The notes: generated by a model not told the origin, from the letters alone. A stretch of 64,000 nucleotides of DNA from Candidatus Spongiisociaceae bacterium (GCA_965262915.1 OZ253564.1:3552001-3616000); one strand, 5' to 3'; shown: positions 1 to 64,000, numbered from the stretch's first letter. A program made the numbers and translations.

Positions 1-647
1 ACTCTGCTGTGAGATTCGGCGTGAGCCATCGCGTCCTGCCGGCCCTGCGCCATCAGATAGTCTCGCTTCCAGCTGATCAGTCCATCATGCTCGGCATGGA
101 CCATCGCGGTCATTCCCGCTCTTCGGGCGGCAGCCAGTAGTTCAACCAGATCGGACCCGGCGAGCCGGAGGCGCTCGTAGGTCATGAAGACCTTGAGCGA
201 CGTGATCCCGAGGTGGGCAACCTCTGCCAGGTCCGCAGCCGTGTGATCATGTAGCTCGGTAGGAATAAGATGCAGCCCGTAATCCACCATTGCTTCAGCT
301 TCCGCCCGCCGCATAGCCTCGGCAATCGCATCGCGGACGTTCGTACCGCGATGCTGGGCGGCAAAGGCCATGACCGTTGTCGTCCCGCCGAAAGCCGCCG
401 AGCGGGTCCCGGAGGCGAAGTCATCAGCGGTCGGTACCCCGGCCCCGGAAACCTGCGCCAGGTGGCAATGAGGGTCTACTCCACCGGGGAACACGTACTT
501 CCCCCCCGCATCGATCTCACGCTCACCGGACCGTATGCCGTCGCCGATGGCCTCTATCCGATCCCCGACGATCGCCAGGTCGGCTGCTATCACCCCGTCC
601 TCGGAGACCACACGACCGTTCCGCAATACGAGATCTGGCGTTAGCAC
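1..647 (-). CDS. hydA: Dihydropyrimidinase / D-hydantoinase, 3' end truncated by window edge
   Basis: Missing from the ORF track; translated by hand from GTG at 647: VLTPDLVLRNGRVV...IDAGGKYVFPGGVDPHCHL...TADDFASGTRSAAFGGTTTV...GITSLKVFMTY...VHAEH. These are the typical cyclic amidohydrolase motifs. Confidence 0.9.
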   Translation of the reverse strand, partial: MLTPDLVLRNGRVVSEDGVIAADLAIVGDRIEAIGDGIRSGEREIDAGGKYVFPGGVDPHCHLAQVSGAGVPTADDFASGTRSAAFGGTTTVMAFAAQHRGTNVRDAIAEAMRRAEAEAMVDYGLHLIPTELHDHTAADLAEVAHLGITSLKVFMTYERLRLAGSDLVELLAAARRAGMTAMVHAEHDGLISWKRDYLMAQGRQDAMAHAESHSR

Positions 648-649
648 CT

Positions 650-1582
650 CTATCCGACGATGTCCACGGTCGGGATCCCTGTCGCCGCTTCGAGTCTGAC
701 AAGCAACCGGTCGAGTTCTTCGTGGTCGACTCGACCCAGAACGGGAGCGGGAAACCGCGCACGTGCGGTGCGAATGGCTTTGCGACGGCGCAGGAGTTCC
801 TTCCGGACGCTGATGCCCATGCGGAACTCGTGCCGATTGATTGGCAGGTACAGGTCGTACAGGTCTTCGGCCTCATCCGGTCTCCCCAAGGCATGCATGG
901 CGATGACGCGCGCCAGCACGTCGGGGAATGCGAAGCCGGTCATCGCGCCGTCGGCGCCGCGCGCCAACTCCTGGGGTAGGTGGATGCCGTTGTTGCCCGT
1001 CACGATCGTCACACGCCTCTGTCCGGCGGACTCCGCGTTGCGGATAGCCGTGAGCTTGCCCAGACCGGGTTCGTCTTCAGCCTTGAGCATCGTCACCGTC
1101 GGGCACCTTTCGACAATCAAGCGCCAAGCGGTCGGGGAGATGTGGACTCCGTTCGCCTTCGGGAAGTCTTGAACACAAATCGGAATACTGCCCAAGGCTG
1201 CTGCGGCAGCCTCGAAGTAGCCGGCAACCTTGTGGTCGCCGGCCAAACCGGCTAGAGGCTGGAGAAGTACACCGGCGGCGCCGACGCCCATCGAGAAGGT
1301 TGCCAACGACCGGACACGGGACAGCGACGAATCCGACACGCCCACGATGACAGGAACCCTCCCGTCGACGGCAGCGATGGCGCTTTCGGCTACGAGTCGT
1401 GATTCCGCGTCGGTCATCCGATTGGCCTCACCCATCACGCCGAGCAGGGCGACTCCGCTCGAGCCACACGCAACATAGAAATCCATCAAGGTCTGGATGG
1501 ACGACGGGTCGATGCTGCCGTCTTTGTCCAAGGGCGTTACAGATATCGCTATAAGGCCCGATGTCGGCATGGAATCGATCAC
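650..1582 (-). CDS. Dihydrodipicolinate synthase / N-acetylneuraminate lyase family class I aldolase
   Basis: VTPLDKDGSID, LLGVMGEANRMT, GRVPVIVGV and Schiff-base Lys in MLKAED. Start placed at GTG 1582, overlapping the upstream TGA (GTGA). Confidence 0.85.
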   Translation of the reverse strand: MIDSMPTSGLIAISVTPLDKDGSIDPSSIQTLMDFYVACGSSGVALLGVMGEANRMTDAESRLVAESAIAAVDGRVPVIVGVSDSSLSRVRSLATFSMGVGAAGVLLQPLAGLAGDHKVAGYFEAAAAALGSIPICVQDFPKANGVHISPTAWRLIVERCPTVTMLKAEDEPGLGKLTAIRNAESAGQRRVTIVTGNNGIHLPQELARGADGAMTGFAFPDVLARVIAMHALGRPDEAEDLYDLYLPINRHEFRMGISVRKELLRRRKAIRTARARFPAPVLGRVDHEELDRLLVRLEAATGIPTVDIVG

Positions 1583-2247
1583 AGGTCCGGTCCTTTCTCG
1601 GTGCGGGCATCCCGGAGGGCTGAGGCGGCGAAGGTAACAGCGGCCTGGCACGGCTCGATCACGGGCAGCCCTAGGTCGCTCTGGAGCCGGGAGCGGAGAT
1701 GGGTCATGCCTGTGCATCCCAACACGACCACGTCCGCACCGGATTCCGCCAGCTGCCTGCCGGCTTCGAGAACATCCTCGTAGGCTTCCTCACTCTCCAG
1801 ATCGAGCACGCCCCGCCCGCTGGCAACGTCCGCGACGACTCTCGCCGTGACTCCGATCCGATCCCAGTAGCGGTAGTGGCGGGGCACCGATGCGTCGACG
1901 GCGGAGATGACTCCGACATTGCGCCCGCGTGACATTGCGGCCAGCACGGCCGATTCGGCTATTCCGAAAACGGGCTCCTCGAGGGTTGCCCTCATCTCGC
2001 CGATCCCAGGGTCGGAGAAACAAGCGACCACGTAGGCATCTGCCGGATGCTCTACGGCAATTTCGATCATGGGCTCGACCGCGGCCGCAACGTCGTCGTC
2101 GGATTCGATAGCGGGCGGCCCGCCTGGCGTGGTGACTACCTGTATCTCGACGCCCAAGTCTTCGGCGAGACCCCTCACCGCGTCATCGACCTGTATCGAG
2201 ATGCGCTCGGAGCTGTTCGGATTTACCAGGGTGACTCTTCCAAACAT
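1579..2247 (-). CDS. Asp/Glu/hydantoin racemase family protein
   Basis: LVNPNSS, ACFSDPG, VFGIAES and LGCTGM, giving two catalytic Cys. Start at ATG 2247. Confidence 0.9.
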   Translation of the reverse strand: MFGRVTLVNPNSSERISIQVDDAVRGLAEDLGVEIQVVTTPGGPPAIESDDDVAAAVEPMIEIAVEHPADAYVVACFSDPGIGEMRATLEEPVFGIAESAVLAAMSRGRNVGVISAVDASVPRHYRYWDRIGVTARVVADVASGRGVLDLESEEAYEDVLEAGRQLAESGADVVVLGCTGMTHLRSRLQSDLGLPVIEPCQAAVTFAASALRDARTEKGPDL

Positions 2248-2257
2248 CGGAGGCACC

Positions 2258-3028
2258 TTACCTGATCTGGGACTCATGCCATCGGAGGAACTTCGACTCC
2301 GCAAGGACGGAAAGAGCGAACATCGTGATCCCGAGCGCCGCGGACCCGACAATGGCTACGAACAGATCCGCCGTCCGCAGAGTCGACTTCGAGATGAGTA
2401 TGACATAGCCCAGGCCCTGGGTAGATGACACGAACTCGGCCACGATCGCGCCGATGACCGCTGCCGGAGCGGCGATCTTGATGCTGGACAGGAGATACGG
2501 AAGCGCGAAGGGTAGGCGGACGCGCAGGAAGACGAACCGTTCCGTTGCGGCCAGAACCTTCATCAGGTCCAGAGCGTCCCTATCTGCGGACCGCAAGCCG
2601 ATGGCGGTGGTGACCGTTATGGGGAAGAACGAGATAAGAAACGCGACCGCTATCTTGGGCGCCAGTCCGGTGCCGAGCCATAGCACTAGTACGGGCGCGA
2701 TTGCGACGATCGGCGTAACCTGAATGATGACCAGATAGGGCATCATCATGCGCTCGAGTGTACGAACGTAAGCCATCACTGCTGCGAGAAATACACCGAG
2801 CGCGAGACCGATTGCGAAACCCAGCAATGCCTCGTAGGCCGTTCTCCATGTATGGAAAGCGAATCGTTGCGGCTTGTCCAGGAAAGCGTCGAGGATCGCA
2901 GACGGAGCCGGTAGCAGGAACTTGGAGATGTCGAGAGCCTGAACAGCGCCCTCCCAGACAACCACGACCAAGCCGGAGAAGATCAGCGGTAGCCAGCGCA
3001 GGAACCGGCTTCTTGTGAAGACACTCAT
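2258..3028 (-). CDS. ABC transporter permease, NitT/TauT family
   Basis: LLPAPSAI, TPIVAIAP, FFPI and GAIVAEF motifs; about six TM segments. Confidence 0.92.
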   Translation of the reverse strand: MSVFTRSRFLRWLPLIFSGLVVVVWEGAVQALDISKFLLPAPSAILDAFLDKPQRFAFHTWRTAYEALLGFAIGLALGVFLAAVMAYVRTLERMMMPYLVIIQVTPIVAIAPVLVLWLGTGLAPKIAVAFLISFFPITVTTAIGLRSADRDALDLMKVLAATERFVFLRVRLPFALPYLLSSIKIAAPAAVIGAIVAEFVSSTQGLGYVILISKSTLRTADLFVAIVGSAALGITMFALSVLAESKFLRWHESQIR

Positions 3029-3041
3029 CCGTCGCGAACTC

Positions 3042-3908
3042 TCATGGTCCCCGTAGTTCGAACTTGCCGCCGATGCTCGTACTCTCGGCAGTCTCGGCCT
3101 CCTGTTGGATCCTATCCCTGACGCGGTTTGTGACCTCCAGAAACTCGATCGTCGCCCGCAGGTCCAAGGGCCGAGGCCGCTCGAAAGGTACGTCCACCGT
3201 GCCCGCTACACGGCCCGGCCGAGCAGACATAACGATGACCCGATCTGCCAGGAATACGGCCTCCGTTAGCGAATGGGTCACGTACAGGACGGCTGGCCGG
3301 GTAGCCGTCCAGATGTCCTGAAGGGCCAGGTTGAGTCGGTCGCGGGTGATCTCGTCGACCGAAGCGAACGGCTCGTCGAGCAGGAGAACCGATGGCGTGA
3401 GCATCAGCGAGCGCGCCATCGCGGCGCGTTGCCGCATGCCCCCCGAGCACTCGCGGGGCAGCGCGTCTTCGAACCCCGTCAGCCCTACGAGATCGACCAA
3501 CTCCTGCGGCTGCACGGGCGGATCCTTGATACCGGCCACCTGCAGGGGCAGGCGGACATTGTCGATGACGGTGCGCCACGGGAGCAGAGCAGGCTGCTGG
3601 AACATGAACCCGACTCGACGACTCCGGCGCGCCTCCTCCGGCGTGACTCCGCAAACGGAGAGCTTGCCCCGGGTGTAGCCCGGACCGTGGAGATCGGCAA
3701 CAGACCGAAGAAAGGTCGACTTGCCACAACCTGAAGGGCCGATGATGGCGACGAACTCCGCCGGCATCACGTCGAGGGTGAAAGGACCCAGGGCATGAAC
3801 CGATGCCCCGCTCACGGTCGGGTACACACAGCCAGAGTCCACGGCGGAGACCGCCGCTCCCGTGACAAGAGAGCGGCGGTCTCCGCCGTTCGAGCGATCA
3901 GCGCTCAC
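3042..3908 (-). CDS. ABC transporter ATP-binding protein, NitT/TauT family
   Basis: Walker A GPSGCGKS, signature CSGGMRQR, LLLDEPF, VTH. Confidence 0.93.
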   Translation of the reverse strand: MSADRSNGGDRRSLVTGAAVSAVDSGCVYPTVSGASVHALGPFTLDVMPAEFVAIIGPSGCGKSTFLRSVADLHGPGYTRGKLSVCGVTPEEARRSRRVGFMFQQPALLPWRTVIDNVRLPLQVAGIKDPPVQPQELVDLVGLTGFEDALPRECSGGMRQRAAMARSLMLTPSVLLLDEPFASVDEITRDRLNLALQDIWTATRPAVLYVTHSLTEAVFLADRVIVMSARPGRVAGTVDVPFERPRPLDLRATIEFLEVTNRVRDRIQQEAETAESTSIGGKFELRGP

Positions 3909-3927
3909 TGCATCCGTCCGGTGAGAA

Positions 3928-4941
3928 CTATGGCATCACCGGGGAGTCGGGTAGGTAGTCGTTCGTGTACACCTCGCCGACATCGAACTGGTCGTCGATG
4001 AAGCCGAACCCGACGAGAACGTCGAGGCTGGGCTGCCAGGTCGAATCATCCATGTACAGCAAGCCGTTGTCACGCTGCAAGTCCGACACCCAGAACGCGT
4101 GCAGGGCGGGTGCTTCCACCTCTATGATGTCTCTTTCTACATCCGGGTAGGTCTCGACCATGAGGTCGATGGCATCAGAGGGGTTCTGCAACGCCCATTG
4201 CATCCCGCGTGCATACGCACGCACGAACCCCTTGACAATGTCGGGGTTCTCAGCAACGAACGAGTCGCTGGTGATGAGGGTCTGTCCGATGGACTCAACG
4301 GATTCGGCCATCCAGAAGGTGACCGCCGGCTCACCGAACTCAACTGCGGCAAGTGCCGGAACGAGCGTGAGAAAGTCCGGGAAGCAGTCAACCAAGCCGG
4401 TGAACAGCACCACCGGGTCGAATCCAACCTCGACCTCTTCGGTTAGACCGGTCAGGTTATTGATGTTGCGGTATGACTCCCAGATCGTGTTGTAGCTCTC
4501 GAATCCTTGGAAGCCAACCTTGACATTCGCCAGGGTTGACGGGTCGTTCCCGTCGAGGCCGCGGTCAGGACGACATATCAGACCGACCGGACTAAAGGGC
4601 TGTGTCACACCGACTGCGATGACGGGAAGATCGGCCGCGTGGCTCAACAGGACCGACGGGCCCGGCCCGACGGTTATGTCGTGCTCTCCCAACCCAACCG
4701 ATTGCACTTGGTCGAACTCACCACCCGGCGTTATCTCGAGCTGGATCCCTTCTTCGGCGAGCCAACCGAACTTCTCGGCTGCCAAGACCGGAACATCACC
4801 CGATGTGGGGAACCAGTCGAAGGCGAATCTCACGGTTTGGAGGGCCGCAGGTTCTTCTTCCTCCTCAGCACAGGCAACGGTTAGTAAGGTCAGCGCCAAC
4901 AGAACTACGACCCATTGACCTAGGCGACTGTCTCGTCTCAT
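3928..4941 (-). CDS. ABC substrate-binding lipoprotein, NMT1/THI5-like
   Basis: Lipobox LTVAC, FAFDWFP, and C-terminal VYTNDYLP; adjacent to a NitT/TauT ATPase and permease. Confidence 0.88.
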   Translation of the reverse strand: MRRDSRLGQWVVVLLALTLLTVACAEEEEEPAALQTVRFAFDWFPTSGDVPVLAAEKFGWLAEEGIQLEITPGGEFDQVQSVGLGEHDITVGPGPSVLLSHAADLPVIAVGVTQPFSPVGLICRPDRGLDGNDPSTLANVKVGFQGFESYNTIWESYRNINNLTGLTEEVEVGFDPVVLFTGLVDCFPDFLTLVPALAAVEFGEPAVTFWMAESVESIGQTLITSDSFVAENPDIVKGFVRAYARGMQWALQNPSDAIDLMVETYPDVERDIIEVEAPALHAFWVSDLQRDNGLLYMDDSTWQPSLDVLVGFGFIDDQFDVGEVYTNDYLPDSPVMP

Positions 4942-4978
4942 TGCTCCTCCTCTTCGTATTCTGCTTGGCCGGCGGCGC

Positions 4979-6025
4979 CTATTCGGAGCCGGTCGAGATC
5001 ACACCAAGTTCTTCGAGGTTCTTCAGCGACTGATCGGCGGGTACGGATGTGTCCATCCAATGTTTCATGGGCGAATCCAGGAATGAGTTTGCGGGATAGA
5101 AAACGACATCTCGAAACATCTCTGCGAAGCTCTCGACTCGGATTCGAAGCAAGCCGTTCGCCATTGAGTTCTCGGATCTTGCGGTACGCAACGCAGCGGT
5201 ATCCAGCATGGCGCTCACGCCCACGGTCTCGTTCGGGGAGGTGTCGAGGGAAACGGTGTTACCCCTGAAGTCGACAATGCGTGACGACCCTCCGGTGACC
5301 GGGTCAGGGACACCGTCGTCGGAGAAGCCGATGGGGCCGGCCACGTTGGCCGATACCACATACATCATGTTGGCGGCCGCCGCCGTCACCTTCGCCGCCT
5401 CTTCAGCCTCGCTGATCGGCTCGTTGGTCGGGTGAACCAGGATCTCGGCGCCCCGCAACATCAACATTCTCGACGCCTCCGGAACCATTATCTCTCCACA
5501 GGCGAGCATGGCCACCCGGCCGAGCGACGTGTCGACCACCGGCCACAGGCCCTCGACCCCGTATCGGGCGATGTAGTCATCGAGGAAGTCGTGCGGGGAT
5601 ACCCATTGGGCGGTATGGATGCGGCGATAGCGGAGCACGACTTCGCCCGAAGGGTCGATGAAGAACGACGTGTTGAAAAAACGGTCTCGCCACTCCAGAT
5701 CGGCCTCGAACTGGTTTCCGCCGATGTGCACACCGAAAGACCGTGCAAGTTCCTGAAGAGGCTCGGTAATCGGCCCCGGCACCGGATAGCAGGCCTTCTC
5801 GATCCAGTCGGCGACGGGCTCACCCTTCGGGGGTCCCTGGAATGCGAACTCCGGCAGTACGAGCAGCGCCGGAGGCGGGTCCTCCAGCATTGCCTCGTTG
5901 ATCATCCGGCGTGCGCAGTCGAGATTCCTCTGGACGATCTCCCATGCCTCTGCTCTGGTGGACACCTTGCGAGCGATCTCGCTCGGCATCTGGATACAGG
6001 TCGCTCGCCACTGGCCCGGCATCAT
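4979..6025 (-). CDS. Nitrilase-related carbon-nitrogen hydrolase
   Basis: VLPEF (Glu), FNTSFFIDPSGEVVLRYRRIH and LACGE (Cys). Start ATG 6025 overlaps the upstream stop (ATGA). Confidence 0.88.
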   Translation of the reverse strand: MMPGQWRATCIQMPSEIARKVSTRAEAWEIVQRNLDCARRMINEAMLEDPPPALLVLPEFAFQGPPKGEPVADWIEKACYPVPGPITEPLQELARSFGVHIGGNQFEADLEWRDRFFNTSFFIDPSGEVVLRYRRIHTAQWVSPHDFLDDYIARYGVEGLWPVVDTSLGRVAMLACGEIMVPEASRMLMLRGAEILVHPTNEPISEAEEAAKVTAAAANMMYVVSANVAGPIGFSDDGVPDPVTGGSSRIVDFRGNTVSLDTSPNETVGVSAMLDTAALRTARSENSMANGLLRIRVESFAEMFRDVVFYPANSFLDSPMKHWMDTSVPADQSLKNLEELGVISTGSE

Positions 6026-6312
6026 GTTCCTCCTGAAACAGGCAAAGATTCGATTATTTCGCGAGCCTGATGAATCCCGAAGGCGACCGGTGGCCGGGGG
6101 CGGGGAGGCTCCTCGTCTCGCGAGAGAAGGTCGAGCGTGATGATCGCTCGGCGGCGGTCGAGTTGATCCATGGCTTCTGTGAGAAGGTTCGACTCGGCGC
6201 TGCAGTCCGTGAGTTCTAGGTATGAGGCGCGGAACCTCCATCTGCCATCGGAACCCTCAACCGGCTCGACCGAAAAGGCGAGCGGCACAGCGAGGTACTC
6301 CTCGGGCGTCAT
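6022..6312 (-). CDS. Small HicB-fold-like protein (no HicA partner)
   Basis: 96 aa; WRFRASYLELTDCSAES...EAMDQL...EEPPRP resembles the HicB N-terminal pattern (a.vPdLpGc.t.G.t.eEA...ge.iP.P). ATGA-coupled on both sides. Confidence 0.65.
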   Translation of the reverse strand: MTPEEYLAVPLAFSVEPVEGSDGRWRFRASYLELTDCSAESNLLTEAMDQLDRRRAIITLDLLSRDEEPPRPRPPVAFGIHQAREIIESLPVSGGT

Positions 6313-7625
6313 GAGTCAATCCCTCCGGCAGCGATGACTGCCTCCGGAGTCCCGCCCTCCATCATTGCGCGGACATCCGCGACCCAGTCGGCGCTTCGAG
6401 GCAGTACAACGGAGACACCCGGGGCGTCGTAGCCCGACCCGCTCACGCCCACGACCGGCGTACCGGATGCGGCATCGGCAGCAGCCTTGAGCAGAGCCTG
6501 GCGGGTCGCGATGACACCACCGTCGGTGCCGACCAGTGTCTCCTTCGAGCGGTCGTATGCAGGGCCCATGGAGGCGGTCGCCATGTCGTCCTGCTCCTGA
6601 TTGCCGGTGATACCGCTCCAGATGACGCCCGAGTTCTGGGCAGTCCGATCTATCAGGTAGTCGTTGGCGAGATTGCGAATCGCCATGTAGCTACCCGGCT
6701 GCTTCTGAGCGTAGATGCCCCCTCTACCCGCCGCGTACAACTCCAGCTCCCCATCGGTGAGGTCGCGGTCCGGGTGCCACGACAGGCCGTATACCCATGT
6801 GGTCTGCTCGTCGACCGGCACCCACGCGTGGATCTTGCGAACTTCTGCCGTGCTCTCGGCGGGGACAACGGTGTAGCACGGTGCCAACCAATGGTTCACC
6901 CTCCAGTAGTAAGCATCTTCCCTGAAGTTCCGCCGGGCACCGATCAGCAGCCCGTACTCGGTCTCCACAACGTCGAAGTGGGGAGCCGTCTCCTCGAGGA
7001 TGTTCCTGACCAGCGGATGATCGGGGTCCTCGAGGAGTTCCTCGCGATGCAGGTACGGGACGTGACTCGAGTCGATATCGGCTTCCAATGCTTGAAGCCA
7101 GTGGCACGGTTGTAGTCGCTTGCTTACGTACCGGCCGGCATCGCCCACCTTGAGGTATCCGAGATCCGGCAAGGGAGGTGGAGGAGACTCTTCTCCGAGG
7201 TACGCCCAAACAATCCCACCCGCTTCACGGGTGGGATACGCGGTTTGAGCTACCTCGGGCCGGCCTACGAGGCCGGGACTGGTCGGGTTCTCGATACAGT
7301 CTCCGTTGACGTTGAACTTCCATCCGTGATAGAGGCATTGCAGTCCCCGATCAGCGTTTCGACCGAAGAAAAGTGACGAACCGCGGTGCGGACAGAACTC
7401 GTTCAGTAGACCTGGCGTTCCGTCGGAGTCGCGGAAGGCCACTAAAGGCTCGCCGAGCAGCTTGGTCCTGATGGGCGGTGAGTCAGGATCCGGGATCTCT
7501 TCAGTCAGGCAGGCAGGAAGCCAGTAGTTCCTCAGGGCGATGCCCATCGAGGTGCCGTTGGTAACCCCTGCCAGTGTGCGATGCTCTGCCGCGGTAAAGC
7601 GGAAGACTCCATTCAACGCTTCCAT
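6309..7625 (-). CDS. Rieske non-heme iron oxygenase alpha subunit (phthalate 4,5-dioxygenase/LigXa-like)
   Basis: Rieske motifs CPHRG and CLYHGWKF; mononuclear Fe site DIDSSHVPYLH and QDDMA. Confidence 0.92.
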   Translation of the reverse strand: MEALNGVFRFTAAEHRTLAGVTNGTSMGIALRNYWLPACLTEEIPDPDSPPIRTKLLGEPLVAFRDSDGTPGLLNEFCPHRGSSLFFGRNADRGLQCLYHGWKFNVNGDCIENPTSPGLVGRPEVAQTAYPTREAGGIVWAYLGEESPPPPLPDLGYLKVGDAGRYVSKRLQPCHWLQALEADIDSSHVPYLHREELLEDPDHPLVRNILEETAPHFDVVETEYGLLIGARRNFREDAYYWRVNHWLAPCYTVVPAESTAEVRKIHAWVPVDEQTTWVYGLSWHPDRDLTDGELELYAAGRGGIYAQKQPGSYMAIRNLANDYLIDRTAQNSGVIWSGITGNQEQDDMATASMGPAYDRSKETLVGTDGGVIATRQALLKAAADAASGTPVVGVSGSGYDAPGVSVVLPRSADWVADVRAMMEGGTPEAVIAAGGIDS

Positions 7626-7639
7626 CGATCTCCTTGTAA

Positions 7640-9055
7640 CTACCCCTGGGCCACAACCCGATCGCTCGTCTGTTTCTCCGAAACCTCGGGCCCCGGTCCA
7701 CCAGGTAGCGAGGTCTTTCGCGCGACATCGTTCATGACATCGATCGCGGGCACCGTCCTCGCGTAGAGAGCAGCCGGGATCGCCGTGAGATAGGGAAAGT
7801 CGGACTCAGGGGGCGGCTGTATGCCATCCGCTTCGAGAGCACGGGCCGCTGCGATCAGGCTCCGGCGAACATGCACGATCGGTGCGTCGCTCGAAACCAG
7901 TCGCTCCTCTGTACGGTCGAGGATCGACCCCATGCCCTCGGTCACGGCACGGTCCTGCAGCCAGACGCTCCCGATTCCCGAGAACAGATTGCTGCGCTGG
8001 ACATCCCGATCCAAGCCATAGTCGTTTTCTCGATTGACCAGGGGATAGAACTCCGACTGCGGCTCGACATTCTTTGGCGCATAGCCATCCGGAGAGACAT
8101 GTGCATCTTGGCCGGTGAGCTGATAGTTGATTACGTCCGTAGAAAGAGGCGCATCGGTGTCGTAGTGAATGCGCCAAACGATGGTGGTGTGATCGTCTCT
8201 TGGAAACCACACATTACATTGAGCCGCGGCGTCTACATCACTCGGTACCCCCGCGTAGAACGGCATGATGAAGTGGTTGAATCGGTAATAGAACGTGCTG
8301 GGGCCGGCTTCTCGTCGCGCGGTCGAGAAAAGACCGTATGCTGTTGGCATCACGGTGATATCGGGCTGGGGATCCCTGTTCCAGTACATCGTCTCGAACT
8401 CTGCCGTCAGAACGTCATCCTCCGGCTCGGGTGCGAACTCCTTGCCCCTCATGGCCAGACGAGTATCGAACTCACGATAAGAGGCCACAGATCCATGGAG
8501 AAAAGAAATGTGAGAGGGATCGAAGTCACCCTCCATAGCCTGGGCGTAGTTGCAGTTCAATAGCTGCTTGGTGACGAGACGATGATCCTCAGGTATGCTC
8601 ACCCAATCCAGGGGTGGTAATTCGCCGGGTAACTGGTCCTTCGGACCCATAAAGACCCAGACAATTCCGAACGCCTCACGAGTAGGATAAGAAATACTCC
8701 TGATCCGTCGTCGAAAGTCGGACTGGCTAGGCACATTGGGCATGGCCATACATACCCCGTCCACACTGAACTTCCACCCGTGGTATATACATGTCAGGCC
8801 CGATTCTTCATTGCGCCCGAAAAAGAGGGGAGCTCGGCGGTGTGGACACAACGCTTCAAGGATTCCGATGCGGCCTTCCGTGTCGCGAAATGCAACCAGG
8901 TCTTCTCCGAGCAGACGGAGGCGGATGGGTCCCGAGTCCGGCCCGGTGAGCTCCGAACTGAGAACTGCCGGCAACCAGTAACGTCGCATCAGGTTGCCCA
9001 TCGGGGTGCCTGGGCCGACGCGTGTCAGGATCCGGTTGCGCTCTTGGCTGAGCAT
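7640..9055 (-). CDS. Rieske non-heme iron oxygenase alpha subunit (phthalate 4,5-dioxygenase/LigXa-like)
   Basis: MLSQERNRILTRVGPGTPMGNLMRRYW start, CPHRR, CIYHGWKF, DFDPSHISFLH and QDRAVTEGMG. Confidence 0.93.
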   Translation of the reverse strand: MLSQERNRILTRVGPGTPMGNLMRRYWLPAVLSSELTGPDSGPIRLRLLGEDLVAFRDTEGRIGILEALCPHRRAPLFFGRNEESGLTCIYHGWKFSVDGVCMAMPNVPSQSDFRRRIRSISYPTREAFGIVWVFMGPKDQLPGELPPLDWVSIPEDHRLVTKQLLNCNYAQAMEGDFDPSHISFLHGSVASYREFDTRLAMRGKEFAPEPEDDVLTAEFETMYWNRDPQPDITVMPTAYGLFSTARREAGPSTFYYRFNHFIMPFYAGVPSDVDAAAQCNVWFPRDDHTTIVWRIHYDTDAPLSTDVINYQLTGQDAHVSPDGYAPKNVEPQSEFYPLVNRENDYGLDRDVQRSNLFSGIGSVWLQDRAVTEGMGSILDRTEERLVSSDAPIVHVRRSLIAAARALEADGIQPPPESDFPYLTAIPAALYARTVPAIDVMNDVARKTSLPGGPGPEVSEKQTSDRVVAQG

Positions 9056-9212
9056 CGGAGCACTCCCCTCGTCCTGCTCATATCACCGAGTGAGTCTGGC
9101 ACCGGTAGGGAGTGTTGGCAAGCGGTCCGACTCCAAGACTCCTCCGTCTCGGGAGACCGCTGATCCGTAGTCGCTCTGGGCTGCTTGAGCCATAAGCACC
9201 CACCGAGGAGTC

Positions 9213-9674
9213 GCCAGGTGCCAGGTGCCAGGTGCCAGGGGTTGGGTGTCAGGTGCCAGGTGCCAGGGGTTGGGTGTCAGGTGCCAGGTGCCAGGGGTTG
9301 GGTGCCAGGGTGCCAGGTGCCAGGGGTTGGGTGTCAGGTGCCAGGTGCCAGGGGTTGGGTGTCAGGTGCCAGGTGCCAGGGGTTGGGTGTCAGGTGCCAG
9401 GTGCCAGGGGTTGGGTGCCAGGGTGCCAGGTGCCAGGGGTTGGGGTCAGGTGCCAGGTGCCAGGGGTTGGGTGTCAGGTGCCAGGTGCCAGGGGTGCCAG
9501 GTGGGTTGGGTGCCAGGGTGCCAGGTGCCAGGGGTTGGGTGTCAGGTGCCAGGTGCCAGGGGTTGGGTGTCAGGTGCCAGGTGCCAGGGGTTGGGTGTCA
9601 GGTGCCAGGTGCCAGGTGCCAGATGCCAGGTGCCAGGTGCCAGGGGTTGGGTGTCAGGGGCCAGGTGCCAGGTG
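9213..9674 (+). repeat. G-rich heptamer tandem array with a 28-bp higher-order unit (GGTGCCA GGTGCCA GGGGTTG GGTGTCA)n
   Basis: Directly visible: ~460 bp built almost entirely from three heptamers, with occasional 1-bp variants and no unique spacers. Confidence 0.97.
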
Positions 9675-9819
9675 ATCGATCGGCCGGCTTCACAACAACG
9701 AACGGCTCATTTGGAGATATGGATACCTAAGCAATCAGGGGTAAGACGCCTCTATCAATAATAAAGCAGCAGTACAGAGTATACAACTATTCTGACAAGC
9801 GATCTCCATGCTATTCGGT

Positions 9820-9829
9820 GTGTATACAC
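9820..9829. promoter_or_regulatory. Palindrome GTGTATACAC, candidate GntR-family operator in an AT-rich divergent promoter region
   Basis: Perfect 10-bp palindrome; a related GTATACAA lies at ~9779-9786. It sits just upstream of the -35 box. Confidence 0.45.
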
Positions 9830-9852
9830 GTATATAATTGATTGTAGAACAC

Positions 9853-9881
9853 TTGACAGACTAGAAGCCTAGCCGTATAGT
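9853..9881 (+). promoter_or_regulatory. Sigma70/SigA-type promoter TTGACA-N17-TATAGT
   Basis: Consensus -35 (9853-9858), 17-bp spacer and -10 TATAGT (9876-9881), followed by GGAGG and ATG 9918. Confidence 0.8.
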
Positions 9882-9917
9882 CGGCTCACTTCTCCGCCTA
9901 CCGACTGGAGGGAAGAA

Positions 9918-11162
9918 ATGGGTGGAATACATCCGTCGGAACAGAGCAAGATGAGAAGGCCCTCCTTTAGTTGTCAGGCGCTGGTCCGACCAATCCGAAT
10001 AGTGGCCCTTCTTCTCGTGCTCGTCTTGGGGGCCTGTGCGTCAGAAACTGCCGATGACGAAGGACCGATCGTCATCGGACTGGCGATCGGCCTGACGGAC
10101 TTCATGGCGGCGTACGACCTGCCGGCGCTGAACGGCGCCCAGATCGCCGTGGATGAGATCAACGAGGCCGGCGGCGTGCTGGGTCGAAGCTTGGAAATCG
10201 TCACCGCAGACACCAAGTCTGACATCGATCAGGGAACAGTGGCCGGCCAGGAGGTCATCGACCAGGGCGCCCACGCGATGATCGTGTCCCCCGACTACAA
10301 CATGGGTGGCGGCGCCGCCCGAGCTGCTCAGGATGCAGGGCTGGTCGTCTTCTCATCCTCGGCGGGCTCACCGCTGTTCGGGATCGAAGGTATTGGGCCC
10401 CTTGCGTTCACGATGGGGATAGCCGCCACAACCGACGGCGCGGTCGCGGCCGAGTGGGCCTTCGAAGACCAGGGCTTCAGGACGGCGTATCTCCTGCTCG
10501 ACGACATCGCCGACTACAACAAGGACTACTGCCGGGCGTTCGAGACCCGCTGGGTCGAGCAGGGCGGCACCATCGCCGGCCAGGACCAGTTCAACAACAA
10601 CGATGCGTCGATCGCCAGCCAGGTGACGAGGATCAACGGTCTTCCGGAGGCGCCGGACATCATCGCCCTCTGTTCCTTCCCGCCGGGCGGCGCGGTCGCC
10701 ACCAAGCAACTCCGTGACGGAGGCGTGGACGCCCCGATCGTGAGCAACAACGGATTCGACGGGGATTTCTGGTACAAGGACTCGATGCCGGATCTCGCCG
10801 ACTTCTACTACACGTCGCCGGTTTCCTTCTGGGGGGACGATCCGAGCGCCGAGGTCGGGGAGTTCCTCCGCAAGTATCTCGAGCGACATGGGCAGCCCCA
10901 AGCCGTCAGCGCGATCGGTGCATACGCAGCGGTGTACGCACTGGCTGAAGCGATAGAAGATGCGGGCACAACCGATGGCGAGGCCGTTGCCGGGATCCTC
11001 GAGCAGTTCGACGGAAGGAACGTCGGTGGCCTCAACGTCACGTTCTCTCCCGACCTACACATCGACAAGGACCGGGAGTTGCGCATACTGGAACTCAATG
11101 CCGGTGCCCATCAGATCGTGTCGATACGTTCCGCCAAGGGCCAACCACCACTGTTCGGATAG
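9918..11162 (+). CDS. Branched-chain amino acid (LivJ/K-type) ABC substrate-binding lipoprotein
   Basis: Lipobox LGAC and AQIAVDEINEAGGVLGRSLEIVTADTKSD, the PBP type 1 signature. Confidence 0.9.
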   Translation: MGGIHPSEQSKMRRPSFSCQALVRPIRIVALLLVLVLGACASETADDEGPIVIGLAIGLTDFMAAYDLPALNGAQIAVDEINEAGGVLGRSLEIVTADTKSDIDQGTVAGQEVIDQGAHAMIVSPDYNMGGGAARAAQDAGLVVFSSSAGSPLFGIEGIGPLAFTMGIAATTDGAVAAEWAFEDQGFRTAYLLLDDIADYNKDYCRAFETRWVEQGGTIAGQDQFNNNDASIASQVTRINGLPEAPDIIALCSFPPGGAVATKQLRDGGVDAPIVSNNGFDGDFWYKDSMPDLADFYYTSPVSFWGDDPSAEVGEFLRKYLERHGQPQAVSAIGAYAAVYALAEAIEDAGTTDGEAVAGILEQFDGRNVGGLNVTFSPDLHIDKDRELRILELNAGAHQIVSIRSAKGQPPLFG

Positions 11163-11393
11163 GGGACTCGTGACGATCAGGAGCAAGAACCCGGCGCCCC
11201 TCCGGCGGCCGTCGGGTTCGCCCCCGATCCGACCTTGATCAGCGTCCCCTCACAATCACGCCGGTAGCGGCGTACCGCTGGGACGTCGGCGCATATGCCG
11301 GCAATGCACCAGCTAGCGGCAACGAAGCGCCGCCCATCGAGCGTGCTCGTACCGGTGTTCCGCCGGGTCTGCGCACTCGGAGGAGCGGGGCCG

Positions 11394-12134
11394 TTACGTT
11401 CCTTGCCTGGAGAGACCCGACTCCCGGTGCGCGGCCTTGGCTGCGGAGATGATCTCGTCGAGGGTGCCCAAGCGCTTGTGATAGTCCATGAAGTTGTCGA
11501 CCCACCGGAGGAACCGGAACTGTCCATTAGCAACAGCCGGGTGGGACCCGTCCCGAGATAGCACGATCAGATCCCCGTTCGGTTCGGTGAGATATTCACA
11601 GGCCTCAGGTACGTGAAGGCCGGCATCGACCAGTAGCCCATCCGCCGACCCGTCGATGACCACACCTGCTCCCTCGTCGTTGTCCCGGACCGGAACATAC
11701 TGTGCGTTGGGGAATCGCTGTCTGACGATGTCTTCCTGCAACGCGCCCGAGACACCGGCCAACCTGCGCGCCCCCCGGAGCCAGGCCAGCCCTCCTCCGG
11801 CCCACTCCTTGCGCACGAGTACGACGCCCTCGTACTCCAGAAGTACGCCGTCACTGAACATCACGGACAAGGCCCGGCGGGGCAAGTTCGTGTGCTTCAT
11901 CAGGATGTCGACCCGACCCTCTACGAGGCCGTCAAGCTGGTCCTCCCACTCCATGACGACGAAGTGGGCTCTCACGCCCAACTCCTCGGCCATCAGCCGC
12001 GCAACGCGAGCCACGACACCGTCGGGTTCGCCTGTATCCGGGTTGATGAACTGCTCGAAGGTGAGATCCCAGCGAGCGGCCACCCGCAGTACACCTCGTC
12101 GAACGATCTCGTCCAGGACACAAGAATCAGACAT
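11394..12134 (-). CDS. Solute-binding family 3 (polar amino acid / PheC-like) domain protein with no signal peptide
   Basis: LDEIVRRGVLRV, DPDTGE-like NPDTGEPDG, LVEGRVDIL and FLRWVDNF. ATG 12134 overlaps the end of the upstream gene. Confidence 0.75.
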   Translation of the reverse strand: MSDSCVLDEIVRRGVLRVAARWDLTFEQFINPDTGEPDGVVARVARLMAEELGVRAHFVVMEWEDQLDGLVEGRVDILMKHTNLPRRALSVMFSDGVLLEYEGVVLVRKEWAGGGLAWLRGARRLAGVSGALQEDIVRQRFPNAQYVPVRDNDEGAGVVIDGSADGLLVDAGLHVPEACEYLTEPNGDLIVLSRDGSHPAVANGQFRFLRWVDNFMDYHKRLGTLDEIISAAKAAHRESGLSRQGT

Positions 12135-13203
12135 GACCAACTCCCTTCTCCCTCGGGTCTTGATCCATACCGATGATGCAGACAGGCTCACCACCGTTCC
12201 GCGTCGGGGTGGAGAAAATCATGAGAACCCACCCCTCCAGTGGGCTCTTCACCACCGTCCGCGGAGAGCCGAACCGGTCGAGGAAAGTCCCGAGCGGGGT
12301 TCCCTGCTTCACCCGTTGGCCGGGTTCTACATCCCGCAGAAAGTAGCCGGCGGAGTCCGCTGTTACGACGTACATACCGAAAACGTCGATCTGTCGATCA
12401 TTCACCACGGGCTCACCGGGGTACATCCCCATGTGCTTCAGAACGTTGAAAAGGCCGCGTAACTCCATTTCCACCAGATCCGGATCCAGCCTTCCGGCTC
12501 CTCCCACCTCAAGCTGGATCGCCGGTATGCCGTTGAGGGATGCGTATCCGATGTTGTTGCGGGCTACTTGGAGGCCTGTCCAGACGGTCTTTCCGTCGTC
12601 ACTCACGCCGGAGAGACCGTCGATGCCTGAACCCATGATGTTTCGGAACTCGATATCGAAGAGGGCTGCAAGCCGGCGGCTTTTGTCATCCGTCTCCGGG
12701 TCCCCCAGTTCGGGAACGACTACATGTAGTGGCACCTCTTCGTAGTGATCCCCGCTGTGGAGGTCCATGTAGGTAGAACTGCGCCCGATGATCTCAGCCC
12801 CAATTCTCGCTGCGACCTGCGATGCGATCGAGCCGAAGGGATCTCCGGGGAACGACTGGTTGATGTTCACGCTGTCGATGGGCAGGAAGAACGATGTTCG
12901 CAGCTCAAGCGCTCTTGGATTGGCACAGACCACGCCGATGAGATCCCCGGAGAGCTCCTTGATATCAAGCCTCGATGCGAGTTTGGGGACCGCGATCTGT
13001 CCGGTGAACTCGCCGGCGTGAACTCCCGCGGTCAGAGCCAGCGTCGGTCCGGGGTTCTCCCCTCTCACCACCCACACCGGAACCGTGAGCGGTCCGGCTA
13101 CCGTCTCTGCGACGACTAGGTCACACCTGTACCGCTGCGGGCGGGAAGCGGGGACCCTATCGAGCGTTTCCACGATTCCGAGATTCGTCATGAGTGCTTC
13201 CAT
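12127..13203 (-). CDS. Succinylglutamate desuccinylase / aspartoacylase (M14) family protein
   Basis: TAGVHAGE, NINQSFPG, DLHSG and LEVG, plus a C-terminal barrel-sandwich segment. Start at ATG 13203 after GAAGGGG; an alternative is 13191. Confidence 0.88.
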   Translation of the reverse strand: MEALMTNLGIVETLDRVPASRPQRYRCDLVVAETVAGPLTVPVWVVRGENPGPTLALTAGVHAGEFTGQIAVPKLASRLDIKELSGDLIGVVCANPRALELRTSFFLPIDSVNINQSFPGDPFGSIASQVAARIGAEIIGRSSTYMDLHSGDHYEEVPLHVVVPELGDPETDDKSRRLAALFDIEFRNIMGSGIDGLSGVSDDGKTVWTGLQVARNNIGYASLNGIPAIQLEVGGAGRLDPDLVEMELRGLFNVLKHMGMYPGEPVVNDRQIDVFGMYVVTADSAGYFLRDVEPGQRVKQGTPLGTFLDRFGSPRTVVKSPLEGWVLMIFSTPTRNGGEPVCIIGMDQDPREKGVGHV

Positions 13204-13279
13204 CAATGCCCCTTCGTGTGCAGCCGCCAGCAGCCGGATCCGGTCTCCTCTTGACCCGGATGTCGGGCCGGCAACGCTC

Positions 13280-14035
13280 TCATTGTCCACCCAGATAGGC
13301 AGCAATGACGTCGACATTGCTGCGAACCTCGTCGGGGCTCCCGACGATCAGGGTCTTGCCGTGGTCGAGTACCTGCACCGTATCGCAGACCTGCATGACG
13401 ACCGCCATGTCGTGCTCGATCAGGACGATCCCGATGTTCCACCTGCGACGGGCTTCGTCGATGAGGCCTGCGAGATCGGAACTTTCCAGATCGTTCAGAC
13501 CCGCCGCCGGCTCATCGAGGAGCAGATAGTCGGGCTGGGCGGCCAGCGCCCTCAAGAAGCCGATCCTTCGCTCGTCTCCCAACGGGAGTGTCGAAGCGCG
13601 CCGGCCGCCCTTGCCGCCGAGCCCGAGTGACTCGAGCAGCTCTTCGGCCGTGTTCCGTGCCTGACGCCGGCTGATCCGGTTACGGGCCAGCGCTCCCAGC
13701 TGGATGTTCTCCGAAGCAGTCAACTCTCCGAACACTCGCATGCCCTGGAACGTGCGAACGAGGCCGGCCCGAGCGATCTGGTGCGGAGAGCGACCCGTAA
13801 GATCCTTGCCTTCCAGCGTAACCGTGCCTGCGTCGGACGGTTGGAATCCGCTCATGACATTGACCAAAGTCGTCTTGCCGGCTCCGTTCGGCCCTATGAG
13901 TCCCAGGATGTGACCACGCTCAACCCCCAGATCGACGCCGTCGAGTGCTTGGAGCCCATCGAATCTGACCGACACCCCGAGAGCGACCAAGCCCGACTCG
14001 TGCGAGCCTCCCGTGCGGTCCGACTCTGCGGTCAT
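13280..14035 (-). CDS. livG: Branched-chain amino acid ABC ATP-binding protein (LivG-like)
   Basis: GPNGAGKTT, RTFQ, LLLDEPAAGL, IEHDM and VIAAYLG. Confidence 0.88.
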   Translation of the reverse strand: MTAESDRTGGSHESGLVALGVSVRFDGLQALDGVDLGVERGHILGLIGPNGAGKTTLVNVMSGFQPSDAGTVTLEGKDLTGRSPHQIARAGLVRTFQGMRVFGELTASENIQLGALARNRISRRQARNTAEELLESLGLGGKGGRRASTLPLGDERRIGFLRALAAQPDYLLLDEPAAGLNDLESSDLAGLIDEARRRWNIGIVLIEHDMAVVMQVCDTVQVLDHGKTLIVGSPDEVRSNVDVIAAYLGGQ

Positions 14036-15945
14036 GAGCCATCTCCCAGGCCGGTAAGGCCGCCCAAGTAGGCCTCGGCGAGATCCTTGTCGCCACGCAA
14101 CCGGTCACTGGAGCCCTGCCCGACGATCGTCCCGGTCCGGAGCACATAGCCTCTATCGGCGAGACTCAACGCAAGCTCGGCATTCTGCTCGACCACCAAC
14201 ATGGTGACTCCCTCCTCTTTGAGGTCGCGGAGGATGCCGAAGACTGTCGCCGTCAGGACCGGAGCCAGGCCCAACGACGGCTCATCGAGGAGGAGCAGGC
14301 GAGGTCGCGCCATCAGTGCCCGGGCAACAGCGAGTTGCTGCTGCTCGCCACCGGACAGAGTGCCGGCACTGCCGCGGTAGTAACGCCTCAGCACCGGAAA
14401 ACGATCCAGGATCGATTCGAGATCAGCCTCCATCCCCTCCTTCGATCTGCGGGCAACCGCACCGAGTCGCAGGTTCTCGGCAACGGTGAGGCTCCCGAGT
14501 ATCCGCCGTCCCTCCGGAACGAGGGCGATTCCGGATCGAGCGACTCGCTCCGGAGCCATGCCGAGGATGCTCCGACCGTCGAAGACTATGTCGCCTCCTG
14601 TGACGTGCAGAAAGCCCAGGATCGCCCTGAGTATGGTCGTCTTCCCGGCGCCGTTGGGTCCGAGCAGGGCGACGACCTCACCGTTGTTCACGGAGAGGTC
14701 GATTCCTCGGATGGCTTTGAGCTCCCCGTAGCCACCCGACAATTTCGACACCAGCAGCAAGGGATCAGTGCCTCCGAGGGTCGCGGCCGGCGAGCCGGTG
14801 GGCTCGCGGCGGGAAGACTCACGGGAGCGCACCCGGTCGGCCACCGAAACCCGGACCTGGTCCGCAGCGACGCGAACATCATCGGGCGGCGGCTCAGCAC
14901 CAGATCCGATCCTGAGTCTCGCTTTGAACCAGGCCCCCACATCGACGACCGTTTTCCATGTGAGTTCCGTACCGTTGGTGATACCGCGCGGCCGGATGAG
15001 CAGCACCACGACCAGCACCACCGCCACCCCGACCTGCTGGAGACCTCGAATAGGCGGAACCCGGATCAGACCGAGAGCGATTCCGTCCTCCATCTGCCGG
15101 AGCGCGAGGCTGAGCAACGACAGGAGCACGGCTCCGGAGAAAGCTCCCGTCAGGCTGAGCCGTCCCCCCACTACCAGCATTGCGATTGCCAAGAAGGTGG
15201 CCGCAACGAAGAAAGCAGACGGGTTGAAGGTGCCGAAGGCAAGGGCGAACAACCCCCCGGCCACTCCGGTGACCGCCGCACTCAGCACGAACGAGACGAG
15301 CCGCTCCCAGGAGATACCTATTCCGAGTGCACGGGCTGCGTCCTCGTCGTCCCGTGAACCCCGCAGGCGCAGGCAGAGACGGGTCTGCTGGAAGAGCCAC
15401 GCGGTGACGATCGCCACGATCGCCCAAAGAGCTGTGCCGGGCAAGGTTGCCGCCCTGGGTACTCCAGCCAGCCCGGTGGATCCGCCGGTCACCGATTCCC
15501 AGTTGGATGCGACGTTGAACGTAATGTTCAAGAACGCGAAAGTGCCCAGGGAAGCCACGATGCCGGACAACTGCATCAGCGGAGTTCCGATGAGAACTGC
15601 GACCCCGGCAGCCAGCAGTGCTCCCACCGCGACAGCGACGTGTGCCGGGAGGGTCACCCCTGGAAGGGACGGAAAGAGCGCCGTTTTTGTTGATTCAGGG
15701 ATTACAAGGATAGCGGTCGTATAGGCCCCGATAGCCATGAACCCTATGTGGCCGAAAGAGAAAACGCCGGAGTTACCGATGAAGATGTACATACCCACGA
15801 CAAGTATCAGGCTGATCAGTGCACTCAATATTGAAGTGCGTACTGCGTTGGATGCAAGTCCGCCGAACGATGCGAGGAGAACCGCCACGGCGCTGAGTAC
15901 CAGGGGCGCAAAGTTGGTTCGCGCCACCAGGACTGTGCGTCTCAT
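14032..15945 (-). CDS. Fused LivM-like permease and LivF-like ATPase
   Basis: N-terminal FSFGHIGFMAIGAY and TGGSTGL TM domain; C-terminal GPNGAGKTT, VPEGRRI, LSGGEQQ and LDEPSLGLAP. Confidence 0.9.
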   Translation of the reverse strand: MRRTVLVARTNFAPLVLSAVAVLLASFGGLASNAVRTSILSALISLILVVGMYIFIGNSGVFSFGHIGFMAIGAYTTAILVIPESTKTALFPSLPGVTLPAHVAVAVGALLAAGVAVLIGTPLMQLSGIVASLGTFAFLNITFNVASNWESVTGGSTGLAGVPRAATLPGTALWAIVAIVTAWLFQQTRLCLRLRGSRDDEDAARALGIGISWERLVSFVLSAAVTGVAGGLFALAFGTFNPSAFFVAATFLAIAMLVVGGRLSLTGAFSGAVLLSLLSLALRQMEDGIALGLIRVPPIRGLQQVGVAVVLVVVLLIRPRGITNGTELTWKTVVDVGAWFKARLRIGSGAEPPPDDVRVAADQVRVSVADRVRSRESSRREPTGSPAATLGGTDPLLLVSKLSGGYGELKAIRGIDLSVNNGEVVALLGPNGAGKTTILRAILGFLHVTGGDIVFDGRSILGMAPERVARSGIALVPEGRRILGSLTVAENLRLGAVARRSKEGMEADLESILDRFPVLRRYYRGSAGTLSGGEQQQLAVARALMARPRLLLLDEPSLGLAPVLTATVFGILRDLKEEGVTMLVVEQNAELALSLADRGYVLRTGTIVGQGSSDRLRGDKDLAEAYLGGLTGLGDGS

Positions 15946-15952
15946 CGCTTAG

Positions 15953-16051
15953 GAGGGTGCTGAGAAACCCCCCGTTGGCCCGACGGTCGATGACAAAATG
16001 CCACGTTAGCGGACAGCGGGCCAACCATTCTCACCGTTATTCAGCATTCTC
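15953..16051. mobile_element. MITE copy A (99 bp), IS5/IS1182-like ends
   Basis: Terminal IRs GAGGGTGCTGAGAAAC and GTTATTCAGCATTCTC, flanked by TTAG and CTAG. The interior is homologous to the copy at 51116-51215. Confidence 0.7.
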
Positions 16052-16936
16052 CTAGACCGTGCGGTTCTGGAGTCGGGCACCCATTATGCCGTCGGGTTTG
16101 GCGACGAGGATGATCACGACGACAAGAAAGACCAAGGTATCTCTAAAAGACCGGAGACCGAGCGGGAGACCGGCTTGAAGTGCCACAGAGGTCGCCCCTA
16201 GCAGGTACGCTCCCAGAACTGACCCGGGTAGGCTGCCGAGTCCCCCGATGATCACTGCGATGAACGCCGCCAGCACCGGTGTAAGGCCGATCGAGGGGTG
16301 GATAAGACCGGTCTGAGCCGAGAAGAGAATCGCTCCCACACCGGCGAGAACACCGCTAATCGCGAAAGCCCCGGCGATGACCCGATCTGCCTTGATTCCC
16401 AAAATGCGCGCTACGAAGAAGTCCTCAGCTGCTGCCCTCATCTGGAGTCCGAATACTGTACGGCTGAGAAACAGAACGAGCAAGAGCAACAGCACCGTGG
16501 TCACCCCAATGGAAACCAGGTCCAAGCGCCGGATGGCGATGTCACCGATGAAAATACGTCCGCGTAACCCTTCGAGAATCCCCACGCTGCGCGGAAGAGC
16601 CCCGACGGTTACCACTGCAAGGCTCTGGAGAAAGAAGCTGACAGCGAAAGACGTTACGAGAAGCGTCTCGATCGCCGCGCCCCGCACACGGCGGAAGGCG
16701 ACCCTCTCGGTTGCGAGGGCCAGCAGTACAACGATGAAGATTGCTGCACCGATACGGATCGCTGTACTCGGGACGGTGATGAAGACAAGCACATAGCCAC
16801 CCGCCATGACGAGTTCCCCATGGGCGAAGTTGATCAGGCTCATCACACCGAAAAGCAACCCGACCCCTAGCGCAAACAGGGCGTAGATACTCCCTAGGCT
16901 GAGCGCGTCGAGAAGGAGTTGTACAAGATAAGCCAT
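16052..16936 (-). CDS. livH: Branched-chain amino acid ABC permease (LivH-like)
   Basis: LGSIYALFALG, INFAHGE, GLQMRAAAED and IIGGLGSLPG. Confidence 0.92.
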   Translation of the reverse strand: MAYLVQLLLDALSLGSIYALFALGVGLLFGVMSLINFAHGELVMAGGYVLVFITVPSTAIRIGAAIFIVVLLALATERVAFRRVRGAAIETLLVTSFAVSFFLQSLAVVTVGALPRSVGILEGLRGRIFIGDIAIRRLDLVSIGVTTVLLLLLVLFLSRTVFGLQMRAAAEDFFVARILGIKADRVIAGAFAISGVLAGVGAILFSAQTGLIHPSIGLTPVLAAFIAVIIGGLGSLPGSVLGAYLLGATSVALQAGLPLGLRSFRDTLVFLVVVIILVAKPDGIMGARLQNRTV

Positions 16937-17261
16937 GGCTCACCAACGATTGGCAACGTGGGAAACCATACCGGGCAAAATATACCATACCTGAGGCGCG
17001 CACTCTCGCTAACCTTGCCCCCAGAATTTCGAACAAATCAAGGTTCTCCTCGTCCGTTCACCGCGGCCTGTTACCGGCGACTTCCTTAGAGCCTCCGCCC
17101 AGAACGACCGACTCACCTGTGCCCGATCACCCGCTTCGTACATCCGTTACTCCCCAGCGCCTCGTGAACAGCCTCAGGGGCATCGACAACACACGCGCCG
17201 CAGCGTGTCTCTCGAACCGCTGGAAGTGCTTGCTATTCAACGACGTTGACAGGTGGTCCAG

Positions 17262-17332
17262 CCGTCTGTCTGTAGAAGCCGTCCGGCATGCGCCGGCAAG
17301 CAGAGCACGGCGAGTTGCTTTGTAGACAGACG
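17262..17332 (-). terminator. Imperfect inverted repeat immediately downstream of the FAD oxidoreductase gene
   Basis: CGTCTGTCTGTAGAAGC ... GCTTTGTAGACAGACG. It could be a terminator or a mini-element remnant. Confidence 0.35.
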
Positions 17333-17334
17333 TT

Positions 17335-18477
17335 CTAGAAACGGTCCGGCGCGAAGGGCTGGAGATCCAACTCCTCCGGCAGGCCGAGGGCGAGCCGGGC
17401 CAGGACCCGGCCCATGAGCGGTCCGGCGGTCAGGCCCATATGGGGATAGACGCCAACCACCAACCCCGGCGGGCCGAGGGGACCGATGATCGGACCCAGG
17501 TCGGGGGTGGCAAGACCTTTGCCCGGCCAGGTGCGGATCAGGCGTACCCCCGCCAGGGACGGCACGACCCTGAGCGCGATCCTCATATTGGCGATGAGGT
17601 TGTGGGGGTTGACCCTGTTGTGCCCGGTGACCGGGTCGATGTCGGATGACCAACCTCCGCCGATCAGAAGGGTTCCGGCCTTCGCCTGCTTGAAGGTCAG
17701 CTTGCCGCCTGCGAAGTAGACCAGGTTGTGGACCATCGGAGCCACGGGTTCGGTCGCTCCGACCTGGGCCGGATCGTCGAAGATTGCCAGAGGCCTACCC
17801 CACAGCGATGCAAAACAGTTCAGGTCGTTACCCGTGACCAGCACGACCCGCCCGGCCGTGACCGTGCCGGAGGTCGTGGTGGCGGTGAACATCGCGTTGT
17901 CGCAATCCAGCCCGGTCACCTCCGTGTTGGTCCTGATGACCGCTCCTCTGGCCACAGCGGCCCGGGCGAACGCCGGTGCGGCCACCATGGAGTTGACCTT
18001 CCCCTCCACCCGGCAAAGCTGCGCGCCCGCCATCGACTCGGAAACGTACGGAGCAACCCGGCGGAGGTCTGCGGGCCCGAGAATGTCGGACTCCACCGCA
18101 GCGGACCGTTCGATGGCGACCTTCCGTTCTATGTCTCTCATCTGCTCGGAGGTCTCCGCTACGAGCAGTCCTCCATTGAGCGAGACCTCCAGGTCGGTGT
18201 CCAAGACATCGCTCAGGCTCTTCCACATCTCCAGGGATCCGGATAAGAAACGCAGGGCCGGAAGGAAATCACGGGCCCACTCCTCGCCGAACTCCCGGAA
18301 GGAGGCGTGCTGGATCTGTCCGTGCAGGCTTCCGGCATTCCGACCGGAAGCCTGGGTGTTGAGGTCGAACTGCTCGAGCAGCACCACTTCGGCCCCGTAC
18401 CCGGCCAGATGCCATGCCGTCGAGCAGCCCGTTATGCCCCCACCGATTACGAGGACGTCGCAGCGTGTGGGCGCCAT
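17335..18477 (-). CDS. FAD-dependent oxidoreductase, glycine/D-amino acid/sarcosine oxidase (DAO) family
   Basis: VIGGGITG, ASGRNAG, TPDLGPIIG and GLTAGPLMG. Confidence 0.9.
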   Translation of the reverse strand: MAPTRCDVLVIGGGITGCSTAWHLAGYGAEVVLLEQFDLNTQASGRNAGSLHGQIQHASFREFGEEWARDFLPALRFLSGSLEMWKSLSDVLDTDLEVSLNGGLLVAETSEQMRDIERKVAIERSAAVESDILGPADLRRVAPYVSESMAGAQLCRVEGKVNSMVAAPAFARAAVARGAVIRTNTEVTGLDCDNAMFTATTTSGTVTAGRVVLVTGNDLNCFASLWGRPLAIFDDPAQVGATEPVAPMVHNLVYFAGGKLTFKQAKAGTLLIGGGWSSDIDPVTGHNRVNPHNLIANMRIALRVVPSLAGVRLIRTWPGKGLATPDLGPIIGPLGPPGLVVGVYPHMGLTAGPLMGRVLARLALGLPEELDLQPFAPDRF

Positions 18478-18481
18478 TCGG

Positions 18482-19258
18482 TCACGACCGGGCTTTGAGG
18501 TCGCGCAGGACCTCGAGTTCGTACCTGCTGGGCGGTTCGGTCTCCTCGAGGTCCGGGGAGATCCGCAGCGGCCATCGAGTCTGGGCCTTGACCTGCTCGA
18601 CGGTGACCCCGGGGTGCACCGCCACCAGGGTCAGTTCGCGGTCTTCGGGATCCGGCTTCAGAACCCCGAGGTCGGTTATGACCGTCTGGGGTCCGGCTCC
18701 GGTGAATCCGAGTTCGGATCGTGTCTGCGGTCTTTCCCCCAAACCGACCGAGGTCAGGAAGTCGAGTTCGGGAACGAACGCTCTCGCCAGATGGCGCATG
18801 ATGACGGTCACCTCACGGCAGTAGGAAGCGATCTCGGGAGCGCCTCCGGCACCGGGAAGGCGGACCACCGGCCGGTGGTAGTCCCTGCCGATCACCGTGG
18901 TGTTGAGGTTGGCGAACCTGTCGATCTGAGCCGCGCCCAGGTAGCCGATGTCGATATGGCCGCCCTGGAGCCAGTAGTTGAAGATCTCGGGGACCGGAAC
19001 CACTGCCTCGGCCGTTTCCGCCAGCTCGCCGTCTCCGATGGACAGCGGCAGCTTGGTCGGTTTGGCGCCCAGCACGCCCGATTCGTAGACGAGGAAAAGG
19101 TTGGGAGCATGGGTGAAGCGCGCCAGGTTGGCCACCGTGCTGGGAATGCCGATCCCGACGAAGCAGGACATCCCGTCACGGAGGCTGCGTGATCCGACCA
19201 CCGTCATGATCTCCTCGGGGGTCCATCCCCGAGCGTCGGTCTGCACCGAGCCGCTCAC
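18482..19258 (-). CDS. Family I CoA-transferase beta subunit (GctB/CatJ-type, 3-oxoadipate CoA-transferase-like)
   Basis: FVGIGIPS, LVYESG, LGAAQIDRFANLNTT and RLPGAGGAPEIA. GTG start overlaps the alpha-subunit stop. Confidence 0.9.
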   Translation of the reverse strand: MSGSVQTDARGWTPEEIMTVVGSRSLRDGMSCFVGIGIPSTVANLARFTHAPNLFLVYESGVLGAKPTKLPLSIGDGELAETAEAVVPVPEIFNYWLQGGHIDIGYLGAAQIDRFANLNTTVIGRDYHRPVVRLPGAGGAPEIASYCREVTVIMRHLARAFVPELDFLTSVGLGERPQTRSELGFTGAGPQTVITDLGVLKPDPEDRELTLVAVHPGVTVEQVKAQTRWPLRISPDLEETEPPSRYELEVLRDLKARS

Positions 19259-20064
19259 GGAGCCCCTAGCACCGACTCGTCCAACCAGTGCAGGAAGCGG
19301 TCCCGGTCCTTGCTGATCCCGTCCCACCGCCTGTAAGCAGGGTTGTCACGCTCGTAGTAGTCCTGCACGTAGGAAGGTCCGGCCCCCCCCGGCACCTCGC
19401 AGACCGCGGTAACGGCCATCGACGGGATGACGAGGTCGCTCGGGCGGCGGTCCAGTTCGTTCACCACTTCCTCGACCGTCACGATCGAGTACCGCGACGC
19501 CAGGACCACCTCTTTGAGAACCCCGGAGATGCCCCATATCTGCACGTTGCCGGCGCGGTCGGCGCGCTGGGCATGGATGATGCCGGTGTCGGGGTTGATA
19601 GCCGCAACCGCGGCCACGGTCCGGCCTGTGAACGGGCAGTCGATGAACCTCACGTGCTCGGCGATTCTCCCCAGGGAGGTACCAAGGTAACCCTTCATCA
19701 CCGTAAAAGGCATACCCGAGGCACCCGCCACGTATCGATTGGTGAGCCCCGCATGACTGTGTTCCTCGATCTCGAGGGGAGCCGGCCAGCCGTTCTCCAC
19801 CGCGTCGCGGAACCGCCAGAGCGAGCCGACACCGGGATTGCCGCCCCAGGAGAAGAGCATCTTGCGCACACATCCGGCGCCGATCAACTGGTCGTATATC
19901 AGATCGGGTGTCAGCCTGACGATGGTGAGATCGCGCCGCCCCTGGCGGATGATCTCGTGTCCGGCCGCGAACGGGATGAGATGCGTGAAGCCCTCCAGGG
20001 CAACGGTGTACCCATCGCGCACGTATCTGGAAACGGCTTCGCTGAGATCCAGGTGTTCGACCAT
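19255..20064 (-). CDS. Family I CoA-transferase alpha subunit (GctA/CatI-type)
   Basis: LEGFTHLIPFAAGHEIIRQG, FSWGGNPGVGSL, EEHSHAG and IHAQRADRAGN. Confidence 0.92.
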   Translation of the reverse strand: MVEHLDLSEAVSRYVRDGYTVALEGFTHLIPFAAGHEIIRQGRRDLTIVRLTPDLIYDQLIGAGCVRKMLFSWGGNPGVGSLWRFRDAVENGWPAPLEIEEHSHAGLTNRYVAGASGMPFTVMKGYLGTSLGRIAEHVRFIDCPFTGRTVAAVAAINPDTGIIHAQRADRAGNVQIWGISGVLKEVVLASRYSIVTVEEVVNELDRRPSDLVIPSMAVTAVCEVPGGAGPSYVQDYYERDNPAYRRWDGISKDRDRFLHWLDESVLGAP

Positions 20065-20277
20065 ACCTCAGGGTTCGGTTCGGCAACAGCCCGCCAGGGA
20101 TCGGGAGCGTGAACGCGGGTTCCGGCGGATGGACAGCAATGTTAGGCGCCGCGCGTTCCGACCCGGCATCAGCTACGTACTCGAGGGGTGACAGGCCCAG
20201 CCAACACATGGCTGAACCACGTGGGTTTGCGTCGGGAGGAGGTATGCAGACGTGGCAGGCGCCGGTTTCGTCATCCT

Positions 20278-20322
20278 CGACTACCGACTACCGACTACCG
20301 ACTACCGACTACCGACTACCGA
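20278..20322. repeat. Perfect heptamer microsatellite (CGACTAC)6+
   Basis: Six full units plus a partial unit; overlaps the stop codon of the upstream hydrolase gene. Confidence 0.95.
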
Positions 20323-21253
20323 GATAGTCGAGCAGGCCCGCCTCGTAGCGGCTCGGGTAATCGTCCCACGCGTCGCCGTGGGCGCAACCTTCGTAGACGG
20401 TGAGTAGCGGAGGGAACTGGAGCGGTAAGCGGATCCGTTCCAGATGGCTGATCGGGATGCGGTCATCGGTATCGCAATGGGCCAGACCGATGGCGTAGGG
20501 ATACCGGGCGGAGTCCTCCACCGGGCGCACGCCGTCGATGTCGAGACCCTTCGTGAGGAGGGCCATCAGGATCACCCCAGGGCGCAGAGCCGATCCGAGC
20601 CAGGAAGGCGCCGAAGTACGCCGGGTCACTTCCTGTACGACCAGATCGGACAGGGTTGCGAACGCAGAATCGGCGAATACCCCGGCGATGGCCGGTTCGC
20701 GCCAGCCGGCCATCAGAGCGATCGCGCCCCCGTAGGAATTGCCGTGCAGGAAGATGGCACCGGGTCGGGCGGCGCGCTCTCGAATCACGTGGTCGACCGC
20801 TCCGAGCAGGTCGTCACGCTCGTGGATCCCGGCCCCCATCTGGGCGGGGTCGGACTCGCCGTGGCCGCGCAGGTCGAAGGCCAGGACCGAGTAGCCGTTG
20901 GCGACGAGCGCCGGAACCATTCCGAGCATGGAACTGCGGGTGCTGTCGATGCCGTGCACACGGATCAAGACCCCTCGAGGGTCCGGCGCCGGCATCCACC
21001 ATCCGCGCAGGGTGATGTCGGGCCAACCACGCGGGGAGAACTCTGCGTCCTCGTAATCCAGAGCGAAGTCCCCGGGGCGTTCCCCGAGCGGGTTGGCCTC
21101 TGCATCGAGGGCGCTGTCCGCGATGTAGTAGGACACGGCAAGGTAGATCGAGGCGAGGACTACCACGGGGACGACCGTTCGTCTGATCAGCCTCGAACGT
21201 CTGCGTGCGGCGCCACCGCGCCGCCACCGGAGCCTGCTCGACCATTTGGACAC
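20309..21253 (-). CDS. Membrane-anchored alpha/beta hydrolase
   Basis: N-terminal TM segment, VHG, DLRGHGES, nucleophile GNSYGG, DDRIP and GCAH. Confidence 0.88.
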   Translation of the reverse strand: MSKWSSRLRWRRGGAARRRSRLIRRTVVPVVVLASIYLAVSYYIADSALDAEANPLGERPGDFALDYEDAEFSPRGWPDITLRGWWMPAPDPRGVLIRVHGIDSTRSSMLGMVPALVANGYSVLAFDLRGHGESDPAQMGAGIHERDDLLGAVDHVIRERAARPGAIFLHGNSYGGAIALMAGWREPAIAGVFADSAFATLSDLVVQEVTRRTSAPSWLGSALRPGVILMALLTKGLDIDGVRPVEDSARYPYAIGLAHCDTDDRIPISHLERIRLPLQFPPLLTVYEGCAHGDAWDDYPSRYEAGLLDYLGSR

Positions 21254-21341
21254 CTGGCTGCGAGTCTAGAACTTAGGTGTCCCTCCCGTATTCGGGCGGT
21301 CATTGTCACCCCGGAGGTTTGGAGTCGCGTTCCGGGGTGAC

Positions 21342-22157
21342 CTACCTGGCCGTATACCCGCCGTCCACAACGAGCACGGCGCCGGTCATCCATTCACTCT
21401 GGTCCGACGCGAGGAAAGAGACTGCCGAAGCAACATCGGACACGGTTCCGAGGCGGGGCCACGGGGTCAGATCGTGCTCGGGGTTGACCCCGATGACCGC
21501 CCGAGAAAGCGAGGTCTCAACGAATCCCGGGGAGACAGCGTTGACCCGGATCCGGTGATCGGCGTAGTCGATGGCCAGCTGGCGGGTCAGCCCGATCACC
21601 CCACCCTTCGAAGCGGAGTAGGCAGGCTCCGCGGCCAATCCGACCATTCCGGCGATGGACGCGATGTTGACGACGCTCCCGCCCTTCCCGAACCTCACCA
21701 TGTTGCTGATGGCGACTTTGCATCCGAGCCAGACACCCTTGAGGTTGGTAGCGATGGTCGAGTCGAACTCGGCTTCGGTCTCCTCGAGGATGGTCCGGTG
21801 GCCGTGCCAGATCCCGGCGTTGTTGACCATGATGTCCAGCCCGCCCAACTCATCGACCGCGACGGATGCGGCGCTCTCCATGTCGGAGGCCTGACCTACG
21901 TCGGCTTCCACGAACATTGCTTCTCCCCCTGCCGCCCGGATCAGGTCCACGGTCGATGCGGGACCGCCTTCCTCATGGTGACCTTCACGAGGGTGAGAAC
22001 GGAGATCAGCCACAAGCATTCGGGCCCCATCCGCCGCCAGGCGGCGAGCGATGGCCCGTCCGATGCCGGAACTTGCCCCGGTCACAACCGCAACCTTGCC
22101 CCCGAGGGTGCGAGCGACGCAGGATTGGGCAGGTTGCAATTCCGGATTCCCCATCAC
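21342..22157 (-). CDS. Short-chain dehydrogenase/reductase
   Basis: TGASSGIG, NNAG, YSASK and VDGG. Confidence 0.93.
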   Translation of the reverse strand: MMGNPELQPAQSCVARTLGGKVAVVTGASSGIGRAIARRLAADGARMLVADLRSHPREGHHEEGGPASTVDLIRAAGGEAMFVEADVGQASDMESAASVAVDELGGLDIMVNNAGIWHGHRTILEETEAEFDSTIATNLKGVWLGCKVAISNMVRFGKGGSVVNIASIAGMVGLAAEPAYSASKGGVIGLTRQLAIDYADHRIRVNAVSPGFVETSLSRAVIGVNPEHDLTPWPRLGTVSDVASAVSFLASDQSEWMTGAVLVVDGGYTAR

Positions 22158-22232
22158 GCTCCTCCTCGAGTTGCAGCCGCGGAAACTAAACCCGGGGCCA
22201 AGACATCAGGCAACCCGGAATCGACCCGTGAC

Positions 22233-23063
22233 TCAGAACCGCTCGTCCACGAAGGTCTGGTCCGTAATGGGAGGACGGACGTAACCGACTCCCGATTGGC
22301 GTTCCGGTAGCTCGATGTCATCCCAAGGAACATCCTTGTAGGGAATCTGCCCCAACAGGTGGGAGATGCAGTTGAGGCGGGCCCTTTTCTTGTTGTCCGC
22401 GTTGACGACGTACCAGGGGGCCTGCTTGATATCGGTATGGGCGAAGAGGATGTCCTTGGCCTTGGAGAACTCCGCCCATCGGGATCGACCCTCCACATCC
22501 ACCGGTGACAGCTTCCAGCGCTTGACGGGGTCGGTGATGCGGGATTGGAACCGTCGCTCCTGTTCCGCATCGCTCACCGAGAACCAGTACTTGATGAGGA
22601 TGATGCCCGAGCGGATCAGCATCCGCTCGAACTCGGGACACGAACGCAGGAACTCGCGGTACTCCTCCTGGGTACAGAAGCCCATCACCGGCTCCACCAC
22701 GCCGCGGTTGTACCAACTCCGGTCGAAGAGGACCATCTCGCCCGCTGCGGGCAACTCCGCCACGTAGCGCTGGAACCACCATTGGGTCTTCTCGCGGTCA
22801 CTGGGCGTCCCCAGCGCCACCACTCGCACGATGCGGGGATTGAGGCGTTCGGTGATCCGCTTGATCACCCCGCCCTTGCCCGCCGCATCACGGCCTTCGA
22901 AGATGACGACGACCTTGAGCCCTTCGTGTTTGATCCAGCGCTGCAAACGGACCAACTCCTCTTGGAGATGGGCCAGTTCGCGCTCGTAGACCTTGCGTTT
23001 CAGCTTGGGTCGTTCCTCATGGATCACGTCCAACTCAAGCGCCCCGGCGAAATCCACACTCAT
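22233..23063 (-). CDS. ppk2: Polyphosphate kinase 2
   Basis: FEGRDAAGKGG, FDRSWYNR and KRWKLSP. Start codon uncertain (23063 or 23126). Confidence 0.95.
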   Translation of the reverse strand: MSVDFAGALELDVIHEERPKLKRKVYERELAHLQEELVRLQRWIKHEGLKVVVIFEGRDAAGKGGVIKRITERLNPRIVRVVALGTPSDREKTQWWFQRYVAELPAAGEMVLFDRSWYNRGVVEPVMGFCTQEEYREFLRSCPEFERMLIRSGIILIKYWFSVSDAEQERRFQSRITDPVKRWKLSPVDVEGRSRWAEFSKAKDILFAHTDIKQAPWYVVNADNKKRARLNCISHLLGQIPYKDVPWDDIELPERQSGVGYVRPPITDQTFVDERF

Positions 23064-23147
23064 GCCCGTAGAGGATACAGAAGCGCAGGGCCGCGCGCCC
23101 CCGAGGTCCGATGCGGCTGTCTTCAATCTGTCAGCCCGCGGACCGGA

Positions 23148-24179
23148 TCAGGCCCGAGACGAGGCGAACCCGGCGAGCACCGCCCTGACGGCGTGTTCGA
23201 GGACCCCTTCGCCATACCCCCCCTCCTGAACCAGGACGGTCGGTAACCCGGTCCGCAGAGCACGGCCGACCGCGCGGTAGTCGTCATCGCGCAGTTGTAG
23301 CACCCGGTCCGCAGCGTGGGTGTCGACGCCGAGCGCCACCATTACCACATCGGCTCCGAAGGCATCGACCGCCCCGACGGCCCGTTCGAGGGCCGGGGCA
23401 TAGTCGCTCCATGTGGATCCGCTCCGTAGCGGTAGGTTGAGGTTGGCACCGGTACCGGCCCCCTCGCCCGTTTCCTCCGGGAATCCGGTGAAGAACGGGA
23501 AGTGGACCTCGGGATCCCCGTGTATGGAGATTGTGAGCACATCCCCGCGATGCCAGAAGACAGCCTGGGTACCGTTGCCATGGTGGGCATCGATGTCGAT
23601 GATCGCTACCTTCAGTCCTCGGGCGGCCAGCCAGGCAGCCGCTAGGGCGGTGTTGTTGAGGTAGCAGTAGCCACCGAACGTGGCAGGACCCGCATGGTGG
23701 CCTGGTGGGCGGCTAAGAGCGTAGGCGGCTTCCTTCCCGCCGTAGACATCTCGCGCTGCGGCCACCGCAGACGCCGCGGCCGACAAGGCCGCCCGCCAGG
23801 TTCCCTGGAGGATCGGATCCACATCGTTGGAATACACGCCTAGCTCGGCGTCGACATGGGTGGGTCGCCTCCAGGTAGTCCGCGGAAGGGGGCGGATGTA
23901 GGCGACCGCCTCCCCGGTGGCGGGTCCGCCGGTGGCCTCTCGCCAGCGGCCATGGGCGGTACGGAGGAAAGCGAGGTAATCGCGGTGATGTACAAGGAGC
24001 AGGTCGGCTGGATCGATCTCGGCGGGGCGGCGGACATCAAACCCCCCGGCTGCGGACAGAGCGGCGAGGATCCGATCGGCGCGGGAGGCCGTTTCCGCCG
24101 GCGGCAGGAGCACTCCTCCGAACCGGTGCGGCTCCACCGGATCATGCAGGCGGCCATCGGGATGGGAATAGACGATCAC
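23148..24179 (-). CDS. Histone deacetylase family protein / acetylpolyamine amidohydrolase
   Basis: RPPGHHA, GGYCYLNN, DIDAHHGNGTQ and QEGGY. Start uncertain (24179 or 24230). Confidence 0.9.
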   Translation of the reverse strand: MIVYSHPDGRLHDPVEPHRFGGVLLPPAETASRADRILAALSAAGGFDVRRPAEIDPADLLLVHHRDYLAFLRTAHGRWREATGGPATGEAVAYIRPLPRTTWRRPTHVDAELGVYSNDVDPILQGTWRAALSAAASAVAAARDVYGGKEAAYALSRPPGHHAGPATFGGYCYLNNTALAAAWLAARGLKVAIIDIDAHHGNGTQAVFWHRGDVLTISIHGDPEVHFPFFTGFPEETGEGAGTGANLNLPLRSGSTWSDYAPALERAVGAVDAFGADVVMVALGVDTHAADRVLQLRDDDYRAVGRALRTGLPTVLVQEGGYGEGVLEHAVRAVLAGFASSRA

Positions 24180-24302
24180 GCGGTCTACCGTTGCAAGTTC
24201 CCCACTGTGCGGGCGGATGATAGGCGCCATTGGTAGAGTGCTGAAAGCGACAAGAGACAGATGCACTCCGGTGTGCGAGCTAGCGGAAGGACCCGTTTCG
24301 AG

Positions 24303-25031
24303 TTGAACCCGGTCATCTCCTTCACTGATGTCACCAAGTACTTCGGAACCACCCACGCCCTCGACCCCACCAACCTGTCGATCCGCAAGGGCGAGTTCGT
24401 GTCGCTGGTAGGTCCGTCCGGATGCGGGAAATCAACTGTCCTCCGGCTCGGTTCCGGCCTGATCGAACCTTCCTCGGGAACCGTCACCAGGTCATCGGAC
24501 AACATCGGCTACATCTTCCAGGAACCGACCCTGATGCCTTGGCGGACGGTCGAGCAGAACGTCAGGTTTCTCGGCGAGCTGGACGGTATGAGCCGCCAGG
24601 AGAGCAACCGCCGGACGGCCGAGGTCCTGGCCCTCGTCGGTCTGGAGGAGTTCCGAGGCCACCACCCGCTGGCCCTGTCGGGCGGGATGATGATGCGGAC
24701 CAGCATCGCCCGATCCCTGCTGCTCGATCCGGACCTGTTCCTGTTCGACGAGCCGTTCGGCGCCCTCGATCAGATCAGCAGGGCGCGACTCAACGAGGAA
24801 CTGACCTCGCTCTTCGCCGACCGCCGCTTCGCCACCCTGTTCGTGACCCATTCGGTCGATGAAGCCGTCTACCTGGCGTCCCGCCTGCTGGTGATGAGCA
24901 AGCGTCCGGGACGGATCGTTGCCGAATTCCGGATCCCCTACGGCTTCCCCCGCAACCCGTCCATCCGCTACGAGCCGGAGTTCGCAAAGCTCGCCGGTGA
25001 AGTGGCCGGAGCGCTCGCGGAGGCATCGTGA
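24303..25031 (+). CDS. ABC transporter ATP-binding protein, NitT/TauT family
   Basis: GPSGCGKS, LSGGMMMR and FDEPFGALD. Start uncertain (24261 or 24303). Confidence 0.92.
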   Translation: MNPVISFTDVTKYFGTTHALDPTNLSIRKGEFVSLVGPSGCGKSTVLRLGSGLIEPSSGTVTRSSDNIGYIFQEPTLMPWRTVEQNVRFLGELDGMSRQESNRRTAEVLALVGLEEFRGHHPLALSGGMMMRTSIARSLLLDPDLFLFDEPFGALDQISRARLNEELTSLFADRRFATLFVTHSVDEAVYLASRLLVMSKRPGRIVAEFRIPYGFPRNPSIRYEPEFAKLAGEVAGALAEAS

Positions 25032-25879
25032 CCGGCATGATGCCCCCCGAGGGGATCGACCGGGAAAGTGCCGGAACCAAGGTCGTGTCCTTCCTCAAGA
25101 TCGCGATCCCGCCGACACTGGTCGCCATGCTCATCATCCTCCTGTGGTACGGCGTCACCTTCTTCGTACTGGAACCGGATCGGCGTTTCCTCCTCCCGCC
25201 GCCCCACGGAGTCATCCAGGAAGGGTTCCTCAACGGTGCGACGCGGGCCGAGATACTCGGGGGCCTGCAACGGACGGCAACTGTCGCAGGCCTCGGCCTC
25301 GGTATCGCTTTCGCGCTCGGATTCTCGATGGCGCTGGTCATGAGCCAGGCAAAGTGGATCGAGCGGTCCCTGTACCCCTACGCGGTGGTCTCCCAGACGG
25401 TGCCGATCCTGGCACTGATTCCCCTGCTCGGGTTCTGGTTCGGGTTCGGCCTGATGTCGCGGGTGATGGTGTGCGTGATCATCGCCCTGTTCCCCATCGT
25501 CATCAACTCTCTCACCGGCCTACAGGGGGTGGAGCCGAAGCTCCACGATCTGGTAACCCTTCACAAGGCAAGCCGCTGGACCCGGGCCTACAAGCTGCAG
25601 ATCCCCGCAGCCCGGCCACTCATATTCACCGGCATGAGGACTTCGGCGGGACTGGCGGTAATCGGAGCCATAGTCGGCGACTTCTTCTTCGGGCGGGGCC
25701 AGCCTGGCATCGGGATCCTGCTCGACCGCTACAGCCGCCGCCTGAAGAGCGAGGAGCTACTTGCCGCGGTCATCGTCGCGTGCCTGCTCGGGGTGGTGGC
25801 CTTCTGGATATTCGGCGTGATCGGTCGGCGGGCTGTGGGCCATTGGGACCCTTCCTGGGCTGACGAACGCCAGAAGTGA
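25028..25879 (+). CDS. ABC transporter permease, NitT/TauT family
   Basis: LLPPP, QTVPILALIP and AVIGAIVGDF. Confidence 0.92.
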   Translation: MTGMMPPEGIDRESAGTKVVSFLKIAIPPTLVAMLIILLWYGVTFFVLEPDRRFLLPPPHGVIQEGFLNGATRAEILGGLQRTATVAGLGLGIAFALGFSMALVMSQAKWIERSLYPYAVVSQTVPILALIPLLGFWFGFGLMSRVMVCVIIALFPIVINSLTGLQGVEPKLHDLVTLHKASRWTRAYKLQIPAARPLIFTGMRTSAGLAVIGAIVGDFFFGRGQPGIGILLDRYSRRLKSEELLAAVIVACLLGVVAFWIFGVIGRRAVGHWDPSWADERQK

Positions 25880-25927
25880 ACGAGTAGAACATCAGGACAA
25901 CGACCAACGTTAAGAAAGGAGCCACCG

Positions 25928-28177
25928 ATGCAAGGACGACGAAGAAGGCGATTGAGGATCATGGTCGCCACGGTGGCGGTCCTCGCGCTGGTCGCGGCGG
26001 CATGCGGCGAGGACGAAGAGCCAACCACCACTACCCAAGTGGCTACCACCACTGCGGCCGCACCCGAGACAACCGCCGCGCCGGACGAGATGCCGGAGGA
26101 TGCGATGATGGCGCCTTTGGCGGGTGTGTGTCCTGATCCGTTGGTGATCCAGCTGGACTGGGAACCGGAGTCCGAGCATGGCGGTATCTACCAGCTGGTC
26201 GGTGACGGTTACGAGATCGACACGGACGCCAAGAGCGTGCGCGGTCCGCTGGTCGCGGGCGGCAACGAGACCGGTATCGACATCGAGGTGCGGATCGGCG
26301 GGTTCGCGGTCGGTTTCCAGCCGGTCCAGTCGCTCATGTACCAGGACCAGGACATCTTCATGGGCTTCGTCCGAGCGACCGAGGCCATGGCGACCTATGC
26401 GGACGTCCCGATCGTGAGCGTGATGGCCACCTTCGAGAAGAGCGCCTTCGCCATTTACTGGGATCCCGAGACCTATCCCAACGTCCATCAGATCGCCGAT
26501 CTCCGCGACGAGGGCGCGACGATCCTGTTGGGACGGCCCGACGTGTTCCAGGACTGGTGGCTCGCGGAGGGGATCATGGACGAGTCCCAGATGGACCTGA
26601 CAGACCAGCCCAAGCCGGCCGCTTTCGTCGGCCAGGGCGGGGCGGTCGCCGAGGCGGGGTTCGCCACCGCCGAGCCGTTCATCTACGAGGTCGAGGTTCC
26701 CGAATGGGGTAAGCCGATCAGGACCCAGTTGATCCACGACACCGGGTTCGAGGAGTACTTCCAGGCCATCGGGGTACGGGCGGACGACGCGGTGGACCGC
26801 GCCGACTGTCTCAAAGAGGTGGTACCGATCATCCAGCAGGCCCATGTGGACTTCCTCAACAACCCGGGTCCGACCAACCAGTTGATCCTGGAGCTGGTGG
26901 ACACCTATGACACCGGATGGATCTACACCCAGGGAGTGGCCGACTTCGCAGTGTCCACGATGCTGGAACTCGGCATCATGGGCAACGGCGACAACAACAC
27001 CTTGGGCGACTTCGACATGGACCGGGTAACCGGACTGTTGGAGATCATCGCCCAGGTCACCGACGCCGATGTGAGCGGACTCGCACCCGAAGACCTGGTA
27101 ACCAACGAATTCATCGACTTCTCCATCGGGTTACCCGAGGATGCGATGATGACGTCGTTGGCGGGTGTGTGTCCTGATCCGTTGGTGATCCAGCTGGACT
27201 GGGAACCGGAGTCCGAGCATGGCGGTATCTACCAGCTGGTCGGTGACGGTTACGAGATCGACACGGACGCCAAGAGCGTGCGCGGTCCGCTGGTCGCGGG
27301 CGGCAACGAGACCGGTATCGACATCGAGGTGCGGATCGGCGGGTTCGCGGTCGGTTTCCAGCCGGTCCAGTCGCTCATGTACCAGGACCAGGACATCTTC
27401 ATGGGCTTCGTCCGAGCGACCGAGGCCATGGCGACCTATGCGGACGTCCCGATCGTGAGCGTGATGGCCACCTTCGAGAAGAGCGCCTTCGCCATTTACT
27501 GGGATCCCGAGACCTATCCCAACGTCCATCAGATCGCCGATCTCCGCGACGAGGGCGCGACGATCCTGTTGGGACGGCCCGACGTGTTCCAGGACTGGTG
27601 GCTCGCGGAGGGGATCATGGACGAGTCCCAGATGGACCTGACAGACCAGCCCAAGCCGGCCGCTTTCGTCGGCCAGGGCGGGGCGGTCGCCGAGGCGGGG
27701 TTCGCCACCGCCGAGCCGTTCATCTACGAGGTCGAGGTTCCCGAATGGGGTAAGCCGATCAGGACCCAGTTGATCCACGACACCGGGTTCGAGGAGTACT
27801 TCCAGGCCATCGGGGTACGGGCGGACGACGCGGTGGACCGCGCCGACTGTCTCAAAGAGGTGGTACCGATCATCCAGCAGGCCCATGTGGACTTCCTCAA
27901 CAACCCGGGTCCGACCAACCAGTTGATCCTGGAGCTGGTGGACACCTATGACACCGGATGGATCTACACCCAGGGAGTGGCCGACTTCGCAGTGTCCACG
28001 ATGCTGGAACTCGGCATCATGGGCAACGGCGACAACAACACCTTGGGCGACTTCGACATGGACCGGGTAACCGGACTGTTGGAGATCATCGCCCAGGTCA
28101 CCGACGCCGATGTGAGCGGACTCGCACCCGAAGACCTGGTAACCAACGAATTCATCGACTTCTCCATCGGGCTCTAG
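25928..28177 (+). CDS. ABC substrate-binding lipoprotein with two identical NMT1-like binding domains
   Basis: AAAC lipobox and a Thr-rich linker, then the domain LAGVCPDPLVIQLDWEPESEHGG...VTNEFIDFSIG twice. Confidence 0.88.
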   Translation: MQGRRRRRLRIMVATVAVLALVAAACGEDEEPTTTTQVATTTAAAPETTAAPDEMPEDAMMAPLAGVCPDPLVIQLDWEPESEHGGIYQLVGDGYEIDTDAKSVRGPLVAGGNETGIDIEVRIGGFAVGFQPVQSLMYQDQDIFMGFVRATEAMATYADVPIVSVMATFEKSAFAIYWDPETYPNVHQIADLRDEGATILLGRPDVFQDWWLAEGIMDESQMDLTDQPKPAAFVGQGGAVAEAGFATAEPFIYEVEVPEWGKPIRTQLIHDTGFEEYFQAIGVRADDAVDRADCLKEVVPIIQQAHVDFLNNPGPTNQLILELVDTYDTGWIYTQGVADFAVSTMLELGIMGNGDNNTLGDFDMDRVTGLLEIIAQVTDADVSGLAPEDLVTNEFIDFSIGLPEDAMMTSLAGVCPDPLVIQLDWEPESEHGGIYQLVGDGYEIDTDAKSVRGPLVAGGNETGIDIEVRIGGFAVGFQPVQSLMYQDQDIFMGFVRATEAMATYADVPIVSVMATFEKSAFAIYWDPETYPNVHQIADLRDEGATILLGRPDVFQDWWLAEGIMDESQMDLTDQPKPAAFVGQGGAVAEAGFATAEPFIYEVEVPEWGKPIRTQLIHDTGFEEYFQAIGVRADDAVDRADCLKEVVPIIQQAHVDFLNNPGPTNQLILELVDTYDTGWIYTQGVADFAVSTMLELGIMGNGDNNTLGDFDMDRVTGLLEIIAQVTDADVSGLAPEDLVTNEFIDFSIGL
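26117..28171 (+). repeat. Direct duplication, 26117-27130 = 27158-28171 (1014 bp, period 1041)
   Basis: The two copies look identical by eye, and identical shadow ORFs recur at an offset of 1041. Confidence 0.93.
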
Positions 28178-28181
28178 GGGA

Positions 28182-29048
28182 ATGGCGTCAGGAACCCTCC
28201 GCCTCGCCGTAGCGCAGCCACGGACGGTGGTGGAGCCTGACGCCGAGGTGAACGTTGCCCGGGCGGTCGCATTGACCGCCCGGGCTGCCGCCCAGGGGGC
28301 AGACCTGATCCTGTTCCCGGAGGGATATCCGGGACCCGTCCTCACCAAGCCGAAGGACATCTACCAAGCCGGTCCGGCCATGGAGTCCGCAGCAGCGGAG
28401 CACGGCATTGCGATCTGCTGGAGCAGGATGGAGCGGTGCGGCGACGGTAACTACCGGCTGGTGGTGTACGTGGTGGACAGATCGGGTCGTCAGGTGATGC
28501 GGTACGAGCGGGCCCATCCCGCCACTCTGCCGCCTGACGAGACCAGGGTCTGGGTGGCGCCGGGCGAGTCGTTGGCATTTCTCGAACTGGACGGCGTGGG
28601 AATCGGGATCGTGGTGTGCTCGGAACTGTGGATACCGGAGCCGACCCGGGTTCTCGCCCTGGGAGGCGCAGAGGTGATCCTGTCACCGGCCGGCGGTGGT
28701 TTCACCTCGCTGACGGACAACTGGCAGACCGTCGTCCGTGCCCGCGCCATCGAGAACCTGTGCTACGTGGCGATGACCAACAACATCTGGCGTGGCGAGG
28801 TCGGCGCGGCGATGATCGCAGGCCCCGAGTACGTGGCCGTTAGTTCGGGAACCGAGGAGTTGCTGCTGGCGACCCTCGATCTCGACCGGGTGGAGTGGCT
28901 GAGGTCTCACGACGACTCGATGGTCGAGCCCAAAGCATTCTCGTCGATACCGGGCCTGCTCAGGGCTAGACGACCCGAGCTGTACGAGGATCTGATCAAA
29001 CCGGGCCCTGACCTCTACGACTTCCATACCCCTCCCCCACCACGCTGA
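28182..29048 (+). CDS. Carbon-nitrogen hydrolase (nitrilase superfamily)
   Basis: LFPEG, VCSELWIPE, RARAIEN and RRPELY. Confidence 0.9.
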   Translation: MASGTLRLAVAQPRTVVEPDAEVNVARAVALTARAAAQGADLILFPEGYPGPVLTKPKDIYQAGPAMESAAAEHGIAICWSRMERCGDGNYRLVVYVVDRSGRQVMRYERAHPATLPPDETRVWVAPGESLAFLELDGVGIGIVVCSELWIPEPTRVLALGGAEVILSPAGGGFTSLTDNWQTVVRARAIENLCYVAMTNNIWRGEVGAAMIAGPEYVAVSSGTEELLLATLDLDRVEWLRSHDDSMVEPKAFSSIPGLLRARRPELYEDLIKPGPDLYDFHTPPPPR

Positions 29049-30397
29049 TGGGTCGGGGGATCCTGGTTAGGGGGGGATACATCCTCACGTCGTCCACGCC
29101 TGAGATGATCGAGGATGGCGCGGTGCGCATCGTCGGTTCTGCCATCGACGCGGTCGGCCGGTGGGCTGACCTCAGCGCTCGGCATCCCGACGACGAGGTC
29201 TACGGCAGCAGGCACTCGATCGTCACGCCCGGGTTTGTGAATACCCACGGCCATTTTTCGGAGGCCCTCTTCACCGGTATCGCGGAGGACTTCACCCTCG
29301 GGGAGTGGATCGAGGCGGTGATCAACCCCACCGCCCCCCATCACGACAACGAGATGGCCTACGTCGGGACACTCCTAGCGGGTATCCAGATGCTGCAGAC
29401 CGGGATCACGGTCGCCAGCGATATGTTCGTGTGCGACCCTGCGGACCAGCCCGTCACCCCCGGAGTCGTCCGGGCGTTGGACGAATTGGGATTGCGCGGC
29501 GTGGTCACCTTCGGCGCGGCAGACAGGAGGGGCGCGGCCGTATCAGCGATCCTGGAAGAGCACGCTGCCCTACGGGAGGCGTGCGAGGCGAGCCGGCTGT
29601 CCCGCTTCCGGGTAGGAATCGCCCTCCTCGGTGCCCAGTCACCGGAGCTCTTCGAGGAGTCCGTGACCCTGGCCGCCGATCATGGAAGCCACATCCACCT
29701 CCACGAGGTGCGCGAGGAGGTGACCGCGATCCGGGCTGCTACGGGACGCTCGCCCATCGAGCAGTGTGCGCGTCTGGGCCTGTTCGAGGGGCCGACCATC
29801 GCCGCCCATTGCGTGTGGGTGGACGAGCACGACCGGGACATCCTGGCCGAACACCAAGTCGGAGTGGCCCACAATCCGGTTTCGAACATGATCCTCGCCT
29901 CGGGAGTGTGCCCGGTCCCCGCCCTGCGCCGTCTCGGTGTAGCCGTCGGTATCGGGGTGGACGGTCCCGCCAGCAACGACCGCCAGGACATGCTCGAGGC
30001 GATCAAACTCGCGGTGCTGCTCCAGCGGGTCGACCACCTCCAAGCGACCGCGCTGTCAGCCCGCGACGCGCTGGCCATGGCCACCATAGATGGTGCCCGA
30101 TCCCTGTGCCTCGACGATGAACTCGGCTCGCTAGAACCCGGCAAGCAAGCCGACCTGGTGGTATTTGACGGCTCGTCGCCGGCTCTGGCCAACATCCACG
30201 ACCCGTTCCAGGCGGTCGTCTACTGCGCCGGTCCCCGAGAGGTGGCCGACGTGTGGGTGGCCGGATCCAGATCGGTAGCGAACGGGAAGGTCACCAACGT
30301 CGATGCAGCGGATGTGGTGGAACGGTCGCGGCCCCTCGCCCGGAAGCTCGCCCGACGCGCCGGGATCACGAAGCACTCATTGCTGGCTCAGCCCTGA
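29048..30397 (+). CDS. Amidohydrolase, AtzA/TrzA/MTA-SAH deaminase-like
   Basis: PGFVNTHGH, HIHLHE, AHCVW, HNPVSN and GVDGPASND. Confidence 0.92.
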   Translation: MGRGILVRGGYILTSSTPEMIEDGAVRIVGSAIDAVGRWADLSARHPDDEVYGSRHSIVTPGFVNTHGHFSEALFTGIAEDFTLGEWIEAVINPTAPHHDNEMAYVGTLLAGIQMLQTGITVASDMFVCDPADQPVTPGVVRALDELGLRGVVTFGAADRRGAAVSAILEEHAALREACEASRLSRFRVGIALLGAQSPELFEESVTLAADHGSHIHLHEVREEVTAIRAATGRSPIEQCARLGLFEGPTIAAHCVWVDEHDRDILAEHQVGVAHNPVSNMILASGVCPVPALRRLGVAVGIGVDGPASNDRQDMLEAIKLAVLLQRVDHLQATALSARDALAMATIDGARSLCLDDELGSLEPGKQADLVVFDGSSPALANIHDPFQAVVYCAGPREVADVWVAGSRSVANGKVTNVDAADVVERSRPLARKLARRAGITKHSLLAQP

Positions 30398-30789
30398 GCC
30401 GGGAGCCGACCGAACCCTCTTCGATCGATCTCCACACCGGTGCCATCGCCAGTCAAGGCGAGGCTTCACGGTGGATATCCCTCCGTCGAACGGTAATCCG
30501 GAACGAGACCCCTGCATCCGGTCGAGGCCTCCCCCGCCTCCGCAACTACTCCGGCGCCTGTATCTCGGCGGAGAGTGGCGGTGGCTCGTGAGCCTCATTT
30601 GGGTTTCTCCAGTATCGCGTTTGGGGGTTAACCAGCTTCCTGAGCTGCCGCGTCGGGGAACCCTTTGTTCGCGGAGAACCGGGCTGGAACCTGTTGGCTC
30701 CCATCGTGCACCAGTAAATCGAGGAGAGACCTACCGTCGGATCCGAGTGTCCTCCCCACGGAGAGACATCCGTCTAGGAGGTTTGGCTA

Positions 30790-32455
30790 GTGCTCAGGAT
30801 CACAGTCCGGAACCTAGCGGTCGCTCTCGTCCTCATCGCGGCTTCGGGAGCGACGATCCCGGGGGCAGCGGCGGCGCGGGTATCGGATCAGCCACCGCAA
30901 CATGTGACGGCAACACCGATCGGTGGCGGGAAGCTACATGTTTCGTGGTTGGAGCCTTTGGAGATCACAGGGTCCACAACCAGCTACCGGCACAAGATAC
31001 AGTGGAAGTCCGGTTCTCAAGAGTACAGCGAGACACGAGGTGATCTCGACAGGTTCTGACAGGTACATCCTGCACCAAGCTAGCTACCTGGACAGCCCTG
31101 TCCTACGCTACGATTGGTTCCATCGTATTACTGGACTAAAAACCGGTGTCGCGTACACCGTCAGAGTCATCAGGACGAACGCTGACGGTGACAGCCAGCC
31201 CTCCTATGAGGCTACTGCTACTCCCATTACAGCCGAAGAGATCCTGCGGATGACAGTGGAGAAGCTCATCACACAGTACGGCGGAGACTCTCCTTGGATC
31301 CAACAAACCTGGCAATACCTCCAAGATAACAACATACCGTTCTACGTTGATGAGGTCGATAGTGGGAGTAGCGGCAAGTATGACGGCTTATGTGACCCCG
31401 ATCCCTCCTCAGGACTCCACATATGCACCACACGGGCAATACTGCTAGACGACCCGATGAACCAAGACCTCATCCTGCATGAGTTCGCGCATGCTTACTC
31501 ACTGGATGTCAAGATCCTGGAGGATCATCCCGAAGAGGCGGAGGACATCGCGATCGCTTTTGTATACCTGGATACGCTATTGGAAGAAGCGAATGGTATT
31601 TGTAACAGGGAAGAGTTCCTAGCGGACCTGATGAGTCTCCGGGACCTGGGTAACAAAGCATATCCATGGTATTGGACGGAATGCGGGCACACACCGATTA
31701 CCGATAAGGCACTTGGTATCATAGGTAGAGCACTTGAAGGTAGCAGGCCGGAATGGTTTACCGAGACGTACTCCGAATCAGGCGTTCCGAACCTTGAACA
31801 GTTCTGGACGGACATCCAACAATTCGTGCCGCGTATTGCCAACTACCACAAAGAGGAACAGAAGTCCGTAGTCTATCACCTTCGTAACGCGTTCGGAGGA
31901 TACTGCGACAACGCGAATGCCACCGCTTCCATGTTCGGCGATGGACCGACCAGGAACCCGTGGCGGGACGGTGGATGCGTACCAGCCGCGCCGCTGGTGC
32001 GCCTTGCTTCTGGCGGTGATGGAGATGTGTCAGTCTCGTGGACCGTTCCCGGCGATGACGGCGGCGCGCCGATCGAGGGCTACAGACTGCAGTGGAAATC
32101 CGACGGTCAACAGTACGACCGGTCACGGCAGGTGGTGATCAGCGACCCGTCGACTCTCTACTTCCGTCCCGATGGTCTTATACCAGGTATCCGACATCAA
32201 GTGCGGGTCCTCGCCTACAACACCAACGGTGACGGCACACCCTCAGACGACGTCACGGTGGTCACCGATGGCGACCTGTACCTGCACGCCGAATCCAATC
32301 CGACCTGGAGCGCCGGTACCGTAACCTCCAGAACGGAGACAAGCATCGGCCATCCCGACTCTGTGATATGGGGTTGGCCGACCTCAACGAGTCCGGTTAC
32401 CCCGGTGTGGCAGGCGACCGGATCAGCAATTCCCAGCGTGCGCAGCGTCCCGTAG
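30790..32455 (+). pseudogene. Frameshifted secreted FN3-domain protein with an HExxH metallopeptidase-like domain
   Basis: Signal peptide and FN3 start (30790-31059, ...QWKSGSQEYSETR) continue in another frame (EVIST...GLKTGVAYTVRV). Then ILHEFAH and a second FN3 (VSWTVPGDDGGAPIEGYRLQWKS). Confidence 0.7.
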
Positions 32456-32588
32456 AACCTCACCTTGCGGCCCCGATGTCCTTTGAGAGGCAGAGACTTG
32501 ATACATATGCGGAGATTATGCGGCACGCACGGAGCCCGCGACACGTATGTGTAACGCAAGAAGCAAGGCCGGACTTTCTTTGGTGAAT

Positions 32589-33578
32589 CTAGGTTATTCC
32601 GCCATCCTTACCGTGCTGCACAATCAGGGTCCTATGCGGGAACGGCATCTCTATGCCCGCGGCATCAAGCGCCTCCTTGATCCGAAGGCGTAACTCGCGT
32701 TCCGTCCTCCACTGCACGGAAGACCGTGTCTTGGCCCTTACCCGTATGAAGATGCCGGATTCACCCAGGGATTGAACGCCCTTGACTTGGGGCGGTTCGG
32801 ATAGTTCGTCTCCACCCCATTCGGGGTCTTCCCACATCTCTTGCCCGGCTTGGCGGATTACTTCCATCGCTTGGCGCAGGTCACAGTCGTACGAGACTTC
32901 TACATCTATCTGCGCTCGAGCCCATAGCTGAGAGAAGTTCGCCACAAAGTCTATTCTGCCGTTGGGAACAGTCCAGACGACACCCTGGCGAGTCCGGATC
33001 GAAGTCGACCTGAGAGAGACCTTCTCCACGGTTCCCCGGCCCTTTCCGAAATCGATGTCATCCCCAACGCTGTACGTGTCCTCAATCATCATGAACAGGC
33101 CACTCAAGAAATCTTCGATAGCTGCTTTGGACCCGAAACCTATGGCGACACCGGCGATACCGGCGCCGGCGATGAGTGGGGCCAGGTTGATGCCGAGTTG
33201 GCCTAGAGCCAGCAACCCCGTAAACACCCATATGAGGATCAGGGCCACACTACGAAACACGGTGGCCAGGGTGTCGGCCCTGGCCTTGGCTCGTAACTCT
33301 TCCGCTTCTTGCGAGACCAAGGGATCGCGCCCCACATCCCTGAGCGACGGCCTGTCTATCTTTTCCCTGAAATGTTCGATAGCCCGCTTGACAACCCGAG
33401 ACACCAGCCATCCGACCAGCAGTATCAGCAGAACCGTCAACCCGCGTTCGACGAACCAGGTCGCCAGTTCGGCCAGCAACCTGCTACCCGACCATTCGTA
33501 GACCCTTTCGCATACGAAGGTCGGTTGCTCGCCACATACCGCTGATACTTCGATGCCGGCTTGGGCTAGAACGATCAT
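32589..33578 (-). CDS. mscS: Small-conductance mechanosensitive channel family protein
   Basis: PLIAGAGIAGVAIGFG, GTVEKVSLRST, VPNG and GIEMPFP. Confidence 0.9.
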   Translation of the reverse strand: MIVLAQAGIEVSAVCGEQPTFVCERVYEWSGSRLLAELATWFVERGLTVLLILLVGWLVSRVVKRAIEHFREKIDRPSLRDVGRDPLVSQEAEELRAKARADTLATVFRSVALILIWVFTGLLALGQLGINLAPLIAGAGIAGVAIGFGSKAAIEDFLSGLFMMIEDTYSVGDDIDFGKGRGTVEKVSLRSTSIRTRQGVVWTVPNGRIDFVANFSQLWARAQIDVEVSYDCDLRQAMEVIRQAGQEMWEDPEWGGDELSEPPQVKGVQSLGESGIFIRVRAKTRSSVQWRTERELRLRIKEALDAAGIEMPFPHRTLIVQHGKDGGIT

Positions 33579-33697
33579 GGGGACACACCTTCGCTTGGAT
33601 TCGGGGAATGAGCCAACGGGGTGGGGTAGAACCGGATCCTAGCGCCTACCGGCGCTCTCAGGAGGAAGGCTCGCCTTTGGACCGCTCCCGGAAACCC

Positions 33698-34591
33698 TCA
33701 AGCCGTGGCCTGTTCGACCCGTAGCTTGAACGTCCGGGCGGAGTGCTGATCCAGCGCCCAATCCACCTCGATGACCTCGGGCAGCTTCGAGCGCTGCTCG
33801 CCGGACAGCCCGAGAGCATGAGTGGTCACCAGAACATCGTGCGGTCCCAGATCCGGAATGTCGTCCGCGCTACCCATGTGCGTCTCGATGCGACCCGCGT
33901 AATACTGCCTCACCAGTGACGAGATCCTCTCGATCCCTCTGGATGTCGGCAGGACCACTACGACCCGCCGGCGAGGGTCGAGCGTGGCGATGCGCCGGAG
34001 TGCGCCGGCCGAGGGAACGAAGTTGAGTTCCACGACCCGGTCCAGTCCTGGTGTCCGGCTGGCGATATCAGCCAGATGGAAGATAGGGACCGCCACCACA
34101 TCGAACTTCTTGTCCCAATCGTCGGACAGCTCCTCCAGGAGTACGGGCCTCACCACGACTCCGGTCGCGTTCTCGATAATGCGAGACATACGCTCGAGAT
34201 CGAATACGTTGCATTCGGCAAAGGCGGTCTGGGCGCTGGTGGTCGCAGAGACGAGTGCCTGCTCGAACATCTTCTCGATCCTGGATGCGGCGTACCCGGC
34301 TGCCATCGCCCGCGAGACGATGCGGACCAGGTCGTCGACGATCTGGGGTTCGGAGTCGACCCGGGACGGTTGCGTGGCAGTGACGAAAGTCCCCCGGCGT
34401 TCCTCGGTCCTTACCAGCCCATCGGCAGCCAATCGCCTGAGAGCACGGCTTACCGTGGAAGGATTGGAATCGAGGGCCCGGGCGAGGGCCCGGCAGGAAG
34501 GAAGGCGCGAACCGAGGGGGAAAGCACCCGAGCCGAGACGTTCCAGAACCAGCATGTAAACGTCATCCACGGATCGTGGCAGACGATTCAT
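33698..34591 (-). CDS. GntR-family transcriptional regulator with atypical C-terminal domain
   Basis: RLPSCRALARALDSNPSTVSRALRRLAADGLV...RGTFV winged HTH. Confidence 0.85.
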   Translation of the reverse strand: MNRLPRSVDDVYMLVLERLGSGAFPLGSRLPSCRALARALDSNPSTVSRALRRLAADGLVRTEERRGTFVTATQPSRVDSEPQIVDDLVRIVSRAMAAGYAASRIEKMFEQALVSATTSAQTAFAECNVFDLERMSRIIENATGVVVRPVLLEELSDDWDKKFDVVAVPIFHLADIASRTPGLDRVVELNFVPSAGALRRIATLDPRRRVVVVLPTSRGIERISSLVRQYYAGRIETHMGSADDIPDLGPHDVLVTTHALGLSGEQRSKLPEVIEVDWALDQHSARTFKLRVEQATA

Positions 34592-35559
34592 CGCTTCCTC
34601 CCGGTGTACAACGTGAGGGGGGCCTCATACGGTAGGAGTCGGGGCTCTTCGAAGCCCGCTTCCTCGAGCATGGCTTCCAGGGTCTGCCGCGCATGGGCTG
34701 CCCCTCCGGTCTCGACCCGCATCATCACATCGAAGAGCCTCCCGAACGCGCCGGGACCACGGTCGGCGGCGAAGTCGTTGACGACAACCCGGCCACCCGA
34801 CACCAAGGATCTCCGGACTCGCCTCAGCAGATCGACCCCCGCATTCCGGGGGAGATCGTGCAGCAGGTGCGACACCAGGGCCGCATCCATCGAACCCGGC
34901 GGGACACCGCAGGAGGGGTGCTCGAAGAGGTCGACCCCGATGACCGATACGCCCGTACCCGCCAGGCGATCCGCCGCCCACTCCGCCACCCGTGGCAGGT
35001 CCACCAGCGTGACCGTCGACCCGGCCTCGTCCAGCAGCCTCGAATAGGTCCCCAGACCTCCCCCCACGTCCAGCACCCGTTTGCGCGGTGCGAGATCGGC
35101 GATCTGTCGCAGCGGCGGTCCGCCGATCCTGGCCAGGACGTCAAGCGCTTCGAGAAAGGCACGCGCCCGGGCAGGGCGGGTTTCCAACATCGATCTCCAG
35201 GGCTCCATTACCGGACGACCCTCCACGATTACCTTGTCGAGATGGGCCCAGGCTTCCGCGAAGACGGCTTCCTTGGCTACGACCAGAGCCATCTGCCCGT
35301 CCCGGCCGAGGCGACAGACCGCATAGCGAGTGGCGGCGTACCCGTCCGCAGACCTCCCCACCAGGCCAAGGGAGCAGAGCGCTTCCAGCAGCGCAGCCAG
35401 GTTGGATGGATCTGCCGCAAGTTTGGCGGCCAGATCCTCGGCCCGCATCGGGACACGCCCCAGAGTCTCGAACACCCCGAGCCGCAGGGCGGTGGTGACC
35501 ACGGCAGCGGGCTGGTAGCCGGTTATGAGGTCGATCAGAGCCCAGTCGTTGTCGATCAT
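34588..35559 (-). CDS. SAM-dependent O-methyltransferase family 2 (dimerisation domain + MTase)
   Basis: ALRLGVFE, VLDVGGGLG, VDLP and SHLLHD. Confidence 0.88.
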   Translation of the reverse strand: MIDNDWALIDLITGYQPAAVVTTALRLGVFETLGRVPMRAEDLAAKLAADPSNLAALLEALCSLGLVGRSADGYAATRYAVCRLGRDGQMALVVAKEAVFAEAWAHLDKVIVEGRPVMEPWRSMLETRPARARAFLEALDVLARIGGPPLRQIADLAPRKRVLDVGGGLGTYSRLLDEAGSTVTLVDLPRVAEWAADRLAGTGVSVIGVDLFEHPSCGVPPGSMDAALVSHLLHDLPRNAGVDLLRRVRRSLVSGGRVVVNDFAADRGPGAFGRLFDVMMRVETGGAAHARQTLEAMLEEAGFEEPRLLPYEAPLTLYTGRKR

Positions 35560-37130
35560 CGGCGTCTCAGACTTCGGTACAGGCGCCAGCCTCGCCAGGC
35601 GGCTGCGAGCCCGGATAGCCTGTCGCCGCGTACGCCTCTTCGACCAAGGTCCCCCAGGAGTGCCAGCGCGGCGTTCCTACCCGGCAGCCCGGACAGACCT
35701 CCTCCTGGGAAGGTCCCGGCGCCGGAGAGATAGAGCCATGGTACGTCGGCACGGTATCCGAGCCCGGTCGGGGGCCTCAGCGAGAACATCTGGTCGATGG
35801 TCATGTCTATGTGGTTGGGGTTCCCGAAGACGGCACCCGTGCGCCTCTCCCATGCGGGCGGTCCGGTGACCCTCATATCGACTATCCGGTCCCTGATGTC
35901 ATCCCCGGTCACGGCTACGAAACCATCGATGAGCCAGTCGGCCGTCTCGGCGACCGCCTCCTCGGTCCAATCGCCCCCGTGTAGGCGGGCCGGGACGAAG
36001 GTCGACATCCATGACGTTCCCCCACCCTGTGGCGCTGCCGAGGGATCGAGAGCGGACGGCGACGCCCAGAGCAGGGACGGTTCGGAAGGGCGGAGACCGG
36101 CCGCTATCTCCCCGAAGGAACGGGTCATCGCGCCTGGTCGCGGCTGGAGCATCCAGATGGCCTCCGGAGTTCCGAAGCCTCCCGGTTCAGCCGGGGCGGA
36201 AAGCGCTAAGTCGACCTTGAACTCGGCAACGTTGAGCGAACCGCTGGTTGCCATCCGTCCGGCATCCGTCACGGCGCGAGGTGGGCGGACGAGGAGGCGG
36301 CTGGTTCGTCGACTGTCGAGGGTGGACACCACCATGTCGAATCGTTCGCCGACGCCTACGGAGGTGGTGATGACGACACCCCGGTCCGACCCGTCCACCG
36401 ATGTTACGGCTGCGCTGTTGCGGAGTTCTCCCCCGGCGGAGTCCAGGGCGGCTGCCAGAGCATTGATCAACTGGACGGATCCGCCTATGGGCCTACCTGG
36501 ACCGTGACCGTGCGATCCGGCGAGCAGAAAACCGAACAGCCCCGTCCCGGGCAACCACGGAGGGAGTTGGGTGAACGCCCCGTACATGGTGAGCGCACCC
36601 GCCAGGTGCGGATCGCTCACATAGGTACCCACGATCTTTTCGGACGAACCCAAGATGAGGTGAAGGGGATCCATGCCTCCGATAGGACCGACTCGGGCGA
36701 TATCCGCGAGCGAAGGACCCTTCGACATTCCATCGAGCATCGCGAAGAGGTCGGAACCGACCCGCGATAGCGTCTCGTAGCCGGCGATGTCCTCCGGTTC
36801 CAGACGGGAGAAACCCCTGAGGGTGGTTTCGAGGTCTCGGTGGAACAGCAGCCGGGTTCCGTCCCCGTATGCGGCCCCGGCGGTCACATCCCGGAACACG
36901 TATTCCAGCCCGAACCGGGCGAGACCCAACTCGTCGACTACAGCGAGGATGGGGCCATGGTCTATCGCGCCGCGTTCGAGACGATGGCCCGACTGGAGCT
37001 GGTCTGTCCATATGCAACCTCCGGGCGTTGCGTTCGCTTCGAAGACCGTCACCTGCAGACCTGCGTTGGCGAGGAAGCAGGCACAGACGAGCCCGTTGTG
37101 GCCGCCACCGATTACTGCGACCCTGGTCAT
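35556..37130 (-). CDS. Phytoene desaturase-like / PYROXD2-like FAD-dependent oxidoreductase
   Basis: IGGGHNGLVCA, GNPNHID and LYLSGAGTFPGGGLSGLPGRNAA. Confidence 0.88.
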   Translation of the reverse strand: MTRVAVIGGGHNGLVCACFLANAGLQVTVFEANATPGGCIWTDQLQSGHRLERGAIDHGPILAVVDELGLARFGLEYVFRDVTAGAAYGDGTRLLFHRDLETTLRGFSRLEPEDIAGYETLSRVGSDLFAMLDGMSKGPSLADIARVGPIGGMDPLHLILGSSEKIVGTYVSDPHLAGALTMYGAFTQLPPWLPGTGLFGFLLAGSHGHGPGRPIGGSVQLINALAAALDSAGGELRNSAAVTSVDGSDRGVVITTSVGVGERFDMVVSTLDSRRTSRLLVRPPRAVTDAGRMATSGSLNVAEFKVDLALSAPAEPGGFGTPEAIWMLQPRPGAMTRSFGEIAAGLRPSEPSLLWASPSALDPSAAPQGGGTSWMSTFVPARLHGGDWTEEAVAETADWLIDGFVAVTGDDIRDRIVDMRVTGPPAWERRTGAVFGNPNHIDMTIDQMFSLRPPTGLGYRADVPWLYLSGAGTFPGGGLSGLPGRNAALALLGDLGRRGVRGDRLSGLAAAWRGWRLYRSLRRR

Positions 37131-38515
37131 AGGGAGGAGTGGACGCCGGTCAGCCCTGCTCGGGCTGCCACGGTACGGGCCAGCGCACGGCTCCGGCCGA
37201 TCTGTTGGGGTTCGTCGATCGTGGTCAGCTCCCCGTCGGCGAGCAGCCGGCGCCCGTCCACCCAGACGTTGCTCACCGACCGGGGCCCGGCACAGTAGAC
37301 GACCTGCTGGTACGGATCGTGGATGGCGGCCAACTCGACGGTAGGGTCGAGAAGCACTACGTCGGCCCGCTTGCCGACCTTGAGGCTCCCGACAGTGCCG
37401 TCGACCCCCAGCGCACGGGCCCCGCCCAGGGTTGCCATCTCCAAAGCGTCATAGGCTGACATCACGGCCGGATCGAGGTGGTGCACCTTCTGCAGGAGGG
37501 CGGCCATCTTGACCGCCTCGAACATGTTCTGGGAGTCGTTGGAGGCGGGACCATCCGTGCCGATCCCGATCGCGAGACCCGCCGCCTTGAGGCGTCCGAG
37601 AGGGCATACACCGGAGCCGAGGATCATGTTGGCAACCGGGTTGTGGGCGACACCGACGCCGTGCGCGGAGAGCACATCGATGTCCTCCTGGGTGACCCAG
37701 ATGACGTGGGCCGCAAGCATCGGCATGTCTAGGAAGCCGAGGACGGACGCCATGGGTATCGGTCGCCGCCCCCAGCGCAGAGAGGCGTCGACGACCTCCT
37801 CCCTCACCTCCGCGAGGTGGGTGTGGACGGACCAATCGTTCTCCCGACAGGCGGCGGCACCGGCCTCGAGGAGCTCGTCGGACTGGCCGAGCAGGGTCCC
37901 GATCCCGTACCTGAAGTCCAGCATCTCCGATTCGCCTGCGGCCCTGGCCAGGTCGTGGTGCTCCTCGAGCACTTCATCCACCGACATGGCGGGTACCGAC
38001 GTCGTCTCTCCGAGAGCGTCCTCGGCGCCGAAGCTGACCGTGCCCCGCAGTCCGGCGTGTCTGAGACCTTCGACGACCCCGAGAGAGGCGCGGGTCCCGG
38101 GGTTGGAGTGAACGAACATGTCGTTCACATAGGTGATCCCGCTGCGGATCATCTCGATGGCTTTGAGCAGGGTTCCCTCGCGGGCCATCTCGAAGGTGAG
38201 GTTGCGGGATACGGGCGTGACGATGTCCTGGCCCCACTCGTAGAGCATCTTCTCCGAACCCATACCTGGTATCAGGGCTTCGGAGAGGTGGGTGTGGATA
38301 TTGACCATCCCCGGTATCACGATCCCGTTCCCGTCTCCGACCACCGGGGCGCTCGGGTGGAGGCGTCTCAGACGGCTGTACGGGCCGACGTCGGTGACTG
38401 TGCCTTCTGAGAGGCAGACCGCGCCGTCGGATACGGCGCCGCCCGAGCCCATGGTCAGGATCCAGGCAGCCCGCACCACCACCGTCTCGCGTGGCGGCAA
38501 GCACCTCATCGTCAA
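37127..38515 (-). CDS. Amidohydrolase, AtzA/TrzA/MTA-SAH deaminase-like
   Basis: PGMVNIHTH, HTHLAE, HNPVAN and GTDGPASND. Confidence 0.92.
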   Translation of the reverse strand: MTMRCLPPRETVVVRAAWILTMGSGGAVSDGAVCLSEGTVTDVGPYSRLRRLHPSAPVVGDGNGIVIPGMVNIHTHLSEALIPGMGSEKMLYEWGQDIVTPVSRNLTFEMAREGTLLKAIEMIRSGITYVNDMFVHSNPGTRASLGVVEGLRHAGLRGTVSFGAEDALGETTSVPAMSVDEVLEEHHDLARAAGESEMLDFRYGIGTLLGQSDELLEAGAAACRENDWSVHTHLAEVREEVVDASLRWGRRPIPMASVLGFLDMPMLAAHVIWVTQEDIDVLSAHGVGVAHNPVANMILGSGVCPLGRLKAAGLAIGIGTDGPASNDSQNMFEAVKMAALLQKVHHLDPAVMSAYDALEMATLGGARALGVDGTVGSLKVGKRADVVLLDPTVELAAIHDPYQQVVYCAGPRSVSNVWVDGRRLLADGELTTIDEPQQIGRSRALARTVAARAGLTGVHSSL

Positions 38516-39771
38516 CCCGACAGGGAAGCCATCGACGTACCCAACACGTCAATGAAGCGATCGATCTCGGTATGCTCGATCACCAGCGGGGGCGCGACCC
38601 GGACCGTACCGGCGGAGTTCAGCATCGACCCGACTACGACCCCGCGTCGGGCCATGTCGTCGACGAGCGGCTGGGCGAGGTATGCGGGGTCGACATCGAA
38701 GGCACACCAAAGCCCGATACCTCTTGAACCTACGAGCGTACCCGGATAGCTCCGCTGCACGGATCGGAGACCGTCCCTTAGGTACTCCCCCATCTCGGTG
38801 GCCCTCTTCACCAGGCCATTTTCTTGGATGACATCGAAGGCGGCCACAGCCGCCGCGCACGAGACAGGATTGCCGCCGAAGGTGGTCAGGTGTGACAGCG
38901 GCGGGTCCAGGAAGGTCGAGAAGATGTCCTCCGTGGAGATGAACGCCCCCAATGGCAGACCACCCCCGAAAGCCTTGGCAATCGTGATCACGTCCGGTGT
39001 CACGTCCCAGTTCTGGCAGGAGAACCAGTGCCCGGAGCGGCCCATTGCCCCCTGTACCTCGTCGCAGACCAGAAGGGCGCCGCGGTCGGTGCACAGCTCG
39101 CGGAGCCCCGGCAAGAAGCTATCGGACGGGATCCGCACTCCCCCTTCGCCCTGGATCGGCTCGACGATGACGGCCGCAATGTCGTCATCGATGGCGAGCG
39201 CCGCGGCGTCCAGATCGTCGAACGGGACGAAACGCACCGGCCCGAGGAGCGGCTCGAAGGGCTTGCGCCACTCCTCTTTCCATGTGACAGACAGCGAACC
39301 GAAGGTCCGGCCGTGGAAGGAGCGCTCGAAGGCAACGAAACCGGGACGTCCGGTGTACTTGCGGGCCAACTTCAGGGCGCCTTCAGTGGCCTCGGTTCCG
39401 GTGCTGGTCAGGAAGGCGACGTCCAGGTTGCCGGGGGTGACCGATGCCAGGCGCCGGGCAATCTCCACCTGGGGCGGCAGCGTGAATCGTCCGTACACGT
39501 CGACGTGTGCGAAGCGGTCGAGCTGACTCTTGATCGCTTCAACCACCACCGGGTGGCAGTGCCCGACGTTCGAGACGGCGATTCCCGAGATCATGTCGAG
39601 CAGTATCCGCCCCTCAGCCGTCTTGAGGGAGCATCCGGCCGCGTCCACGATGACCGTCTCTTTGATACCCGGCACCGTCTGACACAGGTGAGCCACGAAG
39701 TCGGTCCGGTAGGCGTCGGCATCCGCGCCGGACATCACCGGCTTTGTATCTAGTAGCTTCGGAGCCGTCAC
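38512..39771 (-). CDS. Class III PLP aminotransferase (acetylornithine/putrescine aminotransferase-like)
   Basis: TGTEATEGALK, SFHGRT, EPIQGEGG, DEVQ, AKAFGGG and TTFGGNP. GTG start overlaps the upstream stop. Confidence 0.92.
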   Translation of the reverse strand: MTAPKLLDTKPVMSGADADAYRTDFVAHLCQTVPGIKETVIVDAAGCSLKTAEGRILLDMISGIAVSNVGHCHPVVVEAIKSQLDRFAHVDVYGRFTLPPQVEIARRLASVTPGNLDVAFLTSTGTEATEGALKLARKYTGRPGFVAFERSFHGRTFGSLSVTWKEEWRKPFEPLLGPVRFVPFDDLDAAALAIDDDIAAVIVEPIQGEGGVRIPSDSFLPGLRELCTDRGALLVCDEVQGAMGRSGHWFSCQNWDVTPDVITIAKAFGGGLPLGAFISTEDIFSTFLDPPLSHLTTFGGNPVSCAAAVAAFDVIQENGLVKRATEMGEYLRDGLRSVQRSYPGTLVGSRGIGLWCAFDVDPAYLAQPLVDDMARRGVVVGSMLNSAGTVRVAPPLVIEHTEIDRFIDVLGTSMASLSG

Positions 39772-40472
39772 GATCCCACCTGCCGTCGCTCGGCGGAGGC
39801 CGATCCATAGGTGCGGAGCATCCACTGCTTGGCGCGGATGAGTTCGGCATCCGAGTCCTCCAACCGCCTCTTCCATATCCGTTGGCGCTTCCCCATCATC
39901 CCTATACCTGCGCTGCGAGCCTGCACCACCACCCGGGCCCGCTCCTCGAGGAACCACAGGCGGGTACCCGCTTCGAGGAGGTCACCTCCCACCGACAGGC
40001 ACCCGTTGGCTTGCAGCAGCACGCTGAAATCGTCGCCGAGTGTGGCCGCGACTTCAGCCGCGGACTCCGGTGTCTTGATGAGTTCTATCTCCGGGTACAC
40101 CCGCACCACCGGGCCTGCCATGCCACCCAGCCCGTGGAGAAGAGGAAGACGCTCCGGAACTATGCCCCACACCACCACGTGGGGCGGATGCCCCCTACAG
40201 ATCGCCTCGACATCAGGACGGGCGTCGTAGATGGCAGCGTGCATGGGTGTTTCCAAGGGAAGTTCATCCACGGGGCCTGCGACCGGATTACCCGACTCGA
40301 CGACTATTACATCGTCCACCGTGGCGTCGAGCATGGGCCTGGTGCTGGTGATGAGAAACCCCGACGGGGTACGCGCCGAGACATGCCCGAAAGCTTCCAC
40401 CAACCCGGCGGCGGCCACCATTCGGGCGGTCGATGCCACGTCCGTACGTCGGACGGCGGATACGGAGCTCAC
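39768..40472 (-). CDS. Class II aldolase/adducin family protein
   Basis: FGHVSAR, ETPMHAAIYDARPDV and GHPPH. GTG start at 40472 (GTGA overlap). Confidence 0.87.
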   Translation of the reverse strand: MSSVSAVRRTDVASTARMVAAAGLVEAFGHVSARTPSGFLITSTRPMLDATVDDVIVVESGNPVAGPVDELPLETPMHAAIYDARPDVEAICRGHPPHVVVWGIVPERLPLLHGLGGMAGPVVRVYPEIELIKTPESAAEVAATLGDDFSVLLQANGCLSVGGDLLEAGTRLWFLEERARVVVQARSAGIGMMGKRQRIWKRRLEDSDAELIRAKQWMLRTYGSASAERRQVGS

Positions 40473-41503
40473 ACAGTCTCCAACCACGCGGTGAGATGGG
40501 TCAAGATCTCGGGCAGTCCCAGCGGGGTGTCGTTGCCGTCCCCGCGGGCGTACACCGCTCGGACCGCGCCCGGAGTTGCCTTGCGACCTTCCGCCCGGAG
40601 CCTTACTGCGAGTCGGGCGCGTGCTTCCTCGAGTTGGTCCTGGCTCGGCATCACGGTCGCCAGACCGGGCGCCTTCTCTAGGACCCCGACCAGTCGGACC
40701 GGTCCTTCGAGCCCACTCCGCGACATCGCAAGACCCTCCGCTCTCCGAAAGGCCGTGTCCGCCATAAAGCTGCGATGCGTCAAACCGGGAGACACCCAGG
40801 CGGCGATGGCGGAGTAAGCAGGCGACAGTCGGGTGAGGGCCCGCCTTATCACGTCTGCGAGATAGTTGTGGGTCTCGGCGTACGCCTGACGTTCCCCAGG
40901 TCCCCACCTCCACCGGCCGTTCCCCAAAGGGACCGCGGTGCAGTCCGCCCGCTCCGGGGAAACCGACGTACCCCTCGCCTCGAAGAGACCCGGATCGTCG
41001 TAGACCGCAGCCGGGCTACGCCGGCCCCGCCAGTAGTAGATGTGGGGGTATGGCACCATGGCCATCGGCTCGGACAGGACGAAACGGTCCAGGTACACGT
41101 CACCCTTCCGCAGAGGCCCGTCGTGCAACAACTCCGGATCCTCCCCCTCCTCCAGGTAGTCGACCAGGGCATCGGGTGCGGTGGATACCCCGTCCGGCTT
41201 CCAACCTGCTGCCAGGAGGGCGCCGTTGATGGCGCGATGCTCGCGGCTCGTGGAGTAAGGCTTCAGCTTGGTGCAGGGAATGAGCAGCGCAACGCGGTGG
41301 GAACCGGCCGGAGTGGAAGGCGGTTCCCACCGGTCCTTGATGTACTCGTGGAATGCGGCCACCTCGGGATGGCTCATCGCATCCACGTTGGCCTGGGGCG
41401 AGTAGAAGCGCAGCGACGGGTCCAGCTCGAACGGCCGGCGGATCTTCCTCGCCGACTCGGACCAGCGTGCGTCTTGGGTTGCTTCCTTCGCGGTGGTGGT
41501 CAT
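40469..41503 (-). CDS. Hypothetical protein with a DUF5591-like (archaeosine synthase ArcS-associated) motif
   Basis: ALLIPCTKLKPYSTSREHR and VLSEPMAMVP resemble the LPCSxxKPYSxSxSH...SP.G.VP pattern of ArcS-type proteins. Has a good RBS (AGGAGG). Confidence 0.6.
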   Translation of the reverse strand: MTTTAKEATQDARWSESARKIRRPFELDPSLRFYSPQANVDAMSHPEVAAFHEYIKDRWEPPSTPAGSHRVALLIPCTKLKPYSTSREHRAINGALLAAGWKPDGVSTAPDALVDYLEEGEDPELLHDGPLRKGDVYLDRFVLSEPMAMVPYPHIYYWRGRRSPAAVYDDPGLFEARGTSVSPERADCTAVPLGNGRWRWGPGERQAYAETHNYLADVIRRALTRLSPAYSAIAAWVSPGLTHRSFMADTAFRRAEGLAMSRSGLEGPVRLVGVLEKAPGLATVMPSQDQLEEARARLAVRLRAEGRKATPGAVRAVYARGDGNDTPLGLPEILTHLTAWLETV

Positions 41504-41521
41504 CCATTCCTCCTGTACTGC

Positions 41522-42124
41522 TCACTCATCCCGCACCCTCATCATCATCGAGGTCGGGTTGAAATCGTTGCATGGTGTGAGATCCTGGGGACAGGCCGAG
41601 AGCAGAACCACCAGGTCCTCGTGAACCAGCAAGGTCATGGTCGCGCCGGCCTCGTGAGCCGCCGGGTCCGTGACCACATCACCGTCGTCGGTCAACCGGT
41701 TGTGCATGAAGACGTTCCAGGCCGTCTCGCCGTGCAACTCGATGTCCTCGCCCAGCAGATCCCGGGCCTGTTCGAGATTCGCCAGGCAGTGGGGATGGTC
41801 GTCGAGGTCATAGTCGCGCTTGAACCGTTCGTGGTCGCAGCAGGGGACGATGATGTCGTGTTTCTCAACGTCATCCCTCACGATCGTGAAAACCGGATTG
41901 CGACGGTTGGAGAACAGTTGGGATCCGGTGACCAACAGGATCGAAGCGTTGCACGACACGGTATGGGTCGGGGACATGTACTCGGAGGGATCGTCTCGGA
42001 ACCAGGCAATCAGATCACCGACCTGATGACCTTCCAGGTCGACGATATCGAGCATCTGACCCTTTTGGACGTAGACGCCTCTGCCCCCCCGGGCCGGGAC
42101 TACTACTTCAACTGCGTGGCTCAT
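41522..42124 (-). CDS. Urea carboxylase-associated family protein (DUF1989)
   Basis: IVDLEGHQVGD, HDIIVPCC, HCLANL, NVFM and SACPQD. Confidence 0.9.
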   Translation of the reverse strand: MSHAVEVVVPARGGRGVYVQKGQMLDIVDLEGHQVGDLIAWFRDDPSEYMSPTHTVSCNASILLVTGSQLFSNRRNPVFTIVRDDVEKHDIIVPCCDHERFKRDYDLDDHPHCLANLEQARDLLGEDIELHGETAWNVFMHNRLTDDGDVVTDPAAHEAGATMTLLVHEDLVVLLSACPQDLTPCNDFNPTSMMMRVRDE

Positions 42125-42136
42125 CTTGTCAAACTC

Positions 42137-42300
42137 CAGTTGTTAGTTGTCAGGTATCAGGTGTTAGCTTTGGTTGGTAGTTGGTAGTTGTTGGTTGCTG
42201 GTCGTCGGATACCGAACTCGACGGACCACCGACCACCGACCACCGACCACCGACCACCGACCACCGACCCCTGGCACCTGGCACCTGGCACCTGGCAAGT
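42137..42300. repeat. Heptamer-periodic inverted element: degenerate T/G-rich arm facing a (GACCACC)6 GACCCCT (GGCACCT)3 arm
   Basis: The 7-bp phase is kept through 42224-42300. The left arm (TCAGGTA TCAGGTG TTAG...TAGTTGG TAGTTG) is an imperfect reverse complement of the right arm. Confidence 0.85.
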
Positions 42301-42303
42301 GGT

Positions 42304-43500
42304 TCATACATGCGCGGAACCCGGGAGTTCGCCCACCTCCGGGGTGACCGTAACCTGGCGGGCCGCGGCAGGCGTGTTGCGGCTCCGCAAGGCCCTGATC
42401 CGGCCGTCGATGAGAACTGCGCTGATACCGGGGATGTCACCGCGGGCCAGCGCGCCAAGAGCGTCTCCCCCATGCGATCCCCAGGGTGCGTCGGCGATGA
42501 CCACATCGGCCGGCCGGCCCACTTCGATCTTCCCGGCATCCAGGTCGTACACGTCCGCCGTAACACCGGAGGCCCAAGCCCAGACCACGGCCGGATCGGC
42601 TCGGGTGAGCGAAGACAACTCGGCCATGGTCTTGATGACCCCCAGCGGCATCACCCCCGTTCCGGTAGGGGTGTCGGAACCGATAATGATCCGGTGGTCG
42701 GCGCCATGCTCCAGGGCTGCGTCAACGATGTGGATGGCACTGCGGATGTTGCCGGCCTGCACGATCTGGAGCACCAGTTCGGTGCCGGTGACGATCTCGA
42801 GCAAACCCTCGTCGTCGAGGGAGGAAGGACCGCCGTTTATGTGGCCGCAGACATCGGGCCGCAGCAACATGAGGTGATCGGTGGTGATGGGCTTGGAACC
42901 AGGAATCGAGGCGCCCCCCGAATGGCACATGACGCGGATCCCGACCTCCTGGGCCGCCCTTACCTCGGGAAGGCCGTCAGCAGGATCCTCGTACAGACCG
43001 AACCCGAACTTGGCGAGGCGTACTCCCTGGTCCGCCATGTACCGGAAGTGTCTCCGCTCCAGGGTCGGTTCGAGCACCACCGCCCCGCCGTGCACCTTCA
43101 TACCGTTGGGCCGGTAGTTACTCCAAGACCGCTGGGCGAATACGGCCAGGGCCACTACGCCTTCGGCGTCGTGGGGACGGCCGGGTGCGTGGATCTCACC
43201 GGGCGAGATCGCCTGCGTAATCCCTCCATGTACATATGAGCTCAGAAAGCCGACCACGTTCTGGCGCGGGGTGAAGTCGCCGATCACAACATGGCAGTGG
43301 GAGTCGATCAGGCCCGGGCCCACCGTGGCGCCGTTGGCATCGATGATCTGATCAGCCTGTTCGGAGCCGTCGGCAGATCCGATCGAAGAGATCAACCCGT
43401 CTTCGATGAATAGTGCTTCGGCCTCACTCACCGGCCGGGCAAGGTCGCCGGTTACCAAGGTGCCTATGTTTATCACCGCAGTGCTGTACGCCTCGGCCAC
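42304..43500 (-). CDS. Enamidase-like amidohydrolase
   Basis: GLIDSHCH, GDFTPRQ, PGRPHD, KVHGGAVVLE, HSGGASIPGS, HINGGP and SRNTPAA match the enamidase (nicotinate fermentation) family as I recall it. Confidence 0.85.
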   Translation of the reverse strand: MAEAYSTAVINIGTLVTGDLARPVSEAEALFIEDGLISSIGSADGSEQADQIIDANGATVGPGLIDSHCHVVIGDFTPRQNVVGFLSSYVHGGITQAISPGEIHAPGRPHDAEGVVALAVFAQRSWSNYRPNGMKVHGGAVVLEPTLERRHFRYMADQGVRLAKFGFGLYEDPADGLPEVRAAQEVGIRVMCHSGGASIPGSKPITTDHLMLLRPDVCGHINGGPSSLDDEGLLEIVTGTELVLQIVQAGNIRSAIHIVDAALEHGADHRIIIGSDTPTGTGVMPLGVIKTMAELSSLTRADPAVVWAWASGVTADVYDLDAGKIEVGRPADVVIADAPWGSHGGDALGALARGDIPGISAVLIDGRIRALRSRNTPAAARQVTVTPEVGELPGSAHV

Positions 43501-43503
43501 TTG

Positions 43504-44085
43504 CTAACGCAATCCGTCCTCACCGACCGCATCGGCAGCCGCCAGCCCGCCCAACCTGGCGTTGGGCCGTCCCCGGTTGGCCACCGCCACTGCGACCACC
43601 ACCTCGTCGGGCCGGGGCGCGTCGCCCGGATAGAGAGTGGCGGCGTCGTAGTGGTCTCGAACGTAGAGGGCATCCTTGTGGGCGAGCGGGATAGTGATCG
43701 GGGAGCCCGCGGCGGCGACGACCGTGGCGGAGGACATCCACGCCACCCCCCCTCCGACTGCCTCCCGGAGGGGGTTGGCCATGGCGGTGGAGAGGAACAT
43801 CACCACATGCTCCTGGGAACCGTTGAGACCGGCGATCCCGCCCTTGCCGTATGACAGGACCGGAGCTCGGAGCGCCTCGACCGCCATGGCCCCGAGCCGG
43901 GCGCCCAGACCGGCTGAGAACTCCACTGCCTCCGACAAGTCCTCGTGGTAGAAACCGGCAAAGGGGTTGTGGATCACCGCGGCGACGATAGCTTTGCGCA
44001 GAGGCGGGTCGGCCTGGATGCCCTCCCGGCTGCGCTCCTCGTCAACCTGAGTGATGAACTTGCGGATCGGGAAGGAGTAACTCAA
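43504..44085 (-). CDS. Amino acid synthesis family protein (DUF1185)
   Basis: AAVIHNPFAG, SYGKGGIAG, PLAHKD, DAPRPDEVV and GRPNARLGG. Confidence 0.88.
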   Translation of the reverse strand: MSYSFPIRKFITQVDEERSREGIQADPPLRKAIVAAVIHNPFAGFYHEDLSEAVEFSAGLGARLGAMAVEALRAPVLSYGKGGIAGLNGSQEHVVMFLSTAMANPLREAVGGGVAWMSSATVVAAAGSPITIPLAHKDALYVRDHYDAATLYPGDAPRPDEVVVAVAVANRGRPNARLGGLAAADAVGEDGLR

Positions 44086-44837
44086 CGGGACACCCTCCTC
44101 GCGGCTGCGGCAGCCGGGGGGTAGGTCCGGTCGAACAGACCTGGTCGCAGACCCCGCAGGTACGTGAGGACATCTTCGAGGTCGGTTACGTCCACGTACT
44201 TCATGTGCAGGTCGAACAGGGCGATCTTGTGGGACACCTCTCCACGGTCGAACACGGCCTCGTGAGGGATGGTCACCCTGAAGTCATATGACAAGGCATC
44301 GACGGCGCTGGCTCGGACGCACCCACTGGTGGTTGTGCCGGTGACAATCAGCGAATCGGCGCCCATCATGTTGAGATGGCTCACCAGGGGTGTACCGAAG
44401 AACGCGGAAGGCTTTCGCTTCTCGATGAGCAGGTCGTCGGGCTCTGGCGCAACCTCGGCCACGATCTCATTGCCCTTGTGTCCCATCACATCGACCTCGT
44501 CTTCGGATCGCGTGCTCTTGAGGGTCCACACCCCGAGGTCGAACCCGTCGGCACGCCGCGGGTTGGTGGTGTAGATCACCGGAAGGCGCTTGCGGCGTGC
44601 CACGTTGAGGATTGCGCGGATAGCCGGAATTCCCCTCTCCCAGGCCTCGGGTCCGCAGGAATAGCGCCACCTGCTGATCGATTCGAGGATCGGTTCGGCC
44701 CGGTCGCCGCAGAAGTTGTAGTTGACGTCGATCACCATGATCGCCGGCCGCTCGCCGTACCCGGCACGCTTGCCCCAGCCGGCCTCCTCGAAGACGGCCC
44801 GGTCAGTGTCGGTGAGTACGTCGTCCCAGATCTCCAT
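44082..44837 (-). CDS. Isochorismatase-family cysteine hydrolase (N-carbamoylsarcosine amidase / maleamate amidohydrolase-like)
   Basis: VIDV, KRKPSAFFGT and GTTTSGCVRASAVDA. True start MEIWDD at 44837. Confidence 0.9.
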   Translation of the reverse strand: MEIWDDVLTDTDRAVFEEAGWGKRAGYGERPAIMVIDVNYNFCGDRAEPILESISRWRYSCGPEAWERGIPAIRAILNVARRKRLPVIYTTNPRRADGFDLGVWTLKSTRSEDEVDVMGHKGNEIVAEVAPEPDDLLIEKRKPSAFFGTPLVSHLNMMGADSLIVTGTTTSGCVRASAVDALSYDFRVTIPHEAVFDRGEVSHKIALFDLHMKYVDVTDLEDVLTYLRGLRPGLFDRTYPPAAAAARRVSR

Positions 44838-44839
44838 GG

Positions 44840-46450
44840 TCAACCCCCCGTGACTCCTCGATACCTGGTCGTCTCGGCGGCGAACCCCGGACGAACGAAC
44901 GCGTCGGCCAACCACCGATCGGTCGGGGCAACACGCACCGGACTGACGGGGTGGATCCCCCGTCTCTCGGGACGAAGCGACCGGGGCAAGTACTCGCCCC
45001 GCGGCTCCCCCACCGGGCGCATACCCGGGGAGTCGTCGGCCCACTCTGCCGACACCTCGCCGCGCAGGATGGTCATGATCGGCCAGCCTGTGAAGGTGTG
45101 ACCCTCCATGATCGACCATCCCGACCGGGTGTTGATGTGCTCCTTGCCCACGGTGACCTCCCGGCCCAGATCGATGATGACGAAGTCTGCATCGAACCCC
45201 GGTAGGAGCGATCCCTTCCGGCCCCACAGGCCAGCGGTCTTGGCCGGGTTCTCGCAACTGACCTGGACGGCTCTCTCCAGGCTGATCCGGCCCTTGTTGA
45301 CCCCTTCGGAAAGCATCACCGGCAGGAATAGCTCTACCCGGGAGAATCCGGTGCGGCAATCCCAGATGACAGGGTTGTACATCTCCTCGTGCGACGAGGG
45401 CTCCCACCCCACCACATGGTCCGATCCCACCACATCGACCGTGCCGTCGGCAAGGGCCACCCACAACGCCTCGATGTTGTCGCGACGGCGGAGCGGGACG
45501 TTGATGCGCCACCCGTACTCGGGCTCAGCCCACAACCAGGGCGGCCCTGTCTGGGCGTAGAGCTCGAGTCCTTCGGCTCGGGCCCTCGCCACCTCCTCGA
45601 AGGACAGCCTGGTGGTGCAGTGCTGCAGGTACAGCGGAACGTTGCCGGGGGTCTGCATGGCGAGATAGGCGTATGAGCGGATGTGCTGCGCCTCGAGGAA
45701 GTCGGGCGACCGATCGGTCCAGGATCCGAAGTCGGTTCTACCCCCTTCGCGGAGACGGTCCTCGAAGATCCGTCCGATCTCCCAGTTCTCAGGATGGATG
45801 TGAACGATTCCCGGGCGCCCGAGATGGGCTACCTCCTCCATGACCAGATAGACCGTTCCATCGTCGATTCCCTCCCCGAGACCGGCCCGGCGTGACGGCC
45901 AGTTGGTGTCCGCGTCGTCCGCCATGCCCTTCATGGAGCGGGTCTGCAGGTAGAGCTTGAAAGAGGTGACCCCGTGCTCCTCCGCGTATTGGGGAATCTC
46001 CCGGGCGTGTTCGTCGGTCTCGAGCATGTACGTCAGGTAGGCGTCGACCTGGCTGTGCTCGTTGATCACATCCCGGCCGGAAGGGAATGACTCGTTGAAG
46101 GAGACCACGTCGGATCTGGAAACCACCTCCTTGAAAGGAACCGTACCCAGCCGGGTGGTGGGCGCCTGGATACCCCAGGTGGTTATGCCGGCGGTTGCCG
46201 CCGCCTTCGATTCGGTCTTCATGTCGTAGTCAAACGGCACGTAGCAGCCCGGATGTGCTTCGGAGTCGACCACACCGGGAAGGATGTAGTTACCGCGAGC
46301 GTTGATCGTCCGGGCGGCGGGCGGTATCAACTCCTCAGGAGCGAGGATCGCCACCTTGCCGTCCTTGACCCCCACCGCTACGCGGTACCGCCCTTCCCCC
46401 AATACAACCGTTCCGTTGACTACCGCGAGATCGAGGGGTTCTCCTGCCAT
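44840..46450 (-). CDS. Cyclic amidohydrolase (dihydroorotase/allantoinase/hydantoinase-like)
   Basis: PGVVDSEAH, AGITT, SFKLY, HPEN, NVPLR, GSDH and ENPAK. Start at ATG 46450. Confidence 0.85.
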   Translation of the reverse strand: MAGEPLDLAVVNGTVVLGEGRYRVAVGVKDGKVAILAPEELIPPAARTINARGNYILPGVVDSEAHPGCYVPFDYDMKTESKAAATAGITTWGIQAPTTRLGTVPFKEVVSRSDVVSFNESFPSGRDVINEHSQVDAYLTYMLETDEHAREIPQYAEEHGVTSFKLYLQTRSMKGMADDADTNWPSRRAGLGEGIDDGTVYLVMEEVAHLGRPGIVHIHPENWEIGRIFEDRLREGGRTDFGSWTDRSPDFLEAQHIRSYAYLAMQTPGNVPLYLQHCTTRLSFEEVARARAEGLELYAQTGPPWLWAEPEYGWRINVPLRRRDNIEALWVALADGTVDVVGSDHVVGWEPSSHEEMYNPVIWDCRTGFSRVELFLPVMLSEGVNKGRISLERAVQVSCENPAKTAGLWGRKGSLLPGFDADFVIIDLGREVTVGKEHINTRSGWSIMEGHTFTGWPIMTILRGEVSAEWADDSPGMRPVGEPRGEYLPRSLRPERRGIHPVSPVRVAPTDRWLADAFVRPGFAAETTRYRGVTGG

Positions 46451-46624
46451 GTCTCCCAAACTCCGTCCCTGTGTCTTGTCAGCAACAGAAACAGTAGCCC
46501 ATAGCGACACCGTCACCTAAGCAAGAAGCCGCCGTGATCGAGAACGGATATTCCCTCATCGGCAATCGTCCCGGACCCCACCTCGCCAGCGGGATCGAGT
46601 TATCCGACGCTGATAGTGCCATTA

Positions 46625-48418
46625 TCAGCGTCCGGCGGCAGTGCCCTCAACCTCGGTAATCGTCCGATGGTTCTCTTGGCGCGGATCATGGTTAGGTGGC
46701 GGGCGCGGCTGAACCTCCGACGAAGGCGCCAGGTACGGGAACTCCACCGGCGCAGTGGACACAGACATTCCGCTGGCGCCGTGGAGGGACACGATCACGT
46801 TACGAAGCCAGCCCTCATCATCCCGGTAGGGATAGTCGGCCCGGTGGTGAGCACCCCGGCTCTCGGTTCGGGCAACAGCGCTGTGACACAACGCTGCGGC
46901 TACCACCAGCAGGCTCTCCATATCCAGCGCCTCGTTCCATGCAAGGTTGTACTCACGGCCGCCCGCAGAACGAACTGACGAGAGGCGGGCTTGGGTGGTG
47001 TACAGCTTCTCGATGGTTCGGTCAAGACCTTGCTTCGTACACACTACTCCTGCACCCTCCCACATCGCCTCTTCGAGTTCCTGCCGAAGGTCATGGGGAT
47101 TCTCGTTACCTCCCGGCTCGCCAAGTAGCGATTCAGCCCGGCGGCGAATCGACTCAGCCTCTGCGGGCGAGGTCGCAGGAAGACACCTACCGGACGCGAA
47201 TCGAGCCATGGCCTCTCCGGCCCGAGCCCCGAATATCGTGGACTCGGCGACCCCGTTGCCGCCCAGACGGTTGCAGCCGTGGACACCACCCGCGTCCTCA
47301 CCGGCCACGAACAAACCCTCGATGGCGGTGCGGCCCATCGGGTCGATTCTGGCTCCACCCATGTGGAAGTGGGAGGTGGGGATCACCTCAATCGCCTCTC
47401 GGGCCAGATCGCGCCCTGCCAGAGAAGCGCGCTTGACCATGCCGGGGAACTCGGTAGCCACCCGATCCGCGCCTATGTGGCTGACATCGAGGTAGACACC
47501 CCCTTGCGGTGTCCCACGCCCCGCCACGACCTCCAGGTAGATCGCCCGCGATACGATGTCCCGCGTTGACCTCTCCATCCTCTCCGGGTCGTGGGATGCC
47601 ATGAACCGCTCCCCCGCCATGTTGAGGAGATAGCCGCCTACGCCGCGCAGCCCCTCCTCCACGACCGAGCCGGTGAGTATCGAATCGCCGGCCAATAGCC
47701 CGGTCGGGTGGAACTGGAGCATCTCCATGTCCATCAGGTCCAGCCCGGCACGGAAAGCCATCGCCACCCCATCGCCCGACTTCTCCATTGAGGGGGAGGA
47801 GTAGCGGTACATGCGGGCCCCGCCCCCGGTGGCTACCAGGACCGCCCTAGCTCTGATCACGACGAACTGACCCGTCCGAAGGTCGGAGGCGACCAACCCC
47901 CCTACCCGTGCTCCGTGGTCGGACACGAGGAGGTCGAGTGCCCGGTGCTCTTCGAGGATACGGACGTTGGGTTTGGTCATCACATGATCCGCCAGCCGGG
48001 AGACGATCTCGATACCGGTCAGATCCCTACGGTGTACCGTGCGGTCGTAGGTCATCCCACCGAACGGCTTGAGGTCGTAGCCACCTTCGGGAGTCCGGTC
48101 GAACCGGCACCCCAGAACCTCCTCCATTTCGTCGATTCGCAGCGGGGCGTCTTCGGTCAGAACCTTGGCAAGACGCTGATCGTTCAGGTATCCGCCGCCG
48201 ATGATCGTGTCCCTCAGGTGGATCGCGGGAGAGTCGCCGGCCTGCAACGCTGCGTTGTAGCCGCCCTGGACCATCCGGGTGCATCCGCTCTTCCCGAACA
48301 AACCTTTGACGACGATCACCACATTCAGGTCGGAGGGATGGTCAGTCGCCCGGAGAGCCGCGAACAGGCCGGCGCCACCCGATCCGACAATCGCGATGTC
48401 CGCGGTCAGTTCGTTCAA
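46625..48418 (-). CDS. Succinate dehydrogenase/fumarate reductase flavoprotein-like (TfrA-type motif)
   Basis: GSGGAG, GKSGCTRMVQGGYNA, QFHPTG, STRDIVSRAI, HFHMGG, HGCNRLGGN and RTESRGAH. TTG start overlaps the upstream stop. Confidence 0.88.
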   Translation of the reverse strand: MNELTADIAIVGSGGAGLFAALRATDHPSDLNVVIVVKGLFGKSGCTRMVQGGYNAALQAGDSPAIHLRDTIIGGGYLNDQRLAKVLTEDAPLRIDEMEEVLGCRFDRTPEGGYDLKPFGGMTYDRTVHRRDLTGIEIVSRLADHVMTKPNVRILEEHRALDLLVSDHGARVGGLVASDLRTGQFVVIRARAVLVATGGGARMYRYSSPSMEKSGDGVAMAFRAGLDLMDMEMLQFHPTGLLAGDSILTGSVVEEGLRGVGGYLLNMAGERFMASHDPERMERSTRDIVSRAIYLEVVAGRGTPQGGVYLDVSHIGADRVATEFPGMVKRASLAGRDLAREAIEVIPTSHFHMGGARIDPMGRTAIEGLFVAGEDAGGVHGCNRLGGNGVAESTIFGARAGEAMARFASGRCLPATSPAEAESIRRRAESLLGEPGGNENPHDLRQELEEAMWEGAGVVCTKQGLDRTIEKLYTTQARLSSVRSAGGREYNLAWNEALDMESLLVVAAALCHSAVARTESRGAHHRADYPYRDDEGWLRNVIVSLHGASGMSVSTAPVEFPYLAPSSEVQPRPPPNHDPRQENHRTITEVEGTAAGR

Positions 48419-49098
48419 TGCCGAGTCCTGAAGGTGAATGCCCTTCGGACGACCATCCGCTTCAGTTTGTGTATGGCCTGCGGGAGGGCGAGATCCTTGG
48501 GGCATGCAGCCAAGCAGTCAAGATGGCCTCGGCATCCGTAGATCCCGTCCGGCGTCGCCAATGCTCTCAAGCGGGTCTCGGCTTCAGATTCGCTGCCCTC
48601 CTCAACGAGGCGCAGCGCCCGGAACAATGCCGCGGGTCCTACGTAGCCCTGGTTGACGGCGGCCATGGTGCAAGCCGACAAGCATGCTCCGCAGGTGATG
48701 CAGTCCCCTAGCGTCTCCGGGTATGCGGGCGTGTCGCTGCGGAATGCTCCCCCAGCCGGATCCACCCGTCGGTAACGATCGAAGAACGGCTCAAGGTCGA
48801 CTACCAAGTCCTTGACGACCGGGAGGTTTCGCAGAGGACGGATACGCACACCGCTTCCACCGGGAGGCGCGGGCGTCTGGCAGGCGAGAACCTCTCGCCC
48901 GTCGACAACCACCGCGCAGGTGCCACACATTCCCACCCGGCACGCCGAGCGGAACGCAAGGGTGGGATCGTGGTGTTGAACGATCAACCTGAGCAGGTCA
49001 AGGATCGAGACCTGGGCCCCCGGCGCCACATCGTAGGTGGCCTCATGCGTGCCCCGTGTACGGTCGAAACGGGCGATCTGTACCTTGACTGTCTTCAC
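48415..49098 (-). CDS. SdhB/FrdB-like iron-sulfur subunit
   Basis: CRVGMCGTC...LAC, CITCGACLSAC and CRGHLDCLAACP. GTG start at 49098. Confidence 0.9.
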   Translation of the reverse strand: MKTVKVQIARFDRTRGTHEATYDVAPGAQVSILDLLRLIVQHHDPTLAFRSACRVGMCGTCAVVVDGREVLACQTPAPPGGSGVRIRPLRNLPVVKDLVVDLEPFFDRYRRVDPAGGAFRSDTPAYPETLGDCITCGACLSACTMAAVNQGYVGPAALFRALRLVEEGSESEAETRLRALATPDGIYGCRGHLDCLAACPKDLALPQAIHKLKRMVVRRAFTFRTRH

Positions 49099-49457
49099 AG
49101 GGCGACCACGGCTCCCCAGACGGTGACCGCTGCGGCTATCACCACAAAGGGGATAGTGAGCCGGTCGGCTGTGCGTATCCATCCGGAGTCGATCATCATC
49201 GTGCGGATCCCGAATACGGCATGAAACGCCACTGCCCCGATGAGTATCACGTCCACCGCGCCGTTGGTGTGGATCTCCGAGAGGGAGGCCCCGCCGGGTA
49301 TGTCGCTCCTGAAAGCCCATCCGCTGATGACCTTCAGCGGTACCAGGACCAACAGCAGCACCGAGGTGACGCGCTGAACTACCCACGCCACAACCCCCCG
49401 TGTCGGCCGGCGGTCCCTCCAAGGCGAGCCGCTAGCACGGGAGGATGGCTCGGTCAC
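49095..49457 (-). CDS. SdhC/SdhD-like membrane anchor
   Basis: AWVVQRVTSVLL and FHAVFGIRTMMID; three hydrophobic segments. Start approximate. Confidence 0.75.
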   Translation of the reverse strand: MTEPSSRASGSPWRDRRPTRGVVAWVVQRVTSVLLLVLVPLKVISGWAFRSDIPGGASLSEIHTNGAVDVILIGAVAFHAVFGIRTMMIDSGWIRTADRLTIPFVVIAAAVTVWGAVVAL

Positions 49458-49544
49458 GTAACCGGCCCCGAAGGTACGACACGTCCGCCCCCCGTCAGGT
49501 GACGGGCATCCGAAGTCCCGTGCAGTTGATCCACGGGAATGTCG

Positions 49545-50160
49545 TTTGACAGCAGAGCAACCTCTAGCACGGAACACCCCGATCGGATCGACCCGGCGGC
49601 GATAGCGGCCGCCACGTCACAACCAGCGTGGCGTCAGAGCTGTTACCAGGGAGAAGTTCTACTCCAGAAGGCAACTGCACCATTCCTCGTCCACTTCGAA
49701 ATCGCGGATCGCCTTGCCGGCTAGCGAGCGAGCCGACATGCCCAGCAGCCCGACCGACTCGGCCAGGTTACGCGCCAGCACCGGCATCATCACGTTGATC
49801 CCGAAGTCGCCGTTGGCCGCCGCCCACACCACCGTGGCATCGTTACCGATGATATGCACCACCGGCCTGATCGCGTTGCAAGACCGCGTTCACCTCGGCT
49901 GGATCGGAAATGATCGAAGAACCCAGGTGGATAGGGTTCATGCGGTTCCCACCGATCGCCATCGTGGCCAGGAGTTCAGCCAACGGGGATGATCGGTCAT
50001 CTTTAGGGGCGAGACCTCAATACCCCCACAGCAACGCTGACCATCACCGCGCCGCTGGCTGCTCCCCAAGAATCACCCGCCGGTGGCTGCTCCATAATAG
50101 GTGTCGGCCGACACTTCCAGTGCGCCGAGCGCATCCACCAATACGCTTGTGCGGTCTCAT
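49545..50160 (-). pseudogene. fumC: Degraded class II fumarase / aspartase (fumC/aspA) remnant
   Basis: Collinear fragments in several frames: DALGALEVSADTYYGAAT, MAIGG, GSSII..AEVN, IIGNDATVVWAAANGDFGINVMMPVLARNLAES and SLVTALTP. Contains stops, frameshifts and large deletions. Confidence 0.75.
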
Positions 50161-50267
50161 ACGGCTCCGTCCTCCAAACCTCGACCGTCTCGATTAACCC
50201 GCATCGGACCGCCGCCGAACCCTCGGAGGGCCGCTTGCCGAGTTGCTCGCCCCAAGCCACCGCTCCA

Positions 50268-50984
50268 TTAGGAGGAACCCGTGGTTCTGTCGCCGGTGAG
50301 GCGCCGAACGGCGTCGTCCATATGCGCGGAGATCGCTCGCAACACCTCGTCACGGTCTCCGGATCGCAGAGCTGTCAGGATTCTTCGATGCTCTTCAGCT
50401 AGGTGAGTCCCCTCGTTGTAGGCGCCTTCCAGCCGGCGGAGGCAGACTGCCGTCTCGACGAGCAACGTCGCGAACATCCTCGTCAACCTCGCGCTGCCCG
50501 CCGCCTCGACGAGTTTCTCGTGGAAGTGGCGATCCGCCTCCAGAGTTGACCTCAGATCCGAGGAGGCGGCGGCATCCTCGAGGGAAGTCAGCGCGGCTTC
50601 CAGCACCTCCCAGTCAACATCTTGGGGCGCCCGCATGATCGCATCCGCCGCAGCCGTCTCGCACGCGGTACGGGCAAGGTAGACATCGATCACGTCCTCG
50701 CTCCGCAGCACTCTGATGAAAACACCCCGCCGCCGGTTCTCCGCCAGACCTTCCTGTATGAGGCGTTGCAGCGCCTCCCGTACGGGTGCTCGACTCACCC
50801 CCAGTTGTTCGGCCAGCCGTGTTTCCACCATCCGGGTGCCTGGGGCGAGTGTCCCGTCGAGAATCGCTTCTCGGACCCTGCGCGCGATGATGAGCGCGGT
50901 CGGGGGCCGGGCAATGGGCTGAAATTGGTCCAAACCTGTAGCTCGAGTGCGTCGCATCTCAGATGGGCGTGCCGAACCTTTCAT
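50268..50984 (-). CDS. GntR-family (FadR/FCD) transcriptional regulator
   Basis: LAPGTRMVETRLAEQLGVSRAPVREAL, DRHFH and EHRRIL. Start uncertain. Confidence 0.92.
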   Translation of the reverse strand: MKGSARPSEMRRTRATGLDQFQPIARPPTALIIARRVREAILDGTLAPGTRMVETRLAEQLGVSRAPVREALQRLIQEGLAENRRRGVFIRVLRSEDVIDVYLARTACETAAADAIMRAPQDVDWEVLEAALTSLEDAAASSDLRSTLEADRHFHEKLVEAAGSARLTRMFATLLVETAVCLRRLEGAYNEGTHLAEEHRRILTALRSGDRDEVLRAISAHMDDAVRRLTGDRTTGSS

Positions 50985-51058
50985 TCGTCCCCACTCCCCA
51001 TGGGCATGGACCCCGTCTCTTTCAGCGAATCGCCGGACGGAAGTGGGCTCCTTGAGAA

Positions 51059-51091
51059 TCGTCGATTGTCGACGAATGATCAATCAGCCTA
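51059..51091 (-). promoter_or_regulatory. Candidate GntR operator 1 (TCGTCGATTGTCGACG) downstream of -10 TAGGCT
   Basis: Matches the motifs at 53808 and 54889; lies upstream of the gntR gene. Confidence 0.65.
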
Positions 51092-51115
51092 GCATCCGGA
51101 GAAACACCCCTCTAG

Positions 51116-51215
51116 GAGGGTGGTGTGAAACTCCCTTCACGGCCCGTCGACCGATAACATAATGCCTGTTCAGAGGAAGACGGGCCGTTGCTCCCCACCG
51201 TTTTAGACCACCCTC
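51116..51215. mobile_element. MITE copy B (100 bp) with CTAG duplication
   Basis: GAGGGTGGTGTGAAAC ... GTTTTAGACCACCCTC between two CTAG sites. The interior is similar to copy A. Confidence 0.72.
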
Positions 51216-51328
51216 CTAGGAGAATGCGGAAGAATGACCAAGGCCGTCGGCCGGTCGCCGAAGGACCGGGCCTGCTGTGGATGGGCGAAGGGCCGCTGGT
51301 GGACTCCTCAGGATCCTCGTAGCTCACA

Positions 51329-52333
51329 GTGATCAAGCATCGTCCAGTATCGAAACCGTCCGTTGTGGTCGTAGGGGAACTCGATGGACGCCTTCCCCCG
51401 GGACTCTCGACCGTCACCGACCGAGTGAACGTTCACAAGGTGGGAACAGCGTCGGAGCTAGTGAGGGTTCTGCCTGACAGTGAGATCGTGTTGCTCTGGG
51501 ACTTCAATTCTCGTCTCCTCCGACAGCACTTCCACCGAGCACGCGCTTTGCAATGGGTTCACGTCGCCGGAGCCGGAGTCGACGCCGTCATGACCCCGGA
51601 GATATCAGCCAGCGATGTCGTGGTTACGAACGCAAGAGGCGTGTTCAACCAATCCATCGCTGAAACTGTCGTAGCGATGATGCTTGTGTTCACCAAGGAC
51701 ATGCTGACAACAATCGCCCTCCAGTCAGAGCAGAGATGGGTTCATAGGGACACAGAAATGTTGGCGGGCCAGACCGCTCTCATACTTGGCGCCGGGGAGA
51801 TCGGACGGGCCATCGGCAGGGCCGTAGGTGCGCTCGGCGTCGAGGTAATCGGGGTGGCGACATCGGAACGACGTGATCACGACCTCGGGCAGGTGCGCTC
51901 CATCGAAGATCTCGACACCCTTCTACCCACTGCCGACTTCGTCGTGCTTGTCCTACCTCTGACCGACTTCACGCGCGGAATCATCGGAGCCGAGCAATTC
52001 GCATTGATGAAGACAACCGCCCGTCTCATCAATGTGGGCAGGGGACAACTCGTCGATGAAGGCGCGCTTGTCGATGTGCTGCAATCCGGATCGATAGCCG
52101 GCGCTGCGCTCGACGTATTCCAAACCGAGCCGCTGCCGTTGGACAGCCCTCTGTGGACGATGCCCAACGTCATCGTTTCGCCGCATATGTCAGCGGACTT
52201 TCACGGATGGCTCGAAGCCCTGGCAGCCCAGTTTGTCGATAACCTCGATAGGTGGCTAAGCGGTAAGCCCCTGTTCAACGTAGTTGACAAGACACTGGGA
52301 TACGTGACGGGAAGTGCGACACATCCGTCCTGA
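51329..52333 (+). CDS. D-2-hydroxyacid dehydrogenase family protein
   Basis: GAGVD, TNARG, LGAGEIG, NVGRG, LDVFQTEPLP and SPHMS. Confidence 0.92.
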   Translation: MIKHRPVSKPSVVVVGELDGRLPPGLSTVTDRVNVHKVGTASELVRVLPDSEIVLLWDFNSRLLRQHFHRARALQWVHVAGAGVDAVMTPEISASDVVVTNARGVFNQSIAETVVAMMLVFTKDMLTTIALQSEQRWVHRDTEMLAGQTALILGAGEIGRAIGRAVGALGVEVIGVATSERRDHDLGQVRSIEDLDTLLPTADFVVLVLPLTDFTRGIIGAEQFALMKTTARLINVGRGQLVDEGALVDVLQSGSIAGAALDVFQTEPLPLDSPLWTMPNVIVSPHMSADFHGWLEALAAQFVDNLDRWLSGKPLFNVVDKTLGYVTGSATHPS

Positions 52334-52526
52334 CCTGACGGGATCCCGGATGCCGGCCTTGACTCGGCGAGACCTAGAGGACGGTCAAGAACGGGTCCGA
52401 TCCCGGGCATGCGATTCCGTGGATGGATTCTTCGTTGCGAACGTAACCCCGATAGGCCCTTGTCACAACTACTCCTCTCAGTTCACTCGAGTTGATAGCG
52501 ATAGGGGTAGAGAAGCCCTGTAATCG

Positions 52527-53807
52527 CTATGCGGTGGCGTCGGCGATCGCTTCGTCGAAGACCCCGGCCGCCTCCTTCACTTGGGCCTCCGAGACGATCA
52601 ACGGTGGAAGCCACCGCACCACCTGGCCGAACGCCCCGCACGCAAGGAGCAGCAACCCGCGGCGTTCGCACTGACGTCGCACCTCGGTGGCAGTGTCGCC
52701 GTCGGGTGTTCCATCGGAACCAGTGAACTCCGTCCCGATCATCAAGCCTCTGCCCCTGACATCCCCTATGATCTCGTGCCGTTCGGCGACTTCCTGTAGT
52801 TCGGCAACCAATCGAGCACCTACCGTCGCGGCGTTCTCCACCAGTCGCTCTTCCTCGATGACATCGAGGGTGGCAAGCGCCGCGGCACAAGCAACAGCGT
52901 TCCCACCGTAGGTACCTCCTTGGGACCCGGGCCAGGCTTTCCCCATGAGATCGCGGCTCGCTGCCATCGCCGCCAGGGGCATCCCGGAAGCCAACCCCTT
53001 CGCCGAGATCACGACATCGGGGACTACACCTGATCGATCATGCCCCCAGAAACTACCTGTTCGCCCGAACCCTGCCTGCACCTCATCGATGATCAGCAGA
53101 ATTCCATGACGATCGCATCGCTCCCGGAGTCCCTGGAGGAATCGATCAGGAGCCGGAACGAAGCCACCTTCACCCAACACGGGCTCGACAACCATGGCAG
53201 CCGTCTCATTGGGTGCGGTTTGGGTGGCAAGCATGAAGTCCAACTCGGCCAGGCAAAAGTCTACGGTCTCCTCCTCTTCCCAGCCGTACCGATACGCATA
53301 GGGAAACGGGGCCACGAACACACCGGCCATCAGAGGTTGAAGCCCATCTCCGTACCCCGTCTTCGAGGTGGTCATCGACAATGACGCGGTTGTTCGACCG
53401 TGGAATCCGCCGTGGAACACGATCAGGTTTGACTTGCCCGTTGCGTTACGAGCCAGGCGAACCGAGGCTTCAACTGCTTCGGTTCCGGCGCTTGCGTAGA
53501 AGAGACTATCGATCTCGCCGGGGAGCACGAGCGTCAGGCGGGCGGCGAGTTCCTCGAGAAGCGGATGGAGAATGGTGGTGTACTGGCCATGTATCAGCGT
53601 CTCGGCTTGACGCTTGATGGCCTCGACGACCTTCGGATGACAGTGTCCGGTGCTCGTAACGCCGATGCCTGACGTGAAGTCGAGGTACCGCCTGCCTTCG
53701 GGATCGAGGATGAACACACCCTCCCCCCGGGCGGCATGCACACCGGTGGCCCGCATTAGGAGGGGAGACACATGGCGAGGCTCTGCGTACGGCATGTCCA
53801 ACTCCAT
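52527..53807 (-). CDS. Class III aminotransferase, 4-aminobutyrate aminotransferase-like
   Basis: DFTSGIGV, AGTEAVE, FHGRT, EPVLGEGG, DEVQAGFGRTG, AKGLASGMP and GGTYGGN. Confidence 0.92.
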   Translation of the reverse strand: MELDMPYAEPRHVSPLLMRATGVHAARGEGVFILDPEGRRYLDFTSGIGVTSTGHCHPKVVEAIKRQAETLIHGQYTTILHPLLEELAARLTLVLPGEIDSLFYASAGTEAVEASVRLARNATGKSNLIVFHGGFHGRTTASLSMTTSKTGYGDGLQPLMAGVFVAPFPYAYRYGWEEEETVDFCLAELDFMLATQTAPNETAAMVVEPVLGEGGFVPAPDRFLQGLRERCDRHGILLIIDEVQAGFGRTGSFWGHDRSGVVPDVVISAKGLASGMPLAAMAASRDLMGKAWPGSQGGTYGGNAVACAAALATLDVIEEERLVENAATVGARLVAELQEVAERHEIIGDVRGRGLMIGTEFTGSDGTPDGDTATEVRRQCERRGLLLLACGAFGQVVRWLPPLIVSEAQVKEAAGVFDEAIADATA

Positions 53808-53838
53808 TCGTCGATTGTCGACAGGAGCCCGGACTCTA
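53808..53838 (-). promoter_or_regulatory. Candidate GntR operator 2 (TCGTCGATTGTCGACA) with -10 TAGAGT
   Basis: Abuts the aminotransferase ATG; -10 TAGAGT at 53833-53838 on the minus strand. Confidence 0.68.
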
Positions 53839-53927
53839 GCCCGACTGCCGGAGAGGCGATCCGTTAATCGGGCCGGAATCGACAGTTGTCCGAGCGATTC
53901 CCCTCGGTGCCGATAGACTTGATTCCG

Positions 53928-54776
53928 ATGCGCTTTGCTCTCAACGTTCCGAATTTCGGTGCCCTGTCCGATCCTTGGACCCTGGTGGATCTGGCAGTTG
54001 ATGCCGAACGATGTGGTTGGGACGGGTTCTTCCTATGGGATCACATACTCCTGTGGGACAGTAATCCGATCGCGGATCCTTGGATCGTGCTGGCCGCGAT
54101 CGCCGCTCGAACCGAACGGATCACGATCGGTCCGATGGTGACACCTATCGCTCGAAGGAGACCGTGGAAAGTCGCTAGGGAGGCAACGTCACTCGACCAC
54201 CTGTGCAGGGGACGGTTGATCCTCGGGGCAGGTCTCGGCAACCCGGCCGACGCCGAATTCGAAGCGTTCGGCGAGGATCCCGATCCGCATGTGCGCGCCG
54301 CCAAGCTCGATGAGGGCCTCGAGGTCACCACCGGCATGTGGAGGGGAGAACTATACGAATTCCGGGGTGAGTACAACCGGCTCGAACCCTTCGTATTCCT
54401 CCCGCGCCCCGTCCAGCAACCTCGCATCCCCGTATGGATCGCCGGTAAATGGCCCAACCGAGCACCCTTCCGCCGAGCCGCTCTTTGGGACGGGGTCTTT
54501 CCGATGAAAGTAGGTGACAGCCAGATGACCCCGGACGAGGTGGGAGAGGTGCTCAGCTACCTGTACAGATACCGTGACCCCGACAAGCCGTTCGACGTGT
54601 CCATCTTCCTGGAAGGGATGCTGAACCGCGAAGGGCTACAACCCGGGCTGATCGAGCGATTCGCCCGAGCCGGGGTGACCTGGCTGCATGACGGCCCGGG
54701 CTTCGATGATGCGACGGACGCCGGCGTCAACGCCTTCCGTCATCACATTCTGGAGGGTCCCCCGACCCTTTCCTGA
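53928..54776 (+). CDS. LLM-class (luciferase-like) flavin/F420-dependent oxidoreductase
   Basis: GWDGFFLWDH, DPWIVLAAIA, RRRPWKVARE and GRLILGAGLG. Confidence 0.9.
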   Translation: MRFALNVPNFGALSDPWTLVDLAVDAERCGWDGFFLWDHILLWDSNPIADPWIVLAAIAARTERITIGPMVTPIARRRPWKVAREATSLDHLCRGRLILGAGLGNPADAEFEAFGEDPDPHVRAAKLDEGLEVTTGMWRGELYEFRGEYNRLEPFVFLPRPVQQPRIPVWIAGKWPNRAPFRRAALWDGVFPMKVGDSQMTPDEVGEVLSYLYRYRDPDKPFDVSIFLEGMLNREGLQPGLIERFARAGVTWLHDGPGFDDATDAGVNAFRHHILEGPPTLS

Positions 54777-54846
54777 GCGGGCGGATGCGGTCGGCTTCCT
54801 GGCACCGGACGCTGTAGACCGCGACAACTCGGTCGAATCCCGACAG

Positions 54847-54904
54847 TTGCGCCTCAGGGTTCCGGCCTGTAGAGTTTCCGGCGCATATTGTCGACAATAG
54901 ACGA
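54847..54904 (+). promoter_or_regulatory. Promoter TTGCGC-N17-TAGAGT followed by candidate GntR operator 3 (palindrome TATTGTCGACAATA)
   Basis: -35 at 54847-54852, -10 at 54870-54875, and a perfect 14-bp palindrome at 54886-54899. Confidence 0.7.
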
Positions 54905-54958
54905 CCGGCGAAGAGTCGCGCGAGTCTGTCACGATTGAGCACTGGAGGAGATGGCACT

Positions 54959-56173
54959 GTGACCCTGACGCCTGTGAAAGCCCCGCCGCCACGCGGCGAT
55001 TTTGTCCACAGCACGCCGGAAGAGCGGGAGCGCCGCTTAGGTCTCCTGCGGGAGGGAATGGCACAGGAAGGCCTCGCCGCGCTCGTCGTTTGTGGTCGAG
55101 ACGACATTCGCTACCGGGGACGGACATTCTGGGTTTCCGATGTATGGCAGTTGCTGGCCGACACCCACGTCGTGATCCTACCGGAAGGTGATCCCATCTT
55201 CATCGGAGGTCAGGTGTTCGGACTCGAACAGGCCGAGCAGGCCCTTTGGCCCGGCGAGTTCAGGGTGAGCGGCCTGTCGGGTGTCGAGATCGCCGATGTC
55301 CTCAGCTCGAACGGCCTGGGCGATGCCGCGGTGGGAATCACTGGTCTCTCGGATGCTTCGTTCGCGGCTGCGCATCTCCAGCAAATCAATGACGCCCTCC
55401 CCGGGTTGGAGATCCATGACGCCACCCAACTGTTCGAGGATGCCCGGCACACCAACAGCGAAGAGGAACTCGGGTATCTGTACGCCACCTCGGAACTGTT
55501 CAACGAACTCTACGAGGTGCTCGAACCGAGTATCCGTCCGGGCATGACCGAGATAGAACTCGCCGCCGAGTCCCACAAGGTGTCTCGGGAGTTCGGGCTG
55601 CGGGATCCGATGGTTCTCATGCAGACCACACCGTATGGACCACTCAGCTTCGGCACGACCAAGGTGATCGAGAAGGACGACATCGTCACCGTATGGATCG
55701 AATCGGCCGGCCCGTCCGGGTACTGGCTGGAATACCGTCGCTGCTACAGCTTCGGCCCTCCGGCGCCCGAGTTCCAGGAGTTCTGGGACCTATCGGTGGA
55801 TTCGCTCAACGCGGGGCTGGCCGCCATGAAACCGGGAGCGATGGCGTCGGCGTTCGTGGAGGGCGTCCACAACTACCTCGTGGAGGATTCCGAATACGAC
55901 CTGGGTTACACCCACGCCACGAACCCACACTCGATGTTCAGCCTGCATGGAATCGATTGCGACGCGATCAAAGGCGTCTGGGTTCCCGGTAATGACCGTG
56001 TCCTGAAAGACACGGAGGTGGTGAACATCCACCCGACGGTCGAGTTCAAGGACCACGCAACGTTCGAGAGGTTCGGCTGGCTGGGGATCACGGACAACGC
56101 GCTGGTCACCGAGTCGGGCGGGGTCCTGATGACTCACTCGCCTGACCTGCCCGACGGCTTCAAACAACTGTGA
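54959..56173 (+). CDS. M24 (Xaa-Pro peptidase/creatinase) fold protein with non-canonical metal ligands
   Basis: Creatinase N-domain (MAQEGLAALVV), RPGMTEIEL, GYWLEYRR, HGI and NIHP. GTG start after GGAGGAG. Confidence 0.82.
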   Translation: MTLTPVKAPPPRGDFVHSTPEERERRLGLLREGMAQEGLAALVVCGRDDIRYRGRTFWVSDVWQLLADTHVVILPEGDPIFIGGQVFGLEQAEQALWPGEFRVSGLSGVEIADVLSSNGLGDAAVGITGLSDASFAAAHLQQINDALPGLEIHDATQLFEDARHTNSEEELGYLYATSELFNELYEVLEPSIRPGMTEIELAAESHKVSREFGLRDPMVLMQTTPYGPLSFGTTKVIEKDDIVTVWIESAGPSGYWLEYRRCYSFGPPAPEFQEFWDLSVDSLNAGLAAMKPGAMASAFVEGVHNYLVEDSEYDLGYTHATNPHSMFSLHGIDCDAIKGVWVPGNDRVLKDTEVVNIHPTVEFKDHATFERFGWLGITDNALVTESGGVLMTHSPDLPDGFKQL

Positions 56174-56211
56174 GATCAACCTTCGGCAGCAAGCACTAGG
56201 AGGCCGCCATC

Positions 56212-57000
56212 ATGCGCTTGGAGAACCGAACCGCCATCGTCACGGGAGCCGCGTCCGGCATCGGGCGTGCCATCGCCCGTCGTTTTGCGAGGGAGGGCGC
56301 CTCGGTCGTGGTGAGCGACATCCGCGAGACCCCGATCTGGGCTCCCGAAGGCGATGATCTACCGACCACGGATGCCATCCTGGCCGAGGGAGGCAGGGCC
56401 GAGTTCGTCCAGACAGACGTGAGTAGTTGGGACAGTATGGACGCCTTGGTGGGCGGAACCGTCGACAAGTCCGGCCGGCTCGACATCATGGTGAACAGTG
56501 CCGCAGTATTCGAGTCCACCAACATCCTGGAGACCACCGTCGAGAACTGGGACGAGGTGATGGCCGTCAACCTCCGGGGCCAGTTCTTCGGCTGCAAGCG
56601 GGCGGTCATGCAGATGATCGATCAGGACCTCGTCGGGGAGGTCAGGGGACGGATTGTCAACCTGTCCTCCCAGCACGGCATGATAGGACCACCTAACTAC
56701 TTTGCCTACGCGGTCAGCAAAGCCGGCATCGCACAGATGACCCGCCAGTTGGCTGTGGACTACGCCAAGCACGGGATCATGGTCAACGCCGTGGCGCCGG
56801 GACGCATCATAACGGGAACACACCCCGGAGAACCCGACATGACAGACCCGGAACTCCCCTACTCATACTCCCGCACGCCCTTCTCGAGGCTAGGCAGACC
56901 GGATGACATCGCAGGCGCAGCGCTTTACCTGGCCTCCGATGACTGCACGTTCGTCTCAGGACATAACCTTCTCGTCGACGGAGGATGGATGGCGTATTGA
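56212..57000 (+). CDS. Short-chain dehydrogenase/reductase
   Basis: TGAASGIG, YAVSK and LVDGG. Confidence 0.93.
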   Translation: MRLENRTAIVTGAASGIGRAIARRFAREGASVVVSDIRETPIWAPEGDDLPTTDAILAEGGRAEFVQTDVSSWDSMDALVGGTVDKSGRLDIMVNSAAVFESTNILETTVENWDEVMAVNLRGQFFGCKRAVMQMIDQDLVGEVRGRIVNLSSQHGMIGPPNYFAYAVSKAGIAQMTRQLAVDYAKHGIMVNAVAPGRIITGTHPGEPDMTDPELPYSYSRTPFSRLGRPDDIAGAALYLASDDCTFVSGHNLLVDGGWMAY

Positions 57001-57141
57001 GTCGGACGCGAACTGAACTCGAGCGCCAAACCCAAGGCGTCGGAGACCCCGTGGTTATTCGCTCTTCGCGGGTCGCATTGTTTTTACGGCGACTCAGAAG
57101 TTCGACCGGGAACAGACACTTTAACTAACAGGAGGTATCCA

Positions 57142-58539
57142 GTGTCAAGATGGTTCAAGAAGTGGCCAACTCTGGCCGTGTTGCTCGTCCTAGCGCTAGT
57201 GGCGGCCGCATGCGGTGAAGACGAGCCTGCCGAAACAACCGCGGCGGCCACCACCCAGGCCCAAGCGACCACGGCCGCGACCGAGGCAGAGCCGATGTCG
57301 GTCGACGAGATGCTCGCCATGTGCAATGTCGAGATACCGCAGGTCAGCGTGAACTTCGGTATGGCACCATTCGGTGACCACACCATCTACTCACATGCTA
57401 TGGCCGAGGGTTGGTTCGAGGATGTGGGGATCAACATCAACGAGAAGTTCGCGACCATCCCGTACGAACAGATCGTGGCCCTGTTGGTCAACGAGGACTA
57501 TGACTTCACGACCCAGTACGGACCCAACGAACTCCAGAGCATGCTCCGTGCCCCCGATGTACAGCAGATAACGTTCAGCGACGCCTACGTCGGCCTGTAC
57601 TTCCTTGCACCTCCTGACAGCGGGCTCGATACGGTTCCTGATCTGGTCGCATCCGGTATGAGTTACGAAGATGCCTTCAAGCAAGTCGTCGGCCAGATGG
57701 TCGGCGCGCGTGTTGCCATCGATGACACCGGGTCCCACCGCTCCTTCGTCGATGCGGTCTTCGAAGCGGGCGGTGTCACACCCGATGACTTCGCCGAACT
57801 GATAGCGGTCGACGATGCTCGCATGCTGCTCCTAGGTCGTGGCGGGCAGGCCGACTTCGTCAAGCCCCTGGGCGGCGCTCAGAACGCCGAATTGATCCAG
57901 GATGGTTGGTACCCGATCCTGGGTGCAACCGACCTGATCGCCCTGCTTCCGCCCGGTGACCCCCGGGGTGCAACCGGAATCGGCCACACTGGTTTGGGAG
58001 CTCGAGCCAGCCACTACGCAGAGGACCCCGACACGTTCCTGCGGGTCGTGAGCGTGATGTACCGCGTGATCGACGCCATCAAGAGGGACGTAGCCGAGGG
58101 TACAGATGACGCCTTGGCCAACATCCTTCCGGTGCTCGAGTCAGCTGCCGCGGTGGAGATCGGCATCGACGGTCTGAGGATCATCTACGGTCAGATCGAC
58201 CCGATGAAGTCCTTCGAGGAGCAGACGGAATACTGGGACGACGAGAACAACCCGTTCCACTACAAGAACGTCTACCGGCCCCAGATCGAGGCTGCCCAGG
58301 AAGGCGGCATCCTGCCGGCCGACCAGGACATCGACCCGTCCCTGGGGTTCGGCCTCGCCGAAGAGATCTACGACGCCCTCGTGGAACTCCGGGACAGCTA
58401 TGACTCGATGGTGTCACAGGCGGCAGGTCTGGAAGGCGCATACGCGGAGATGGCCGCTATGGCAGCCACTCACTATGAAAACCGCAACTACCTCGATGCG
58501 GCTCGCATGCTCGAGGCCGCAGTCGGAGGCGGTTGCTGA
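57142..58539 (+). CDS. ABC substrate-binding lipoprotein (NitT/TauT-associated)
   Basis: LALVAAAC lipobox, Ala/Thr-rich linker and strong RBS; upstream of an ATPase and permease. Confidence 0.8.
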   Translation: MSRWFKKWPTLAVLLVLALVAAACGEDEPAETTAAATTQAQATTAATEAEPMSVDEMLAMCNVEIPQVSVNFGMAPFGDHTIYSHAMAEGWFEDVGININEKFATIPYEQIVALLVNEDYDFTTQYGPNELQSMLRAPDVQQITFSDAYVGLYFLAPPDSGLDTVPDLVASGMSYEDAFKQVVGQMVGARVAIDDTGSHRSFVDAVFEAGGVTPDDFAELIAVDDARMLLLGRGGQADFVKPLGGAQNAELIQDGWYPILGATDLIALLPPGDPRGATGIGHTGLGARASHYAEDPDTFLRVVSVMYRVIDAIKRDVAEGTDDALANILPVLESAAAVEIGIDGLRIIYGQIDPMKSFEEQTEYWDDENNPFHYKNVYRPQIEAAQEGGILPADQDIDPSLGFGLAEEIYDALVELRDSYDSMVSQAAGLEGAYAEMAAMAATHYENRNYLDAARMLEAAVGGGC

Positions 58540-58570
58540 TCACCCGATAGAAAGCTAGAGGCAGGAGGAT

Positions 58571-58611
58571 TGGATTCCGCGGGAAACTCCGGAGCGAACC
58601 CGCGGGATCCA
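58571..58611 (+). terminator. GC-rich stem-loop after the SBP gene (terminator or mRNA-stabilising hairpin)
   Basis: TGGATTCCGCGGG ... CCCGCGGGATCCA. Confidence 0.5.
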
Positions 58612-58761
58612 TCTCCTTTCCCCGTGCCCGGACAGGAAAGGGTCAGGGCAGCAACCTCCCTCTCGGTAACCAGGCCGGAGAGAGTGCGCGACTCTGGCTT
58701 CCCACTGATAGCCTTGCGAATCAGAAACGGATTGGCGAAGACCTCTGATATGGGTGCCTAG

Positions 58762-58871
58762 GAGGGTGCTGAAAAATCAATCTTGCGGGGTTCGCCGGTT
58801 GGCAAACCACTTGGTCAGAGAGTTGTAGACTGGCGAGCGAACCCCTTTGTACGGACTTTTTCAGCACCCTC
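58762..58871. mobile_element. MITE copy C (110 bp) with perfect 15-bp terminal IRs
   Basis: GAGGGTGCTGAAAAA ... TTTTTCAGCACCCTC, flanked by CTAG and CTAA; internal GGGGTTCGC/GCGAACCCC stem. Confidence 0.8.
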
Positions 58872-58902
58872 CTAAGGGAGCGCGAGGGAGGCGGCTGGTT
58901 AG

Positions 58903-59772
58903 ATGCAGGATCAGGATATGGACAGTTCTCGAACAAAGGCATCGGTAGGCTCACCTGGGAACCTTGTCAAACCCACTCCCTCCGAGGGACCCTCCAAGGA
59001 CTCCCCTCCTCCTGCGATCGAACTCAGATCGGTCTCGAAGACCTTCGTCCTCGAGTCCGGCGAGGAACTCGTTGCTGTGCGGGATGCGTCGCTCATCGTG
59101 GCTCGGGGAGAGTTCGTTTGTGTGGTGGGTCCGTCCGGACACGGCAAGTCAACACTCCTGAACCTGATTGCCGGGTTCATAGAGCCGTCCAACGGTGAAG
59201 TCTTCGTGAACGGAAGGCGCGTCGCAGGACCCGGACCTGATCGGGGGGTGGTCTTCCAGCGCGACACGCTGTTCCTCTGGCGACGAGTCGCCGACAACAT
59301 CTCTTTCGGGCTCGAGGCACGCGGGGTACCCAAACAGGAGCGAAACGCCACAGTCGAGCGATATCTCAAGACGGTAGGCCTCGAGGACTTCGCCGGTGCA
59401 TGGCCTCGCCAGCTGTCAGGAGGGATGCGGCGCAGGGTGGCCATTGCAGCCGTGTTCGCCAACGAACCGGATGTGTTCCTGATGGATGAACCATTCGTGG
59501 GCTTGGACTATCTGAGGAGGGCACAACTCCACAGGGTTCTCCTGGATCTGTGGGCGGAAGGTGGCCATAGAGCGGTTTTCATGATCACCCACGATGTAGA
59601 TGAGGCTCTCGCCCTCGGCGACCGCATCCTCGTAGTCAAGGAAGGACAGATTGTCGAGAACGTCGAAGTCGCCCTTCCAAGACCACGCTCCACCTACATG
59701 ATCACCGGTGAAGAAGCATCGATCATCAGACGAAACGTCGTGCTCCACTTCGGAGATCTGGAAGTCGGATGA
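58903..59772 (+). CDS. ABC transporter ATP-binding protein, NitT/TauT family
   Basis: GPSGHGKS, LSGGMRRR, LMDEPF and ITHD. Confidence 0.92.
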   Translation: MQDQDMDSSRTKASVGSPGNLVKPTPSEGPSKDSPPPAIELRSVSKTFVLESGEELVAVRDASLIVARGEFVCVVGPSGHGKSTLLNLIAGFIEPSNGEVFVNGRRVAGPGPDRGVVFQRDTLFLWRRVADNISFGLEARGVPKQERNATVERYLKTVGLEDFAGAWPRQLSGGMRRRVAIAAVFANEPDVFLMDEPFVGLDYLRRAQLHRVLLDLWAEGGHRAVFMITHDVDEALALGDRILVVKEGQIVENVEVALPRPRSTYMITGEEASIIRRNVVLHFGDLEVG

Positions 59773-60689
59773 GTCAGACCGCGCAAGGGATCGAGTCGCG
59801 CTCCGACCAGACCCCCCCGCATGGAGCCCAAGCCGCCTCTAAGCGTGTTGACCCGTCTGACACGAGGAAAACCCGCCAGTGGCACCCGCTCACCCTGCTG
59901 TCCTTCTTGGCGATCATCGCCGGCTGGCAAGCAGCCTCGATGGCGTTCGGAGAAACAGTCGGCTACAAACGCGTTCCGGGCATCGAAGATGTCTCACGAG
60001 CCTTTATCAAATACGCCGGTTACTGGCAGGGCGGCTTGGGTGCCGAGTCCACCCGAACCGGAGCAGAGCCCACCAACTGGGGCGCTGCCCTGGGCCTGGC
60101 TCACAACACGCTGGTGACGATGGTGAGAACCATCGCCGGCTACACGATCGGCGCTGTCGTTGGTATCGGATTGGGGTTTCTCATCGCTTGGTCGCGGGTT
60201 GCCAGGGATCTGCTGACCTTCCCGGCTCACCTCGCACGGATGATGCCGCTCCTCGCCATGATCCCGCTGTTCGCCCTCTGGTTCGGCAACAGCGAACTCG
60301 GGGTGTTGACGTTCATAGCCTTCGCCGTGGGAATCCTGATGTTCGCCATAACGATCAACGCGATTGGCAATGTCCCGACTCACTTCTGGCAGTACGCCAG
60401 AAGTCTCGGAGCCAGTCCCCTGCGTACGTACGCTCGCGTGGTGTTCCCCGCCGCGTTCCCGCAACTCAGGGGCGGCTTGCTGCTCGCGGTGGCCTTTTCC
60501 TGGAGCGCGGCACTAGCGGCAGAGTTCCTCGGACAGCAGGTGGGCCTCGGCCATGTCCTGCAGAGCGCTCTCTACTATGCGTCGACCGATGTCGTGGCAT
60601 TGACAGGGCTAGTGGTGATCGCGTTCGCTGCCGTCACCTACCTCGTAGCGAACAGGTTGCTGGCGTGGCTGACACGGTGGGCAGAATAG
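59769..60689 (+). CDS. ABC transporter permease, NitT/TauT family
   Basis: PLLAMIPLFALWFG, ARSLGAS and AAEFLG. Confidence 0.9.
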   Translation: MSQTAQGIESRSDQTPPHGAQAASKRVDPSDTRKTRQWHPLTLLSFLAIIAGWQAASMAFGETVGYKRVPGIEDVSRAFIKYAGYWQGGLGAESTRTGAEPTNWGAALGLAHNTLVTMVRTIAGYTIGAVVGIGLGFLIAWSRVARDLLTFPAHLARMMPLLAMIPLFALWFGNSELGVLTFIAFAVGILMFAITINAIGNVPTHFWQYARSLGASPLRTYARVVFPAAFPQLRGGLLLAVAFSWSAALAAEFLGQQVGLGHVLQSALYYASTDVVALTGLVVIAFAAVTYLVANRLLAWLTRWAE

Positions 60690-60786
60690 CCGAAGTATTG
60701 CCCCGATCCGATCAGGGTTCCCGTTGAGGCGTGGCCGTGGACACAGATCCGGACATCGCTCTGAACGTTAGAGAAAGGGTTCGCAG

Positions 60787-61716
60787 ATGGCCTTCCAGTT
60801 CGTCAGGACACCCGGTCCGCCACGGGATCTCGTAGGATACGGCGCCCGTTTACCCAAGGTCCGCTGGCCTGGTGATGCTCACGTCGCAGTCAACATCGTC
60901 GTGAACTACGAGGAAGGATCCGAATACTCGTTTCCTGCCGGAGACGGGGGGAACGAGCACCATGGGGGCGAGGAGAACTATCCCTTCCCGGATGACAAGA
61001 GGAACCTCGCTCAGGAAACGATTTACGAATACGGAAGCCGGGCGGGCATCTGGAGACTGCTCCGGCTCTTCGACGAGTACGGCGTGAACGCGACCATGTT
61101 CGCCTGTGCGGCAGCCTTCGAACTGAACCCCGAGGTTGCGACGGTGGCCAAGGCCTCCGGGCACGATCTCATGTCCCACGGCTGGCGATGGAGCGAACAC
61201 TGGCGCTTGAGCCGCGATGAAGAGGCGGAGCACATGCGGCTCGCCATCGAGTCCTTCAAGAGTACATGGGGCGAGCGACCCGTCGCCTGGTACTGCCGCT
61301 ACGGACCGTCGGTCCACACCCGAGACCTCGTGGTCGCAGACGGCGGTTTCGTATACGACTCGGACGCCTACAACGACGATTTCCCGTATTTTGTCACCGT
61401 ACGAGGCAGACGACACCTCGTGGTGCCCTACAGCCTCACCTACAACGACCTTCAGGGAACGCTGAGTCCGGTCGACTTTCTGGAATACCTGAAACGTGGA
61501 CTCGACGAGTTGTGGCGCGAGGGCGCCGCCGGCTATCCGAAGATGATGTCGGTAGGTCTCCATCCCCGTATCGTCGGCCAAGCCGGACGGACCTCGGCGT
61601 TGAGGGAATTCATCGAACACGGGCTGCAACTCGGCAACGTCTGGTTCGCTCGCCGCCTCGACATTGCCAATTGGTGGATAGATCATCACGAGGAGTTCAC
61701 GGGTCAGAACGGCTGA
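60787..61716 (+). CDS. Polysaccharide deacetylase family, allantoinase PuuE-like
   Basis: RDLVGYG, WPGDAHVAVNIVVNYEEG, YEYGSRAG, HGWRW, YNDDFPY and MSVGLH. Confidence 0.88.
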   Translation: MAFQFVRTPGPPRDLVGYGARLPKVRWPGDAHVAVNIVVNYEEGSEYSFPAGDGGNEHHGGEENYPFPDDKRNLAQETIYEYGSRAGIWRLLRLFDEYGVNATMFACAAAFELNPEVATVAKASGHDLMSHGWRWSEHWRLSRDEEAEHMRLAIESFKSTWGERPVAWYCRYGPSVHTRDLVVADGGFVYDSDAYNDDFPYFVTVRGRRHLVVPYSLTYNDLQGTLSPVDFLEYLKRGLDELWREGAAGYPKMMSVGLHPRIVGQAGRTSALREFIEHGLQLGNVWFARRLDIANWWIDHHEEFTGQNG

Positions 61717-61718
61717 GC

Positions 61719-62882
61719 ATGAACACCCCCCTCTGCGATATCCCGGCAACAGGAGCATCCATCGGGTATGACGTCTTGGCCAACCGCTGGAACCGGGTAA
61801 GACTTCTAGCCAGAGCCGAAGCCCTTGGTCCACTGATCGTCTACGGCTCGGGGGTGCTCGGGCAGTACGGATTGGTCCACTACCTGACCGGGACCTTCCC
61901 AGACCCGAAAGGAACCTACGTCGTGTTCGGCAACCAAACACCACCGGTGATCGTTGCGAGATCTCCGCAGGAACGTCTGAGGTTGCAACGCTACGGCAAT
62001 TCGCCCGTAGAGATCGCCTACCCGAGCAGTGGTTCGCGCCATGCCCGGTTACAACGTGTAGCAGAGCTCGTCGCGACGCAACGGGACCGCAACCCTCCCG
62101 CCGTAGCCGCAGGAAGCTTGCGCGGCTTGCCTTGGAGCGATCATCAGAGGTTGATGACGCTTCTCGATGTGCCGGGATTCGCCGACGCCTCCCGAATCCT
62201 GAACCTGGCAAAGAGACCAAAAACTCCAACCGACCTGGTAGGAATGGAATGCTCGATCAGGCTGGCAGAGGAAGCTCTTGACCTATTCCTCGCCGACGGC
62301 CGCGTCGGGATGACCGAGCGGGAGGCCGCAGCGCTGATCGAGTCACATCTTCGTGCATATGGTGCATTGACCTCTCTCGTCGATGTCAGTGCCGGGCCCT
62401 ATCTGAGTCAGGCGCCAACCGGGCGGGTCATAGCAAGCGGAGATCTAGTCACCGTCTTCATAGAGACTGCCGGCGCTGACGGCTACTGGGTGGAGTTGGG
62501 AGTCCTTGTGGCGTTCGGCACGGTAGCGGACAGCCTATGGACCTTGGCGGAACAGACTATCGAGACAACCCGACGGGCCGAACTTCTTGCCACCCCGGGC
62601 TGCATCGTTTCGGATCTTGCACACAGCATCGACCAGTTAGTTGAGAGGTTCGGCCGTCCTGCCTTCGGTTACGGACACGGGGTGGGCATCGACGAGGAAC
62701 AGCCGACAGTCTCGCGTGATGACGATTCGATCCTGGAGACGGGGATGACGCTCGCGCTACACCCTTCGATCCTGACCGAGACCGGAGACCGCTCGTTGGC
62801 GGTGGCCAACACCTATTTCATCGACAGCCGCAGGGCAGTACCGCTTTCTGAACGACCTTACGGCGTCTACCGGATCCCATGA
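61719..62882 (+). CDS. M24 (creatinase-like) fold protein with non-canonical metal ligands
   Basis: GMTERE, GYWVEL, GHGVG and GMTLALHP. True start MNTPLC at 61719. Confidence 0.8.
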   Translation: MNTPLCDIPATGASIGYDVLANRWNRVRLLARAEALGPLIVYGSGVLGQYGLVHYLTGTFPDPKGTYVVFGNQTPPVIVARSPQERLRLQRYGNSPVEIAYPSSGSRHARLQRVAELVATQRDRNPPAVAAGSLRGLPWSDHQRLMTLLDVPGFADASRILNLAKRPKTPTDLVGMECSIRLAEEALDLFLADGRVGMTEREAAALIESHLRAYGALTSLVDVSAGPYLSQAPTGRVIASGDLVTVFIETAGADGYWVELGVLVAFGTVADSLWTLAEQTIETTRRAELLATPGCIVSDLAHSIDQLVERFGRPAFGYGHGVGIDEEQPTVSRDDDSILETGMTLALHPSILTETGDRSLAVANTYFIDSRRAVPLSERPYGVYRIP

Positions 62883-62933
62883 AGGCACCGAAGATAGACG
62901 GCTAACATTCGGGAGGAGAGACACGAGTCGAAG

Positions 62934-63761
62934 ATGACATCACGAAACCTAACGGAGATCGCTGCACGACGGTTCAATATATCGAGTCGCGCCCGTCAAG
63001 TTATCCTGGCATCGCTCGGTGTCGGTCTGGTGCTGGTGGTCTGGTCGCTCGCGGCAGCGGCCACCGAACCCGTGAGGATCCCTTCTCCGATTCTCGTATT
63101 CCAGGCGATTCGCGAGAACCTATTCGAGATTCGTGCCCTCGAGTTCGCATCCTTCGGATCGGGCGGCATCATCCAGAACCTGACCTATACAGCTGTCAAT
63201 GTGCTGATAGGCGTGGGCACCGGAGCGGTCGCCGGCTTCGCGATCGGCCTACTGATCGGTCGTGTGAGGGTGATTCGCGATCTGTTGGAGCCGCCGCTCC
63301 TATTCGTCGGAACCGTTCCGGTCCTGGTTCTGCTTCCGTTCCTCTCGCTCTGGTTCGGCACCGGCCGCCTGGCCACGAACGGGATGGTCATCTTCTATAC
63401 CATGGTCACGGTTGCGGTAGTAACCCAGCAGGCAACCACCAACATCTCCAACTACTACGACAACTACGCACTCAGCCTCGGAGCAAGCTCCACTCGAGTG
63501 CTTCTTCAGGTCATCAGGCCGGCTGTGATCCCCGAAGTACTCGGCGCGGTTCGCGTTGCGCTCGCTTTCGGTTGGGGGTTCCAAGCAATCGCGGAAGTAC
63601 TCGGTGGGCAGATAGGGGCGGGCCGGGTAATACGGGTCTACGCACAGTACGCGGCCACCGCCGAGATACTTTCGATAGTGTTCTGTGTCGGTGTCCTAGC
63701 GGTTGTGATCGATGGAATCGTGGCCGGTGTCGGGAGATGGGTGGTCCGGTGGCAGGAGTAG
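62934..63761 (+). CDS. ABC transporter permease, NitT/TauT family
   Basis: IPSP, VPVLVLLPFLSLWFG, ALSLGAS and AEVLG. Confidence 0.9.
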   Translation: MTSRNLTEIAARRFNISSRARQVILASLGVGLVLVVWSLAAAATEPVRIPSPILVFQAIRENLFEIRALEFASFGSGGIIQNLTYTAVNVLIGVGTGAVAGFAIGLLIGRVRVIRDLLEPPLLFVGTVPVLVLLPFLSLWFGTGRLATNGMVIFYTMVTVAVVTQQATTNISNYYDNYALSLGASSTRVLLQVIRPAVIPEVLGAVRVALAFGWGFQAIAEVLGGQIGAGRVIRVYAQYAATAEILSIVFCVGVLAVVIDGIVAGVGRWVVRWQE

Positions 63762-63928
63762 GAGCCTCTACGCTCTCGTGAGCGACCTCGACTCGGATAC
63801 CGGCGCTCAGTGCCATGTTCAGTACGAGAGCCCTCAGCCCGTCCGGGTGCCGCGGCGTACCCCTGCCTGGTGGTCATCGCACGTCGTCGAGGACTCGAGG
63901 GGATTGTGACACCGCACGGAGGGCTCGG

Positions 63929-64000
63929 ATGAACCACGAATCGATAGCGGCCGCACAAATAGTGGTCAACGAAGTCCTCGGCATTCAGGCCGGTGAGTCC
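63929..64000 (+). CDS. Start of a truncated ORF, possibly M29 aminopeptidase/NicX-like
   Basis: MNHESIAAAQIVVNEVLGIQAGES after GGAGGG; only 24 codons are visible. Confidence 0.4.
   Translation, partial: MNHESIAAAQIVVNEVLGIQAGES

Follow-up and report, generated by a model that had tools for sequence, protein, structure and literature searches.

A twelve-gene operon of a sponge-associated bacterium with genes for uptake, Rieske oxygenation and C-N bond hydrolysis

A sponge-associated bacterium, Candidatus Spongiisociaceae bacterium, carries a genuine catabolic operon, oxidative and hydrolytic in its enzymes, that is patchily distributed and has not been characterised previously. Its 12 genes, spread over about 11.9 kb, probably form a single catabolic unit that imports a nitrogen-containing organic acid, oxygenates it and then hydrolyses several C-N bonds. 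Ten of the genes lie in the window (the whole stretch of DNA analysed, 64,000 nucleotides), where they run on the minus strand from position 9055 to position 1 (Table 1). The sequence-only reading had proposed that genes for uptake, oxygenation and C-N hydrolysis belong to a single operon-like unit, a view that our analysis supports, and it could not match the combination to a described pathway; likewise, our literature search found no described pathway that combines these gene families. Moreover, none of the genes has a close orthologue among characterised enzymes, the nearest relatives of known structure being RO_CH34 and the isophthalate and phthalate dioxygenases for the oxygenase R1, and a D-carbamoylase for the CN-hydrolase (E 8e-13 over about 125 residues).

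Table 1. Coordinates of the operon genes and of the region upstream
Feature	Position	Strand	Evidence or remark
R1, Rieske non-haem-iron oxygenase, alpha-only, phthalate/isophthalate-dioxygenase-like, 471 aa	7640..9055	-	Pfam Rieske 3.7e-16, LigXa_C 2.7e-27
R2, paralogous Rieske oxygenase, 438 aa	6309..7625	-	Pfam Rieske 5.3e-17, LigXa_C 6e-27
S, 96-aa protein, possibly HicB/UPF0150-like fold	6022..6312	-	ATGA-coupled to R2 upstream and to CN-hydrolase downstream
CN-hydrolase, nitrilase superfamily, 348 aa	4979..6025	-	Pfam CN_hydrolase 3.3e-28
Substrate-binding protein, NMT1/THI5-like, NitT/TauT-type ABC importer	3928..4941	-	Pfam NMT1 1.4e-23
ABC transporter ATPase	3042..3908	-	Pfam ABC_tran 2.7e-24
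ABC transporter permease	2258..3028	-	Pfam BPD_transp_1 8.4e-27
Hydantoin-racemase-like two-cysteine racemase/epimerase, 222 aa	1579..2247	-	Pfam Asp_Glu_race 6.2e-49
DHDPS-family protein (class I aldolase/dehydratase), 306 aa	650..1570	-	Pfam DHDPS 1.6e-21
Dihydropyrimidinase/D-hydantoinase, N-terminal 215 of 468 aa	1..647	-	cut by window edge; continues to G000:C1:3551241
SDR, outside window	L002:16474-17244	co-oriented with operon	adh_short_C2 2e-46
Second amidohydrolase, outside window	L002:15141-16472	co-oriented with operon	Amidohydro_1 1.4e-22
Upstream non-coding region	9056..9917	.	must hold operon promoter in this genome

Layout and boundaries of the operon

Gene calls were made from ORFs together with Pfam and NCBIfam matches, and by these means the ten co-oriented genes described earlier were all recovered in place. 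The longest ORF overshoots the probable start in four genes; the likely starts are 6025 (not 6241) for the CN-hydrolase, 2247 for the racemase and 1570 for the DHDPS-like gene, and the chosen start codons have purine-rich Shine-Dalgarno-like stretches 5' of them. Spacers across the 12 genes range from -4 to 37 nt, with three 4-nt overlaps, and the gaps within the window, from R1 to the hydantoinase, are 14, -4 (ATGA), -4 (ATGA), 37, 19, 13, 10, 8 and 2 nt. The coupling of genes by ATGA and GTGA, also claimed earlier, is correct as to two ATGA overlaps in the window, whereas the sole GTGA (hydantoinase stop, SDR start) falls just outside it. Left of the window edge the operon adds the rest of the hydantoinase, then the SDR and then the second amidohydrolase, and its terminus abuts a convergent NAD-kinase-like gene. 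Genes for a regulator, a ring-cleavage dioxygenase or formaldehyde handling are absent from the operon. The non-coding region upstream of R1 contains a tandem array (positions 9213-9674; 15.8 copies of a 28-nt unit with the 7-nt subunit GCCAGGT), and no sigma-70-like match was found on its minus strand; in four congeners a DAO-family gene occupies its place. Two RNA libraries with the label sponge metagenome contain short contigs that match five operon genes at identities of at least 95%; this weakly indicates expression, since carried-over DNA may be their source.

Oxygenases, hydrolases and transporter

R1 and R2 (37% identical over 399 aa by BLASTP) are phthalate-family Rieske oxygenases and the only LigXa_C oxygenases of the genome. 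R1 matches RO_CH34 (PDB 7FHR, 2.8e-83), isophthalate dioxygenase (9INA, 2.2e-81) and PDO_KF1 (7FJL, 3.3e-69), and the cluster and iron motifs of R1 (CPH...CIYH and DPSHISFLH) and R2 (CPH...CLYH and DSSHVPYLH) align with those of all three structures and with each other. In the accessible part of the source, Arg207 and Arg244 are given as the substrate-binding residues of PDO_KF1, and RO_CH34, the closest solved relative of R1, is described as turning over neither phthalate nor isophthalate (PMC8649396). The Arg in FYYRFNH of R1 aligns with Arg244 and has its equivalent in YYWRVNH of R2; as judged from the alignment, both proteins retain the Arg that binds carboxylate in phthalate dioxygenase. 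With the phthalate-family oxygenases they share the Rieske and LigXa_C domains, the cluster and iron ligands and this Arg (E 3e-69 to 3e-83), as well as the lack of a beta subunit and the expectation of a PDR-type reductase. Unlike those systems, however, R1 has Tyr in place of Arg207 and so retains one of the two substrate-binding Arg residues of PDO_KF1, and diol dehydrogenase, decarboxylase and protocatechuate genes are lacking, amide hydrolases being encoded next to the oxygenases instead. The earlier remark that no reductase or ferredoxin gene is visible in the window extends to the whole 12-gene operon, in which no cognate reductase (FNR-like plus plant-type ferredoxin) was found; the single PDR-type reductase of the genome (FAD_binding_6, NAD_binding_1, Fer2) is encoded about 530 kb away.

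The CN-hydrolase matches its fold family with 99 bits in Pfam (cut-off 23.2), but its active site, Glu59-Arg135-Cys176, carries Arg where the catalytic Lys of the Glu-Lys-Cys triad is expected: in an alignment with D-carbamoylases and PH0642, its YRRIH stands opposite YRKIH. R134, R135, E59 and C176 are invariant in all 15 orthologues, and the Arg and Cys are kept throughout the closest clusters (120/120). The replacement of the Lys might render the enzyme inactive or differently acting. An assignment as N-carbamoyl-D-amino-acid hydrolase or beta-ureidopropionase was rejected, as all NCBIfam matches stay at or below 58 bits against cut-offs of at least 133; the models matched below cut-off also include formamidase, N-carbamoylputrescine amidase and nitrilase. 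In a sister group of the Arg-for-Lys proteins, the Arg is accompanied by Ser. Five of the seven other species of the genus have the CN-hydrolase, and it was found in none of 21 genomes of the family's other genera and none of 32 of the order's other families.

Protein S has close homologues at 74-95% identity and same-position homologues in loci L112-L114 at 35-38%. Its AF2 model (mean pLDDT 84.6) gave weak Foldseek matches (best E 0.39), with the HicB-type entries 5YRZ_C, 2DSY, 6U0I_B and 2YZT in the top 20, and a best Z of 4.7 in VIA-align, to unrelated helical chains; HicB_lk_antitox and UPF0150 clusters are among its language-model neighbours (0.90-0.92), again a weak lead. There is no Pfam match at E<=1, and no HicA-like gene was seen among the annotated ORFs; the label "HicB-like" of the sequence-only reading thus describes a possible fold, to which the leads are weak.

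The racemase belongs to its superfamily (Asp_Glu_race, 167 bits, cut-off 31) and matches 3QVJ (8.2e-20), 2EQ5 and 5LFD in the PDB; the Cys residues in ACFSDPG and LGCTGM each have a Cys opposite them in 3QVJ and 2EQ5, and we take them to be the catalytic residues. The DHDPS-like protein falls within the wider family only, DapA having been rejected (TIGR00674, 75.2 bits against 206.15), and is nearest in the PDB to 3DZ1 (4.1e-60), with L-2-keto-3-deoxyarabonate (KDA) dehydratase at 7.4e-25. At full length, the hydantoinase scores 478.6 bits with the equivalog model TIGR02033 (cut-off 393.25), as expected of a true member; the genome encodes two more hydantoinases above this cut-off, each near a CN-hydrolase. 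The best relatives of the second amidohydrolase are Xaa-Pro dipeptidase and the Arg carboxypeptidase Cc2672. Among the transporter components, the ATPase (best NCBIfam types SaoA, TauB and NtrCD) and the permease (SaoP- and SsuC-like) match their models under the cut-offs, and the N-terminus of the binding protein, LLALTLLTVAC, looks by eye like a lipoprotein signal. The best PDB match of the binding protein is ThiY (3IX1, E 2.4e-15); as the only match of this kind, and a weak one, it lends less weight than supposed earlier to the idea that NMT1 binding proteins take pyrimidine-type ligands.

Conservation and relation to known systems

Two congeners share the operon closely, G807 with the identical 12-gene order and G812 with the first ten genes in order, up to the contig end. 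A metagenome contig (L111) has R1-R2-CN-hydrolase-binding protein-ATPase-permease-racemase-amidohydrolase at 60-70% identity, the racemase directly adjoining the second amidohydrolase, and is without the DHDPS-like, hydantoinase, SDR and S genes. The metagenome contigs L112 and L114 comprise R1-R2-S-CN-hydrolase-amidohydrolase, and L113 has the same set from R2 onward; none of the three has the transporter, racemase, DHDPS-like, hydantoinase or SDR genes. G811 (L131) has only R1-S-CN-hydrolase-racemase-DHDPS-SDR and, like it, G810 has racemase-DHDPS-SDR without hydantoinase, transporter, R2 and second amidohydrolase. In the alphaproteobacterial genome G782 (L122), SDR, cyclic amidohydrolase, DHDPS-like (45% identity), SDR and GntR genes are followed by Rieske, CN-hydrolase (49%), NMT1 binding protein and amidohydrolase genes, all within 14 kb; in another, G793 (L123), an NMT1-type ABC system precedes a PDR-type reductase gene, the Rieske gene that it adjoins, CN-hydrolase (46%) and amidohydrolase. 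A different neighbourhood, L031, unites Rieske, DHDPS, hydantoinase and Lys-type CN-hydrolase genes, and L121 carries an Arg-type CN-hydrolase next to an amidohydrolase, together with a penicillin-amidase gene, and has no Rieske gene within 10 kb. R1 orthologues (54-93% identity) stand first wherever a syntenic locus extends far enough, and distinct R2 orthologues (59-84%) occur in L111, L112, L113, L114, L129 and L130; R2 is absent from L003 and L131, and L003, L131, L122 and L123 have a single Rieske gene only. None of 78 loci around distant R1 homologues (38-50% identity) has S or an Arg-type CN-hydrolase. The congener loci L003 and L132 show IS elements and truncations; therefore, the locus decays easily.

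The stable core is thus made up of the Rieske oxygenase(s), the Arg-type CN-hydrolase and the amidohydrolase, whereas the racemase, DHDPS-like enzyme, hydantoinase, SDR and transporter are accessory modules. Co-conservation in other genomes, on which the sequence-only reading had made its proposal depend, holds for this core and not for the full set as a whole. Because the gene set is modular across loci, a single pathway need not involve all twelve genes. The core amidohydrolase lies outside the window and could not have been seen in the first reading.

Hydantoin-utilisation (hyu) clusters run the "hydantoinase process" with a D-hydantoinase, a hydantoin racemase and an N-carbamoyl-amino-acid hydrolase. 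All three enzyme families and a transporter occur in the operon, and D-carbamoylases are the best solved relatives of its CN-hydrolase. That relation is distant (E 8e-13), however, and in the CN-hydrolase Arg replaces the catalytic Lys. Import relies on an ABC system, the hydantoinase shows the lowest conservation in the operon's set, and the operon further encodes two Rieske oxygenases, a DHDPS-like enzyme, an SDR and another amidohydrolase. A hyu-type cluster was accordingly rejected: L111, L112-L114 and L131 keep the CN-hydrolase but lack the hydantoinase, and the former is no canonical carbamoylase. Klebsiella hpx purine catabolism pairs the Rieske-type HpxDE with the allantoin racemase HpxA. 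Like this N-heterocycle pathway, the operon combines phthalate-family Rieske oxygenases, a hydantoin-racemase-family enzyme (matching putative hydantoin/allantoin racemases at about 1e-18 to 1e-20) and ring-opening amidases, but it has no urate-oxidation or allantoate-degrading genes and matches no NCBIfam equivalog of the hpx pathway. NdmA/NdmB of methylxanthine breakdown (PDB 6ICK, 6ICL) likewise form an adjacent paralogous alpha-only Rieske pair acting on an N-compound with a common reductase; their similarity to the present pair is weak (E about 1e-11 to 1e-13), and NdmC, NdmD and NdmE have no counterparts here. Finally, the 25-gene lumichrome/riboflavin operon of Nocardioides simplex, as set out in the accessible part of its description, includes a P450, xanthine oxidase, TPP decarboxylase, catechol dioxygenase and an alpha/beta Rieske enzyme served by a ferredoxin and a reductase of its own (PMC12746152). 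On that account, the two operons are alike in logic, combining hydrolytic opening of a pyrimidine ring, urea-group hydrolysis and a Rieske dioxygenase, and differ in that none of the components just listed is present here.

What the operon may do

From the genes present, their arrangement as an operon, their co-conservation and the observed residues of the active sites, we infer a step order, a chemistry and a substrate class. The NitT/TauT-type ABC importer, with its NMT1-like binding protein, would take the compound up, and R1 and R2 would hydroxylate or dealkylate it with electrons from a reductase encoded elsewhere. The amidohydrolase-superfamily enzymes, that is, the dihydropyrimidinase/hydantoinase and the Xaa-Pro-dipeptidase/imidazolonepropionase-like enzyme, may then open the ring of a cyclic amide or ureide or else split an amide bond, and the Glu-Arg-Cys nitrilase-superfamily hydrolase may take off the carbamoyl, formyl or amide group thus formed, releasing ammonia. 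Possibly, the two-cysteine hydantoin-racemase-like enzyme channels the wrong stereoisomer into the pathway, and the Schiff-base DHDPS/KDA-dehydratase-like enzyme and the SDR act on the carbon skeleton. The substrate proposed by the sequence-only reading, an N-heterocycle, remains a candidate on these grounds, and an acyclic or aromatic amide could serve as well.

It is rather unlikely that the locus is instead a mosaic in which two or three unrelated functions are co-transcribed, the Rieske/CN-hydrolase/amidohydrolase unit and an ordinary hydantoin/dihydropyrimidine unit (hydantoinase and racemase, plus DHDPS-like enzyme and SDR) acting on different compounds. The modules do vary among relatives, L111 and L112-L114 being without hydantoinase, DHDPS-like enzyme and SDR and G811 and G810 retaining racemase-DHDPS-SDR but no hydantoinase, transporter, R2 or second amidohydrolase; moreover, the two further hydantoinases of the genome each lie near a CN-hydrolase, so that hydantoinase units occur on their own. 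However, the lower genes are wedged between the core CN-hydrolase and the core amidohydrolase (spacers 1-10 nt, one 4-nt overlap), the same families are reunited in L122 in another order and orientation, and in L031 Rieske, DHDPS and hydantoinase genes are grouped with a Lys-type CN-hydrolase.

The breakdown of a non-heterocyclic aromatic acid amide, imide or amino-acid conjugate seems improbable. Here the hydrolases would free a phthalate- or isophthalate-like carboxylate, R1 and R2 would dihydroxylate it and the SDR would be the diol dehydrogenase. The best characterised relatives of R1, the carboxylate-binding Arg of both oxygenases, the likeness of the second amidohydrolase to carboxypeptidase-, ochratoxinase- and phenylurea-hydrolase-type amidases and the pairing of CN-hydrolase with penicillin amidase in L121 are all consistent with it. 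Set against this are the Tyr of R1 at PDO Arg207, the absence of a decarboxylase or ring-cleavage dioxygenase from every cluster examined and of any dehydrogenase from the core clusters L112-L114, and the inactivity of RO_CH34 on phthalate and isophthalate reported in the accessible part of PMC8649396. We regard as similarly doubtful a demethylation of the NdmA/NdmB kind, in which R1 and R2 each strip a different N- or O-methyl group before the hydrolases dismantle the product. The adjacent paralogous alpha-only pair sharing an unlinked reductase, with R1 and R2 orthologues staying distinct across distant lineages, would fit, as would the LigXa_C and VanA_C domain matches and the PDB matches to DdmC, NdmA and NdmB, which belong to demethylases; the latter matches, however, are far weaker (NdmA about 7e-13, NdmB 1.7e-11, DdmC 4.6e-14) than those to ring dioxygenases, the operon has no formaldehyde-detoxifying gene, and L003, L131, L122 and L123 have a single Rieske gene.

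Within the preferred reading of one pathway for uptake, oxygenation and C-N hydrolysis, we tentatively suggest a more specific possibility: that the Arg-for-Lys CN-hydrolases are active as a new Glu-Arg-Cys catalytic variant within the nitrilase superfamily and, with phthalate-dioxygenase-like Rieske monooxygenases and the amidohydrolase, make up an undescribed, horizontally mobile route for the mineralisation of N-heterocyclic carboxylates. Ring hydroxylation to a lactam or ureide would be followed by hydrolytic ring opening and then by deamidation. If true, this route would let sponge symbionts, as well as soil and marine bacteria, harvest nitrogen and carbon.

Organisation of the operon and its products

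The source genome is a single contig of 5.06 Mb, in which the window spans G000:C1:3552001-3616000. For the ten minus-strand genes between positions 9055 and 1, reading frames and Pfam and NCBIfam matches agree with the families listed in the sequence-only reading (see the table of features). The hydantoinase (dihydropyrimidinase) continues to the left of the window, in the adjoining stretch L002, to a full length of 468 residues, and is followed by two further co-oriented genes, coding for an SDR, whose GTG start shares a GTGA overlap with the stop of the hydantoinase, and for a second amidohydrolase; the end of the operon faces a convergent NAD-kinase-like gene. The eleven junctions measure, in order, 14, -4, -4, 37, 19, 13, 10, 8, 2, -4 and 1 nt, and scans for sigma-70 promoters and terminators returned results at chance level. 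The second amidohydrolase probably begins at a CTG codon and has 443 residues, not the 395 of the listed ORF, because its frame is open up to the SDR stop and because the CTG, 1 nt past that stop and 1,528 bases outside the left edge of the window, lies 6 nt downstream of AAGGAG and is a TTG in the congener G807. Homologues of this protein on the metagenome contigs L111-L114 carry a matching N-terminal segment. Beyond the NAD-kinase-like gene are found genes for glycine-cleavage P-protein subunits, a 577-residue Fer2_4, FAD and BFD protein resembling the sarcosine-oxidase alpha subunit, a second DHDPS-family protein and a 3-hydroxyacyl-CoA dehydrogenase.

Features of the operon and its surroundings (window positions unless a contig is named)
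Feature	Position	Strand	Basis or remark
R1, Rieske + LigXa_C	7640-9055	minus	Pfam
R2, Rieske + LigXa_C	6309-7625	minus	Pfam
S, 96 residues	6022-6312	minus	ORF
CN_hydrolase	4979-6025	minus	Pfam
NMT1-type binding protein	3928-4941	minus	Pfam
ABC ATPase	3042-3908	minus	Pfam/NCBIfam
Permease	2258-3028	minus	Pfam/NCBIfam
Asp/Glu/hydantoin-racemase family	1579-2247	minus	Pfam
DHDPS family	650-1570	minus	Pfam
Dihydropyrimidinase, first 215 codons	1-647	minus	Pfam/NCBIfam
Second amidohydrolase, candidate CTG	L002:16472		
Genes beyond the NAD-kinase-like gene	L002:6581-13747	minus	
Insert between DAO-family gene and R1	9056-17334		~8.3 kb
Tandem array	9213-9674		plus strand G-rich
Binding-protein gene, divergent from R1	9918		
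DAO-family gene	17335-18477		
Further copies of array 16-mer	42270-42292	minus	two copies
Other CN_hydrolase match	~28200-28895	plus	
Other CN_hydrolase match	45047-45868	minus	
Other dihydropyrimidinase/CN-hydrolase pair	G000:C1 ~4,090,814-4,093,068		
Other dihydropyrimidinase/CN-hydrolase pair	G000:C1 4,783,900-4,789,138		

Both cysteines of the racemase-like protein align with those of hydantoin-racemase structures. The DHDPS-like protein has 3DZ1 and L-2-keto-3-deoxyarabonate dehydratase as nearest relatives, and its identity as DapA was ruled out by the NCBIfam search. The hydantoinase exceeds the NCBI D-hydantoinase equivalog cut-off (478.6 vs 393.25 bits), and the second amidohydrolase groups with Xaa-Pro dipeptidase, the Arg carboxypeptidase Cc2672, imidazolonepropionase, ochratoxin amidase and phenylurea hydrolase. 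Genome-wide there are three hydantoinases above the equivalog cut-off, 15 CN_hydrolase matches and 11 cyclic-amidohydrolase matches at E<=1e-30; each of the other two dihydropyrimidinases has a CN-hydrolase next to it or nearby, and two CN_hydrolase matches occur elsewhere in the window. Because the genome has three hydantoinases and two further hydantoinase/CN-hydrolase pairs, the operon hydantoinase is a specialised extra copy.

The label "HicB-like" given to the small protein S in the sequence-only reading is kept as a lead, not a result, because neither S nor two of its homologues has a Pfam match at E<=1 and because its confident AF2 model (pLDDT 84.6) finds no PDB match at E<=0.001 and, among 48,161 chains, none at Z>=5, the HicB-type entries being confined to weak Foldseek rows. 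Language-model neighbours of S, at 0.90-0.92, carry HicB_lk_antitox or UPF0150. A complex prediction for S and the CN-hydrolase (alignments A2 and A1), run without controls, scored 0.00.

A CN-hydrolase clade with arginine at the lysine position

The CN-hydrolase is distant from characterised enzymes, its D-carbamoylase match being at 8e-13 and every NCBIfam match falling far under its cut-off. In the alignment it reads YRRIH where D-carbamoylases and PH0642 read YRKIH, so that the catalytic Lys is replaced by Arg while the Glu and the Cys are kept. This Arg is invariant across 15 aligned orthologues, is found in 120 of the 120 closest clusters among the matches listed, and is present in the CN-hydrolase of every syntenic locus. 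The 150 best-scoring cluster representatives, from clustering at 50% identity, yield 158 aligned segments, of which 76 are Lys/Cys, 22 Arg/Cys and 15 Arg/Ser, the remainder being degenerate; at the second position after the Cys, Glu accompanies Arg and mostly Asp accompanies Lys. A search anchored on the CN-hydrolase in the window's phylum recovered only homologues with 28-38% identity, of the Arg/Ser or Lys types, and the operon in none of 12 fetched contexts. Among these is a sister group (35-38% identity) in which Lys is replaced by Arg and the nucleophilic Cys by Ser, in 7 of 7 loci (L099-L105, in genomes G153, G244, G098, G070, G023, G084 and G126), none of which is embedded in the operon.

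Many relatives of the CN-hydrolase have 560-745 residues and two tandem CN-hydrolase domains (for example, P0134, P0135 and P0139), mostly with one domain lacking the Cys, the Lys or both. At another locus, L116, an Arg-type and a Lys-type CN-hydrolase gene are adjacent. No nitrilase triad with Arg at the Lys position was encountered in the literature searched.

Conservation, decay and occurrence

The CN-hydrolase is present in five of the seven other species of the genus; it was found in none of 21 genomes from the remaining genera of its family, nor in any of 32 from the order's other families. The cluster is complete in one congener and is decaying in two, G810 and G806 (see the table of gene orders). 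In congeners the locus is flanked on one side by a DAO/CoA-transferase block and on the other by NAD-kinase/GcvP genes, and the DAO gene directly adjoins R1 in four of them. In the source genome the two are separated by an insert with a tandem array, a Peripla_BP_6 binding-protein gene (plus strand), an SBP_bac_3-like ORF, an AstE/AspA (DoeB-like) gene and Liv-type ABC genes. The array, of 15.8 copies of a 28-nt unit with a 7-nt subunit (GCCAGGT, ~65 copies), occupies the space that separates the R1 operon from the divergently oriented binding-protein gene, and is absent upstream of R1 in G812 and G807.

Gene orders around the CN-hydrolase (CNhyd) in other genomes and contigs
Locus	Gene order	Remark
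G807, congener	all 12 genes	order kept
G812, congener	first 10 genes	order kept, until contig end
G811, congener	R1-S-CNhyd-racemase-DHDPS-SDR	
G810 (L132), congener	truncated CNhyd-racemase-DHDPS-SDR	in-frame TAG in CNhyd; ISL3 transposase nearby
G806 (L003), congener	R1-S-CNhyd	apparent IS3 transposase gene (read by eye) directly after, at contig end
L111, metagenome	R1-R2-CNhyd-SBP-ATPase-permease-racemase-amidohydrolase	60-70% identity
L112, L114, metagenome	R1-R2-S-CNhyd-amidohydrolase	
L113, metagenome	same order, from R2 onward	
G782 (L122)	SDR, cyclic amidohydrolase, DHDPS-like, SDR, GntR, Rieske, CNhyd, NMT1 binding protein, amidohydrolase	DHDPS-like 45% identical
G793 (L123)	NMT1-type ABC system, then reductase-Rieske-CNhyd-amidohydrolase	
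G793, second copy (L121)	penicillin amidase-CNhyd-amidohydrolase	without Rieske gene

Outside the genus, orthologues of the CN-hydrolase occur on metagenome contigs, which provide independent contexts, and in two of 401 sampled genomes of one alphaproteobacterial order (G782 and G793); a further 400-genome sample of the phylum of G782 gave none at E<=1e-70. Because of the contexts seen in congeners, metagenome contigs and these two genomes, we recognise a stable pair made up of an amidohydrolase and the Arg-type CN-hydrolase. An NMT1-type importer and one or two Rieske oxygenases usually accompany this pair, and the remaining genes behave as modules. Of the earlier proposal of an operon for the degradation of an N-heterocycle, what stands is that the genes are co-conserved and that nothing characterised is close to them; what has changed is the unit of conservation, a core with modules rather than the full set.

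Sixteen runs from seven studies hold at least half of the sampled words of the window, and short contigs from two RNA libraries labelled sponge metagenome match five operon genes. Both are weak evidence for habitat and expression, and the parts of the operon without such contigs are uninformative either way.

A proposed catabolic route and its rivals

On the best reading, the genes form one catabolic operon, whose substrate would be a nitrogen compound that bears a carboxylate and contains an amide or ureide. This compound would be imported and then oxygenated by the Rieske enzymes; the amidohydrolases would open or cleave it hydrolytically, the atypical CN-hydrolase may remove a terminal carbamoyl, formyl or amide group, and stereo-inversion would be followed by processing of the skeleton. 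Both the sequence of these events and the view that the substrate is a heterocycle are our inference. The closest solved structures to R1 are RO_CH34 of Cupriavidus (7FHR, 2.8e-83), isophthalate dioxygenase (9INA, 2.2e-81) and the phthalate dioxygenase PDO_KF1 (7FJL, 3.3e-69), entry names being resolved through PMC12445078 and PMC8649396; passages of the latter describe RO_CH34 as an enzyme whose substrate is not known and whose gene context gives no clue, and Arg244 of PDO as binding the substrate carboxylate. Aligned with these relatives, R1 has intact cluster and iron motifs and keeps Arg244, while Arg207 of PDO is a Tyr; R2, 37% identical to R1, also keeps the equivalent of Arg244. A rival with true ring dioxygenation, in the breakdown of an aromatic amide, imide or conjugate, still stands beside these matches, as does a double demethylation of the NdmA/B kind, the demethylases (DdmC, NdmA/B) being found, with carbazole dioxygenase, among the weaker PDB matches (1e-11 to 1e-20).

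A third rival, a mosaic of separate units, likewise stands. R1 and R2 are the only LigXa_C proteins of the genome, and its sole candidate for a PDR-type reductase lies at G000:C1:3023124-3024110, ~530 kb from the operon and beside LigD genes. In a synteny search of genome contigs anchored on R1, past one close relative, 78 of 79 loci showed 38-50% identity and unrelated contexts. A Stellaceae MAG contig (L031) carries another phthalate-dioxygenase-like Rieske gene, after which come a DHDPS-family gene and a bicupin; facing this Rieske gene are a dihydropyrimidinase 47% identical to that of the operon and a canonical Lys-type CN-hydrolase.

Utilisation of ectoine (EutA/DoeB) or ergothioneine (ErtD), the standard reductive pyrimidine pathway and the breakdown of creatinine or N-methylhydantoin were dropped, with no NCBIfam match above cut-off. 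For the dipicolinate dip cluster, passages of PMC11472048 describe no enzymes matching those of the operon. Catabolic operons with Rieske oxygenases and hydrolases are a well-known kind of system. Neither a pathway with this combination of genes nor the Arg-type clade was found in the literature searched, although papers in subscription journals may describe one.

If the CN-hydrolase is inactive, or the operon a mosaic, the locus would be an ordinary accessory catabolic island. If, in turn, the reading of a single catabolic operon holds, it represents a set of enzymes, conserved yet rare, for a catabolic route not found in the literature searched, with a binding protein that could serve as bait for the substrate, and an entire nitrilase-superfamily clade has Arg in place of a supposedly indispensable catalytic Lys, which tests how strict the Glu-Lys-Cys rule is. 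It would also be an example of a sponge-associated lineage, with a genome rich in hydantoinases and CN-hydrolases, gaining, rearranging and losing a nitrogen-scavenging operon.
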